64,000 nt of DNA from the NCBI RefSeq assembly GCF_004010195.1, contig NC_057755.1, positions 4,177,462 to 4,241,461 of the forward strand. Reading direction: 5' to 3'. Each line of letters opens with the position of its first letter. Within the stretch, counting starts at the first letter, position 1. The position numbers and the translations under genes are program-made. Source of the DNA: Chiloscyllium plagiosum (taxonomy: Eukaryota). Shown one piece after another: positions 1-64,000 of the stretch. The notes beneath the pieces were generated by a model that saw only the letters and a list, made by a program, of their open reading frames with translations, made no database searches and had not been told where the DNA came from.

Positions 1-49
1 GGACGCCTTCCTTTATGGGACAATCTGGAACGAGAGGATATAGTTTCGG

Positions 50-690
50 GAACAGACCCTTCAGTCCAACTTGTCCGTGCTGATCGGCTATCCTAATCTA
101 TTCTAGTCCCATTTGCCAGCACTTGAAGCATATCCCTCTGAACGATTTCTATTCATGTACCCATCCAGATGCATTTTAAATGTGGTAATTGTAGCAACCT
201 CCACTACTTCACAGAACATAGAACATTACTGCGTAGTACAGGCCTTTTGGCCCATGTTGCGCCGATCTGTGGAATAAATCTGAACCCTATCTAACCTACA
301 TTATTCGATTCTCATCCATGTGCCTATCCAATGACCATTGAAATGCCCTTAAGGTTGGTGAGTCTACTACTGTTGAAGGCAGTATGTCCAACGCCCCTGC
401 TGCTGTCTGAGTAAAGAAACTACATCTGACATTTGTCCTATATCTATCGCTCCTCAGTTTAAAGCTATGTCCCCTCCTGTGAGCCATCACCATCCGAGGA
501 AACAGGCTCTCACTGTCCAACCTATCTTACCCTCTGATTATCTTATTTGTCTTCATCTGGCAGCTCATTCCATACACACACCACTCTCTGCATGAAAAGC
601 TTTCCCGTTAGGTCCTTTTTATATCTTTTCCCTCTCACCTTAAACATATGCTCCCTACTTTTGGACTCACTCACACCAGAGAAAAGACCT
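50..690 (-). mobile_element. Nested CR1-type LINE 3' fragments; one element with an (AGAACAT)n tail at ~212-548 interrupts another
   Basis: Reverse-strand 3' ends matching other CR1-like fragments in the window (28795-29100, 43850-44000). The AGAACAT-tailed piece matches 19033-19220. Confidence 0.65.
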
Positions 691-695
691 TCTCA

Positions 696-990
696 TAGCG
701 CCGGGGACCCGGGTTCGATTTCAGCCTCAGATGACTGTCTTTGTGGAGATTCCACCTTCTCCCCGTGTCTGTGTGAGTTTCCTCCGGGTGCTCCAGTTTC
801 CTCTAATAATCTAAAGAGTGCAGGTTAAGTGAATTGGCCATGCTAAATTTTTCATAGTGTTCAGGGATGTGGAGAGTAGGTGCAGTGGTCGGCAGAAATG
901 CACAGCAAATGAGTAGAGGAATGGTTCTGAGTGGCTTAGTCTTCGGAGGCTCAGTGTTGGGACCAAATGACCTGTTTCCACACTATAGTA
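696..990 (+). mobile_element. HE1-type V-SINE, 5'-truncated and diverged
   Basis: 'gcgccggggacccgggttcgatt...ttctccccgtgtctgtgtgagtttcctccgggtgctccagtttcctc' matches the full copy at 32962-33280. Confidence 0.8.
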
Positions 991-1039
991 ATCCCATGAT
1001 TCTATTTACCATATCCCTGCACCTCACGACTTCCGGCAA

Positions 1040-3296
1040 ATTTGAAGTTTCATAACATCTTTGCTGTGGAAGATCTAGCTCTTTCTTTTCTCCCACCCTC
1101 CAGCCAGGTTCGACATTATGGTGCAGCTTTTTAGCCTCCACTGTGCTTTTGTTTACCACTTTAACAAATTCACTGGCTAACCCTGTTTTTCTACATCCAT
1201 CATCCTTGTGCTTTTATCTAACCCACTAACACTGTGACTTCATGCAGCCTACTCTATTACTGCAGCTTTTTAACTTCTCTTTCCCCTTCATGGATGTCAT
1301 TTTACCTCGTGGTAAGTTATTCTTGTTCTCTTCACTGAGATCTACTTTTCCCTTCCCGCCTGAAGACTTCTCTGGTCTCCAATATTTTACCTCCTGGATT
1401 GAAATTGATGTCGGAAGCCAAGCTTTGATTTATGAACCAACTCATAACCATTAGCCGTTTCAGCTGCTAACCCTGCCATTTTAACTCTCTGCCCTCAGCA
1501 AGTCAGGCAGCATCCGAGGAGCAGGAAAATTGAGTTTTCAGTCAAAAACCCTTAATCAAAAATCATTTTGCCCGAAACATCGAGTTCCTGCTCCTTGCAT
1601 GCTGTCTGACTTGCTGTGTTTTTTCAGCACCACACTCATGATTCTTCCACATGAGTTCTCATTACCCCATAGTGAATTTTTTGAATTTCTCCAAAATAAT
1701 CAACTCTCTAAGAGTGTCATATGTTTGATCTATTTTAATGCCCTCATCCACCTCTCAAAATTACTTTGTTTGATCCTTTCAAGTTCAATGTATATTTGAC
1801 TGGGGTCCCTCCTGATATTCCTGAAACGTTGTCTGTAGACTTCTGGCTAAAGCTGATATGCATTTAAAATGGATTTCTTCAGTTCCTCATACGCTCTTGA
1901 TAGCTAATTTAGCTGTACCCACCAGTTTGGTCTGGACCAACAAAACCCAAATGGTCACTGGCCACTTCATTCTTTAGTCACTTTTGCAAATGAAATGAAA
2001 AGAACTTCAACATCCTTCACATCAAATGCAGGCAATACTTCTATATATTTAAACGGATCCCCACCAGGCCTATGACTCATAGGTTTGCTCATCATCACTG
2101 TCACCCTCACTAAGCATACCTTCTCCCGAAACCTCCATCTTTTGAAGTTGACTTTCCTGTCTCATTCCCAGGTTCTGAAGTTCAAACTCTCTCTCTTTTT
2201 GCTTTTCTTATCTCTCTTGTTCCCTTTATTCTGTTTGGGCCTTCCTTCCCTTTTCTGTTCGTTCTGCTCGGATTATTCTTTCCTTTCCTCTCCTCTCAGC
2301 GTTTAATTTACATTCAAACTGCTTCAGTTATTTTTGATGTTTAAGCTGAATTCTGCAATTGAATTCAGAGCATTTCCAAAATTTCTGATCTCATTTCTGG
2401 AAAATTTCAATGTCGAGCTATGGCTGTAATTACCACTCCTCTTCTCACAGATAAAGGTAACCCCTTTATCTGCAAATACCGACATGTTTGCATTGCTATT
2501 GTTTTAAACCCCTCAAAGTCACTTCTTACACCTCCAGGAAACTCTTAGTGACTGAAAGAGCCATTACTAACCAAGCACTGTTTAAACCTACCGAATCCAA
2601 CACCAGGAACACAAGACTCCAACACTTACCACTCACTGTCTTTGAGTCCAATAAACCTAAACACCAACTGAAATTATTGCAAGATCCCAACAAGAGCCTC
2701 CATCTGTTTTGGACCAGGGCAGACCCCCACCAAATAATTGAAGTAGGTAGCCTAGACCCTAACGTTTTTCTTATTTTAAAGGCAGATGTGAAGTGGGTGT
2801 TCCTGGACTGATGCAGCTGGTCAAAGCACCCGGCTTTAAGCAAAACACAATTTATTTAAACCCTACAGTTGAAACATGAACAAAAGAGAGCAGAATTTAG
2901 AGTAACTTGACTATTGGAAAAGTTAACCGACACGATACTTAACTAATTAATTGTTGCAATCCAGTAATATCCCATAAACTGTTTGATGAAAAAGGAAATT
3001 CAAACAGAGATTCTGACAGGCCAGAGGAAACAACATACAGGGAGAGATTTCAGAGAAGGTCCGGTATAAATCACAAACGGAAGCGTTCAGCCCTTATGAT
3101 ACTCAAGCCATTCTGTGACTACTACTGTTATGAAAAACTGGAAAGCCCTGAATTGGGTGAACTGGACACTCCCTTTCCATTGTTAAACTGTTTTAGCTTT
3201 TAGCACTCTGAAGTCTTCGGCACCTCTGCCTTTACAACCTCGATTCAAAACAAACCCAGAACAAAATAACTTTTATGAAGTTGCAATATAATCACA
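1040..3296 (-). mobile_element. Gypsy (Gmr1-like, SCAN-domain gag) LTR retrotransposon relic: LTR 2705-3296, tRNA-Pro-like PBS ~2684-2702, decayed gag
   Basis: Minus strand ~1680-2070 translates to AYEELKKSILNAYQL*PEVYRQRFRN...ELERIKQSNFERW...IILEKF (SCAN/capsid-like). The LTR is bounded by TG...CA. The PBS reads TGGAGGCTCTTGTTGGGAT on the minus strand versus the Pro consensus TGGGGGCTCGTCCGGGAT. Confidence 0.75.
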
Positions 3297-3712
3297 GTGT
3301 GTGTGTGCGTCCGCCTGTGTGTGTGTGTGTGTCTATGTGTTTGTGTGTCTGTCTGTGTGTGTCTGTGTATGTCTGTCTGTGTATGTGCGGAATGTCTCTG
3401 TGTGTGTCAGTGTCAGTGTTATGTGTCTCTGTATGTGTGACGTGTCTGTGTGTGCATGTATGTGTGTGCATCTGTGTGTCTCTGTGTGCGTCTGTGTGTG
3501 TTTATATGTGCGTATCTGTGGGTGTGTGTGCGCGTGTGCATGTCAGTGCGTGCATGCGTGTGTGTGTCTGTGTGTGTCTTTATATGTGTGTGTCTGTCTT
3601 TCTATATGTGTGTCTGTGTGCGTGTGTATGTGCATGCGTGCATATCTGTGTGTGTGTATGCGTGTGTTTATCTGTCTGTGTGTATTGTGTGTGAGTAAGT
3701 GTGAGTATGTGT
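3297..3712. repeat. Compound (TG)n/(TGTC)n microsatellite
   Basis: Directly visible; explains the C/V-rich spurious ORFs. Confidence 0.95.
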
Positions 3713-4420
3713 GACACTAGGACTCTGCATTATTGGATCAAGTTATTCTTTACTCCAACACTTATTCAATATGACATGTTATTTTCTGGATCCTTGTTGT
3801 CACAAAGCTGGTCCTTTTTCTGACAGCTGGCCCTTTTCGCAAAGCTGTTCCTTGTTCTCAAGATTAGATTATCCTTGATGTTTTTCAGAGTTGTAAACCA
3901 GCTCAGGCTCCGATGCAGCTGCAGTTAGTACAGAAATGAATCATTTATTAGGGCCCGATTGTTTACACCTGAACAAAACAATACCTCAGGCCAAAGTCTT
4001 TCAAGTTTTAGAAATAGCTTGAATACTGAAAGTAGAGTGGCCAGTCCTGTTTTTTTTTTGTTTTTCGATTAGTGTTTAGTTAATTCTCAGCAGGGTCTGG
4101 ATGTAGAAAGGCTGCTGAACACTCTCTCTTTTGGCTCTTCTGATTTCGAACTGTAAGCTGCCTGTGCCCTGTTTTATGGTGCATGCTGAAGGTGTGTGTA
4201 TTTTCAGAGCAGCAGAAATAAGTCGGTATTCTATATGCTATTCTTTGTGTTTCATTCTGTAATTTTTGTGAATAAAGTTCTGTCTGTTTTAACACTCAGC
4301 GGTCGACCAGCTAATTGACTCCAGGAATATTCATGATACACCTAGCTAAACAAGTAGCAAAGTTACGGTATGGACTACCTGCTTAAAGATGTTTTGAGTG
4401 GTTAAGCCTCGTCCATAACA
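3710..4420 (+). mobile_element. Solo LTR related to the Gypsy LTR at 2705-3296, opposite orientation
   Basis: Begins TGTGAC, has AATAAA at ~4271 and ends GTCCATAACA, resembling the reverse complement of 2705-2850. Confidence 0.55.
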
Positions 4421-5470
4421 TTGTACACAAATCACAGAAAAGTGACGGTGTGACCAAATTTGAAAACAGCTTTTGGCAAATCTTCCCTCTCCTGTCCTGA
4501 CAGAATTTCCTGCCCCACGTTAACATTGGACCATTTAGTCTGCATTGTCCCTCCTCAGTGTAACATTCCAAACACTATCGCTTCCCATCTCACTGTATTC
4601 GATCTGCAGGAGACTGAGATGTGACTATGTACAAGCAGTGAGGTGTAAAGCTGGGTCAATGTATTCCAAAGGTGTCAGTCAGACAGATATTGTACGTTTG
4701 TACACAGCAGCCATTTTATGATAGCATAGCACTGACATTAACTTTATAAACAGGGTATGACAAGAAAGAGTGGCTATAAAGAGTGGCAATAAGGTCAGAG
4801 AGGTCATTGATGTATCGGCTTGGACCGAGTCAGTAAGAATGAGGTCAGTGATGTCTCCATTGTTGGAAGCCCATTCAAAGCACTGAGTCCCCTTTCCTCA
4901 GGAAAGGCAGTATGTTCTCCTCACTTGGTCTGTCATGTTACTCCGGATTTTGGGAAATAGAGAATAGGGAATAAATGCTGACCTCAGCAGCAATGCACGC
5001 ATCTAGTGAGAAGATGAACATTTCATTCAGTGAAAGAAATGTCCTTGTTTAAAGAGGGCAGTTCCTATCCTAGAGTTCGGAAGAACAGCTCTGAGACATA
5101 TTTTAGCACGCGGAATAAACTGTCTCGATGCAGCATCAGTTGAAATATTTTGTGACCGTTGGATAGGGCTCGTGGTGTTTGAGTGGACAGTGTTATTGCT
5201 GGCAGATTCCAGATTTTGTCTTTATTATTTTATTGCAATGTATGAGCAGCAACCCTCCTTCATAATCGGCATTAAATGTGTTATTGTAATTAATTTGTTC
5301 ATTGACAGAAATTTGAAAAACAGCAACAAAGTTGAGTAATGCTGTCACCTCGATCTCCCCAAGGAGCTTCCGCACTGTATAAGGCAACGTCTCTGGGAAT
5401 GCATCAGCTCAGAGTTTCAAACAAGGAGATTGTCAGCTGCCTGAACGGACAGATCACCTCGCATGGAAAA

Positions 5471-7616
5471 ATGTATCAACTAATTCAACACGTGGATAAT
5501 GCATTCTACACCATCCTTGCTATTATTGGCATCCCTAGTATGGCATTTTGAGAATTGAACTTGCTTTAATCTGCTGCTGATATGCTCTCTGGTTTTACCT
5601 TTTGAACAATGATTTCTCCAGCTCACTGACTGGTCAGCAATTCACTGAGCAGCATTCTCGGTACAATTCTCCACTGACAGAGACATCCAACCTCACTGCT
5701 GCTGCAGCATTCTCTGATCTCAGTGTTCTCTCATCTGTTCCAGTTTCATACAGTGTGAGGGTATGAGGAGGAATTCTGTCGAATGGTCACTGGGCACGAT
5801 GAGTTTCCTCTGATTTCTCTCCCACGTTTCCTACCCATCCTTGTCAGTTTCTCCAGCAATTTCTGTTATGTTACACAAATCTGCTCAGTTTTCTCTCGAA
5901 TCAAAAAGGCTAAGGACTGATCTGAGTAAAGCCCTACAAGATATTGCCAACAAATTATAACATAGGTAAGGATGAACTCTTTCCAGTGGTTTGTGATTCT
6001 AGAACAACGGAGCAGAGTCTGTGAATTAGGATGGGACTGATCCAGCGAGACGTTAGGAAGCTCTTTGAAACATACACAGGGTGGGAGATGTTTGGAAGTC
6101 TCTTCCACAAACTGTCCATTTAGAGATTAAAATCACAACTGTTCTAAAACTCACACATTTTCACTAAAATAGCCCTGCATGCTCTGTTCTTCTGCACCTG
6201 TGTAAGACACATGGAGTAGTTTTGTCTCAAATCTTATGCATAATGTGCTGACACATCTCCTAGTCCTGTTGTAGATCTGATCAGCATTTAGTCAAATGAT
6301 AAGAGCAGGGGATGACATGATCCATGGATAAAGGGTGAGTTTGGTTTATTGACAATCCATTCTGCAGTCCCGTGTCTGAGTAGGGATTGAGGTTACTAAT
6401 GAGGTTCTGTTCCTGGGGGATTCGGAGCTGTGAACTGTAAGAATCTATTACACACATTGAGATAGTTACTGTGCAACCAAACAAAATGACAGAGTTCCCG
6501 CTGCTCTCCTAGGATGGGCCGGGAGCTCAGTCTCTGTCCAGACTCCATAACTGCTGAGTGATTGGGCTGGAGGATAATCTGGGGTTGATGTGAAAGTTTT
6601 TAAATTTAAACACACTCTACCCTGATCACTTTCACTCATGCAGCTTTTCGGTTTTTAGTGGTAAAAACTTATTGTTGCTCTCTGGAACAGGCAGGGAAAA
6701 TTGCGAACAGTAATTCATTGCATTCTGTACCATTTGTCTCCCAAAGTTGATTTGTTGGCAATTGTTATCCTTTCCCACGGAAAGTGCGGAACTTTCCCTT
6801 GTACTACTCGCTACCTGGCGATTACGGCAGCTGCCGATATGATGATCATCATCATTGAGGTTACTGTGAGAAAATTTTGCTATTATTATTATCTGCGGTG
6901 TTTCCTAGACATCACACCTGTTTGCAGTGTTACTGCGGTCCTGAAACGTACAGTCAGGGACTGCTCGGTCTGATTCACTGTCACTTTTTCCTTTGATCGA
7001 ATTGTGACCATTTGTTGACAGAAGCTGAGAAAAAAAATTGCACTGAGAAAACTGCGACTGTGGTTCTAGCAACAACCTGCAACTTGTTCTGTTTGAAAAT
7101 CATCTCCTTCTATTTTCGACATGAGCCTCACAGGATAATCAACAATGTGCCATTCTACTGTGATACAAAATAAAGCTACTATACTGAAATTTGGTGGGTG
7201 GTATTAGATTGGCTTCATACAGTGTTGCCCCCTTATTCGCTTTAATTCTGTTGCTCAATGCTCTGACAGTCAGACACATTTTAGTGACCAGTCGAGTCGG
7301 GAAGAGGCTGAAGGGTGAGAGAAAAGGAGAGAATCACAGACACCCAGAGATGGAGAGCAGAAGGAAGATTGTGATTTTGCTGTTCACCATCTCTGGGAGC
7401 TTCATCCTTCTGTGGTTAATCCATGTTGTACATTTCTTATATTATGCCATTCAAGGAATCAATCCGAACGATTACTCCGGTTTTCTGTATAATTTCAGGA
7501 AAGTTGGTTACATGCTGCAGACCCTAAGTTGTTGCACAAACATATTTATTTATGCAGCAAGATTGTCTGGGTTCAGAGTGAAGATCAGTAATGCAGTGAA
7601 ATATCTGTTAACATGA
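5471..7616 (+). pseudogene. Two-exon GPR139/GPR142-like class A GPCR pseudogene (exon 1 ~5471-5537, exon 2 ~6747-7616)
   Basis: Exon 1 encodes ...AFYTILAIIGIP followed by a GT donor. Exon 2 follows an AG acceptor and encodes LLAIVILSHGKCG...TTRYLA..AAADM...DITPVCSV...DCSV*FTVTFSFDR (DRY-like), LLLNALTVRHI, PEMESRRK and LSCCTNIFIY (NPxxY-like). It has in-frame stops at 6971-6973, ~7016 and ~7171 plus frameshifts near the A-run at ~7029. Confidence 0.88.
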
Positions 7617-9240
7617 ATTTCTTGTGTTATAAATAAATAAAATTCCACAGTTAACAAAACAGGAGGGGCCTATTGTTTGCAGACAATGAAACGATGCTTT
7701 AAAACTCTTCACTCATGGGACGTGAGTATTGTTGGCTGGGTCAGCATCTATTACCCGTCCCTAGTAGCCCCTTTAGAAGGTGGTGGTGAGCTGCCTTCTT
7801 CATCTACTGCAGTCCACAATGCCCTGAGGAAGGGAATTCCAGGATTTTGACCCAACGACAATGAAGGAACAGCGATACATTTCCAACTCAGGATGATGAG
7901 GTGCTTGAAGTGGCTGGGGTGGTGTTCCCAGATAGCAGCTGTCCTTTACCTTCCAGATGGAACTCGTCATGGGTTTGGAAAGTGCTGTCTGACGATCTTT
8001 GATGAATTTTTGCAGTGCATCTTGTCGATGATATACTCTGCTTCTACTGAATGTTGGAGGTGGAGTGAGTGGATGTTTGTGGATGTGGGATTAATCAAGT
8101 GGGTTGCTTTGTCCTGAATTTGCTTCTTGAGTGTTTGTTGGAGATGCCCCCTTCCAGGCAAGTGGGGAGTATTCCCTCACACTCCTGACAGAGTGCCCTT
8201 ATCCCAGTGCAGGGAGAGATTGAGCTGGGGAACCTGAGGATTTCCCATCGCAGCACAATCCAAAGGAATTTTCCGGGGAAATTGAATCTCGTGCTGGGTA
8301 ATTCCTATTAGCTTGGAAACCTCTGTAAGTCTCCATCACAAGCAAATCATTCAGAGGGTGCTGATGAAATTAAATAGAATATTTAATTAGAAAATATTTG
8401 TCTATTAAATACATGATCTCACTGCTCATTAGCAATCCAACAGACCACATACTAATGCCATAGGCTGCTTCAGTGTGACAAATTGTGGCAGGTGATTGTA
8501 TTTATTTATGCAAAGTTAAAAATCACATAACTCCAGGTTATAGTCCAACAGGTTTAATTGGAAGCATTCGGTTGTGGAGCGCTGCTCCTTCAGCAGGTGG
8601 TTGTGGAACAGCATCATAAGACACAGAATTTATCGCAAAGGTTTACAGTGTGATGTAACTGAAATTATATATTGAAAATAACCTGGATCGTTTGTTAAAT
8701 CTCTTATCTTTTAGAATGGGCATGTTGGTGTCAGTACTTTCATATGTAAATTCCAAAATTTTCTTTAAGTTAGTCTCAAGTGAACTTTAACAATAGGTGC
8801 CATGTTGGCCCAGATAATGACTTGAAGTTCAGTAACACAGTAAAATATGTAGTATCACGAATTACTTATCTTATGAATAATTAAAACTAATGAATATTAA
8901 CAAAAGTTGGGCTTTCTTTTCTAAAATCAAGCTTACAAATTCCAATGGGCTGCTACACCATTGCAGCCCACAAGCATGCACAGCATTTCCTGTCATGGAG
9001 TGAAGATTCAAAACCGTACTGTAAATTATTCTGCTGTTTAAAAAAATGCAACGCTACCCTCTATTGCCCTCTCCATGCCACTACATGTGGTGCTGTGGAA
9101 GATTCATTCCCTCAAGGATTCAGTCAGAACGAGAGAGAGAGACAGCAACAGCTCACAACATAATCCAAACTGACAGCACCATCAACACACAGACACACAG
9201 AGTCAAAACATGTGGTGCTGGAAACGCACAGCCAGTTAGT

Positions 9241-11939
9241 CAGCACACGAGGAGCAGGAAAATAGACTTTTGGGCGGAAGCTGTTCCTGATGAGAAGCTT
9301 ATGCTTGAAAGGTTGACACTCCTGCCCCTCGGATACTGCCTTGACTGGCTGTGCTTTTCAAGCAACACACTTTTTGACTCTAATCACCAGCATCTGCACC
9401 CCTCACTTACTCACTTATGACTTCACAAGGGATCGGTCAAAATTGCTCCAAGACTCCAAAGACATTCCTTGCAGAATGAAACAAACGTGCAATTGGAGAC
9501 ACTCACAGACTTGGATGTTTTCTCCAAAATAAATCTGATGTTTGTGCAGTGGCATTGGGAGTCCAGCAGAGGGTGGTATTGTATCACTTCAAACACAACA
9601 GGAACTGAGAGACAGAACTCTGAGCCTTTGATTCAATACATGTTAATTTTAATTTATTCGTTCAAACTCCCATTTGGACAAAGTGATTCCCATTGCAAGC
9701 AGAGATGGACACATACATACACACACACACACACACACAAACAAACACACGCACAGAGACATGCGTCAACATGAGCATCAACATTGCATCACCTTGAACA
9801 CAAGAGGGACAGAGAGGGGAGGGTTGACCCCATTTCAATGATCAGAAATTGAACAGGCGTAGCCAAACAAATCCTGTGTGTCCAACTGCAGTTGAAATGC
9901 TGGGAATCCTGCAGAGAGTAACTTACTGCTGAGCTCTTCCCATTTCCTCTTGGCCAACGCTTGCTCAGCATCTACAAGGCATAAGTTGGGAGTGTGATGG
10001 AGCTCTCTCTACTTGCCTGGATGAATGCACCTCCAACAACACTCAAGAGAATTGTCGTGATGCAGAACAGAGCATCCCCTGGATTTGACCCATATCCACA
10101 AATACTCATCCTTCCACAATCAATGCTCATTGTGTCATGTGAGATCTCCTGCAGCTTCTCACTTGGCTTTGAAGCTATATTCTGGGTAGTTTCATTGATT
10201 TTATTTATCTGCCTCGAGTCCACTCAGACTCTCGGATGGAGGAGGGTATTGTACACTTTCAGAGATCCAGAGTGACTTTGACATGCGATGGGTGCATGAT
10301 GGAGGATCTATGGGGTGGGGTGCAATGGACTTCATTCTGAAATCTTGAGTCTGATGGATGGTTTTGTTGTTGAAGTGAAAAGTAAAAGATCAGATTTGGA
10401 AAATTAACATCATCTCCATTTGTATTTTTTGGATCTTGAAGGCAGTGCCCAAGACAAGAGCATTTCCTTGTATCGTCTTGGCTGACACGGTTTGCTCGGT
10501 AATTACAGTGTTGAGAAGTTCTTTCAGTCACTCCTTAAGAAGCAGAAATAGTTTTGTCCCTGAACTCTGAAGCGAGTATTTCAGCAGCACACGAGGAGCA
10601 GGAAAATAGACTTTTGGGCGGAAGCTGTTCCTGATGAGAAGCTTATGCTTGAGAGGTTGACACTGCTGCCCCTCGGATACTGCCTTGACTGGCTGTGCTT
10701 TTCAAGCAACACACTTTTTGACTCTAATCACCAGCATCTGCACCCCCCACTTACTCACTTATGACTTCACAAGGGATCGGTCAAAATTGCTCCAAGACTC
10801 CAAAGACATTCCTTGAAGAATGAAACAGACGTGCAATTGGAGACACTCACAGACTTGGATGTTTTCTCCAAAATAAATCTGATGTTTGTGCAGTGGCATT
10901 GGGAGTCCAGCAGAGGGTGGTATTGTATCACTTCAAACACAACAGGAACTGAGAGACAGAACTCTGAGCCTTTGATTCAACACATGTTAATTTTAATTTA
11001 TTCGTTCAAACTCCCATTTGGACAAAGTGATTCCCATTGCAAGCAGAGATGGACACATGCATACACACACACACACACACGCACACACACACACATACAA
11101 ACACACGCACAGAGAAATGCGTCAACATGAGCATCAACATTGCATCACCTTGAACACAAGAGGGACAGAGAGGGCAGGGTTGACCCCATTTCAATGATCA
11201 GAAATTGAACAGGCATAGCCAAACAAATCCTGTGTGTCCAACTGCAGTTGAAATGCTGGGAATCCTGCAGAGAGTAACTTACTGCTGAGCTCTTCCCATT
11301 TCCTCTTGGCCAACGCTTGTTCAGCATCTACAAGGCATAAGTTGGGAGTGTGATGAAGCTCTCTCTACTTGCCTGGATGAATGCACCTCCAACAACACTC
11401 AAGAGAATTGTCGTGATGCAGAACAGAGCAGCCCCTGGATTTGACCCATATCCACAAATACTCATCCTTTCACAATCAATGCTCATTGTGTCATGTGAGA
11501 TCTCCTGCAGCTTCTCACTTGGCTTTGAAGCTATATTCTGGGCAGTTTCATCGATTTTATTTGTCTGCCTCGAGTCCACTCAGACTCTCGGATGGAGGAG
11601 GGTACTGTACACTTTCGGAGGTTCAGAGTGACTTTGACATGCGATGGGTGCATGATGGAGGATCTATGGGGTGGGGTGCAATGGATTTCATTCTGAAATC
11701 TTGAGTCTGATGGATGGTTTTGTTGTTGAGGTGAAAAGTAAAAGATCAGATTTGGAAAATTAACATAATCTCTATTTTGTTTTGTGGAACTTGAAGGCAG
11801 TGCCCAAGACAAGAGCATTTCCTTGTATCGTCTTGGCAGACACGGTCTGCTCGATAATTACAGTATTGAGAAGTTCTTTCAGTCACTCCTTAAGAAGCAG
11901 AAATAGTATTGTACCTGAACTCAGAAGCGAGTATTTCAG
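9241..11939 (+). repeat. Tandem duplication, two ~1.35 kb units (9241-10584, 10585-11939)
   Basis: Near-identical sequence and paired ORFs (9469/10813, 9789/11145, 9972/11328, 9994/11350). Confidence 0.95.
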
Positions 11940-12039
11940 AAACAGGAAAAATCAGCTGCTCAGTTCCATCACAGGTTTCTTGTCCCTCCATTACTTGGAG
12001 ATAACAGAAGCCCTCTCTGTCCAGTCCCTATTCCAACAA

Positions 12040-13400
12040 TCCCAACAGGATCCTAAAGCAGAGCTCAGTCTTTAGTTCTCTCGGATTTTCCCTGTCATTG
12101 GCTCCAGACCTCCCTCCGTTAGGACCATGTGGTGATTGGTGTGCAGTGACCATTCCACAGTAAAGGGATCTCCAAACAGGCAGCTTCCATCCCAACCCTG
12201 TCCCACCCCCAAATGAATCTGGGAGCTGGAATATCAGGAACCCGATGGATAACACCAACACCAAAAGACCTGAATGATACACTGCTGCCATCCCCCAGCA
12301 TTACAACATTGACATCACCGCCGTGCATGAGATATGATTGGCAGGAGAAAAGCAACACAAAGAAAAAGATGGCGGGTACACCTTCTTCTGGAAAAGCAAA
12401 CACAGAGCATTGTCTCTATGGGACCGACTTCACCACAACACGTAAACTAATCAGACATTCCAACTAATCCCCTGTGGGGTAAATGAGCTCCTCATGACCC
12501 TCTGACACAGCCTGGGCCAGAAGCAGCACCTCACAGCCGTCAGTGCCACTGCGCTGAATCTAGACACAATGGAGAAGACAAAAGACTCATTCCACACCAG
12601 CCTCAAACTATTGCTATCCCACTGAAGGAAGTGTTTCTCAGGCAGTGCCTCACAGCCGACCAGATGATGACCAAGATACCTGAGTCACAGAGTACCCACA
12701 GCATCTGGTCCACCCTAAACCCCTCCCGAGTCAGCAGCTGTGTGTAGACCCTCAGCCTCTCAACCAGGAAACCCCAGGACTGGCTCAGTGAGAATAACGG
12801 GAGATCCAGGATCTTCGAGACTGCAAACGTGAGGTAGTCCTGAACTGGCAGCTCCACCATAACTCCAGCAAATGGAAACAAGCAGAGACGCAACTGAAGG
12901 ACGAGGTGTAACAAAGAAGCCGTGACCTAAAGAATAGATGGTGGGTGGAGAGAGTCAGCAGGAGAGCCCCTTACTCACAGACAGCCACAATGTGTGCGGT
13001 TTCATCAGCTCAATCAAAGCCAACTAAAGCCTGAGTACCCAGGGAGTGACCCCACTGAGAGCCAAACACAAAGAGTTCCTCATCAAAGACCGGGAGACAG
13101 TCAGCCCTTACTGGAGCGAGCACTTCGATAGCCTCCTCCAACAATTCACAGCCTTCAGCACAAGTATTCCTGACACTCACACAACACAGTACCCACCGCC
13201 ATTTCAGCAAACCACTAAACCATCCTGAGTGCAATGACCTCTGTACATGGCCTTCTTAGATCTTCAAGCCTTCAACTCTGTGGACCATGAGGGATAATGG
13301 AATACTTTCCTCAAATGTGGATGCTCACAGAATTATGTCACCATTCTCCACCTGCTCCACAATGACTTCCAAACTGTGGTCTTCACCAGCACATTCTCCA
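12040..13400 (+). mobile_element. RTE-clade LINE relic (AP endonuclease to RT, internally deleted)
   Basis: Fragments YNIDIT...LAGE...GGYTFFWKSK, RKPQDW..ENN.EIQ, TPLRAKHKEFLIKD...WSEHFDSLL. Confidence 0.75.
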
Positions 13401-16400
13401 CATGCATGAGCAGGATGTGACAGACAGAACGAAGAAATTCTACAACCAACATATTAGTGCTAAGCCCTGCAGCCTTGTCATATCCAGTCGTGAATGATCG
13501 TGAACAATTAAACAACTCATTGAGGAGGAGGCTCCACATATATCTGCAATAATCAACAATGGGAGAGCCCAGTAAATCAATGCAAAGCTAAGGCTAAACC
13601 CATTTGCAAAAGTCATTAGACAGAAATACTGATGGGTTGATCGATCTTGGCCTCCTATTGTGAATAAAGGCTAGGGCCTTGAAAACATTACAGCAATGGG
13701 ATAGATGACATGTGCACCAGAGCATGCGGTACCTATGGGCAAGCAGCACTGACATCTTACTGAAAGAGTGGAAATGTGCCCAGGTATGTGCTGTGCATAA
13801 ATAACAGGACAACGCCAACCCGGTGAATTCCCACCCAATCAACAGGATATCGATCATGAAAATGTGAATGAAAGCTTCATCAACAGTGCTACGAAGCAGC
13901 ATCTACATACCAATAACATGCTCAGTGTAACCACTCAGCTCCTGACCTCATTGCAGCCTTAGTCCAAAAATGAACAGAAAGAGTTGAATTCCAGAGGTGG
14001 GGTGAGGCTGACTGTAATTAACATCAAGGCTGTGTTTGGCCTGGTATGGCTTCAAGGAACCTGAGAAAAACTGGAGGCAATGGAAATCGGTGGAACTCTC
14101 CACTGGTGGAGTCATCCCCGGCAGAAAAGAAGAAATTTGTGGTTCTTTGAGATCAGTCACCACAGCTGCAGGGCATCTCTGCAGGAGTTCCTGAAAGGAG
14201 TGTCTTAGGCCTGACCACCTTCAGTAATTTCATCAATGGACTCCCCTCCATCACAGGGTCAGACATCGGGATATTAGCAAATGATTACACTGTGTTCAGT
14301 AGCTTTTGCGACTGCTCAGGTCCTGAAGCACTCCTTATCCAAATGCAGTGAGACCTGGACAATATCCAGGCTTGGGATGAAAAGTGGTAAATCGCATGCA
14401 ACACACATAAATGCCAGACAGTGATCAGTTCTAACAATAGAGAATCAAACAATCGCCCTGTGATATCAATGGGGTTACCGTTGCTGATTCCTCAACTATC
14501 AACATCTTGAGATTAGCATTGACCAGAAACTGAAGTTGACAATCCATTTAAATACAGTTGTAACAAGGTAGGACAGAAGCGAGGAATACTGCAGGCAATA
14601 ACTTACTTCCTGACTTCCAACTGTCCACCAAGTGAGAGGTCCAAATCAGAAGTGTGGTGGAACACTCCCCATTTGTCGAGATGAGTGAGGCTGCAACAAC
14701 ACTCAAGAAGCTTGACACTATCCGGGATAAAACAGTTCACTCGATGGTCACTACAACCATCTTATTTCCACCACTGACTCTAGTGGCAGCAATATGTACC
14801 AACTACCAGATGCATTGCAGAAATTCACCAAAGTTCCTCAAACAAACCTTCCAAACCCACAGTCATCTCAACGGATATGTGCAGCAGATACATAGGTTCT
14901 CCATGCACTACAAATTCCCATCCAAGTCAATCATCTTCCCTGTTTGGAAATATATCACCTTGCTGTAAGTATCTCTGCTTTACATTTCTTTATAAGAGAC
15001 AAAAAAAGTCTACATCTCCACCTCCTGTAAGCCCAGTCCTGAAGAAGGATTACATTCAAAACATCGACTTCTCCACCCGCTGATGCTGCCTGGCTTGCTG
15101 TGTTATTCCAGCCTCATGCCTGTCTATTTACAGCCCTTCATAACGGTATTGTGAGTCTATTACAGTACATAGAAAACAACAGTTCAGGAAAACAGCTCAC
15201 CAACACATTCTCAGCAGCCACTAGAGAGGAGCAATAAATGCTGACCCAACCAACCATGCCCATGAATGGATTAGAATTCATTAAAAATGTTGTCCAATCA
15301 TGACGAATGGTGGACACTGGGTTTGATGTTTTGTGAGTGGAAGCTGGTTGGTTGCAGGCGGTACCTTGCTTGTTGTGAAGAACTGAAGTGATATGCTGTT
15401 TGGAACAATCTGTCAGTCTTTCAGAGGTACCGCCTACATACGTACCATCACTCAGAACTGAGATTCATATCCCAGATTACTCACATGCGAGATAGATAGA
15501 ACCAATTTAATATGTCCTCGTATCTGGAATATTTAGAAACATAGTTAAATTATTGTCATGAAAACAATTAGGATGTGGAATATTTACATTCCAGGTAAAA
15601 ATAATAGGATATTATCAAAGTGCTTGGGCAAAGTAATAATTTGATCCTTGGTGCGATAAACAGACTCAGCATTGGTGCGCTATGTTTTCATTAGATTTCA
15701 ATCTGAAAATTGAACTCAACAAATGGGTGGATTTGTTCATTGGACAATCAAGTGGCTATGATCAAAGTATTTGTGATCTTCAATAACTAAACTTTGCTGT
15801 GAATGATAAATATGATATTGCAAACGTTTTCATAAAATTTCAAGTTTGAGTCACACACAATAATGTTAGTTGGGATCATGCTGGCCATTAATGTAGATGC
15901 ACAATGCTGTTCAGACACTGGGATTGTGGAGCTGATATACACTGGATATTGTTAATGAGCGATTCAATGCAAGTTGCCACGTAACCCATCACTTTTCGAA
16001 CACCTTCAGTAAGGGTCTGCTCTAAAGTGTAAAAGTATGAAGCTTATGTGACTCACTGGATGTCAAAAACATGGACAAACTTACGAGACATTGGCAGCTC
16101 ATTTGTATAAATGGTAAAAATTGCACTGAGCCTTGTGCTAGTCCATTGGCCAATCTGCTCCATGCACTTCCCCCTTGTTCCAGAACAGATTTAAATTGTC
16201 TGTTGTGAGGAAATGTTTGAATAACTGTCCAGATCCAGATTAGGAGCTGTCTGGAGATACTTAGGAGCTGGTCACTCTTTACCTGTGGTGCCAATGTTGT
16301 CGAGGAAGACTATATTTAAATTCCGGCTTTTCAATCGGATTAGTGATGTATATGTCGTGCAAAGATTATGTGTTTACTCATCTAAACATGATTCAGCTGT

Positions 16401-18627
16401 TTATTGCAATTATTGAACTGAGCAATAATCAGCTATTGAGGATCGTTACTAAATTTAGCAATAATTAGGTGTGCATTCTGATTACTGAAGTGAATAATCT
16501 TCAACTGAATAAAACCGTTATTTTGATTTGATCTTAAGAGCCAAAGAAACAAAGAGGGGTTTACTCATTATTGTATAAAACGTAAACCTGACCTGCAGTA
16601 TATTTCTCACAGACTAATCCAGCAACAATCAAACATAGTCACGCTCACAGAATCCCACATTCCAGATAATGTCCCGGACAAAACTAAGATAATCTCAGGG
16701 CAGGTTCGGTCCCATTGGCAGGACAGAGCCAGCAAAGGCTGCAGCTCTGTGGGATACAGTCGGGGAGGGGGGTACCCTGGAAGTGCTCAGAATTGATGCC
16801 TGTCCCCAGGAATCCTTCTGGCATCAGGTTAAACACGGACACAGAAACATTCTGCTGATTATCAATTATCACATTCCTCAAATTCCCCGTTGGAACACAA
16901 CATTGAATGTGGAAAATACAGAGAATGGACTCTGTGTGGGACGCTTCAGTGTCCATTACCAAGATAGGCTAAGCAGCCTGCTGGCACACTCCAAAATGCA
17001 CTGCCACGAATCTACCTGATCCACATTCTATAGATGCTGCATTATGTGAGGTGACACTGTCTCTGTGTGAAATGAGACAGACTTCAAACAGCTCAACCAA
17101 CTTATGACGAGATGTCCATGAAGTTTAGTGGGCCATCTGCAGCATCAGAATTATACCTTGCGCAGACAATCAGAGACCATCTGCTCAACAAAGCTGACTG
17201 GAGGTTTTGGATAGACTGGGGCGTTGTTTACTCTGGGGCATCAGAGGCTGAGGAAAGAATTTATCGAGGGGCATGGATAGGGTAAATAGTCAAAGTCTTT
17301 CACAGGGTAACGGAGTCTAAAACTAGAGGGCATAGGAATAAAGTGAGAGGGGAAAAAGTTCAAAGCGATCTGGCGGTGGTCTGTGTGTGTGGGGGGGAGG
17401 TTAATCCCTTGATGCAGAGGGTGGTGTATATAAGGAGCAAAGACATTTGGATGGATACATGAATAGGAGTGTTTGGAGGGGTATGGGTAAGGAGCAGGTG
17501 AGTGCGACCAGTTTAGTTTGGGAGTATGTTCAGCTTGGACAGGATGCATCGAAGGGTCTGTTTCCATGCTTTATGACCCTATGGCTCTATGGTGGAAGCT
17601 GGAAAAATTACAACATTGAAAAGGAATAGGAAGTCTTCAGAATGGTTCAATGAATAGTACAACAGGACATACAAACAGCAGAACTGAAAACAAATATACG
17701 AGGTTCCAACCTGGTGAAGCTACAGAACAGGACGACTTTTGTCTGCAACAAGTGACGGACAGAGATAAGCGATCAAACAACCAATGAAACTCTGCTTTCT
17801 TTCCACTGATGCTGCCAGACCTGCTGTGTTCCACCAGTAATTTCTGTTTTTGCATCGCATCAATGTTCTGCAGATTCAGGCTCTGGCATATTTACTCATA
17901 AAAAAATGGTGGACAATTAAAATCACTGGGTGAGAAGGCTGCTCTTCACCAACTAAACCCTCAGTTATGGGGGAGTCCAGGACATTAGTGCAAAAGGTAA
18001 AGCTGAAGCATTTACAATAATCCTCAATCGAAAATACCAAGCCATTCATTCATTTCAGCCTTCTCGTGAGGTCCCCATGTTCACAGATCCCAGTCTCCAG
18101 CCAATTCAATTCACTCTCCCTCATGTTATGGAATTAAAGGGGGCACTAAATACTGAAAAGGTTGTGGGTCCTGACAACTTAAATATCGAAAATTTGACAC
18201 CTACTGAGCCAATGTTTTCTTTTGTTACAACAGCACTGGCAGGTACCGAGAATGTGAAAAATTCCCAGGCAAGTTTTACACAGAAAAATCAGGGCCAATC
18301 TGATGTTGTGAATTAACGTCTCATCTGTCCATTCTCTAACATGGAAATGGGAAGGAAGGTGTCATTAACAGGGCTATCAAGCAATACCTGGTCAGCAATA
18401 ACCTGCTTACTGATGGCCAGTTTGAGTGCCACATGGACCATTTATTACATCCTTTTTTCAAAGAAGTTGAACTCGAGACGAGAAGGGAGAGGAACTCCCC
18501 TCAACTTCAAGGTACCATTTGACCAAGTGTGACACTAGGAGGCCAAGGAAAAACCACGGTCAATGAAAATCCAGAGAAAAGTCTCTGCTGGTTGCAGCAA
18601 TAACTAGCAAGAAGGAAGACTGTTGTT

Positions 18628-18772
18628 TTTTTTGTGTGTGTGTGATCCAGCTCCCTCAGAGCCAGCTCTCAAAGTGAACAGAGACTCAGATCCTTCTTAT
18701 GCCCCCAGACTACCGCCTAACTGTGGTAGTGCTTATTTTTCGCCTGCACCCATGTTGTGTGTGTGCAGGTGT
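18628..18772 (-). mobile_element. Short Tx1-family 3' end insertion with poly(A) and a 13-bp TSD
   Basis: TSD GAAGACTGTTGTT at 18615-18627 and 18773-18785. Sequence matches the 3' UTR at 34262-34310. Absent from the homologous site at ~30160. Confidence 0.75.
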
Positions 18773-19032
18773 GAAGACTGTTGTTATTGTTCATGTCAGC
18801 AATTTCACCTTCAGGACATCTCTGCAAGAGTTCCTCAGGAAATGTTCTGGGTCTAACCATTTACACCGACATCATCAATGAACGTTCAGAGGCCCATCAA
18901 TAAGCAATGTTAATATAGTGTTTTGAACGTAGCTGCTTTCCAAGTAGTTAACCCGGGTTCAATTACTGGCCATTGCATGGTTGCAATTTTAAATTCACCA
19001 CCAAGAGGATTGATGAAGATAGGGCAGTGAAT

Positions 19033-19220
19033 AGAACATAGAACATAGAACATATAGAACATAGAACATAGAACATAGAATATAGAACATAGAACATAGA
19101 AGAATACAGCGCAGTACAGGCCCTTCGGCCCTCGATGTTGCGCCGATCCAAGCCCACCTAACCTACACTAGCCCACTATCCTCCATATGCCTATCCAATG
19201 CCCGCTTAAATGCCCATAAT
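19033..19220 (-). mobile_element. LINE/SINE 3' end with an (AGAACAT)n tail, interrupted by the satellite
   Basis: About nine AGAACAT units followed by sequence homologous to 212-350. Confidence 0.75.
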
Positions 19221-22200
19221 GGTACCAGCCCCGGTATGATGTACCAGCCTCGGTATGACGTACCAGCCTCGGTATGATGTACCAGCCTCGGTATGACGTA
19301 CCAGCCTCGGTATGATGTACCAGCCTCGGTATGACGTACCAGCCTCGGTATGATGTACCAGCCTCGGTATGACGTACCAGCCTCGGTATGATGTACCAGC
19401 CTCGGTATGACGTACCAGCCCCGGTATGATGTACCAGCCCCGGTATGACGTACCAGCCTCGGTATGATGTACCAGCCTCGGTATGACGTACCAGCCTCGG
19501 TATGATAGACCAGTCTTGATATAACGTACCAGCCTCGTATGATCTACTAGCCTTGGCATAATGTACCAGTCTTGATATATACTGTACCAGCCTCGGTATA
19601 ACATACCAGCCTCGGTATAACGTACCAGCCCCGGTATGACATACCAGCCTCGGTATAATATACCAATCTCGGTATGATGTACCAGCCTCGGTAGGACGTA
19701 CCAGCCTCGGTATGACGTACCAGCCTCGGTATGACGTACCAGCCTCGGTATGATGTACCAGACTCGGTATGATGTACCAACCTCGGTATGACGTACCAGC
19801 CGCGGTATAACGTACCAGCCTCGGTATAACGTACCAGCCTCGGTATGACGTACCAGCCTCGATATGACGTACCAGCCTCGGTATAACGTACCAGACTCGA
19901 TACAACGTACCAGCCTCGGTATGATGTACCAGCCTCGGTATGATGTACCAGCCTCGGTATAATGTACCAGCCTCAGTATGATGTACCAGCCTCGGTATAA
20001 CGTACCAACCTCGGTATGACGTACCAACCTCGGTATGACGTACCAGCCTCGGTATGATGTACCAGCCTCGATATAACGTACCAACCTCGGTATAATGTAC
20101 CAGCCTCGGTATGATGTACCAGCCTCGGTATAACGTACCAGCCTCGATATAACGTACCAACCTCGGTATGACGTACCAGCCTCGGTATAACGTACCAACC
20201 TCGGTATGACGTACCAGCCTCGGTATGATGTACCAGCCTCAGTATGACGTACCAGCCTCGATATAACGTACCAACCTCGGTATAATGTACCAGCCTCGGT
20301 ATAATGCACCAGCCTCAGTATGACGTACCAACCGCGGTATAATGTACCAGCCACGGTATAATGTACCAGCCTTGGTATAACGTACCAGCCTCGATATAAC
20401 GTACCAACCGCGGTATAATGTACCAACCGCGGTATAATGTACCAGCCTTGGTATAACGTACCAGCCTCGATATGACGTACCAGCCTCGGTATAATGTACC
20501 AGCCTCGGTATGACGTACCAGCCTCGGTATGACGTACCAGCCTCGGTATAACGTACCAGCCTCGATATAATGAACCAACCGTGGTATAATGTACCAGCCA
20601 CGGTATAATGTACCAGCCTTGGTATAACGTACCAGCCCCGGTATGACGTACCAGCCTCGGTATAATGTACCAAACTCGATATATCGTAACAGCCTCAGTA
20701 TAATGTACCAGCCTCGGTATAATGTACCAACCTCGGTATGACGTACCAGCCTCGGTATGACGTACCAGCCTCGGTATAATATACCAAACTCGATATATCG
20801 TAACAGCCTCAGTATGATGTACCAGCCTCGGTATGACGTACCAGCCTCGGTATAACGTACCAGCCTCGGTATAACGTACCAGCCTCGGTATGACGTACCA
20901 GCCTCGGTATGATGTACCAACCTCGGTATGATGTACAAGCCTCGGTATAACGTACCAGCCTCGGTATAACGTACCAGCCTCGGTATAACGTACCAGCCTC
21001 GGTATAATGTACCAGCCTCGGTATGACGTACCAGCCTCGGTATGACGTACCAGCCTCGGTATGACGTACCAGCCTCGGTATAACGTACCAGCCTCGGTAT
21101 GACGTACCAGCCTCGGTATGACGTACCAGCCTCGGTATAACGTACCAGCCTCGGTATGATGTACCAGCCTCGGTATGACGTACCAGCCTCGGTATGACGT
21201 ACCAGCCTCCGTATGACGTACCAGCCTCGGTATGACGTACCAGCCTCCGTATGACGTAGCAGCCTTGGTATGCCGTACCAGCCTCGGTATGACGTACCAG
21301 CCTTGGTATGCCGTACCAGCCTCGGTATGACGTACCAGCATCGGTATGACGTACCAGCATCGGTATAATGTACCAGCCTCGGTATGACGTACCAGCCTCG
21401 GTATAATGTACCAGCCTCGGTATAATGTACCAGCTTTGGTATGATGTACCAGCTTCAGTATAATGTACCAGCCTTGGTATGACGTACTGCCTCGGTATAA
21501 TGTACCAGCCTTGGTATGACGTACCAGCCTCGGTATAATGTACCTGCCTCGGTATGACGTACCAGCCTCGGTATAACATATCAGCCTTGGTATGACGTAC
21601 CAGCCTCGGTATAATGTACCTGCCTCGGTATGACGTACCAGCCTCGGTATGACGTACCAGCCTCGGTATAACGTACCAGCCTCGGTATAACGTACCAGCC
21701 TCGGTATAATGTACCAGCCTCGGTATGACGTACCAGCCTCAGTATGACGTACCAGACTCGATATGACGTACCAGCCTCGGTATGATGTACCACCCTCGGT
21801 ATAATGTACCAGACTCGATATGATGTACCAGCCTTGGTATAACGTACCAGCCTCAATATGACGTACCAGCCTCGATATGATAGACCAGTCTTGATATAAC
21901 GTACCAGCCTCGGTATGATCTACCAGCCTCGGTATGATGTACCAGCCTCGGTATAATGTACCAGCCTCGGTATAATGTACCAGCCTCGGTATGATGTACC
22001 AGCCTCGGTATAATGTACCAGCCTCGGTATAACGTACCAGCCTCGGTATGATGTACCAGCCTCGGTATAACGTACCAACCTCGGTATAACATACCAGCCT
22101 CGGTATAACGTACCACCCTTGATATGATATACCAGCTTTGGTATAACGTACCAGCCTCGGTATAACGTACCAGCCTCAGTATGACGTACCAGCCTCAGTA

Positions 22201-23888
22201 TAACGTACCATCTCGATATAACGTACCAGCCTCGGTATAACGTACCATCCTCGGTATGACGTACCAGCCTCGGTATGACGTACCAGCCTCGGTATAATGT
22301 ACCAGCTCGGTATGATGGACCAGTCTTGATATAACGTACCAGCCTCGGTATGATCAACCAGCCTTGGCATAATGTACCAGTCTCGATATAATGTACCAGA
22401 CTCATATAACGTACCAGCCTTGTATAACGTACCACCCTCGATATGACGTACCCGCCTCAGTATGACATACCAACCACGGTATAAAATACCACTCTTGATA
22501 TAACTTATCAGTTTCAGAATGACATACCAGCCTCGGTACGACGTACCAGCCTCGGTATAATGTACCAACCTCGGTATAATGTACCAACCTTGGTATGATG
22601 TACCAGCCTCGGTATAATGTACCAACCTCGGTATAATGTACCAACCTTGGTATGATGTACCAGCCTCGGTATGATGTACCAGCCTCGGTATAATGCACCA
22701 ACCTTGGTATGATGTACCAGCCTCGGTATAACGTACCAGCCTCGGTATAACGTACCAACCTCGGTATGACGTACCAGCCTCGGTATAATGTACCAGCCTC
22801 GGTATGACGTACCAGCTTCAGTATGATGTACCAGCCTCGGTATAATGTACCAGCCTTGGTATGACGTACCAGCCTCGGTATAACGTACCAACCTCGGTAT
22901 GACGTACCAGCCTCGGTATAATGTACCAGCCTCGGTATAATGTACCAGCCCCGGTATGACGTACCAGCCTCGGTATAATGCACCAGCCTCGGTATAATGT
23001 ACCAGCCTTGGTATAACGTACCAGCCCCGGTATGATGTACCAACCTCGGTATAACGTACCAGCCTCGATATGACGTACCAGCCTCGTATAACGTACCACC
23101 CTCGATATGACGTACCCGCCTCAGTATGACATACCAATCACGGTATAAAATACTACTCTTGATATAACTTATCAGTTTCAGAATGACATACCAGCCTCGG
23201 TATGACGTACCAGCCTCGGTATAATGTACCAACCTCGGTATAATGTACCAACCTTGGTATGATGTACCAACCTCGGTATAATGTACCAACCTTGGTATGA
23301 TGTACCAGCCTCGGTATAATGTACCAACCTCGGTATAATGTACCAACCTTGGTATGATGTACCAGCCTCGGTATGATGTACCAACCTTGGTATGATGTAC
23401 CAGCCTCGGTATGATGTACCAGCCTCGGTATAACGTACCAGCCTCGGTATAATGTACCAGCCTCGGTATAATGTACCAGCCTTGGTATAACGTACCAACC
23501 TCGGTATGACGTACCAGCCTCGGTATGACGTACCAGCCTCGGTATAATGTACCAGCCTCGGTATGACGTACCAGCTTCAGTATAATGTACCAGCCTCGGT
23601 ATAATGTACCAGCCTCGGTATAATGTACCAGCCTCGGTATGACGTACCAGCTTCAGTATAATGTACCAACCTCGGTATGACGTACCAGCCTCGGTATAAC
23701 GTACCAACCTCGGTATGACGTACCAGCCTCGGTATAACGTACCAACCTCGGTATGATGTACCAGCCTCGGTATAATGTACCAGCCTCGGTATAATGTACC
23801 AGCCCCGGTATGACGTACCAGCCTCGGTATAATGCACCAGCCTCGGTATAATGTACCAGCCTTGGTATAGCGTACCAGCCCCGGTATG
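19221..23888. repeat. 19-bp tandem satellite, consensus GTACCAGCCTCGGTATRAY; runs into a gap
   Basis: Roughly 245 contiguous units. The 19-aa periodicity of the minus-strand ORFs confirms a 19-bp unit. Confidence 0.98.
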
Positions 23889-24440
23889 NNNNNNNNNNNN
23901 NNNNNNNNNNNNNNNNNNNNNNNNNNNNNNNNNNNNNNNNNNNNNNNNNNNNNNNNNNNNNNNNNNNNNNNNNNNNNNNNNNNNNNNNNNNNNNNNNNNN
24001 NNNNNNNNNNNNNNNNNNNNNNNNNNNNNNNNNNNNNNNNNNNNNNNNNNNNNNNNNNNNNNNNNNNNNNNNNNNNNNNNNNNNNNNNNNNNNNNNNNNN
24101 NNNNNNNNNNNNNNNNNNNNNNNNNNNNNNNNNNNNNNNNNNNNNNNNNNNNNNNNNNNNNNNNNNNNNNNNNNNNNNNNNNNNNNNNNNNNNNNNNNNN
24201 NNNNNNNNNNNNNNNNNNNNNNNNNNNNNNNNNNNNNNNNNNNNNNNNNNNNNNNNNNNNNNNNNNNNNNNNNNNNNNNNNNNNNNNNNNNNNNNNNNNN
24301 NNNNNNNNNNNNNNNNNNNNNNNNNNNNNNNNNNNNNNNNNNNNNNNNNNNNNNNNNNNNNNNNNNNNNNNNNNNNNNNNNNNNNNNNNNNNNNNNNNNN
24401 NNNNNNNNNNNNNNNNNNNNNNNNNNNNNNNNNNNNNNNN
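23889..24440. other. Assembly gap
   Basis: N run. Confidence 1.
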
Positions 24441-25062
24441 TGAAGGTCGTGTCTCGGACTGGTGCCCTGGTGCTCCTGGTGAGCCACAGGGTTTGGTGCT
24501 GTGACCTTCGGCATTTGTTACTTGTATAAATGATCAGCATGATGAGTAAGTTTGCAGATGATACAAAATTAGGAGGTATCATTGATAGCGAGGAAGATTG
24601 TCAAAGATTGCAGGGATGTGGGCTGACGATTGGCAAACACAATGCAATTCAGATAAATGTGAGGTGTTGTACTTTAGAAAGTCAATCCAAGGTAGAACTT
24701 ACACCGTAAATGCTAAGGTCCTGAACAGTGTTGTGGAACAGAGGGACCCAGGAGTACAATTACATAGTCCTTGGAATGTGGGGAAAAAGGTAGACAGGAT
24801 GTTGAAGAAGGCATCTAGCATGCTGGCTTACATTGGTCAAAGCAACGAGTATAGGAGTTGGGATATTATGTTACAGCTGTATAAGTCATTGGTGATGTTG
24901 CACTCGGAGTATTGTGTTCAGTTTTGGTCACCCTGTTGCAGGAAAGACACAAATAATATTGGAAAGATTTGCCAAGATGTTACCAGAATTAATCGACCTG
25001 AGTTATAGGGAGAGGTTGGCCAGGAGAGGACTTTATTCCTTGTATTGAGGAGAACGAGGGGT
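24441..25062 (+). mobile_element. CR1 LINE RT 3' region relic
   Basis: SKFADDTK...WQTQCNSDKCEVLYF...LYKSLV..HSEYCVQFWSP. Confidence 0.9.
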
Positions 25063-25562
25063 NNNNNNNNNNNNNNNNNNNNNNNNNNNNNNNNNNNNNN
25101 NNNNNNNNNNNNNNNNNNNNNNNNNNNNNNNNNNNNNNNNNNNNNNNNNNNNNNNNNNNNNNNNNNNNNNNNNNNNNNNNNNNNNNNNNNNNNNNNNNNN
25201 NNNNNNNNNNNNNNNNNNNNNNNNNNNNNNNNNNNNNNNNNNNNNNNNNNNNNNNNNNNNNNNNNNNNNNNNNNNNNNNNNNNNNNNNNNNNNNNNNNNN
25301 NNNNNNNNNNNNNNNNNNNNNNNNNNNNNNNNNNNNNNNNNNNNNNNNNNNNNNNNNNNNNNNNNNNNNNNNNNNNNNNNNNNNNNNNNNNNNNNNNNNN
25401 NNNNNNNNNNNNNNNNNNNNNNNNNNNNNNNNNNNNNNNNNNNNNNNNNNNNNNNNNNNNNNNNNNNNNNNNNNNNNNNNNNNNNNNNNNNNNNNNNNNN
25501 NNNNNNNNNNNNNNNNNNNNNNNNNNNNNNNNNNNNNNNNNNNNNNNNNNNNNNNNNNNNNN
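25063..25562. other. Assembly gap
   Basis: N run. Confidence 1.
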
Positions 25563-27400
25563 AATGAAAACACCGGGGCTTTTTAACTTCTCTGTCCCCT
25601 TGAAGGGTTTCCTTTTTATTCTGTGGTATGTTATCCCTACAATCTTCACCAAGATCTACCTTTCCTTTCCGCATCAGGATTTCTCTTTTCCACATTTTCT
25701 GTCGCTCATGGACTGAAACTGATATTGGAAGCCAATCTTTGATATCTGGACAAACGCATGTTCATCATTTTGCCATTTTCACTCTCAGCTCTTCCTCTTG
25801 AGATCTCACTCCTTCAGGAAGAGAATTTTTGAACCCCTCCAAAATAATTGTATCTCTAAGAACATCGTAGGTTTGCTCTATTTTTTAAAATATCCTTATC
25901 CACCTGCAAAAATTATTTTGTTTGATCCTTTCAAACTCAGTTTAGGTTTGACCGGGGTCCCTCCGTAGATTCCTGGAACGTTGCCTGTTGGCTTCTAGCA
26001 CAAGCTCCTATGCACTTAAGCTGGCTTTATTCACCTCCTCGTACTCCCCAGACACCTCCTCTGACAGCTCACTCGCTCTCCCTACATGTTTTGTTTGGAT
26101 CAACAAAATCCACATGGTCACGGATCACTACATTTGTTTCGCTACCTTTTCAAGTGAGATGGAAAAGGCTTCCACATCCTTCTCATTGAATTTAGAAATT
26201 AATTGTATCTATTTAAACCGTTTCGCACCCGGCCTTTGTTTACCATGGGTTTGCGCATTCTCACAAAGTTTACCTTCCGCCTTCATCTCCATCCTTTTAA
26301 GCTGACTTTCCTGTCTCAGTGTCACTTTCTGAAGTTTAACCTCCCTCTCTTGCTTCCCTTCCTTTCCTCTCTCGCCTTTCCTTCCTCTTTCTCTCTCTTG
26401 CCTCTCTCTTTCTCTGTTTTTCCCTTCTTGTTCTGAGAAGCGGTTCGTTCTTTTTCTCTTTCCTCTGTTGAAGTAATAATTCAAACTGTTTCGTTTCTGC
26501 TGCCCTTGCCTTGTCTCTTGCCTCTCACTCAAGCTGCTACATTTTCAATTGAACATTAGCCATCTCTAAAGATTCTGATGGCGTTTCCAGTGAATGTAAA
26601 CGCTGAGCTACTGCTGTCCTTTCCTCACGGAAGGAGGCAGCTCCAACCCCATCCTGCCATAATTCTATCAGTTTGGTCTTAATTACTTATTGCAAAACCC
26701 CAAGGTCACCTCTTCCACCTGCAGAGAACCTTTGGTGACTGAAAGAGCCATTGTTATCCCAAGCACAGTTTAAGCCAACTGAGTTCAACCTCCAGAACAA
26801 AAGATTGTAACGCCCACCACCCGCTGAGACCAACAACCCTGATCTCAAATCAAAACAATGGAACAAATTCCAGATGAGACCCCAATCTGTAATGTACCAG
26901 GCCAGAGCCCTCCAAACATTTCAAGAAGGTAGCTCAGACTCTCACTGTGTTAGTTGTTTTAAGCAGGTGTACAGCGGATATTCCAGGAGAGATGCAGTTG
27001 CCCTCACCACTTAGTTTGAAACAAAATAGAATTTATTTAAAAGATGTCCAAATGAAGCAGACACAAAAGAGAACAGAATACAGAATAACTTAACCTCTCT
27101 GAAAACCCAACAGATTATCCCAACTTAATGATGCTGTCCCAATACTTGCAACAACTCCCATCAACACTCCTTGGTACAAAGGAGAAAATCAAACCCAGGG
27201 TGTTAGAGGAGAGAAGGTAGATACAGGATCAGTCAGGACCTGCTTCTGTGGGTCCAGCAGCTTCAAAACAAGACTGCTAAAACTCAAACCAAACCAGAGC
27301 TCAGAGAACGGGCTACTCCCCCTTCATTGGACAACGGTTTTATTTTCAAAACCTCGGAAGCCTGTTGGCTGAGAGAAATCCAAGTTAATGTTTCATTGCC
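25563..27400 (-). mobile_element. Second Gmr1-like SCAN-gag Gypsy relic with LTR from 26888 and a Pro-like PBS
   Basis: Homologous to 1040-3296. Minus strand reads YEEVNKASLSA*ELVLEANRQRSRN...IKQNNFCRW, followed by a coiled-coil E/R-rich stretch. Confidence 0.75.
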
Positions 27401-27913
27401 AGTGTTTTTCTCAGAACTGGATCAGAAAGAATAACTCTGATCTTTCATCACAGATGGTGCCAGACCTGATGAGATTTTCCAAATGAAGCAGACACAAAAG
27501 AGAACAGAATACAGAATAACTTAACCTCTCTGAAAACCCAACAGATTATCCCAACCTTAATGATGCTGCCCCAATACTTGCAGCAACTCCCATAAACACT
27601 CCTTGGTACAAAGGAGAAAATCAAGCCCAGGGTGTTAGAGGAGTGAAGGTAGATACAGGATCAGTCAGGACCTGCTTCTGTGGGTCCAGCAGCTTCAAAA
27701 CAAGACTGCTAAAACCCAAACCAAACCAGAGCTCGGAGAACGGGCCACTCCCCCTTCATTGGACAACGGTTTTATTTTGAAAACCTCGAAAACCTGTTGG
27801 CTGAGGGAAATCCAAGTTAATGTTTCATTGCCAGTGTTTTTCTCAGAACTGGATCAGAAAGAATAACTCTGATCTTTCATCACAGATGGTGCCAGACCTG
27901 ATGAGATTTTCCA
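27050..27913 (+). repeat. Tandem duplication, two ~432-bp units (27050-27480, 27481-27913)
   Basis: Near-identical copies beginning AAATGAAGCAGACAC, with TCCA microhomology at the junction. Confidence 0.95.
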
Positions 27914-28794
27914 GCAATTTGAGTTGATTTGATTTATTGTTGGCACATGTACCTAAGTGCAGTGAAAAGTTTTGTTTTGTGTTCGGTACAAGCAGATATA
28001 CCATTCAAGGATGTACAGATACCAGGATGATTGAATAGAGGGAGGCAAACAAAGTTACGTTAACACAGGAGGATACAACAGAAAGACCAACATTAGATTT
28101 AAAAGTTGAGAGTTCCGTTCACAGTCTAAAAAGAACAGGGAAGATGCTGGTCTTGAACCTGTTTGTAAGTGTGATTAAGCTTTTTGCATATTCTGTCTGG
28201 TGCAAGAGTTTGGAAGCGATTATATCCAGGATGGGAACGATATTTGATGATATTGGCTGCGTTTCCAGGAACGAGAAGGGCAGATGCAGTCAATGGGCAG
28301 GAGGTTGGCTGGTGTGATGGTTTGGGTCTTGTTCACAATTTCCTTACGGTCCAGGGTGGAGAAGTTTCTGGACTAAGTCGTGACGCTCCCAGATGGAATG
28401 TTTCCTACGGTGAATTTAAAATGGTTGGTGAGACTCCTAATGGGCGTGCCGAATTTCCCAAGCATCCTGAGGAATCAGGGGTATTATTGTGGCTCCTTGA
28501 CCCTCACATTTCCGTGGGTGGTCCAGGACAGATTGTTGGTTATCGTCAATCCAAGCAAAGTGACACTGTCGATCATAACCACCTCAGCTTCTGTTTTGGC
28601 TTTTGATTTCAAGCTCCCGCAGTTCTTTTTCTAAGTATTACTTTCCCAGTTCCACAATGGAGTCCTCAGATACCTGTCGTTATGAAAAATAGGGAACAAT
28701 TTGAGTGATGTATTTTTCATAGAATGGCATACTCATGTATTAACAGGACAAGTAACAATCCATGACTATCCTTTCAGCTTGGGGTTTTTCTGGT

Positions 28795-29930
28795 CATAGA
28801 GTCATAGACGAATACAGCATGGAAACAGGCCTTTCAGCCGAAACTGCTCCATGCTGACCACGTGCTCATTCCAATTCCCTGTATTTGGTGCATATCCTCC
28901 TACACCCATCCCATCCCTGTACCTTTTCAACTGAATTTTAAATGTTGCTGTTGTCGCTCCCTCAACCTCTTTCTCTGCCAACTCATTCCATTCACTCTCC
29001 GCATGAAGACGTTGCCCCTCAGGTCCTTCCTTAACCTTTCCCCGTCAACTTCAACTTATGCCATCTAGTTTTCAATTCTCCAACCCTGGGAAAAAGGCTA
29101 TAAGCTTTCATCCTATCTCTGCCGCTCACGATTTCACACACATCATTCTCCTCCATTCCAAGAAATAAACTGCTGTCCTGGGTAACCTTTGCATATAGCT
29201 CAGGCCTATTAATCCTGGTAATATCTTCATTAATCTTCTTTACACTCCTTCCTTTATTAACTATGTATTTCTGATAACCGGGTAATCAAAACTGTACATA
29301 ATACTCCAAGGGCGACCTCACAAATGTAACATAATGTCCCAACTCCTATACTCGTTGCTTTGACCGATGTAGGCCAGCATGGTAAATACCTTCTTCACCA
29401 CCCTGTCTACCTGTGGCAGCATGTTCCGAGGATTATGTACTTGTACTCATGTGTCCCTCTGTTCCACAACACTCCTCAGGACCTTAGTATTTCTGGTGTA
29501 AGTCCTAACTTGGTTTGACTTTCCCAAGTGCAACACTTCACATTTATCTGTATTGAATTGCATTTGCCAATCCTCAGCCCACTTCCCTCGAATGCTTGGC
29601 AACAATTGTTGCTATCAATGATACCTCCGAATTTGGTATCATCTGCAAACTTACTCATCCTTCCTTGTACATTCATTTCCCGATCATTTATAACAAATAC
29701 CGAAGGTCCCAGCAACGACCCCTGTGGTTCACCACTAGCTACAGGACACCAGTCTGAGAAACGACATTCAACAATTACACTCTGCTTGCTCCCATTGAGT
29801 AAATTTTGAATCTAGTTAGCTAGCTCTCCCTGTATGCCATGTGACTGACATTCACGATTAACCTGCCAGGCGGGACCTTAACAAAGGCCTTACTAAATTC
29901 CATATAGACAACATCAACTGCCCTACCCTC
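28795..29930 (-). mobile_element. CR1 LINE relic
   Basis: LGPSVFVIND...SKFADDTKFGG on the minus strand; CATAGAGT tail at ~28795. Confidence 0.9.
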
Positions 29931-32900
29931 ATCTATCTTCTTGGTGGTGAATTTAAAATTGGAACCCTGCAAAGCCCAGAAATCAAACCCAGGTTAACTA
30001 CTTGGAAAGTAGCTGTGCTCAAAACACTATGCAACATTGCGCATTGATAGACCTCTGAGTGTTCATTGATGAAGCAGGTGAAGATGGTTAGACCTTGGAT
30101 GTTTCCTGACGAGTTATTGCAGAGATGTCCTGAAGGTGAAATTGCTGACATGAACAATAACAACTGTCTTCCTTCTTGCTAGTTATTGCTGCCACCAGCA
30201 GAGAGTTTTCTCTGGATTCTCGTTGAGTGTGGTTTTTCCTTGGCCTCCTACTGTCACACTTGGTCAAATGGTGCCTTGATGTTGATGGGAGCTCCTCTCC
30301 CTTCTCCTCTGGAGTTCAACTTCTCTGAACCAAGGCTGTAATCAATGGCCCTTGGAGCACCCAAACTGGCCATCAGTGAGCAGGTTGTTGCTGACCAGGT
30401 ATTGCTTGTTAGACCTGTTAATGATACCTTCCTTCCCAATTCCATGTTAGAGAATGGACAGATGAGACATTAATTGACAACATCAGATTGACCTCATTTT
30501 TCTGTGTAAAACATACCTGAGTGATCTTTCACATTCTCGGTCCATGCCAGTGCTGTTGCTGCATGTGGACACTTTGGCTCGGCAGGCGGCAACTTTTTGA
30601 TGTTTAAGTTATCAGGACCAATGGCCTTTTCAGTATCCAGTGCCTCCTGTCATGCTGTAACATCAGGGAGAGTGAATTGAATTGGCTGGAGACTGGGATC
30701 TGTGGACATGGGGACCTCAGGTCGAGGCTGAAATGGATCTACATCTTGGTATTTTCCGTTGAGGATTGTTGCAAATGTTTCAGCTTTATCTTTTGCACTG
30801 ATGTCCTGGACTCCCCCATAACTGAGGGTTTAGTTGGTGGAGAGCAGCCTTCTCACCCAGTGATTTAATTGTCCACCATCTTTTATGACTAAATGTGCCA
30901 GAGCGTGGATCTGCTGAACTCAGATGTGATGCAAAAACAAACAATTACTGGTAGAACACAGCAGGTCTGGCAGCATCAGTGGGGAGAAAGCAGAGTTTCA
31001 TTGGTTGTGTGATCACTTAGCTCGGTCTGTAACTTGTTCCATACAAAAGTCGTTCTGTTTTGTACCTTCACCAGGTTGGAACCTTACATTTTGATTTTCA
31101 GTGCTGCTGTTTGTATGTGCTGTTGTACACATCATTGAACCAGTCTGAAGACTTTCCATTCAAATACTCACCCAGATGCCTTTCAATGCTGTAATTGTGC
31201 CAGCTTCCACCATAGAGCCATCGGGTCATAAAGCATGGAAACAGACCCTTCGAAGCATGCAGTCCAAGCTGAACATACTCCCAATTTAAACTGGTCCCAC
31301 TCACCTGCCCCTGACTCATATCCCACCAATCCCTGCCTATTCACGTATCCATCCAAATGACTTTGTTCCACACATTCATCACGCTCGGCAGGCTGGAAAT
31401 GCCCCTCAGGTCGCTTTGAAATGTTTCCCCTCTCAGTTTAAACCCATGCCCTCTAGTCTTGGACTCTGTTATCCTGGGGGAGACCTTCGCTTTTCACCCT
31501 ATCCACGCCCCTCATGATTTTATGAACCTCTACAAATTCTTCCTCAGCCACTGACGCTCCAGTGAAAGAAAAACCAGGCTATCCAATCTCTCCCTGTAAC
31601 TCAAACCCTCCAGTCAGATATGTCGGGCAGATCGTCAGTGATTGTCTGTGCAAGGTATAATTCTGATGCTGCAAATGACGCACTGAACCTCATGGACACC
31701 TCGTCATGAGTTGGTCGATCTGTTTGAAGCCTGCCCCATTTTACACAGATACAGAGCCACACCACATGATGCAGTGCCCATTGAATGTGTGGCAGGCAGA
31801 TTGGTGACAATTCCTTTTGTACTGTCCCAGTTCATTCAGCAGGTGGTGCTGCTGAGCCTGTCTTGGTGATGGACACTGAAGCCTCCCAGACAGAGCCCAT
31901 TCTCTGTCCTTTCCACCTGCAATGGTATGTTCGAACAGGGAAATTCGAGGGATGAGGTAATTGATAATCAGCAGAATGTTGCTGTGTCTGTGTTTAACCT
32001 GATGACATGAGGCTTCATGGGGACAGGCATCAATGATGAGCACTTCCTGGTACCACTCCCCCACCCCCCACCCCCCCTTGACTGTATCCCACTGGGCTGC
32101 CCCCTCTGCTGTCTCTGTCCTGCTCGTGGGACAGGACCTGCCCTGAGACGCTCATAGTATTGGCTGGGACATTGTCTGGAATGTGGGTTTCCGTGAGCGT
32201 GACGATGTTCAATTGTTGCTGGATTGGTCTGTGAGAAATATAAGGTCAGGTTTAAGTTTTATGCAGTGAAGAGTTAACCTCTCTTTATTCCTTTGAATCT
32301 TAAAATCAAACCAAACTAAATTATTTTTTTCAGTTGAAGATTATTCATTTGAATAATCAGAATGCGCACCTAATTATTGCTAACTTTTAGTGACAGTAGT
32401 CACCAATGCATTATTGCTCAGTTCAATAACCGGAGAAAGGAGCTGATTCATGTTTAGAAGAGTCAGCACATGATCTTTGCACTACCATATACGTCGAAAA
32501 TATGATTGATATGGCCTGAATTTGAATATAATCTTGCTGGACCACACTGGCACCTCCAGTAAAGTGTGACTGCCTCCTAAATATCTCCAGATAGCTCCCA
32601 AACTGGATCTGGCCAGATTTCAAACATTTCTTTACAACAGACAATTTGGACTCGTCCTTGAACAAGGGGAAATGCATGGAGCAGATTGGCCAATGGGCTA
32701 GCACAAGACTCAGTGCAAATTTCACCATTAATGCAAATGAGCTGCAAATTACCATGATTCGTAAGTTTGGCCATGTTGATGACATGGAGTGTGCCACATA
32801 AGCATCATAATTCTCCTGTTTGGAGCAGATCCTTATTGAAGGTGTTAGAAAAGTGATGGATTACATTGCACCTTGCATTGAATCACTCATCAACAATATC

Positions 32901-32961
32901 CCACGCATGTCAGCTCCACAATCCCAGTGTCCAAATAGAATTGTGCATCTACATGGTGGTG

Positions 32962-33280
32962 GCATGGTGGCACAGTGGTTAGCACTGCTGCCTCACAGCG
33001 CCAGAGACCCGGGTTCAATTCCCGCCTCAGGCGACTGACTGTGTGGAGTTTGCACGTTCTCCCCGTGTCTGCGTGGGTTTCCTCCGGGTGCTCCGGTTTC
33101 CTCCCACTGTCCAAAGATGTGCAAGGCCAGGTGAACTGGACATACGAAATTGTCCGTAGTGTTAGGTAAGGGGTCAATGTAGCGGTATGGGTGGGTTGCG
33201 CTTCGGCGGGTCGGTGTGGACTTGTTGGGCCGAAGGGCCTGTTTCCACACTGTAATGTAATCTAAATAATCTAATCTAAA
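32962..33280 (+). mobile_element. Full-length young HE1-type V-SINE
   Basis: tRNA-derived head with A box (TGGCACAGTGG) and B box (GGTTCAATTCC), V-domain and (AATCT)n tail. Absent from the homologous site at ~15890. Confidence 0.92.
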
Positions 33281-33857
33281 TTGCTGGCCAGCATGATCCC
33301 AACTAGCATTATTGTGTGTGAGTCAAACTTGAAACTTTTATGAAGATGTTTTCAATATTATATTTATTATTAACAGCAAAGTGTAATCATTGAAGATCAT
33401 AAATGCTTTGATCATAGCCACTTGATTGTCCAATGAACAAATCCACCCATTTGTTTAGTTCAATTTTCAGATTGAAACCTAATGAAAACATAGTGCCCAA
33501 ATGGTGCGGCTGGTGAGCGCACCCAGGATCAAATTATTATTTAGCTTAAGAACTCTGAAAATATCCAATTATTTTTCCTTTGAATACAAATATTCCACAC
33601 CTAATTGTCTTCATGACAATAATTTAACTATGTTTCCAAATATTCCAGATACGAGGTCACATTAAATCTGTTCGATCTGTCTCACATGTGAATAATCTGG
33701 GATAAGAATCTCAGTGCCTGTGTGATGCTACGTAAGCCGTGCCTCTGAATGACTGACAGATTGTTCCAACAGCATATCCCTTCAGCTCTTCACAACAAGC
33801 AAGTTGCTGCCTGCACCCAACCAGTTTATACTCACAAAACCTTAAACCCACAGTCCA

Positions 33858-34342
33858 GCAGGTCTGAAGACCTCCTCGTGGGTCTGCTCCTGGGCCTGGC
33901 CAAACTGGCCATTAACAGGTCCAGGCAGGCCGTGGAGGAGGGGGTCGTTAGGGCCGACTGCCTGCCCCTCTTCCGCGGTTACGTTAGAGCCCGGGTGTCC
34001 TTGGAGAAGGAGCACGCGGTGTCCACCAACACCCTGGAGTTGTTCAGGGAGAGGTGGGCGCCGCAGGGAGTGGAGTGCATCATTTCTCCCTCCAATTCTA
34101 TTTTGATTCAGTCCCTACCCTCCCCTTCACTGTTTTGATCACACAGCACTGCCCTTTGATGTGAAGGGCAGTGTTTGTCACTGGCCACCCGGGTGTTTTC
34201 CTATCTTCCTGGTGGTGGAAATTGAATAAAGATTGGTGCACTTTGTGTCTTCCACTGTGTCTCACACCTGCACACACACACCATGGGTTCTGGGGATAAA
34301 ATAAGCACTAAAAAAAAAGAAAAAAGAGAAAAAGAAAAAAAC
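33858..34342 (+). mobile_element. 5'-truncated Tx1-clade LINE (ORF2 C-terminus, 3' UTR, poly(A)) with a 12-bp TSD
   Basis: Encodes LLVGLLLGLAKLAINRSRQ...FRERWAPQGVEC. AATAAA and an A-tail are present. TSD ACCCACAGTCCA at 33846-33857 and 34343-34354. Confidence 0.85.
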
Positions 34343-34674
34343 ACCCACAGTCCACTATTAGTCATGATTGGACAACATTTTTAATGAATCCTAATCCATT
34401 CATGGGCATCACTGCCTGGGCCAGCATTTATTGCTCATTTCTTGTGGCTGTTCAGAATGTGTTGCTGAGCTGCTTTCTTGAACTGTTGTTGTCTGTGTGC
34501 TGCACACAGAATTACAACACTGTTATGAAGGGCTGAGAAGCAGAATGGTGATATATTTCCAAATCATGATGATGATTGACTTTTAAGGGAATTTGTAGTG
34601 CATGATAATTCCATGCATCTGCTGCTCATGTCCTTCTAGATTATTGTGGGTTTGGAATGGTTTGTTTGAGGAAC

Positions 34675-35213
34675 TTTGCATGCAATTCTGGTCTCCTTCC
34701 TATCGGAAAAATGTTGTGAAACTTGAAAGGGTTCAGAAAAGATTTACAAGGATGTTGCCAGCGTTGGAGGATTTGAGCTATCGGGAGAGGCTGAACAAGC
34801 TGGAGCTCTTTCCCTGGAGCATCAGAGGCTGAGGGGTGACGTCATGGAGGTTTATAAAATTATGAGGAGCACAGATAGGGTAAATGGGCAAAGTCTTTTC
34901 CCTGGGGTCAGGGAGTCCAGAACTAGGTTAGGTTTAGGTTGAGAGGGGAAAGATACAAAAAAGAACTAAAGGGCATTTTTTTCACACAGAGGGTGGTACG
35001 TGTATAGAATGAGCTGCCAGAGGAAGTGGCAGAGGCTGGTGCAATTTCAACATTTAAGAGGTATTTGGATGGGTGTATGAATAGGAAGGGTTTGGAGGGA
35101 TATGGTCCGGGTACAGGCAGGTGGTACCAGATTAGGTTGGGATGTCTGGTCAGCATGGACAGTTTGGACCGAATGGCCTGTTTCCATGCTGTCCATCTCT
35201 ATGACTCTATGAC
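34675..35213 (+). mobile_element. CR1 LINE 3' fragment
   Basis: CMQFWSPSYRKNVVKLERVQKRFTRMLP; CTCTATGA tail repeats. Confidence 0.9.
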
Positions 35214-36499
35214 TTTGGTGAATTTCTGCAATGCATCGAGTAGTTGGTATATTTAGCTGCTACTGAGAGTCAGTGGTGGAAATAAAATGGCTATGTTGAC
35301 CATCAAGTGAACTGTTTTATCCCGGAGAGTGTCGAGCTTCTTGAATGCTGTTGCAGCTTCACTCATCGTGGCAAATGGGGAATGTTCCACCACACTCCTG
35401 ACTTGGACCTTGCAAATGGTGGACAGATGGAAGTCAGGAAGTGTGTTATTGCCTGCAGTATTCCTAGCTTCTGCCCTGCCTTGTCACCACTATATTTAAA
35501 TAGATGGTCCAGTTCAGTTACTGGTTGATGGCCATCTCAAGATGGTGATAGTTGAGGAATCAGCAACGGTAACCCCATTGAATATCAAAGGATGATTGTT
35601 TGACTCGTGTTGTTAGAGTTCATCTTTGTCTGGCATTTATGTGTCATGTATGCTATTTGCCACTTTTCATCCCAAGCCTGCATATTGTCCAGGTATCAAG
35701 GCATTTGGGTATGGAGTGCTTCAGTATCTGAGTAGTCACAAATGCTGCTGAACACAGTGTAATTATTAGCTAATATCCCCATGTCTGACCCTCTGATGCA
35801 GGGAAGTCCACTGATGAAATTACTGAAGGTGGTCAGACCTAAGACACTCCTTTCAGGAACTCCTGCAGAGATTCCCTGCAGCTGTGATGACTGACCTCAA
35901 AGAACCAGAACTTTCTTCTTTTCTGCTGGGGATGACTCCGGCTTCATAGCCATGTTGATGAAGCTTTCATTCACATTTTCATGATCGATATCATATTGGT
36001 GGGGTGCGAATTCGCCGGGTTGGCTTTGTCCTGTTATTTATGCACAGCACATACCTGAGCACATTTCCACTCTCTCAGGAAGATGTCAGTGCTGTAGCTC
36101 AGCAGGAACTGCTTTCCCAGTGATGCAGCATGTTCGGGAGCACATGTCATCTGTCCCATTGCTGGAATCTTGTCAAGGCCCCAGCCTTTACTCACATGAG
36201 AAGGCCAGATGGATCAACCCATCAGCATTTCGGTCTGAAGACTTTTGCAAATGGGTTTAGCCTTATATTTGCATGGATTTACTGGGCTCTCCCATTGTTG
36301 ATTATTGCGGATATATGTGGAGCCTCCTCCTCAATGACTTGTTTAATTGTTCACGTTCATTCAAGACTGGATGCGATGGGACTGCAGAGCTTTGTTCTAA
36401 GATGTTGGTTGTCGAATTTCTTAGTTCTGTCTGTCACATCAGGCTCATGCATGTGGCGAATGTGTTGGTGAAGACCACAGTTTGGAAGTCATTGTAAAG

Positions 36500-37990
36500 C
36501 AGGTGGAGAATGGTGACTTAATTCTGTGAGCGTCCACATTTTAGGAAGTTATCCCATAATCCCTAACAGTGCACAGAGTTGAAGACTTGAAGGTCGAAGA
36601 AGGCCATGTACAGAGATTACTGCTGTTCTCTGAACTCTGCTTGAATTTGTCACACTGAAAATCCTGGCCATTCAGTCTCTTGATGGGCTGAAGCTGCCCT
36701 GAGACTCGGAAGGAGATCTTCAGCCACTGGGAGGAGGGACTGAGGAGGATTCTCACAATGACCTTTTTCATAGCGGACAGTAGAAAATTTCTCTGTACGG
36801 TTGCACCTGTCTCCTTTTTTGAAGATGGTCACAGTAGTGGCGTCTCTGAGATTTCTGAGCATGCTCCCTTCATTCCAGTAAATGATGGTGAGGTGGATTC
36901 ATGACAAGAATGACTCTCCGCCATATTTTAGTCCTTCACTGGGGAGTCGATCTGTGCTGGTAGGCTTGTTGCTGTTCTGTTGCTGGAGGTGGTTTTGTCC
37001 TCAGGGTTGGTTGGAGGTTTGCTGAGATAGCAGTGGGTAGAGTGACTCAGGAACACTTGTGCTAAAGGCTGTGAATTGATGGAGGAGGCCCTCAAAGTGG
37101 TCTCTCCAGCGAGTGCTGAGTGCCTCTTGGTCTTTGATGAGGGAGTCTCTGTGCTTGGCTCTCAGTGGGGTCACTCCCTGGGTACTCGGGCTGTAGGTGG
37201 ATTTGATTGAGCTGAAGAATCCGTACACATTGTGGCTGTCAATGAGTCACGGACTCTGCTGCTGACTTTCTCTACTCACCATCTACTCTTTAGGTCACAG
37301 CTACTTTGTTTCACCTCGGCCTTCAGTTGCGTCTCTGCTTGTTTCCATTTGCTGGAGTTATGGTGGAGCTGCCGTTTCAGGACTACCTCACCTTTGCAGT
37401 CTTGGAGATCTTCCTCACTGATTATCCTCACTGAGCCAATCTTGGGGTTTCCTGGTCGAGAGGCCAAGGGTCTCCACACAGTTGCTGACTGGGAAGGGGT
37501 TTAGGGTGGATCAGATGTTGTGGGCACTCTGTGACTCAGGTATCTTGGTCACCATCATGTCGGCGGTGAGGCCCTGCCTGAGAAACACTTCCATCAGCGG
37601 GATAGCGATAGTTTGAGGATGGTGTGGAATGAGTCTTCTGTCTCCTGCATTGTGTCTAGAAGTGGCCTTTCTCCTGCCAGTCATATCCCACTCACAGCGA
37701 CGATGTCAGTGTTGTGATGCTGTCCAATGGCAGCAGTGAATTATTCAGGTCTATGGGGTTGATGTTATCCATCAGGTTCTGAATTTTCCAGCTCGCAGAT
37801 TGATTTGCGCGTGGAGCAGCGTTGAGATGGAAGCTGCCTGTTTGTGGATCCCTTTAATTTGGAGTGTTCCCTGCACACCAACCACCACATGGTCCCAATG
37901 GAATGAGGTCTGGAGCCAATGGCAGGGAAAGTCCGAGAGAACTGAAGACCAGGCTCTGCTTCAGGACGCTGCTGGGTTTCTTTGAACAGA
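36500..37990 (-). mobile_element. RTE LINE relic, mirror of 12040-13400
   Basis: LRDATTVTIFKKGDRCN; TPLRAKHRDSLIKD...RWRDHFEGLL. Confidence 0.8.
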
Positions 37991-40900
37991 GATGAGATAG
38001 ACAGTGTTTCTGTTATCTGAAATTTATTTGGGGGAACAAGCAACTAAAGATGAAGCTGACCAGCTAATTGGTCCTTCTGGTTGAAATGCTGTCTTCTGAG
38101 TTCAAAGAGTCTGTAATTGTCTTTATCAAGAAATGTTTGATAAATCTTCTCAACACTCTAATTTCTGCGCATGTTGAGTCTGCCAAGACCATGCAAGTAT
38201 CTCTGTGTGTCATGGACATTGCCTATAAGGTACAAAACACAGAATTCGAGTTGACATCAATAGTCCATGTGTGTATTTTTTATTTTTCACACCAAGAAAA
38301 AAGAAATCCATTGGACAATATTACTGTTTTTATTTCAGAAAGACATCAAGTGCTGAATTTTGTTATTATGCGTGTGTGTATGTGTCTGTGATCATGTAAA
38401 GAGATGACCACTTATACTTCTTTATTACTGATGTCTGGTTTATATATCTTTCTTATTTCAGCCTGACACAGACACATTTGGTGATGTTTAATTCACCAAA
38501 TGTACAGTTTCCCAGTTTTGCACACCTGCCATGGCCCTTATCTAATGGTCCTTCCTTGTGCTTCTTCATCACCCTGAATTACATCCACCTACAGTTCCGC
38601 CATTTACACCTACCCAATAACAAAGTCACTGAATCTCCATCCATGCTTCTCCCCGTTGGAGAGTTCCAGTAGACTAGAGGTGGACAAATACATAAAAGAA
38701 TCTGCCCAGAATATTGCTCCAAAGCAAAGTGAGAACCTGCAGGAGATGTCACATTGCACATTGAACAGAAGAGATATAAAGAATTAATGTTTGTGGTTGT
38801 GGTGGCAATCAAGGAACTGCTTTGTTCTGGAGAATGTCAGTCCTCTTGAGTGTTGTTGGAGGTGCACTCATTCCAAGCAAATGGAGAGTGATCCATCATG
38901 CTCCCACCTTGGAGATGATGGCCAGGCTCTGGCAGATAGGGGTGTCAGGAGGTGAGTTACTCGCTGCAGGATTCCGAGCACCTGAACTGCTCTTGGAGCA
39001 ACATTATTTGTATCAATGCACCTGTTCAGTTTCTAGTCAATGGTAACTGTCAGGTTGTTGATAATAAAGAATTTAATAGCGACAATGCTATTGAAGCACA
39101 GTGATCAAGAGGTGGATTCACTCCTGACTGTACTCGTGTGGTGTGAACATTATTTGCCATTTATCAGCCAAAGCTTGCATATTGTCCTGGTCTTGCACCA
39201 TTTGGACATGGACTGCGTCAGGAATTGAAGAGTCCTTGAAAGTAGACTCGCAGGTAGATAGGAAAGTAAAGAAGGCGTTTGGTGTGTTTTCCTTTATTGG
39301 TCAAAGCACTGAATATGGGGGTTGGGAGGTCATGTTGAGCTGTATATGACATTAGTTAGGCTACTTTTAGAATTTTGCGTACAATTCGGAAGTATTTTCT
39401 GAAACTTGAAAGGGTTCAGAAAAGATTTACAAGGATGTTGCCAGGATTGGAGGACTTGAGCAATAGGGAGAGGCTGAATAGGCTGGGGCTGCTTTGGCTG
39501 ATGCATCAGAAACTGAGGGGTGACATTATAGAAGTTTATAACATCATGAGGGGCTTGGATAAGCTAAACAGACAGGATCTTTTCCCTGGAGTGGGGGAGT
39601 GCAGAACTAGAGGATACAGGGGTTAGGACGAGAGGGGAAAGATATAAAGGGGATCTAAGGAACAAATATTTCATGAAAAGGGTGGTGCATCTATGGAATA
39701 AGCTGTCACAGGATGTGGGGGGACTGTTACCATTACAGCATTTAAAATAAATCTGGATGGGTATATGAATAGGATGGGTTGAGAGAGATATGGGCCAAGT
39801 GCTGGCAAATGGAGCTATCTGGTCGGCATGGACGAGTTGCACGAAATGATATGCTTCCGTGCTGTAAGTCTCTATACTCTATCACTCACAATTGTGCTGT
39901 ATGTTTTACAATCATTAGTGAGTGTCCTACTTGATGGAACAAAGGTGATTCATGAAGCAACTGAAGATGGTTGGGCCAATGACACTACCGTGATGAAGGG
40001 TAAGACTCCATAATGCCATATTCAGTCAAATGTTACATTTGTGTCAAGTTTAGTCACTCTCACCTCACCTCTGGAATGCCTCTCTTTTACTATGCCTGCA
40101 CCAAACGTTTTTATGAGGTCAGGAGGCAAGTGACCCTTGGTTGAAACCATACTAACCGCCTTTGAACATGTCCTAACTTTGCAATTATCGCTTAATAGCG
40201 AACCTTTCCATCACTTTGGTAACCCTGGAGAGTCGACAAATAAGGTGGCAAATGGTTAGGTTGAGGATTTCCTGCTAATGATCTCTCCGCCATATTTTAG
40301 TCCTTCACTGGGGATTCGATCTGTGCTGGTAGCCTTGTTGCTGTTCTGTTTGCTGGAGGTGTTTTTGTCCTCAGGGTGGGTTGGAGGATTGCTTAGATGG
40401 CAGTGGGTAGAGTGTGTCAGGAACACTTGCGCTGAAGGCTGTGAATTGATGGAGGAGGCCCTCGAAGTGGTCTCTCCAGCGAGTGCTGAGTGCCTCTTGG
40501 TCTTTGGTGAGGGACTCTCTGTGCTTGGCTCTCAGTGGGGTCACTCCCTGGGTACTCGGGCTGTAGGTGGATTTCATTGAGCTGAAGAAGCCGTACACAT
40601 TGTGGCTGTCAATGAGTCACGGACTCTCCTGCTGACTTTCTCTACCCACCATCTATTCTTTAGGTCACGGCTTCTTAGTTTCACCTCGGCCTTCAGTTGC
40701 GTCTCTGCTTGTTTCCATTTGCTGGAGTTAGGGTGGAGGTGCCATTTCAGGACTACCTCACCTTTGCAGTCTTGGAGATCTTGGATCTCCCGCTTATTCT
40801 CAATGAGCCAGTCCTGGGGTTTCCTGGTCGAGAGGTCAAGGGTCTCCACACAGTTGCTGACTGGGAAGGGGTTTATGGTGGACCAGATGTTGTGGGCACT

Positions 40901-43841
40901 CTGTGACTCAGGTATCTTGGTCACCATCAGGCCGGCTGTGAAGCCCTACCTGAGAAACACTTCCTTCAGCGGGATAGCGATAGTTTGAGGCTGGTGTGGA
41001 ATGAGTCTTCTGTCTCCTGCATTGTCTCTAGATTCAGGGCAGAGGCACTGACAGCTGTGAGATGCTGCTTCTGGCCTAGGATGTGTCAGAGGATCATGAG
41101 GAGCTCATTTACCCCAGAGGGGATTTGTTGGAATGTCTGACTAGTTACTTTGTTATGGTGAAGCTGGTCCCATAGAGATCTGTGTTTGCGTTTCACGAAG
41201 AAAGTAGATCTGCCACCTTGTTCTTGAAGTGACCTTTCTCCTGCCAGTCATATCCCCCTCACAGCGATGATGTCAGTGTTGTGATGCTGGGCAATGGCAG
41301 CAGTGAATTATTCAGGTCTATTGGTGTTGATGTTATCCATCAGGTTCCGAATTTTCCAGCTCGCAGGTTGATTTGCGCGTGGGGCAGCGCTGTGATGGAA
41401 GCTGCCTGTTTGTGGATCCCTTTAATTTGGAGTGTTCCCTGCACACCAACCACCACATGGTCCCAATGGAATGAGGTCTGGAGCCAATGGCAGTGAAAGT
41501 CCGAGAGAACTGAAGACCAGGCTCTGCTTTAGGACGCTGCTGGGTTTCTTTGAACAGGGACGAGATAAACAGTGCGTCTGTTATCTGAAATTTATTTGGG
41601 GGAACAAACAACTAAAGATGAAGCTGACCAGCTAATTGTTCCTTCTGGTTGAAATGCTGTCTTCTGAGTTCAAAGAGTCTTTAATTGTCTTTATCAAAGA
41701 ATGTTTGATAAATCTTCTCAACACTCTAATTTCTGTGCATGTTGAGTCTGCCAAGACCATGCAAGTATCTCTGTGTGTCATGGACATTGCCTATAAGGTA
41801 CAAAACACAGAATTCGAGTTGACATCAATAGTCCATGTGTGTATTTTTTATTTTTCACACCAAGAAAAAAGAAATCCATTGGACAATATTACTGTTTTTA
41901 TTTCAGAAAGACATCAAGTGCTGAATTTTGTTATTATGCGTGTGTGTATGTGTCTGTGATCATGTAAAGAGATGACCACTTATACTTCTTTATTACTGAT
42001 GTCTGGTTTATATATCTTTCTTATTTCAGCCTGACACAGACAGATGTTTAATTCACCAAATGTACAGTTTCCCAGTTTTGCACACCTGCCATGGCCCTTA
42101 TCTAATGATCCTTCCTTGTGCTTCTTCATCACCCTGAATTACATCCACCGACAGTTCCGCCATTTACACCTACCCAATATCAAAGTCACTGAATCTCCAT
42201 CCATGCTTCTCCCCGTTGGAGAGTTCCAGTAGACTAGAGGTGGACAAATACATAAAAGAATCTGCCCAGAATATTGCTCCAAAGCAAAGTGAGAACCTGC
42301 AGGAGATGTCACATTGCACATTGAACAGAAGAGATATAAAGAATTAATGTTTGTGGTTGTGGTGGCAATCAAGGAACTGCTTTGTTCTGGAGAATGTCAG
42401 TCCTCTTGAGTGTTGTTGGAGGTGCACTCATTCCAAGCAAATGGAGAGTGATCCATCATGCTCCCACCTTGGAGATGATGGCCAGGCTCTGGCAGAGAGG
42501 GGTGTCAGGAGGTGAGTTACTCTCTGCAGGATTCCGAGCACCTGAACTGCTCTTGGAGCAACATTATTTGTATCAATGCACCTGTTCAGTTCCTAGTCAA
42601 TGGTAACTGTCAGGTTGTTGATAATAAAGAATTTAATAGCGACAATGCTATTGAAGCACAGTGATCAAGAGGTGGATTCTCTCCTGACTGTACTCGTGTG
42701 GTGTGAACATTATTTGCCATTTATCAGCCAAAGCTTGCATATTGTCCTGGTCTTGCACCATTTGGACATGGACTGCGTCAGGAATTGAACAGTCCTTGAA
42801 AGTAGACTCGCAGGTAGATAGGAAAGTAAAGAAGGCGTTTGGTGTGTTTTCCTTTATTGGTCAAAGCACTGAATATGGGGGTTTGGGGGTCATGTCGAGC
42901 TGTATATGACATTAGTTAGGCTACTTTTAGAATTTTGCATACAATTCGGAAGTATTTTGTGAAACTTGAAAGGGTTCAGAAAAGATTTACAAGGATGTTG
43001 CCAGGATTGGAGGACTTGAGCAATAGGGAGAGGCTGAATAGGCTGGGGCTGCTTTGGCTGATGCATCAGAAACTGAGGGGTGACATTATAGAAGTTTAAA
43101 ACATCATGAGGGGCTTGGATAAGCTAAACAGACAGGATCTTTTCCCTGGAGTGGGGGAGTGCAGAACTAGAGGATACAGGGGTTAGGACGAGAGGGAAAA
43201 TATATAAAGGGGATCTAAGGAACAAATATTTCATGAAAAGAGTGGTGCATCTATGGAATAAGCTGTCACTGGATGTGGGGGGACTGTTACCATTACAGTA
43301 TTTAAAATAAATCTGGATGGGTATATGAATAGGATGGGTTGAGAGAGATATGGGCCAAGTGCTGGCAAATGGAGCTATCTGGTCGGCATGGACGAGTTGC
43401 ACGAAATGATATGCTTCCGTGCTGTAAGTCTCTATACTCTATCACTCACAATTGTGCTGTATGTTTTACAATCATTAGTGAGTGTCCTACTTGATGGAAC
43501 AAAGGTGATTCATGAAGCAACTGAAGATGGTTGGGCCAATGACACTACCGTGATGAAGGGTAAGACTCCATAATGCCATATTCAGTCAAATGTTACATTT
43601 GTGTCAAGTTTAGTCACTCTCACCTCACCTCTGGAATGCCTCTCTTTTACTATGCCTGCACCAAACGTTTTTATGAGGTCAGGAGGTAAGTGACCCTTGG
43701 TTGAAACCATACTAACCGCCTTTGAACATGTCCTAACTTTGCAATTATTGCTTAATAGCGAACCTTTCCATCACTTTGGTAACCCTGGAGAGTTGACAAA
43801 TAAGGTGGCAAATGGTAAGGTTGAGGATTTCCTGCTGATGA
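36914..43841 (+). repeat. Tandem duplication of ~3.4-3.56 kb (36914-40282, 40283-43841)
   Basis: Paired ORFs (38068/41636, 38579/42139, 39828/43388). Copy 1 lacks ~200 bp present at ~41030-41228. Confidence 0.95.
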
Positions 43842-43846
43842 TACTT

Positions 43847-44860
43847 AGAGTCTTAGAGATGTACAGCACAGACGCAGACCCTTCAGTCCAAGTCGTCCAT
43901 GATGCCGTCCAGATATCCCAACGTAATCTAGTCCCATTTGCCTGTACTTGTCCAGCATATACCTCCAAAACCTTCCTCTTCATATATCCATTCAGATGTC
44001 TTTTGAATACTGTACGTGTACCAGAATTGTATGAAATATTCCAATAGTGGCTAAACCAATGTCCCGCACAGCCACAACATGACCTCACCACTTTTATACA
44101 CAAGGCTCCGAACAATAAAATAAAGCATAACAATCGCCTTCTTTACTATCCTGTCCTATCCATTTCTGACTCTATTTTCCAGGAACTATGAACCTGCAAT
44201 CCAAGGTCTTTTTGTTCACCAACACTCCATAAGACATAACCATTAAGAGTATAAGTCCTGCTATGATTTCTTTTCCAAAATCCAGCACCCCATATCTATC
44301 TAAATTAAACTCAAACTGCCACTCCTCAGCCCGTTGTCCCGTGCATTCAAGATCCATTTGTACACTGAGGTAATCATCTTCGCTGTCCACTACACCTCCA
44401 ACTTTGGTGCCATCTGCAAACTTACTAAATATACCCCCTACGTTCACATCCATATCATTTGTATAAATGATGAAAAGTAGTGGAATGAGTATCGATGTCT
44501 GTGGCACACCGCTGGTCACAGGCCTCTAGTCTGAAAAGCAGCACTGTCCCAACACCATCTGTCTTCTGCCTTCAAGTCAGCTCTGTAACCAAATGGCGAG
44601 TTCTCCTTGTATTCCATGTGACCCAACCTGGCTGACCAGTCTACCACGGGGAACCTTGTAAAATGTCTTACTGAAGTCCTTATAGATCACATCCACTGCT
44701 TTGCACTCATCAGTCCTCTTTGTGATTTCTTCAGAAAACTCAATCAAGTTTGTGAGACATGATTTCCCACTCATCAAGCCATGCTAACTATCCTTAACCA
44801 GTTCTTGCCTTTCCAAATACATGTAAATCCTATCCCTCAGGATTCCCTCCAACAACTCGC
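43847..44860 (-). mobile_element. CR1 LINE RT relic
   Basis: GKSCLTNLIEF...DFSKTFYKVP...TSGVPQTSILIPLLFIIYTND...SKFADGTKVGG. Confidence 0.92.
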
Positions 44861-45383
44861 CCATCTTGGGAAATTTTCCCCATTGCCAGATAAAAACCAG
44901 TGCTCTAGCTATCCTGGAACAGCTTGGTTCTGAGCAGCATTGTGGAATAGAGATGCAAAAATGCATTCCAGGCAATATGTATCATTGACTCCTGCCCCAA
45001 TAAAGTTTCATTGCATCAAATCAAACATGGGCCAGGGCACCTCCTATCGATTCTAATGACCTTCACCCACAACATGCCTCCCTGATGACACATCTTTAAG
45101 TGGAAACACTTCGAGGAAGCACTGAGAGAGAAACGACAAAGACAGCGCAAAGGAATCTCTCTTTCTATCTCTCACACGATCTCTCTCTCTCAGAAGTCCA
45201 CCTGACTCTTCTGCTGAGAAAACATCAGGAACACTGTGGAGCACTTTCATCCTCAGACTACCTGGAAACAGTTCCTGTCTGTATCCTCCTAAAGTCTGCT
45301 TTGATTGTCTTCCCTGTTCACTGCCTTCCTGTTCAATTTGCATGTCATCTGCAAAGTTGGAAGTTATGTCGTAAGAACCCACG

Positions 45384-45633
45384 TGTCGTGGTTATACTGA
45401 GGTCAGGCAGGTGGACCTCAGAGAATATGAGTCCCATGATTGGGGTTGTTAATCTGGTACAAGCAGGGAGCCCTAGCTGACAGATAAAAGAAAACGAGTG
45501 TCAGGTGTCCTGAAGCTCTGAGACCTGGTTCTGAGGGAAAAGGAGCAGTGTCACCTCCTTTTTATTTACTTGCCCCATGTAAATAAAAGGTGGCGTGATG
45601 ATGGGATATCAGTCTGTGTGGAGTTATATTACA
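45384..45633 (+). mobile_element. Probable short solo LTR
   Basis: TG...CA termini, TATA-like GATAAAA and AATAAA; no clear TSD. Confidence 0.45.
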
Positions 45634-48567
45634 AAGTCCTGTAAAATTCTGAATATAAGCTGCCACCAGTAAGTCTCAGCTGCCAGGAGCACATGTTGGA
45701 TATTGTGTCTGTGATGATTGTGAAGTTCAGTGTTATTTTAACGGATCGATCCTGTGATGCCAGTGCTACTGATATTAACCTTGTATTATAATTTATCACC
45801 GAGCTCCACAGGAGTAAGGGAAGGAATATGATAGACCTTTCAAATATAGAGAAAGTCTAATTTGAAGACGCTGAACCTTTCTTATATAATGTCCATAATT
45901 CTCAAGAATCAGCAGAAGCATTGTTCTCCAATCTCTGTTCAGATCAGTTTTTCCCATCTAGATGTTGAACTTGGAATGGTTTGAACCATATAATCTACAC
46001 TGCTCCCATTTCCTGTACTTTTTTTTTATTTCTTGTATCTCAATCTTCATGAAATCTCAACTGAAATATGCTCTGGTGAATATTTCCAGGATGTGAACAG
46101 AGGGACACAGAAGGAAACACCCTAGTTCCAGAGAGCTTTTCAATGATAGAGAGAGGGGAGAGAGAGAGAGAGAGAGGGAGAGGGAGAGGGAGAGAGAGAG
46201 GGACACGGTAGGTGGCAAGTTGAACCCAACGATCGCCTTGCTTCTCTACATCTCACATCAGTCGTACAACCAATTGTGTTAACGGATTATGACTTATGAC
46301 ATTGTGATTGAGGGGGTGGCAGTTATACAGTTACAAATCACCGTTAGGCCTTAGACATAGTCTTGAAGAACTCCAGCAGTGACGTCTGGAGATTAAATGG
46401 CTGGCTTCCAACGAACACACCAGTCACATGTAGTCCAGACCAGGTACAGACAGTCAATTTCTTTCCGTAAAGGACATTAGTGAAACAATGGGTTTTTACA
46501 ACAAGTTACAATGGTTTCCTCGTCAGTATTAGAGACATAATTCCAATTATTTATTCAACTGAAGTTCTGGAATCCATCATGATAAGACTTGTCAGAGGTG
46601 GTACTGCAGATGTTGGAGATTAGAGTCAAGATTAGAGTAGGTCATCAGGACGAAGGGCTTTTGCCAGAAACTTCGATTTTCCTACTACTCGGATGCTGCC
46701 TGACCTGCTGTGTTCTTCCAGCACCACTCTAATCATGATAAGATGACCTGAGCCCATCATAATACTTTGGAAGTATCTGAATATTTAGAACCCAAACGTG
46801 ATACTTTTGTTCCAATAACCAAAATAAGGGTTTTCTGTTTTGTTATTTAACATTGAATGTAATATTAATTTGTCATTATTTGGTTTCTGGAAAATGGGAA
46901 CGTAGACATAATGGGGCTGAAAATTGCATTTAATTGGATTGACTGTGAACAATTGTGAGACCATTTCGGTTACCTCTGATTGAGATGGGTTCGTGTATTT
47001 GTTCAGTGGGAAGCCTGAAGGAATCATGGATGTGCCGAGTGAACTGTTTTCCTGTGCAAAGGAATGTATTAAGTAGAAAGGTAGAAGAATAATTTACATG
47101 TGTTATGTGTGTGCTTGAATATGTGTGTGTGAAATGCCTCATTCTTCCACATTATGAGTGTTCTATGAAGAATTCTTCCTCTCACTTAGCCTTAAAGGAC
47201 GTTGGAATGTTTTGATCCTCCAGTGCTCTGGTTTCCTGCCAAAATCCAAAGATGTGCAGGTTAGGTAAATTGACCAAGCTAAATTGCCCATAGTGTTCAA
47301 GTATGAGTAAGTTGGGACATTCGTTGGGGCTAGGTGTAGAGCAATGGGGTGAAGGAGTGGGCCTAGGTGGGTTGGCCTTCGGAGGGTCGTTGTGGACTTA
47401 TTGGGCAGAAAGGCCTGTTTCCACATTGTCGGGGATTCTATTCTCTCCTGTAGTTTTGGCGAGTGTAAAAGTGGACAAGTCCTGAGGTCTGCAGGAGCCG
47501 TAACGAACGAGATGACGATGGAAATTATAAGTACTGTGATCAAATGTTTAATTCCTCTTCAGCTACCCGATTAGTCAGAGGACTTCAGCACAGCTGATGT
47601 GTTTCCACTTTTCAAGAAGGGTGGTGGAGATTCACTGCGAATTACACGTCAGTGATTCCCAGTGCACGGGAAACTATTAGAGAAAATTCTGAAGGAGAGA
47701 ATTGATCTCCATTTTGAGAGGCAAGGCTAGATCAGTCACTGTGGCTTTGTTACAGGGATGAAATGGCTTACAAATCTGGTGGAGTTTTTCGAGTAGTTGA
47801 CCGTGTCTGGAGATGAGGGTAGGGCAACTGGTGAGGGTAGGGTATATGGTTTTCAGCAAGGTATTTGACAAGGCAGCACATGGGAGATTAATAACTAAGG
47901 TAAAAGCACATGGCATACAAAATTAATTAATTAGCAAATTGGTTCCAAAAGTGGCTCTGTCAGAGGAGGCAGAGGGTGTTGATCGAAGGCTGGATGTGTA
48001 ATTGGAGACTGGTGTTCAGTGCAGTGGTATACCACTGGGATGGATGTTGTGTCCCTTACTGTTGGTGATATTCATAAATAATAATGAAGAGTGCATGTTT
48101 GTGCATGCACATGCGCCCATGTGTATGTGTGTCTGCTGTATCTGTATCTGAGTCAGTATGTGTGTTTGTGTGTGTGTGTGCGAATGTGTGTGCTGTACGG
48201 AATGAGGGTGGGTGGGGATGATAAATAAGTTTGCGATGACAAAAATATTGATCGGATGTTTGACAGTGAGGAAAATATTCTTAGGTGACAAACAGAAATA
48301 GTTAGGTTGGTCACATGGGCAGATCAATGGCAGGTGGAATTTAACCCTGATAAACCTGTAGGTGATACACGTTGTCACAAGTTTCAAGACAAGGCAGTAC
48401 TCAATGAATGGTATGACATTAGAAAGGGCAAAGGAACCAAAATATCTTGTGGAGCTTGTTAACAAATCTCTAAAGGTAGTAGGACAGGTCAGTAGGGTAG
48501 TTCAGAAGTCGTATATGATATGTGCCTTTACCATTCCAGACATCAGAGCAGGGAGGTCCTGTTGGAG

Positions 48568-49130
48568 TGAAACTTTATATCCTGTTGCAGGCCCTCTTGG
48601 TCCTGGGACTCGACAAAAGAATGACTAGGAGTACAATCTGCTTAAAGCAAGTTTACCAGTTTAATAAATTAATAAATAGAAGTAGCCTGGGGTAGATTTG
48701 CCAGGCAACATGGAGGTTAAAAGTTTCTGTGTTCCGTAGAGAAATGGTGCAAATACATTTACGTTTTTTTTTAATAGATAGTACAGCCTTAATTACAAGA
48801 AAAGACCAATCATATCTAATAAGGTGAAATGATTGACAACAGGCTAATCCAATGATATTTCAAGGGAAACAGATTGTTATGTGCATGTTTACTAGTTCAA
48901 GGTTACCTCAAAGACGAAATCACTGTCTTATAATTCATATTATGAAAATCCATTATAATCTCTTATCTTCTATTTAGCTTAACTCAACAAAACAGCAGCA
49001 CAAGTTCACAGAGTCAAGTTCATACTTTCAGACATTATGTTGTGTTATTTTAAATTGAAAAGCCATTTCGTGGTTAATAAAAATCTACGTATCCTTGTTG
49101 CAACTGATAACAGCCTAAATTCAAATTATA
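48568..49130 (-). mobile_element. ERV 3' LTR, inverted duplicate copy
   Basis: Reverse complement of 60639-61301, preceded on the minus strand by the PPT-like AGGGAATGAGGA. Confidence 0.8.
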
Positions 49131-49156
49131 GATCCTCATTCCCTGCGTTGGTCATT

Positions 49157-50950
49157 CTATGACCACACCATAAAGGCATGGACCAAATTAATCCAATTCG
49201 GTGGCAGTGAAAGACTGCAATCCTTTCTCTTCCTCTGAAGAGGAATCAAGGACAGGCGATGATGCTTCCTCATCATCATAAAAGTGAGAAGAAGCATTTT
49301 CTGGGTGCAACCAATGTTGTCAATAGAAATTAATATTTTAGCAATAATACACTTATCAATAGCAATGCTAACAAAATGAGCAAATGAACAATAGCAGCAT
49401 ACATAGCCATATTGATAAACCATAAACCAAAACCCCAATCTCCCCACCCTGCATCTTCATTCATTTGGTTGACAGAAATGCGGATGATATCTGTATGTCC
49501 AATAATGTTTTCGATAAAGTTAGTGACCCCCATGATGCACTTCCCTTTGACTATGACACAAACGCCACCTTCCTTCACAATAATGTAATCGAGAGCATAG
49601 CAGGTTTTGTTGGGTAAATAGGCACAATTCTGAAAGTAAGACCCTTATTTCTATTAGGCAGCAGTTGTCTCATTTCATGAAATTGTGGGTCCACAAATAT
49701 TTTGATGATTAATAACTCCTGAAGTCCCTCTAACGGAAAGAACACGAAGTGCTGCATATGTTAATGAGTGAGTTTTACTATTTGATAGAAGCTTTGGATC
49801 CTTCCATTCTGCTCAAAAGTCAGAAGAAACTGAAAGTTTGACACGGGAATTTGAATCTCGGTGCCAGGTAATTGGACGGGAACAGGAGTTGGAAATGATG
49901 CTTCTACAGATACAACACGTGGAGTACTTGCTATATTCAGGACAAGATACCTTCCTATAACTGAATAATAATATCCAGGTTAAGTATAGATAATGGAGGG
50001 ATCTTCCCAATAAAAAGCGGGCCTATCTTTGTGACTTCCTGAGGTACCTGGGTAATCCTTGATTACATAGTTTGGTCCAAACATAAAGGCTGGAAATTAT
50101 TCAGTCTAATGAGGTGGGTCTCTTGATAAGAATCGTGGTCGACCTCGCAGAATGGTTCTACCCATCCAATAACTGGGAAGATATTAGTGCAATTAGGTGT
50201 ATCGTAATGAAGTTGGTTGTGGCAAACCACCCCACAAAGGGTTTGAATGCCAGAGGTAAAAGAGACACATTCACTCCTTCAGGGAAATAGTGACAACTGA
50301 TAAATATAGGCATAGCACAGGGGATACTTTTAGGGAATTTTACACTCCAATCCGTGCACACCCATCCCTTACTGTTGTAGCAATTTGAATAGGATATAGC
50401 GGATTTATTGGAGGATGTCCATAATCCTGTAAATACTTTAGAATTATTCGTACCCCCATGTTAGGATTTGGAAGGATAAATGAGGTCAGGGAGTGTATTG
50501 CTGAAGTAAAGGCGTAACTTCAACCTCTCCAAATATGTTATTATGAGTTTCGATGAACAAATTGTTAGTGAAGGATAGCATCCCACCTTTCCTCTTTTAC
50601 TACATGATCTATCTGAAAGGGGCATGGCTCAGTAGAGATGCCCATTGTACAAATGAAATTAAACTGACGTACAACATCTTTAGACGATAAAGACCATTTA
50701 GATTTGTTCTGTAAATGAACTGGTCAACCTTTTTGATGCAGTTGACCACTGCATTAGTCATTCTTGGTAACATTCAGTCTCTTGGCACACAAGGACATCT
50801 TCCTGGCAGAGATGGTACACAGTCTCTGGTTGCTCAGGATCGCACTGGTAAACTGTCCCTTCTTGTGCTCCAAATCTGGCAATGGCAAGTCCATGCAGCC
50901 GAGCAAGTGCGATCTATAATATCTCTCCCCTTCCACCCCCATTTGCAAGT
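49157..50950 (-). pseudogene. env: ERV env pseudogene, second copy
   Basis: ICGPTIS*NETTAA...SELCLFTQQN...DYIIVKEGGVCVIVKGKCIMGVTNFIENI...GWGDWGFGLW followed by a TM helix; many stops and frameshifts. Confidence 0.88.
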
Positions 50951-51450
50951 NNNNNNNNNNNNNNNNNNNNNNNNNNNNNNNNNNNNNNNNNNNNNNNNNN
51001 NNNNNNNNNNNNNNNNNNNNNNNNNNNNNNNNNNNNNNNNNNNNNNNNNNNNNNNNNNNNNNNNNNNNNNNNNNNNNNNNNNNNNNNNNNNNNNNNNNNN
51101 NNNNNNNNNNNNNNNNNNNNNNNNNNNNNNNNNNNNNNNNNNNNNNNNNNNNNNNNNNNNNNNNNNNNNNNNNNNNNNNNNNNNNNNNNNNNNNNNNNNN
51201 NNNNNNNNNNNNNNNNNNNNNNNNNNNNNNNNNNNNNNNNNNNNNNNNNNNNNNNNNNNNNNNNNNNNNNNNNNNNNNNNNNNNNNNNNNNNNNNNNNNN
51301 NNNNNNNNNNNNNNNNNNNNNNNNNNNNNNNNNNNNNNNNNNNNNNNNNNNNNNNNNNNNNNNNNNNNNNNNNNNNNNNNNNNNNNNNNNNNNNNNNNNN
51401 NNNNNNNNNNNNNNNNNNNNNNNNNNNNNNNNNNNNNNNNNNNNNNNNNN
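50951..51450. other. Assembly gap
   Basis: N run. Confidence 1.
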
Positions 51451-52191
51451 ACTGAAGTCACTCATTTCTCTGAAAACAGAGTTATAACCCACTGCATTTA
51501 GCTGACAAAAGTTTAAAATCAATCAGCTAATATGTACGATAACTGTTCGTGGGATGCTAAAACAAGATTTATTGTCCATTCCTTATTGCCCAGAAGGCAT
51601 TTGGGAATGAATCTGGAGTCACGTGTAAATCAGTGTAGGTAATGTTCTTCACTTAAGAACATTAATGAAGTAGTTATTCACTTGTTTCACCACCATCATC
51701 CCTCCCCCAGATAAGCAATAGCGTTTTCATATTTGACATCAGATTATTTGGATATAATTCGTATTTCTTCTCCTTCCTCGATGAGATTCAAAGGCAGCTC
51801 TTCAGAACATGAGCTTGATGGTCTTGGATGTCCGTCCCGTGATAATCCCACCAGTCTACCATGAATTCCTTGTGCAGTTAGTGAATTATGGCAGACATTT
51901 CCCATGAGTAAACAATCCACTTCAGTTCTGAAACACTTCATGTTTATTTGCCTTTTGAAATAAATAAGCAGAAGATTACAACCTTTAAGGCCATTCCATG
52001 TCATTGGAAGTCACGGCATTGCTGCAAACGACAGGTGCCCCTCCCTTGTATTGGACTGTGTTCATTATGTACAGATTTCTCATCAGTGACTGCGCGAAAT
52101 ATGTCTTTAAGGTTCAGTGGTCTCACGGGCTGAGGTGAAACCTTGGCCCCTGACTGCAGGAATCAATAAACGTCTCGTCTTTGCTTTCCAG

Positions 52192-52325
52192 CTCGATCCC
52201 GGAAATGTATATTTGTGGGAGGGGTGTGCAGATTTGAAAAATGTCTCGATGATGAATTCGAGTTTGGTAAGGGTTGCAGACAACATCACCTTTGCTGCAT
52301 GAATATCAATGGACCGCAAGGTTAA
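52192..52325 (+). CDS. Beta-defensin-like mature peptide, terminal coding exon (phase 1)
   Basis: Follows the acceptor TCTTTGCTTTCCAG and reads RSRKCIFVGGVCRFEKCLDDEFEFGKGCRQHHLCCMNINGPQG*. Cysteine spacing is C-x6-C-x4-C-x10-C-x5-CC with GxC. An ATTAAA poly(A) signal lies at 52411-52416. Confidence 0.8.
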
Positions 52326-52619
52326 TCTGAGGCTGTGCTGAAGCTTACTGCAAAATCCTTTGTTATTGGATGTGTCCGCATGGACCCTAAGCCACTGTTT
52401 CTGTATCATCATTAAAGGTGTTCACTGTTACTCGCATCCCGTGGCCCGTGTCTGATTTCAGACCGTGACCGGTGTATCTGGTTATGTCTTTGGTGTGGGG
52501 ATAAGGACGCGGTGGTGGTGGTGGTGGTGGTGGTGGTGTGGGGGGGGGTGGGGGGGTTAATGATCAGAAATGGTAGAAATATGGTCACCACTGTCAGCTC
52601 CTAACTACCCAACTTCATA

Positions 52620-53014
52620 GAACCATTGTCAACAGAGCCCTCTTACCTGTGTCTGACCCATTTCCCACCCTTTCAACATCAACCCCTTACCCCTCTTACA
52701 GCAGAGATCGATTTCTCCTTGTCCTTACCTACCATACCACCACCAGCATCCACATCCAGAAAAACATCAGATCCCATTTATAACACCTCCAGTGAGATGC
52801 GACCACCAGACACATATTCCAACTTCCGCAGGAATCATTCCCTGTGGGACACCCTGGTCCACTCTTGCTTCACTCCTAAGAGCCCCAACACTTGTCTGGC
52901 ACCTTCCCTTGCAACCCCCTAAGGTACAACCTGCCAATTTACCTCTTCCCCACTCAGTATCCAAGGGCTCAAACATGCCTTTCAGGTGAAGCAACGATTT
53001 ATCATCACTTTTCA
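52620..53014 (+). mobile_element. Penelope-like element relic (RT/GIY-YIG linker)
   Basis: FRRNHSLWDTLVHS...GTFPCN...IQGLKHAFQVKQRF. Confidence 0.7.
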
Positions 53015-53109
53015 NNNNNNNNNNNNNNNNNNNNNNNNNNNNNNNNNNNNNNNNNNNNNNNNNNNNNNNNNNNNNNNNNNNNNNNNNNNNNNNNNNNNNN
53101 NNNNNNNNN
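53015..53109. other. Assembly gap hiding the ERV 5' junction
   Basis: N run. Confidence 1.
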
Positions 53110-53565
53110 GTATTCGAACTAACATTGAACCGCTACGATGACGTGTATATTTACATAAATTAAGACCCCTTCCCCAGGGAATATCGTTGGATTAGCCTGT
53201 TGTCAATCATTTTATCTATTACAGTTGATTGGACTTTTCTTGTAATTAAGAATCATTTCCCAGGAAATATCACTGGATTAATCTGCTGGAAATCATGTCA
53301 TCTTATTAAATGTGATTGGTCTTTTCTTGTAATTAAGGTTGCACTATCTCTTAAAAACAGACAAAGAATCTCAAAGATTCCAAGGTAATTGCACAACTTC
53401 ACCACAGAACACAAAAGTTTTAGCCTTTGTGTTGCTGAACAGAATTGCATCAAGGTGCCTTAATGCAATAAACTAATGACGCTTGCCTTTTTCTAAACTG
53501 CATTCCATTGAATATTTTGACCGATTACAAAACAAGAGGCCTCTCTTGAGGTGTTTGGATCTTCA
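53110..53565 (+). mobile_element. ERV 5' LTR (5' part lost in the gap)
   Basis: Homologous to ~60850-61301, including the duplicated ATTGG-containing unit. AATAAA at ~53467; ends ATCTTCA like the 3' LTR. Confidence 0.78.
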
Positions 53566-54529
53566 TTTTTGTGCCATGTTTCATTTCAGCTCAGACAGGT
53601 CGTTAACAGCGGTGTAAGAGTTAAATTTCTTTCACTATTCGGCCGGCCAGATGTGAACATTTTAAGAGCGTTTGGTTTTCCTCTCATTCAAGTCGTGTCT
53701 GACATGACCCCTCCCTGTTTATGTTCCAGTCCAGCTCAAAAGCATCGCTGTTAACAAGGGTTGTTTCTGGGGGACTATGGGGGTCGTGGGTGGTGGTGGG
53801 GAGACATTGACTGAGGTTAGCGTTGCTTTTGTACTTAGGACAGTGGTTTCCGAAAATTGCTGAACTACGAGGAGAGTGTTGAACTCTGAATCTCCCGAAC
53901 TTCGTTCATTTCCTGGTTTAAAAAGAAGCTCCAATCTTTGGATCTTCAGCAGTTTTTCGAGGCTGGTGGCCTCAACAGTTTTAATACAGGCAGTTAACTA
54001 TTACAGAGATAGGAGCCCCCCCACCCCCCCCACCCCCGATATTTGTGGCTATTACTGGGGCAGTTGACCCCGATATTTAATACAGGTGGTTGATGTTAAT
54101 TTACAGTGTATTGACTAAGATTTATCTGCTTATAATAGATAGAAAGGAGGCCTGGATCTTAATAATAAGTTAATAACTAATAATAATAATACCTTAAAAA
54201 ATCAATACTGAAGTTGATTAATAAAAGAAAATATTGCAGTATTTTATAAATAAAGGTTAATTTAGTTTTTAAAAAGAGTTTGCGAAATAAATTAACGTTT
54301 GTGGAATCCTGATTGGTGAGTTATTTTTTAATCAGTTGCTATAAAACTGAAGTAATTTTAAAATGGGTAATTGCATAGACAGAACAGATGATCCATCCCC
54401 ATCGTTAGTGACATTATGTGAAAAAGCTCGAGATCCATGACTGTTTTGAATCTGATTTGCATTTTGAAAATTTAACATGATTTATTTTAATGTTAAGGAT
54501 CCTTCAGTGATTCTGAAATAAAATATTAT

Positions 54530-54980
54530 CTCCTGTTCAGTTTACAGGTCATAACTGTCCTTACCCCACGTCACCCCAGCTGCAGCTTCCAGCTCAGCAA
54601 CGCTCTCATGACCTATCCTATCTGCCGATCTTCCATTCCACCTATCAACTCCACCCTCCTCTCTGACCTACCACCTTCATCCCCACCCCCATTCACCCAT
54701 TGTACTCTTTGCTACCTTTTCCCAACATCATTTCTGACCATCCCCATCCCCATTTACCATCTTCCATCCCCACCCTCATTCACCTGAAGTCCTCTATCCT
54801 ACTCTCTCTCCACCCCCACCCCCCTCTCATTTATCTCTCCACCCTGCAGGCACCCTGCCTCTATTCCTGACGAAGGGCTTTTGCCCGAAACAATGATTTT
54901 CCGGCTCCTTGGGTGCTGCCTGACCTGCTGTGCTTTAATCTCGACTCTGGTTTCCAGCATCTGCAGTGCTTGTTTTTACC
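54530..54980 (+). mobile_element. Penelope-derived repeat inserted in the ERV
   Basis: C-rich tract followed by ATTCCTGACGAAGGGCTTTTGCCCGAAA...GCTGCCTGACCTGCTGTG, seen repeatedly in the window. Confidence 0.55.
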
Positions 54981-56056
54981 ATGGCTGCCCTACTGTCAGT
55001 TTCTAACAAATACCTTTTATTCTTACGAGAAAGTCAACCTTATTCGATTTCAAATCAGTTTAATAAGCAGCAACCTTTTTTGTTTCAGACTCGCTTGTTT
55101 CCACTTAATATTAAGTCTGCTGTGTTTAATTGGTGATCACTGATAAGCACAGTTGTAGTCTTATTGAGGGAGTCTCCTCCCTCAATGACTATTGAAGTTT
55201 CAGTTCAATATTGGATTGCGATAAATCATCTAACAAAATTAGAACCCGATGGTTAATATCTGTGTCTTTGGATTCAGCCATTATTCATGCACTAGAAGTT
55301 TGCTTTTTCATTTGAACAGACAAAACCTTTTGAGGCAGCTTCCGTTATTTCACGACCTTTAGCATTGTAAATGTGCAATGACTGGTCAAGACCAATCTTG
55401 GACTTTTAGGGTAATTATAGTGGATTTCAATGTTGGGAACCGTGTACATTTTACGTTTTAAATATTAAATGATGAACAAATGAATTTGCAATTTATATTG
55501 ATGACTGAAAGAAAATAACATGCGGCATGTTACTTAGATACATAGTGTAAAAATAATGACCAGAGATATATTACCACAGAGGAGATCTGCTCTCAAAACA
55601 AGAAAAGAGAACTAACCACTGTTGATCCTCCAATGTCCACAAAAAGAAATGAAAACTTGTTTTCCAGGCTCTTCTTCAGCTGGATCCCCACTCAATAATG
55701 GGCAAAGTGTGCTTGGTAACACTCCACTCAATATCCACACTAAATTCTATCCACATCATTAGCAGTCTCTAAAAATGTAAAAGGACTACTGACTGACTTA
55801 AGCAGTCACCGCTGTCACCCAGAATTCCACCCTTTGGACAATAGGGACAGCCAAACACATCAAGGAATAGGTGTTAAATCAATCGCTATTTCATTTGTAG
55901 CATCACTGCCCCATTGCCATGGAGTAAGCAGGCTCAATAATTTCGCAGCCATGTGATACAGTGACCAGGATGATTGAAAGAGACAAATCACCTATTTTGT
56001 TATTCTCCTCTTGCAAATTTTGATTCGCTGAAAATTCAAGTCCGAAGAGTAACTTT

Positions 56057-56378
56057 CAGATTATTTATTATTATTTTTTAATTAGATTACATTGCAGTGT
56101 GGAAACAGGCCCTTCGGCCCAATAAGTCCACACCGACCCGCCGAAGTGCAACCCACCTACATTTACACCTTACCTAACACTACGGGCAATTTCGCATGGC
56201 CAATTCACATTTCCTGCACATCTTTGGACTGTGGGAGGAAACTGGAGCACACGTAGGAAACCTGCGCAGACTCGGGGAGAACGTGCAAACTCCACACAGT
56301 CAGTCGCCTGATGCGGTATTTGAACCTGGGTCTCTGGCGCTGTGAGGCAGGAGTGCTAACCACTGTGCCACCGTGCCG
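56057..56378 (-). mobile_element. Full-length HE1-type V-SINE inserted in the ERV
   Basis: Reverse complement of 32962-33280. Confidence 0.92.
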
Positions 56379-56749
56379 CCCACTAATGACAATTATGACA
56401 ATCAAGATTCCAAAATGTATAGTTAGCAACAGGCTTTAAAGTTAGACAAACATAAATTGTTAAATTGGTTAAATAAGGTTAAAATTAAATTAGAGCCGAG
56501 GAGATCAACAACAGAAGGGAACGGAATGATGCAATAACAAGGATAAAACAAGGATAAAGCAGTAGAATACAGATTTTAAAAATGTTTTAGTTAGATTCCC
56601 ACACTGAATTACAGATAATGATTCATTTATTCATTACTTTATTATGATACTTTATACTATTTATAATAATCAGTTGTATTCGCCCCAATCAAATTTCATT
56701 GGCAGGGTCGCTTGTTTTAATTCCATTGCACATTGTCAGTGACCTGTCT

Positions 56750-57135
56750 TATTGCCTCATGGCTAACTTAAAACATGGCTGCATTAATTTATTGTTAATT
56801 AAACAATGGAAAGATAACTTACTGTCCAGTTGAAGACATTCTGTATGTGATTGGGGGATTGAACCATGATGCAAGTTACAGGTAAACCAAATTATATCCA
56901 GCGCCCTCACGATCCCAAAAGCCATATGCCAGTCCTGATATGGTTGATTGGAACCAGGATAGCCAATGGGGGCGGAACCTACTTCATGCACCAACCCGAC
57001 GACCACTGCTGGACAACCTTTTCCCGAAAATGGGGACAGGCAATTCCCAGAACTTCACCTTTGAGACGAGGAACAAGAAAGCAAAATCTCCCAGGGACAT
57101 ACGCCTGGCCCTTGCTTTAACTGTTGAAATGTGAC
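56750..57135 (+). pseudogene. gag: ERV gag C-terminal remnant with truncated zinc knuckle
   Basis: GPCFNC*NV at 57107-57133 is the first half of CX2CX4HX4C. Confidence 0.6.
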
Positions 57136-57164
57136 CAAGGCGGAGTAATAAGTTTTTAATGGTA

Positions 57165-57440
57165 GCTCGGAACTGATGTTGGGAATCGGCATGCTTTCAT
57201 CCTATCAAAAGGAAAATCTACAAATATACACTGACTCTTCATTGTGTTTTTAAAATGATCCACGATGTTGGAGTTTTGTGGGAACATTGAAGATTTGTAA
57301 CCACCCAAGGGGGCAGTGTTATAGTAATGCTATTTTGTCCAATCAATCTGACGCTTTTCAAGATGTTTAGCTCATGCCAATAAAGCTGATACTGTTTCTA
57401 AAGTAGTGGGTAAGTATATGCAGCTGCCAAGTAGGCCGGC
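57165..57440 (+). pseudogene. pol: ERV pol RNase H remnant
   Basis: With frameshifts: AC..LSKGKSTN / IYTDS / HCVFKMIHDVGVLWEH*RFVTTQG ... AHANK...AAK, matching the class I motif NIYTDS.YAFGVVHDFGALW..RGFLT..G. Confidence 0.82.
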
Positions 57441-58673
57441 TTTCACAGCAAACTTCTGAGCCCATTGGGTCCCCCAGCAAAACCCGGTTAGACACAGAAT
57501 AAGGACGGGTATGCCAGCTCTGGGTAAGGTACAGAAATCACCGGGGAATGAGACTATCTGTTCAGTGCCAATTCACAATGTAAAGGTTGATATATCTATT
57601 GCTTACTCACTGTAAAAAAGTTTACTGTTTGAATCATTTTCCATATTGTTTAGAAATTTGGAAGTAATTTTCAAATGACCATTTCTGAAATGATACAGGC
57701 ACTTTATATTAAAATATACTACTGACTGAATTATCAAGTGATTTGAGTTCATACATAGACACTAAGACTAAATGTCGTTGCTTTGTGTTTGCAGCTTATC
57801 TGAATGCACACTAGTTGATTTGATTTATCTTTGGACGGGGCTGTTAGATGTAAGGAGGAATGTCCGGCTGAACTATTACCTTCAATTAGATATTTGATAC
57901 TGAACAGTGATGGTTTATAATTTTAAGACTGTGCCAATGTCCAAATTCAAGGTTCGCTCAATATTAGAAAATGTCAGTGTGGTTTGAAAGCTTTGTGTCA
58001 TGTTACTATAATTTGGGGACAGCATTGCCCACCAGCTACTCATCGCCAACTTTTCTGCTCAAAATGACCATCTGGTTGCTACACTGAATTCTAAATACTG
58101 TTAACTACAGCTGTAGGTCGGGCCATTCGATTGGGCACGAAGTTGACGTATGATTTTAAAGAGAATACAATATATTGCGGAACTAATCTAAATTTTAGGT
58201 AAAATTGATGTTTTTCGCAGCAAACCTTCGAAGACTATTACCTCTTAGCAAAGCTGGCTTTATAAAAATAGGATTGTTTAATTCGCCCATGCCAGGGCTC
58301 CTCCATATAAAGTAAGAAAATAATGGATAGGAAGGGAATCTCTGGTGCAAAGTTTAAAAATAATGAGCCTTTTGCCAGTGTGAGCGATATATTTACTCAA
58401 GTGGGCTACATGAGTTTGATTAAATTGAGAATTATTTATTTCAAAATTGCTCTTAAGACTTCTAGCCTGCTGATGGGCACACATTATGGCCTCAAATAGG
58501 GTACTCCCACGATATTCAAACCAGAATATAGGTGAGTCCTACTACATGAGTTTGTGTTACTGCTTTGCTGCTGCATATTTTAATTGAGGATGTGTATATT
58601 GTATACACTTATATACAAGGAGGGAATGGTTTATACTTTATTACAATGGACACTCCACGGCCTCATACCCTGA

Positions 58674-58775
58674 TGGGAAGGACCCTTCCAGGTCGTCCTC
58701 ACCACCCCAACTGTTGCTTAGGTCGCAGAACGTTCTGGCTGAGTCCATCTCCATCATTGCAAGGTCATCAGAAAA
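58674..58775 (+). pseudogene. pol: ERV integrase C-terminal domain remnant
   Basis: WEGPFQVVLTTPTVA*VAERSG*VHLHHCK matches the WxGPyxVllTTPTAvkv...WiHxshcK motif. Confidence 0.88.
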
Positions 58776-58779
58776 GCCA

Positions 58780-60617
58780 CTTGCACGCGGGATGGAAGAG
58801 GAGAGATAATATAGATCGAACTTGCCCGGCTGTGTGGACTTGCCATTGCCAGCTTTGGAGCACAAGAAGGGACAGTTTACCTGTGCGATCCAGAGCAACC
58901 AGAGACTGTGTATCATCTCTGCCAGGAAGATGTCCTTGTGTGCCAAGAGACTGAATGTTACCAAGAATGAGTAATGCAGTGGTCAACTGCATCAAAAAGA
59001 TTGAACAGTTCATTTACAGAACAAATCTAAATGGTCTTTACCCTGTAAAGGTGTTGTGTGCCAGTTAAATTTCATTTGTACTATGGGCATCCCTGGTCAG
59101 CCATGTCCCCTTTTAGATAGATCATGCAGTAAAAGAGGAAAGGTGGGATGCGATCTTTCACTAACAATTTGTTTCTCGAAACCCATAATAACTTATTTGG
59201 AGAGGTTGAAGTTACGCCTTTACTTCAGCAATAGACTCCCTGACCTCTTTTCTCCTTCTAAATCCTATCATGGGGGTATCGAATAGTTCTAAAGTATTTA
59301 CAGGATTATGGACATCCTCCAATAAATCCGCAATATCCTATCCAAATTGCTACAACAGTAACGGATGGGGGTGCACGGATTGGAGTGTACTTATGTAAAA
59401 TTGCCTACAATTATCCCCTGTGCTATGCCTAAATGTATCAGTTGTCACTGTTTCCCGGAAGGACCACACATTCCTTCAGGAGGAATGTGTCTCTATTACC
59501 TCTGGTATTCAAATTCTTTGTGGGGTATTTTACCACCACCAACTTCATTATGATACACCTAATTGCACTAATATTTTCCCCGTTATTGGATGGGTAGAAC
59601 CATTCTGCGATGTCGATCACGTTTCTTATCAAGAGACCCACCTCATTCGACTGAATGATTTCCAGCCTTTTTGTTCGGAACCAAACTATATAATCAAGGA
59701 TTACCCAGGTACCTCAGGAAGTCACAAAGATAGGCCCGCTTCTTATTGGGAAGGTCACTCCATTATCTATACTTAACCTGGATATTATTATTCAGTTATA
59801 GTGAGGCATCTTGTCCTGAATACAGCAAGTACTCCACGTGTTGTAGCTGTCGAAGCATTATTTCCAACTCCTGTTCCCTGTCCAATTACCTGGCACCGAG
59901 ATTCAAATTCCCGTGTCAAACTTTCAGTTTCTCCTGAGTTTTGTGCAGAATGGAAGGATCCAAAGTTTCTATCAAATAGTAAAACTCACTCATTAACATA
60001 TGCAGCACTTAGTGTTCTTTCCGTTAGAGGGTCTTCAGGAGTTATTAGTCATCAAAACATTTGTGGACGCACAATCTCATGAAATGAGACAATTGCTTCC
60101 TAATCGAGGTAAGGGTCGTGCTTTCAGAATTGTGCCTATTTACCCAACAAAACCGCGATGCTCTCGATTACATTATTGTGAATGAAGATGGCATTTGCAT
60201 CATAGTCAAAGGAAAGTGCATCATGGGGGTCACTAACTTTATCGAAAACATTACTGGACAAATAGATATCATCCGCACTTCTGTCAACCAAATGAATGAA
60301 GGTGCAGGGTGGGGAGATTGGGGTTTTGGTTTATGGTACAAAGGGCTTATCAATATGGCTATGTATGCTGCTATTGTTCATTTGGTCATTTTGTTAGTAT
60401 TGCTATTGATCAGTGTATTATTGCTAAAATATTAATTTATATTGACAACATTGGTTTCACCCAGAAAATACTAATTCTCCACTTTGATGATGATGATGCG
60501 GAAGCATCATCGCCGGTCCCTGATTCCTCTTCAGAGGAAGAGAAAGGATTGCAGTCTTTCGCTGCCATAGAATTGGATGAATTTGGTCCATGCCTTTATG
60601 GTGTAGTCATTGAATGA
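58780..60617 (+). pseudogene. env: ERV env pseudogene with filovirus-GP2-like TM subunit (TM from ~59924)
   Basis: Decayed furin site RVKL at 59912-59923, Cys pair at 59942/60062, NET, ISD-like QQNRDALDYII, CX6C, NIT, Trp-rich membrane-proximal segment, TM helix and acidic tail. Confidence 0.9.
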
Positions 60618-60624
60618 TCAACGC

Positions 60625-60636
60625 AGGGAAGGAGGA
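60625..60636 (+). promoter_or_regulatory. Polypurine tract
   Basis: AGGGAAGGAGGA between the env stop and the LTR. Confidence 0.75.
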
Positions 60637-60638
60637 TC

Positions 60639-61301
60639 TATAATTTGAATTTAGCTGTTGTCAGATGCAACAAGTATATGTAGATTTTTATTAACTACGA
60701 AATAGCTTTTCAATTTAAAATAACACAACATAATGGCTAAAAGTAAGAACTTGACTCTGTGAACTTGTGCTGCTGCTTTGTTGAGTTAATCTAAATAGAA
60801 GATAAGTGATTATAATGGATTTTCATAATATGAATTATAAGACAGTGATTTCGTATTTGAGGTAAACTTGAACTAGTAAACATGCGTACAACAATCTATT
60901 TCCCTTGAAATGTCATTGGATTAGCCTGTCGTCAATCATGTCACTATATTACAGTCGATTGGACTTTTCTGCTAATTAAGATACTTTTCCCAGGAAATAT
61001 CATTGGATTAACCTCCTGTAAATGATGTCACCTTATTAGATATGATTGGTCTTTTCTTGTAATTCAGGCTGTACTATCTATAAAAAACATAAGTAATAAG
61101 TAATTGTCAAATGTATTTGCACTATTTCTCTACGGAGCACAGAAACGTTTAACCTCCGTGTTGCTTGGCAAATCTACCCCAGTCTACCTCTATTTATTAA
61201 TTTATTAAACGTGTAACCTTGCTTTAAACAGATTGTACTCCGAATCATTCTTTTGACGAGTCCTAAAACCAAGAGGGCCTGCAACGGGGTATAAATCTTC
61301 A
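60639..61301 (+). mobile_element. ERV 3' LTR
   Basis: Follows the PPT. Contains tandem ATTGG-containing units, TATAAAA at ~61079 and ATTAAA at ~61204. Ends TTCA before CR1 sequence. Confidence 0.82.
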
Positions 61302-62700
61302 CTCCAACAGGACCTCCCTATTCTTATGTCTCGAATGGTAAAGGCACATATCCTATACGCCTTCTGAACGACCCTATTAACCTGTCCTGCTACCTTTAGA
61401 GATCTGTTAACAAGCTCCTCAAGATCTTTTGGTTCCTTTGCCCTACCTAGTGTCGTATTATTCATTGAGTACTGCCTTCTTTTGAAGCTTCTAGTAACCG
61501 GTATCACCTACAGGTTTATCAGGGTTACATTCCACCTGTCATTGATCTGCCCATTCACCAACCTTTCTATTTCTGATTGTCACCGAAGAATATTTTTCTC
61601 ACTGTCAAACATCCGATCAATATTTGTGACATGGCAAACATATTTATCATCCCCACACACACTCAGCCCCTACAGCACACACATTCACAACACACAAGCA
61701 TACTCTGACACACACAAACACGAACACACAGACTCACTCACATACAGACACAACAGACACACACACACATGTGCACACGTGTGCATGCACAAAAAGGCAC
61801 ATTCTTCATTATCATTTATGAATATCACCAACAGTAAGGGACCCAACATTCATCCGAGTAGTACACCACTTCATCTGATCACCAGCCTTCAATTACACAT
61901 CCAGCTTTCTATCAACACCCTCTGCCTCCTCTGACAGAGCAAATTTTGGAACCAAATTGCTAATTAATTGTGGATGCAACGTGCTTTTACCTTAGTTATC
62001 AATCTCCCATGTGCTGCCTTGTCAAAGGCCTTGGTGAAAGCCATACACACTGCATCAGTTGCCCTACTCTCATCGACAGACACGGTCAACTACACGAAAA
62101 GTCCCATCAAGTTTGTGAGCGGCACGGTGGCACAGTGCTTAGCACTGCTGCCTCACAGCACCAGAGACCCGGGTTCAATTCCCAACTCAGGCGACTGACT
62201 GTGTGGAATTTGCACATTCTCCCCGTGTTTCCTCTGGGTGCTCCGGTTTCCTCCCAGAGTCCAAATATGTAAAGGTCAGGTGAATTGGCCATGCTAAATT
62301 GCCTGTTGTGTTAGGTTAATGAATGGGAATGGGTGGGTTACGCTTCGGCGGGTCGGTGTGGACTTGTTGTAAATACTGTAAATAATCTCATCTAATCTCT
62401 GTAACAAAGCCGCAGTGACTGATCTAGCCTTGCCACTCAAAATGGAGATCAATTCTCTCCTTCAGAATTTTCTCTAATAGTTTCCCGTGCACTGCGAATC
62501 ACTGACGTGTAATTCCAGGTCAATCTCCACCACACTTCTTGAAAAGTGGAAACACATCAGCTGTGCTGAAGTCCTCTGATTCATCGGGTAGCTGAAGAGG
62601 AATTAAAAATTTGATCACAGTACTTGTAATTTCCACGATCATCGCCTTGGTTACAGCTCCCGCAGACCTCAGGACTTGTCCACTTTTGGACTCGCCAAAA
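61302..62700 (-). mobile_element. CR1 LINE relic into which the ERV integrated (mirror at ~47450-48567, + strand)
   Basis: Minus strand SKSGQVLRSAG...ADVFPLFKK and SLKVAGQVNRVVQKAY. Confidence 0.8.
62119..62397 (+). mobile_element. HE1-type V-SINE present only in the right arm
   Basis: tRNA head and V-domain; the homologous site at ~47755-47770 is empty. Confidence 0.88.
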
Positions 62701-62714
62701 CTACTGTATAGAAT

Positions 62715-62925
62715 AGAATCCTTACAGTGTAGAAACAGGCCCTTCGGCCCAACAAGTCCATGCCGACCCTCCGAAGGGCAACCCATACTGGCCCAATACT
62801 CTCCATCTAGCCGCAACGAATGCACCCAACCTAGTCTTACCCGAACATGATGGGCACTTTAGCTTGGTCAATTCATCTAACCTGCACATCTTTGGATTGT
62901 GGGAGGAAACCAGAGCACCTGGAGG
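62715..62925 (-). mobile_element. Older HE1-type SINE 3' part shared by both arms (mirror ~47220-47440)
   Basis: GAAACAGGCCCTTCGGCCC...CCTGCACATCTTTGGATTGTGGGAGGAAACC. Confidence 0.75.
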
Positions 62926-64000
62926 ATCAAGACATTCCAACGTCCTTTAAAGCTAAGTGAGAGAAAGAATTCTTAATAAAACACTCATAATGTTGATGCA
63001 TGAGGCATTTTACACACACACATTCAAGCACATGCATGACACATATGCCTCTCACACGTAAATTATTCTTCTACCTTTCTGCTGAATACATTACTTTGTA
63101 CAGGAAAACAGTTCCCTCGGCTTATCAATGATTCCTTCAGGCTTCCCACTGAAAAAATACACGAACCCATCTCAATCAGAGGCAACCTAAATGGTTTCAC
63201 AATTGTTCACAGTCAATCCAATTAAATAAATTTTCAGCCCCATTATGTCTACATTCCCATTTGGTAGAAATCAAATAATGAGAAATTAATATTACACACA
63301 ATGTTAAATAACAAAACAGAAAACCTTTATTTTGTTTATTGGAACAAAAGTATCACGTTTGGGTTCGAAATATTCAGATACTTCCAAAGTATTATGATGG
63401 ACTCAGGTCATCTTATCATGGTTAAAGTGGCGCTGGAAGAGCACAGCAGGACAGGCAGTATCCGAGGAGCAGAAAAATCGAAGTTTCGGGCAATAGCCCT
63501 TCGTCCTGATGAAGTGCTTTTGCCCGAAACATCGATTTTTCTGCTCCTCAGATGCTGCCTGACCTGCTGTGCTTTTCCATCACCACTCTAATCTTGACTC
63601 TAATCTCCAAAATCCGCATCACCACCTCTGACAAGTTTTATCATGATGGCTTCCGGAACTTCAGTTTAATGTGTGATTGGAATTTTGCCTCTAATACTAT
63701 TATTGTCAATTGTTGTAAAAAAAACCCATTGTTTCACTCATGTCCTTTTGGGGAAAGAAAACTACTGTCTGTACCTGGTGTGGTCTACATGTGACTGGTC
63801 TGTTTGTTGGAGGCCAGCCATTTAAACTCCAGGACTTCACTGCTAGCGTTCCTCAAGAATGTGTCTGAGGCCTAATTGTGTTTCGTGACTGACTAACTGC
63901 CACTCCCTCAATCATAACGTCATAAATCAGAATCCGTTAACACAATGACTTGTGATGTAGAGAAGCAAGGTAATCTTTAGGTTCAACTTGCCAACTGCCG

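Follow-up and report, generated by a model that had tools for sequence, protein, structure and literature searches.

A predicted beta-defensin-like terminal exon in the shark Chiloscyllium plagiosum

Does a short open frame, lying on a small piece of assembled sequence between two gaps, encode the mature peptide of a beta-defensin in a shark? We interrogated this frame within a window of 64,000 nucleotides from Chiloscyllium plagiosum (RefSeq GCF_004010195.1, NC_057755.1, positions 4,177,462 to 4,241,461 of the forward strand; the window is the whole stretch analysed, and all coordinates are counted from its first letter). An earlier note, made from the letters, had read the frame as a beta-defensin-like exon. 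Judged by its sequence, the open frame at 52192-52325 is likely the last exon, encoding the mature peptide, of a shark beta-defensin gene with two exons. It is very likely to descend from the beta-defensin family, though the sequence evidence falls short of proving membership, and the balance tips slightly toward the prediction that this is an expressed host-defence gene. Published work is cited below for the particular passages concerned. The features of the predicted exon are as follows:

50951..51450, no strand: run of 500 N marking an assembly gap, and the closest possible site for the absent signal-peptide exon
52150..52191, plus strand: predicted 3' end of the intron, with CTGAC at 52150-52154 (a branch-point-like word), a pyrimidine tract and AG at 52190-52191
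52192..52325, plus strand: coding part of the predicted terminal exon, with two bases completing a phase-1 codon, 43 codons and TAA
52206..52298, plus strand: core with six cysteines in beta-defensin-like spacing, C-x6-C-x4-C-x10-C-x5-CC, carrying a net charge near -1 at pH 7
52326..52416, plus strand: predicted 3' UTR to ATTAAA, a polyadenylation-like signal at 52411-52416

The candidate acceptor AG at 52190-52191 on the plus strand (preceding letters ...tttgctttccAG) has pyrimidines at 14 of the 17 positions upstream. Equally pyrimidine-rich AGs with a pyrimidine at -3 number 29 among the 3813 plus-strand AGs of the whole window, and this AG ranks first of the five in 52101-52206 (pyrimidine count of 14 vs 9-11). 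Splicing there is predicted to be in phase 1, five codons before Cys1. The frame that follows comprises two bases and 43 full codons (52194-52322) and closes with TAA at 52323-52325; ATTAAA, the sole A[AT]TAAA from the stop to the next gap, begins at the 86th base after the stop. All the exon signals that the earlier note had listed, namely a polypyrimidine/AG acceptor before 52192, an open 43-codon frame with a stop, and ATTAAA about 85 nt further on, are thus present. Another AG, with 52159 as its last base, precedes the acceptor by 32 bases; it closely follows the CTGAC word and is in a different phase, and its use would shift the reading frame.

The six cysteines of the core are spaced as had been claimed, with Cys2 in the context G-V-C and a Glu four residues past Cys3, and the motif occurs once in the window when all six frames are searched. 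GxC at Cys2 is a feature of the vertebrate beta-defensin motif. The 6-4-10-5 spacing falls within the reptile-wide beta-defensin motif C-X(6-7)-C-X(3-7)-C-X(8-14)-C-X(4-7)-CC (PMC12278569), whereas its last interval, x5, deviates from the X6 of the canonical motif C-X6-C-X(3-5)-C-X(8-10)-C-X6-CC (PMC6716921). Lizard ovo-defensins have an eight-cysteine motif beginning C-X(3-5)-C (PMC12278569), and we rejected this identity for the shark exon, which has six cysteines and a first interval of x6. The peptide is weakly cationic, as proposed: the 43 predicted residues include 7 K/R and 5 D/E and carry a charge of +1.9 with a pI of 8.3, and the Cys1-Cys6 core, with its acidic and aromatic LDDEFEF loop, has a net charge of -1.1. 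A net positive charge is typical of mature beta-defensins but not universal: anionic ones exist (PMC3978493, PMC6716921), and reptile clusters include weakly cationic and anionic members (13 of 66 in the Komodo dragon; PMC6716921).

Using Markov simulations, we determined how often such a pattern arises by chance. An order-3 model gave no strict match and three loose matches in 60 windows, and an order-4 model gave six matches to the published reptile-wide motif in 500 windows, none of them with GxC. The chance rate of the bare motif is about 0.012 per window (roughly one in 80 simulated windows), and it would turn up now and then across many scanned windows; a chance motif would seldom also have GxC and, five codons before it, an acceptor that ranks in the top 1% and has the family's usual phase.

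We searched three separate libraries for the family of the peptide. An HMM profile search, proposed earlier as a check, returned a beta-defensin profile as its sole Pfam match (PF13841 Defensin_beta_2, E 0.042), with a score of 14.7 bits that is below the 22.2 cut-off. In the ESM Atlas, each of the three top clusters is a beta-defensin cluster, at scores of 0.81-0.83 that constitute a lead only, this range being reached by a third of shuffled proteins; the ten best matches having a family all agree in family or clan, and recognition is 3244, against the 2300 that 9 of 100 shuffled proteins attain. The single PDB match is helianthamide (4x0n; E 0.6, not significant), which belongs to the beta-defensin family (PMC6835510). 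Beta-defensin is therefore the sole or top lead in all three libraries, and this agreement supports the original interpretation, though each lead is weak. Single-sequence AlphaFold2 models, made without an alignment, have pLDDT values of 55.0 (43 residues) and 52.4 (35 residues), a confidence too low for structural comparison to be informative, whether by Foldseek (no match at E<=10 for either model) or by VIA-align (13 chains at Z 2.0-2.5, no defensin among them).

Relatives of the peptide itself were sought in large collections. In a word search of 5.8 billion proteins, no entry of 24-77 or 78-2000 residues had three 5-residue words in common with it, and phmmer against 1.84 billion representatives gave two matches, both to long unrelated proteins and judged spurious. 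None of 594 pattern matches in metagenome contigs was confirmed, and the unnamed clusters of the ESM Atlas held no usable match to the peptide. No close annotated relative was thus found in the protein collections searched, in which distant ones could be missed. A broken host gene elsewhere in the window served as a control:

6698-7637, plus strand: GPR139-like GPCR gene disrupted by two frameshifts and three internal stops, its first exon possibly at 5471-5536

This gene is 62-76% identical to whale-shark copies. Of 1140 candidates retrieved with its fragment at 7188-7613 (Pfam 7tm_1), 667 proved to be relatives, and all of the 120 matches listed are from sharks or rays (best Rhincodon at 77%, Stegostoma and Chiloscyllium at 73-75%), indicating that shark proteomes are present in the collection that gives no relative of the peptide. 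The GPCR matches also point to a shark host, probably a carpet shark. The suggestion that the exon may be unannotated holds up in this collection. Since that collection has hundreds of shark GPCRs and no relative of the peptide, shark annotations appear to miss such short genes. The earlier note had also called the exon the only intact host exon of the window; this holds in the one comparison made, with the only other host gene found, the broken GPCR. The GPR139-like receptor family is much expanded in sharks, and its proximity to the defensin-like exon may be chance.

We compared the predicted gene with known defensin systems. It resembles tetrapod beta-defensins (PF13841, PF00711) in having spacing within published ranges, GxC at Cys2, a likely multi-copy state and a single exon that carries all six cysteines after a predicted phase-1 acceptor (PMC3978493, PMC7203481), a single-exon layout that is found in humans and birds (PMC3978493, PMC8231796). 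It differs from them in its shark host, its score below the Pfam cut-off, the x5 before CC, the slightly acidic core and a first exon that is unseen. Fish beta-defensins have mature peptides of 38-45 residues with a charge of +1 to +5 and a pI of about 8 (PMC3978493), and the predicted shark peptide, with its six cysteines, 43 residues, charge and pI, is within this range. However, teleost genes have three exons, with the cysteines split over exons 2 and 3 (PMC3978493, PMC8231796), unlike the shark exon, where a single open frame contains all six cysteines as well as the stop. Gene number is also low in teleosts (seven at most in salmon), whereas the shark exon seems to be multi-copy.

Outside the vertebrates, helianthamide aligns with the peptide at cysteines 2-6 and has an acidic stretch after Cys3, as the shark peptide does, but it is a cnidarian (sea anemone) protein, and the likeness, at E 0.6, is one of sequence alone. 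The C-terminal domain of invertebrate big defensins is a beta-defensin-like cysteine module preceded by a phase-1 intron, an intron position conserved between beta- and big defensins (PMC7203481). The candidate acceptor matches this position, which counts for a beta-defensin gene. Big defensins differ in having a hydrophobic N-terminal domain; the predicted upstream exon of the shark gene was not found in the assembled sequence.

In order to look for further copies of the exon, we compared four public sequencing runs with positions 51451-52510. A DNA run, X1, yields 48 contigs on this interval, of which a small number fall on a short repeat at 51567-51599; by identity, 16 are at >=99%, 20 at 95-99% and 12 at 90-95%. 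Two X1 contigs overlap on the exon, one with two differences (52205-52317, depth 18.1) and one with six (52186-52317, depth 7.8), where depth is not a copy number and the comparison is based on 8 of the 48 contigs, from a sample of one or more animals. The five base changes listed produce K17T, D20N, F25H and H33Y (codon numbering from 52191); none is silent, none falls at a cysteine and none creates a stop. Under neutrality, five replacements of five have a P of about 0.35 and sparing of the cysteines a P of about 0.55. Positive selection on the exon copies is not supported statistically, and the pattern of changes in X1 is evidence of neither positive nor purifying selection. In the 3' UTR, one X1 contig diverges from 52338 onward, matching at 25 of 30 letters, and TG is inserted at 52425 at a depth of 30.8 of 36.4. 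The second version of the exon and the diverged 3' UTR suggest paralogues rather than two alleles, so that the exon is likely to be one of several near-identical gene copies.

No second defensin exon was found within the 64-kb window. Two tblastn leads, at 33777-33818 and 15350-15376, were rejected as paralogous exons; both adjoin or lie in LINE-like sequence and are without the first cysteines. The piece that holds the exon is 1564 bases long (51451-53014) and is flanked by gaps at 50951-51450 and 53015-53109, as we infer is often seen with collapsed multi-copy DNA.

We also searched for the upstream exon that would encode the signal peptide. Three heuristic scans, using crude hydrophobicity and donor scores and judged by eye, gave no candidate on 51451-52191. 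Among 28 signal-exon candidates across the whole window, none resembled a defensin leader by eye; a relaxed candidate list for 27000-52191 held no convincing signal exon, and the donor-anchored candidates among those listed (19 on the plus strand, 3 on the minus strand) included none that was leader-like. The missing exon is possibly within the 500-N gap, which ends 740 bases upstream of the exon, or beyond it. Just upstream of this gap lies one arm of an inverted duplication that encloses the exon:

46206-50939 against 64000-58789, inverted: duplication arms with 81-91% identity
49333-49644, minus strand: decayed retroviral env-like stretch in one arm (Pfam TLV_coat, E 0.076, under the cut-off)
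60088-60432, plus strand: decayed retroviral env-like stretch in the other arm (Pfam TLV_coat, E 0.0034, under the cut-off)

The nearest signal-exon candidate, at 50715-50766, has a weak donor and is inside the duplicated arm with env-like remnants; it was not accepted, without being strictly excluded.

RNA data were examined for the same interval. Two single-cell RNA runs from one sample, subsampled to roughly 2% and 6%, gave no reads on the exon, and a set of contigs guessed to be RNA gave nothing on it, results that carry no weight on expression. The matches from X5 (two reads) and X7 (five contigs) are confined to the 33-base repeat at 51567-51599.

If the gene is expressed, an upstream exon would supply the signal peptide and one base, and phase-1 splicing would join it to 52192. 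Signal peptidase would then free a secreted peptide of ~43 residues with three disulfides, presumably paired 1-5, 2-4 and 3-6 as in the family. The gene may be one copy of a duplicated cluster that is diversifying at non-cysteine positions. Vertebrate beta-defensins combine antimicrobial action with immune signalling. Since the charge is low, at +1.9 for the whole peptide with a slightly acidic core, we would expect modest direct killing, in which membrane binding would fall to the basic N-terminal residues and those preceding Cys5, together with probable immune signalling by analogy with other vertebrate family members.

The exon might instead be a remnant of segmental duplication, either orphaned or silenced not long ago, that has no functional promoter or first exon; we consider this less likely. 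In keeping with this explanation, no first exon was found, the exon sits between the inverted arms with no paralogous exon on the mirror side, and the neighbouring host GPCR gene is broken. However, the exon retains an intact acceptor, open frame, set of six cysteines, stop and ATTAAA, no stop or frameshift is among the changes listed for the second version in X1, and the gap 740 bases upstream can hide a 60-base exon.

Less probable again is an expressed peptide with the beta-defensin fold whose main role is non-antimicrobial: it might bind a receptor as its ligand, inhibit an enzyme or serve in the reproductive tract. Such a role would fit the negative core with its acidic and aromatic loop, as well as the Pfam match to PF13841 and the top Atlas cluster, which is named beta-defensin 30 family; both families take in epididymal defensins. 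The sole PDB match, helianthamide, is an amylase inhibitor, and its relative magnificamide showed no antimicrobial activity (PMC6835510). Yet the helianthamide match is not significant, and the charge and pI of the whole peptide are ordinary among fish beta-defensins (PMC3978493). Finally, it is very improbable that the cysteine pattern arose by chance in non-coding DNA or that the exon belongs to some unrelated protein rich in cysteine: database support is weak throughout and the bare motif appears in 6 of 500 simulated windows when very many windows have been scanned, but no simulated window had GxC, the top-1% acceptor is at the phase and place of the family, the three libraries converge on one family, and ESM recognition exceeds the level that few shuffled proteins reach.

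Returning to the predicted beta-defensin gene, the exon probably adds a new member to a known family, in a lineage from which that family seems not to have been described. A literature search by titles and the starts of abstracts, mostly outside subscription journals and supplements, found nothing on chondrichthyan beta-defensins among the papers listed, and they may have been described before. A review of fish immunity from 2019, in the passage on antimicrobials of cartilaginous fishes, names transferrin, squalamine and kenojeinin only and no defensin (PMC6795676), and in a shark skin proteomics paper "defensin" appears solely in the reference list (PMC10707392). These sources are in keeping with the initial remark that beta-defensins are poorly documented in cartilaginous fishes. 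Taken alone, one exon with neither its partner exon nor RNA support adds modestly to what is known. A shark beta-defensin would nonetheless bridge invertebrate big defensins and bony-vertebrate beta-defensins, and the single six-cysteine exon agrees with the published view that the ancestral gene had two exons and that teleosts gained their third later (PMC8231796).

We tentatively propose that sharks may have a large, fast-duplicating and so far undescribed beta-defensin cluster of ancestral layout, with a signal exon followed by one exon for all six cysteines, of which this exon would be an expressed member from a near-neutral, recently amplified subfamily, with copies varying in the acidic loop and with target binding favoured over charge-driven lysis in salt and urea. 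If so, large clusters would date from the first jawed vertebrates or would have evolved a second time in sharks, and teleosts, with their small number of three-exon genes, would show the derived state. Many human defensins lose activity in salt (PMC6805989), so defensins that work at seawater-level salt and urea would be of interest.

The remainder of the window holds further duplications and repeats, the identities of its inverted pairs ranging over 74-91%:

11710-19028 against 41879-29917, inverted: duplication within this identity range
24441-25057 against 29770-29143, inverted: duplication within this identity range
9241-10584 and 10585-11939: recent tandem duplication, 96%
37650-40282 and 41218-43842: recent tandem duplication, 98%
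27047-27481 and 27478-27913: recent tandem duplication, 97%

A tandem minisatellite array at about 19150-24600, with an N gap inside it, contains spurious minus-strand open frames of up to 989 codons. A dispersed short repeat with 78-88% identity occurs at 32958-33269, 56078-56386, 62112-62369 and 692-861, and it resembles the elasmobranch HE1-type SINE.

Follow-up and report, generated by a model that had tools for sequence, protein, structure and literature searches.

A dead, 5'-truncated ERV env in Chiloscyllium plagiosum whose transmembrane subunit resembles filovirus GP2

The stretch of the Chiloscyllium plagiosum genome analyzed here (the window, 64,000 nucleotides of contig NC_057755.1) contains ERV-derived DNA between 58647 and ca. 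61304, comprising only an integrase C-terminus, env, a polypurine tract (PPT) and a 3' LTR, all on the forward strand. The 5' end is an integrase C-terminus remnant of class I type (58647–58790), found by blastn to the pol end of the paralogues L040 and L031; its translation, WEGPFQVVLTTPTVA.. at 58674–58769, has three in-frame stops. Next is the remnant of a whole env (58967–60617) – leader, SU, TM and cytoplasmic tail – delimited by tblastn of paralogue env frames and from the list of ORFs, and interrupted by several stops and frameshifts. The PPT, AGGGAAGGAGGA (60625–60636), was read off the sequence, and LTR homology begins at ca. 60632. The 3' LTR (60632–61304, ends approximate) was recognized by blastn to the 5' and 3' LTR pieces of L040 and L041 and to L032, L035, L038 and L039, and contains an 86–87-bp unit, repeated twice, at 60899–61064. 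With the integrase remnant upstream and the PPT and LTR downstream, the gene is a true retroviral env, and the earlier note had placed it correctly between these features.

The rest of the provirus was sought upstream. Pfam analysis of 46 frames upstream of env (53400–58971) gave no gag or pol match, and one sub-threshold match to Cyclin_C (E 0.034). A tblastx search of 44000–64000 with positions 2501–8100 of L035 (gag, pol and the start of env) likewise gave no gag or pol match – outside env there were only short weak pieces at 54324–54429 and 57280–57315. Since gag, protease/RT/RNase H and a 5' LTR are absent from the window copy, it is a 5'-truncated remnant. A separate LTR fragment of the same family is found at 53111–53568 (forward strand), adjoining an N gap at 53015–53109. 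It was considered as the 5' LTR of the provirus and rejected, being 78–80% like the 3' LTR with no gag or pol between them.

The missing parts are present elsewhere in the family. Paralogues L031, L035 and L040 carry zf-CCHC (the Gag zinc knuckle), RVT_1, RNase_H, RT_RNaseH_2 and Integrase_H2C2 domains in Pfam, and the LTR, pol and gag context, the absence of which would have counted against an ERV, was found at the paralogous loci examined. The paralogue RT is closest to XMRV/MLV (E 1.4e-29, versus 4.4e-14 for foamy virus), and the RNase H is also closest to MLV/XMRV (E 1.5e-30). These gammaretroviral affinities suggest that the element belongs to class I.

Within the TM half, the frame 59777–60079 reads HRDSNSRVKL/SVSPEFC, 39 further residues and then ICGRTIS, and ends at an in-frame TGA (60080–60082). 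The SU/TM cleavage site is the degenerate RVKL at 59912–59923 (59912 being the start of the R codon). In the aligned frames this site ends in K-R in six of the 13 from the own genome and in two of the ten database proteins, nine of which have R as the final residue. The internal fusion loop (59942–60064) extends from Cys1 (59942–59944), seven residues beyond the site, through 39 residues with a hydrophobic core to Cys2 (60062–60064), the spacing and the loop length being those given in the earlier note. The window copy lacks four codons before Cys2 that its paralogues have. An N-glycosylation sequon, NET (60083–60091), directly follows the TGA in the same frame; 16 of the 19 own-genome frames covering this site have a sequon after Cys2, as do Marburg, Mengla and Tapajos virus GP. 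After a frameshift at 60098–60100, the next frame (60088–60432, 115 aa) carries LSELCLFTQQNRDALDYIIVNEDGICIIVKGKCIMGV..ENIT. Here the region 60100–60255 holds the end of HR1, an ISD-like motif (QQNRDALDY, from 60145), a CX6C with its cysteines at 60196–60198 and 60217–60219 followed by Ile rather than a third Cys, and the sequon NIT (60247–60255). A second frameshift of the TM half, at 60366–60384, is inside the membrane anchor and creates a false stop at 60433–60435. The end of env at 60435 in the earlier note must be moved accordingly – in the original frame the rest of the membrane anchor and an acidic cytoplasmic tail (60384–60617) continue to a TGA at 60615–60617.

A second copy of the remnant, 90.7% identical, is found on the reverse strand at 48469–50939, where it is cut by an N gap (50951–51450). 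The two copies are part of an inverted duplication (46206–50939 relative to 58789–64000), the homology of which continues past the LTR to the end of the window. The DNA alignment confirms that the same TGA and the same frameshift at 60098–60100 are present in both copies, and parts of the merged sequence proposed in the earlier note were found, each being checked against each copy. Copy 2 has lesions of its own: the Cys1 codon has become a stop, one base has been gained, and nine bases are missing at another point. The frameshift at 60098–60100 is also common to the 115-aa frames of L002–L007, and all seven of L001–L007 have this 115-aa frame, beginning and ending alike. On contig C46, copies were located at seven places from 3.896 to 4.357 Mb, at least seven copies within ca. 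460 kb. The two copies of the window differ by a K2P distance of 0.084 over the ERV part and of 0.123 over the flank. The continuation of the duplication past the LTR makes this pair segmental duplicates of a single dead copy, and not the independent witnesses that they were first taken to be. An already broken, 5'-truncated fragment was later copied with its flanks by segmental duplication, and the locus is without function now.

The env family is very abundant in this genome. There were 1337 first-look candidates, and all of the 150 that were scored matched (E <= 4.5e-17). The longest open frame holding any of these 150 matches was at most 311 aa, whereas a whole env has ca. 550 codons. The clade of the window family also takes in proteins of Chiloscyllium, Rhincodon, Heterodontus, Hemiscyllium, Pristiophorus and Mobula, and whole Env frames of 433–646 aa, with signal peptides, are found in public assemblies and gene models; among the members of this loop-type clade are Heterodontus gene models named 'syncytin-1-like'. 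By eye, the N-terminal SU motif of the full-length relatives is N-L-F-x-x-x-H...C-Y-P, which has one Cys and is not a CXXC. One partly fitting read was found in 2–6% of each of two single-cell RNA runs, a figure that is no measure of expression.

The earlier note had reasoned that intact relatives without the cysteine pair would speak against its reading. This objection does not hold: among relatives open at these positions, Cys1 is kept in 12 of 13 own-genome frames and 12 of 13 chondrichthyan database proteins, and Cys2 in 18 of 19 and 12 of 14, respectively. CX6CC, by contrast, is never complete, its last Cys (the third Cys) being missing from all 29 own-genome frames and all 14 chondrichthyan proteins (0 of 43 in total). 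Marburg and Mengla viruses have Cys1, Cys2 and the third Cys (2 of 2 for each), while other gamma-type Envs have Cys2 in 1 of 32 and the third Cys in 31 of 32. The loop is 42–46 residues long in the nine own-genome frames with a whole loop, L025 being left out (43 residues in six of the nine), and of the 22 listed frames from chondrichthyans 21 have a loop of 39–46 residues, while in the remaining one, L025, an inner Cys gives a reading of 30. It is 44 residues long in Marburg and Mengla.

Searches of the PDB with the 115-aa window piece gave a best match of E 1.3e-6 to 9x3j_A (662 aa), which appears from its length, aligned residues and matched positions to be Mengla dianlovirus GP, followed by Ravn/Marburg GP2 (9e-5) and Ebola GP2 (1e-3 to 2e-2). 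The top 14 rows were filovirus GP2 except for a reptarenavirus GP2 (4n21_A, E 4e-3) at rank 9. With P0001, an own-genome paralogue that is open across the breaks, the top 34 rows were filovirus GP2. The first retroviral TM in these lists was syncytin-2 (E 9.8e-3 with the window piece, 2.1e-4 with P0001), and the match to ASLV TM was weak with both (E 0.39–1). This ranking is clean partly because the retroviral TMs with solved structures are all from mammals or birds. The colinearity with GP2 that the earlier note had claimed is borne out – P0001 aligns with Ebola GP2 (E 3e-8 to 4e-8) from 6–7 residues before Cys2 to past NIT with a single one-residue gap. Significant GP2 alignments start 5 to 15 residues before Cys2; Cys1 and the N-terminal half of the loop match by position only. 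In BLASTP, P0003 and Marburg GP are 30% identical over 135 aa (E 5e-20).

In a library of 1.84 billion proteins, Tapajos virus GP (E 2.8e-14) came ahead of every non-chondrichthyan Env. Against P0001 in the same library, seven loop-less gamma-type Envs (P0021, P0023–P0026, P0028 and P0029; E 5.5e-7 to 5.2e-5) outranked Mengla (7.1e-5) and Marburg (9.6e-5). A word-index protein search with P0001 and with alignment A2, the latter against proteins of 673–2000 aa only, gave no match.

Profile searches, as the earlier note had proposed, divided the family. The Pfam family PF22307 (Ebola-like_HR1-HR2, cut-off 27 bits) was passed by four of the five chondrichthyan database Envs scanned – P0003 (30.9 bits), P0005 (29.9), P0008 (28.1) and P0006 (27.6) – with P0011 below the cut-off at 25.7; P0001 had no match to it at E <= 0.01, and the window piece had none at the thresholds used. 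For TLV_coat (PF00429, cut-off 22.5 bits) the window piece scored 16.6 bits (E 0.0034), P0001 27.1 and the relatives 22.7–35.5, except for P0011, below the cut-off at 16.3. The GP1 family PF01611 matched none of the six chondrichthyan Envs and fragments scanned, nor Tapajos GP, compared with 668.7 bits for Marburg and 249.6 for Mengla. Judged by the scores of the PDB searches, the likeness of the window TM to GP2 is beyond chance.

The predicted structure of the TM of P0001 (pLDDT 73.9) has helices at 47–102 and 120–139 and shows the turn of a class I hairpin. In Foldseek its best rows were the post-fusion cores of Ebola GP2, syncytins, XMRV, PERV, CASV, Marburg and ASLV, at E 1e-2 to 3e-1, and GP2 was not told apart from the retroviral TMs. 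The full-length Env model (P0008, 42-row alignment) had a mean pLDDT of 54.6, with most of SU below 50 and too poor to compare; Foldseek of this model against the PDB gave nothing at E <= 1e-3.

An unrooted TM tree of 77 rows and 98 columns, with the loop columns and the CC column left out, was built without Ebola, Lloviu, reptarenavirus or ALV sequences. The loop-type clade has 39 rows (support 90/85). Marburg and Mengla group with a Callorhinchus ERV (96/66), Tapajos GP groups with ALV-like TMs (87/76), and these two groups together with the loop-type clade form a clade of 45 rows (89/64). The affinity with GP2 that the earlier note expected of a TM phylogeny is recovered with moderate support: the tree suggests a place for the shark loop-type clade beside Marburg/Mengla GP2, Tapajos virus GP and the ALV-like TMs, the values for the place beside filoviruses (89/64 and 96/66) being unstarred and the bootstrap not having settled. 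An AU test did not reject the loop-type rows and Marburg/Mengla as one clade (p 0.215).

The earlier note had suspected that related fish elements might already be described, and they are. PMC11521997 (Nat Microbiol 2024) reports filovirus-like ectodomains inside cartilaginous-fish ERVs, which its tree recovers, with a posterior of 0.83, as the sister group of the GP2 of ebola-, cueva-, marburg- and dianloviruses. Its supplement gives 14 loci in Amblyraja, Scyliorhinus, Chiloscyllium, Rhincodon and Leucoraja, with best viral matches to Marburg, Ebola, Mengla, Lloviu and Tapajos GP. The lineage and its sister position to GP2 are thus already published there, and the link drawn in the earlier note to the origin of filovirus GP2 was right and not new. 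In the main text of that paper the word 'cysteine' is absent and 'fusion' is found in the reference list only.

The locus is most probably (probability about 0.9) the dead env TM of a 5'-truncated class I ERV, later segmentally duplicated, from a cartilaginous-fish lineage with a filovirus GP2-like TM. In an intact member, the dibasic SU/TM site would be cut, and the new N-terminus of TM would present an internal fusion loop of ca. 40 residues, closed Cys to Cys, that would enter the target membrane; both the bond and the insertion are proposed by analogy with Ebola GP2 and ASLV TM. The long HR1 helix would build the trimer core, the ISD-like motif and CX6C loop would turn the chain, and HR2 would pack back to complete a class I hairpin, the helices and turn of which are seen in the predicted model. 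Since the clade lacks the last Cys of CX6CC throughout, SU was probably without the SU–TM disulfide used by gamma-type Envs and filoviruses. A bolder suggestion, possible though on balance doubtful, is that more than the HR1-ISD-HR2 core was acquired by filoviruses, and that their whole fusion subunit, including the disulfide-closed loop and perhaps the TM-proximal part of GP1, came from a shark-type Env lineage that works without an SU–TM disulfide and may still be active or co-opted in sharks and rays.

An ordinary gamma-type ERV env, with a generic likeness to GP2 (ISD, CX6C) and no special filovirus kinship, would account for the seven loop-less Envs that outscore Marburg and Mengla, the TLV_coat matches (weak for the window piece, passed by P0001), the moderate tree support, and the ranking of syncytins and XMRV TM with Ebola GP2 in Foldseek. 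It is nevertheless unlikely. The Cys-bounded loop is common to the clade and filoviruses, Cys2 being present in only one of 32 other Envs, and its lengths are close (39–46 in all but one chondrichthyan frame, against 44). Filovirus GP2 heads both PDB lists, four of five chondrichthyan database Envs pass PF22307, though P0001 does not, and Tapajos GP matches at 2.8e-14. The tree unites the clade with filoviruses even when the loop is excluded, in line with the published posterior of 0.83 (PMC11521997).

The opposite direction of transfer, in which an early-fish retrovirus took its env from a filovirus-like RNA virus, is compatible with an unrooted tree, which gives no direction, and with the position of Marburg/Mengla between ordinary gamma-type Envs and the loop-type clade. 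Against it, PMC11521997 reports that this ectodomain is missing from the fish filoviruses Striavirus, Thamnovirus and Oblavirus, and that the GP of Tapajos virus is grouped with lizard ERVs and separated from that of other filoviruses; gamma-type and loop-type Envs are, moreover, spread over retroviruses of all vertebrate classes. Such a transfer is improbable. That a LINE copied in a filovirus GP message, as might be imagined from the filovirus GP2s that are the best solved-structure matches, is contradicted by the integrase remnant directly upstream, the PPT and LTR directly downstream, the gag, RT, RNase H and integrase of the paralogues and the lack of a GP1 family match, and is hardly conceivable. 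A co-opted, syncytin-like host gene still in use at this locus, for which the 'syncytin-1-like' Heterodontus models and the whole Env frames of the public assemblies might speak, can be dismissed given the stops and frameshifts throughout env, common to its duplicates, and the 311-aa limit on open frames among the 150 scored matches.

The retroviral env with a GP2-like TM can be compared with several known systems. Reptarenavirus GP2 (CAS virus) was matched by the window piece (4n21_A) and by fold (4n23), more weakly than filovirus GP2, and in the tree of PMC11521997 reptarenaviruses are found next to tarsier ERVs and outside the shark clade. Classical gamma-type Env (MLV p15E and syncytins; TLV_coat) shares the ISD-like motif, the CX6C turn and the HR1/HR2 hairpin, but has an N-terminal fusion peptide without a Cys pair, and the third Cys. 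The TM of ALV/ASLV has an internal fusion peptide between two Cys, like the shark TM, and ALV-like TMs fall in the same 45-row clade, both ALV-like rows being without their N-terminal parts (the loop region); ALV differs in its CX6CC and covalent SU–TM link.

Tapajos virus GP, from a snake filovirid, is the closest exogenous virus protein in the 1.84-billion-protein library. Like the shark clade it has a two-Cys loop (37 residues) and no third Cys, and when it is aligned with a shark Env, the C-terminal part of SU is included too (32% over 202 aa); it differs in having CX7C rather than CX6C and in missing the second sequon. Filovirus GP2 (Marburg, Mengla, Ebola) and the shark TM, at ca. 30% identity, have the same elements in the same order: a Cys-bounded internal loop (44 residues, against 39–46 in the shark family), N-x-N-x-L-[IV]-C and, seven residues beyond Cys2, a sequon, then HR1, the ISD-like motif (N-R-x-A-[IL]-D) and GG-x-C-x6-C, followed by another sequon, a stretch rich in Trp and the anchor. 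Filoviruses have the third Cys, through which GP2 is joined to GP1, and the shark TM lacks it; the systems as a whole are also different – an RNA virus genome with GP1 (PF01611) on one side, and on the other a retrovirus whose SU has no detectable GP1 counterpart.

The origin of filovirus and reptarenavirus glycoproteins is a real question, and its published answer for the nearest retroviral relatives of ebola- and marburg-type GP2 is the ERVs of cartilaginous fish (PMC11521997). The window locus adds no new kind of element. Three modest additions go beyond the main text of that paper: the kinship takes in the Cys-bounded fusion loop and its architecture, in columns outside the tree; the shark clade, like Tapajos GP, lacks the GP2–GP1 Cys, which bears on the evolution of the SU–TM link; and the copy number is very high in at least one genome, which supplies plenty of copies for dating and for a phylogeny with denser sampling. 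Compared with the ERV ectodomains described in PMC11521997, the host group, the HR1-ISD-HR2 domain and the retroviral context are the same, and there is no difference in kind from the elements presented there – the window locus is a further copy, and a badly decayed one.

The TM half of the env remnant lies at 59912–60435 on the forward strand, in a remnant that starts at about 58967 when paralogue frames are aligned on the window. The frame at 59777–60079 (+) encodes the C-terminal end of SU and the start of TM: RVKL (59912–59923), then SVSPEF, then the two cysteines that bound the fusion loop (Cys1 at 59942–59944, Cys2 at 60062–60064), with 39 residues and a hydrophobic core between them. 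An in-frame TGA (60080–60082) comes next, with NET directly after it and a first frameshift between 60098 and 60100. A 115-aa frame (60088–60432, +) encodes the last part of HR1, then QQNRDALDY, DGIC-x6-C with Ile directly behind it, and NIT, and after these a Trp/Gly-rich stretch and a hydrophobic anchor. Alignment of intact paralogue frames on the window showed an additional in-frame stop (59774–59776), the absence of four codons directly before Cys2, and a second frameshift (60366–60384). Because of this frameshift the stop at 60433–60435 is false, and the original env frame, with its acidic cytoplasmic tail, ended at the TGA at 60615–60617. Translation and the paralogue frames show that the SU part is also interrupted at several places.

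The env remnant is preceded by the C-terminus of a class I integrase (58674–58769, +), which contains three stops and matches the pol ends of paralogues. It is followed on the same strand by a polypurine tract (60625–60636) and an LTR, which is about 670 bp long and reaches ~61304. This LTR contains an 86–87-bp unit twice and matches 5’ as well as 3’ LTR pieces at paralogous loci. A Pfam search of 46 frames of 53400–58971 found nothing retroviral and only one sub-threshold match. A tblastx search with 2501–8100 of the paralogous locus L035 (gag, pol and the start of env) found env matches only, save short weak pieces at 54324–54429 and 57280–57315. With an integrase end, env and 3’ LTR but no further pol or gag upstream, this copy is therefore a 5’-truncated remnant. 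Paralogues encode a Gag zinc knuckle, RVT_1, RNase_H, RT_RNaseH_2 and an integrase zinc domain. Their reverse transcriptase is closest to XMRV/MLV (1.4e-29), as is their RNase H (1.5e-30), with foamy virus and Ty3 well behind. The element belongs to class I, in agreement with the earlier note.

A second copy is inverted at 50939..48469, with 90.7% identity to the first and an interruption by an N gap. The homology extends past the LTR (46206–50939 matches 58789–64000). The in-frame TGA is common to both copies, as is the first frameshift, and the second copy has extra lesions. In the whole genome, the 115-aa frame has an identical start and end in all seven of the loci L001–L007, and seven places of the family are within about 460 kb on the window’s contig. 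Loci of this type and the window pair are segmental duplicates of an already dead copy, not independent insertions. Between the window copies, the K2P distance is 0.084 over 2455 sites of the ERV part (58789–61304), compared to 0.123 over 2310 sites of the flank past the LTR (61305–64000); gene conversion and differing base make-up are possible reasons for the difference. A search of the 3.56 Gb genome with the 115-aa piece gave 1337 first-look candidates, and 150 of 150 scored were matches (E 3.8e-70 to 4.5e-17). Open frames around the scored matches reached 311 aa at most, compared to about 550 codons for the whole env.

The window itself is a nest of palindromic segmental duplications. A satellite array (19222–23888; 19-bp unit, about 246 copies, 86% match) abuts an N gap (23889–24440) and is surrounded by a large inverted duplication (11710–18633 versus 41879–30153, 80–87% identity). 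Young direct duplications are found at 9241–10584/10585–11939 (tandem, 1.35 kb, 96%), 37650–40282/41218–43842 (2.6 kb, 97.8%) and 27047–27913 (a 432-bp unit twice, 97%). A short interspersed repeat of about 170–310 bp, 75–88% alike, is found in both orientations (692–861, 32958–33269, 56078–56386, 62112–62369), and one copy is located in the flank that was duplicated with the ERV remnant. Microsatellite tracts, CA-rich and GT, occur at 61640–61790 and 3297–3713.

Compared to all solved chains, the window piece matched filovirus GP2 best (an apparent Mengla chain at 1.3e-6, Ravn/Marburg at 9e-5, Ebola at 1e-3 to 2e-2), with CAS reptarenavirus GP2 at 4e-3, syncytin-2 at 9.8e-3, MLV at 0.15 and ASLV TM at 1. 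With P0001, a 242-aa paralogue frame from the same genome that is open through the breaks, 34 filovirus rows (6.9e-9 to 1.1e-4) were ahead of syncytin-2 (2.1e-4), and the alignment to Ebola GP2 extends from 6–7 residues before Cys2 to past NIT with a single one-residue gap. The observation of a retroviral TM resembling filovirus GP2 is confirmed in sequence. Significant GP2 alignments begin only 5 to 15 residues before Cys2, and the first half of the loop agrees by position alone. Four of the five chondrichthyan database Envs scanned passed the Pfam Ebola-like HR1-HR2 cut-off, with P0011 just under it; P0001 had no match to this family. Most of the chondrichthyan Envs scanned also passed TLV_coat, and none matched the GP1 family.

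A HMMER search of 1.84 billion representatives, with a cut-off of E ≤ 1e-3, returned 57 proteins. Closest, with E down to 6e-50, were Env-like proteins of Heterodontus, Mobula, Pristiophorus, Hemiscyllium, Chiloscyllium and Rhincodon and of further assemblies. Second in line (2.8e-14) was the glycoprotein of the snake filovirid Tapajos virus, whose BLASTP alignment to a shark Env includes the end of SU (32% over 202 aa). One result speaks against a special kinship to filoviruses: seven Envs without the loop (5.5e-7 to 5.2e-5), including those of a Stegostoma shark and a sea snake, scored above the Mengla (7.1e-5) and Marburg (9.6e-5) glycoproteins.

A tree was built with IQ-TREE (LG+C20) from 77 TM rows, with one short row dropped. 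Its 98 columns extend from behind Cys2 up to where the anchor begins and exclude the loop and the third-Cys column. The shark loop-type Envs formed a clade of 39 rows (90/85), Tapajos grouped with two ALV-like TMs (87/76), and Marburg and Mengla grouped with a Callorhinchus ERV TM (96/66). All three are in a 45-row clade (89/64), with ordinary gamma-type Envs outside. The tree is unrooted, its bootstrap is unsettled, and none of its deep branches is starred; an AU test did not reject loop-type Envs and Marburg/Mengla as one clade (lnL difference 1.69, p 0.215). The Callorhinchus milii gene model (P0076, 414 aa) has an integrase C-terminus in one frame with a short env-like part, in which an RSRR site, an N-terminal fusion peptide and GGVCKVIGPECC are present. 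The tree places the TM of this model with Marburg/Mengla (96/66) despite its lack of a Cys-bounded loop. P0018, P0022, P0077 and P0078, a sister group of one shark subclade, have the loop Cys pair and lack the third Cys.

A full Env model of a relative was poor (pLDDT 54.6), and a PDB search with it gave no match. In the TM subunit model (pLDDT 73.9), a long helix (47–102) is followed by a turn at CX6C, a helix (120–139) and an anchor helix. The top-ranked Foldseek matches of this model were post-fusion cores of Ebola GP2, syncytin-1/-2, XMRV, PERV, MPMV, CASV, Marburg and ASLV; the predicted fold is the common class I hairpin, which does not discriminate between filovirus and retroviral kin.

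Cysteines were counted on the profile alignment, with the frames covering each column as denominators. Cys1, Cys2 and the third Cys (the last of CX6CC, linking to SU or GP1) were present in 12/13, 18/19 and 0/29 frames of the same genome, 12/13, 12/14 and 0/14 chondrichthyan database proteins, and 1/8, 1/32 and 31/32 other Envs. Marburg and Mengla have all three (2/2 each); Tapajos has Cys1 and Cys2 and lacks the third. The sequon after Cys2 is present in 16/19 frames of the same genome and 14/15 chondrichthyan proteins. The earlier note’s claim of a TM colinear with GP2 was not refuted by intact relatives, because Cys1 and Cys2 are retained in most of those covering these columns.

The text of PMC11521997 (Nat Microbiol 2024) describes filovirus-like ectodomains within retroviral elements of cartilaginous fish. 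The 14 loci given come from five species, and among viruses they are most similar to Marburg, Ebola, Mengla, Lloviu, Tapajos and CAS virus. There, the ebola-, cueva-, marburg- and dianlovirus ectodomains are sister to the cartilaginous-fish ones (posterior 0.83), Tapajos virus is placed with lizard ERVs, and three captures from retroviruses are proposed. Its main text does not contain ‘cysteine’ and has ‘fusion’ in references only; its figures and two supplementary files are outside this check. A review (PMC9967133) treats GP2 as a gamma-type Env homologue and distant kin of ALV TM, with a glycan near HR1 in common, and sharks are absent from the available text of a preprint on anamniote Envs. 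A literature search for descriptions of the loop in shark ERVs found nothing beyond these papers. The interpretation as a retroviral env with a filovirus-type TM is supported, but it is not new, the central claim having already been published, and the window locus is a dead, duplicated fragment. Some small novelty may lie in the architecture of the loop, taken as an independent shared character, in the clade-wide absence of the third Cys, and in the copy number.

Of the 22 chondrichthyan frames listed, 21 have a loop of 39–46 residues (the paralogous locus L025 has 30, read through an inner Cys); the loop has 44 residues in both Marburg and Mengla, and 37 in Tapajos. At the SU N-terminus, an N-L-F-x-x-x-H motif is conserved in the chondrichthyan Envs P0003, P0008 and P0011, in P0014, and in the window remnant around 59150–59200. 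In full-length shark-clade relatives it is followed by a single Cys (C-Y-P), where fish gamma-type Envs have CXXC, while the Tapajos glycoprotein has a motif similar to that of the shark clade.
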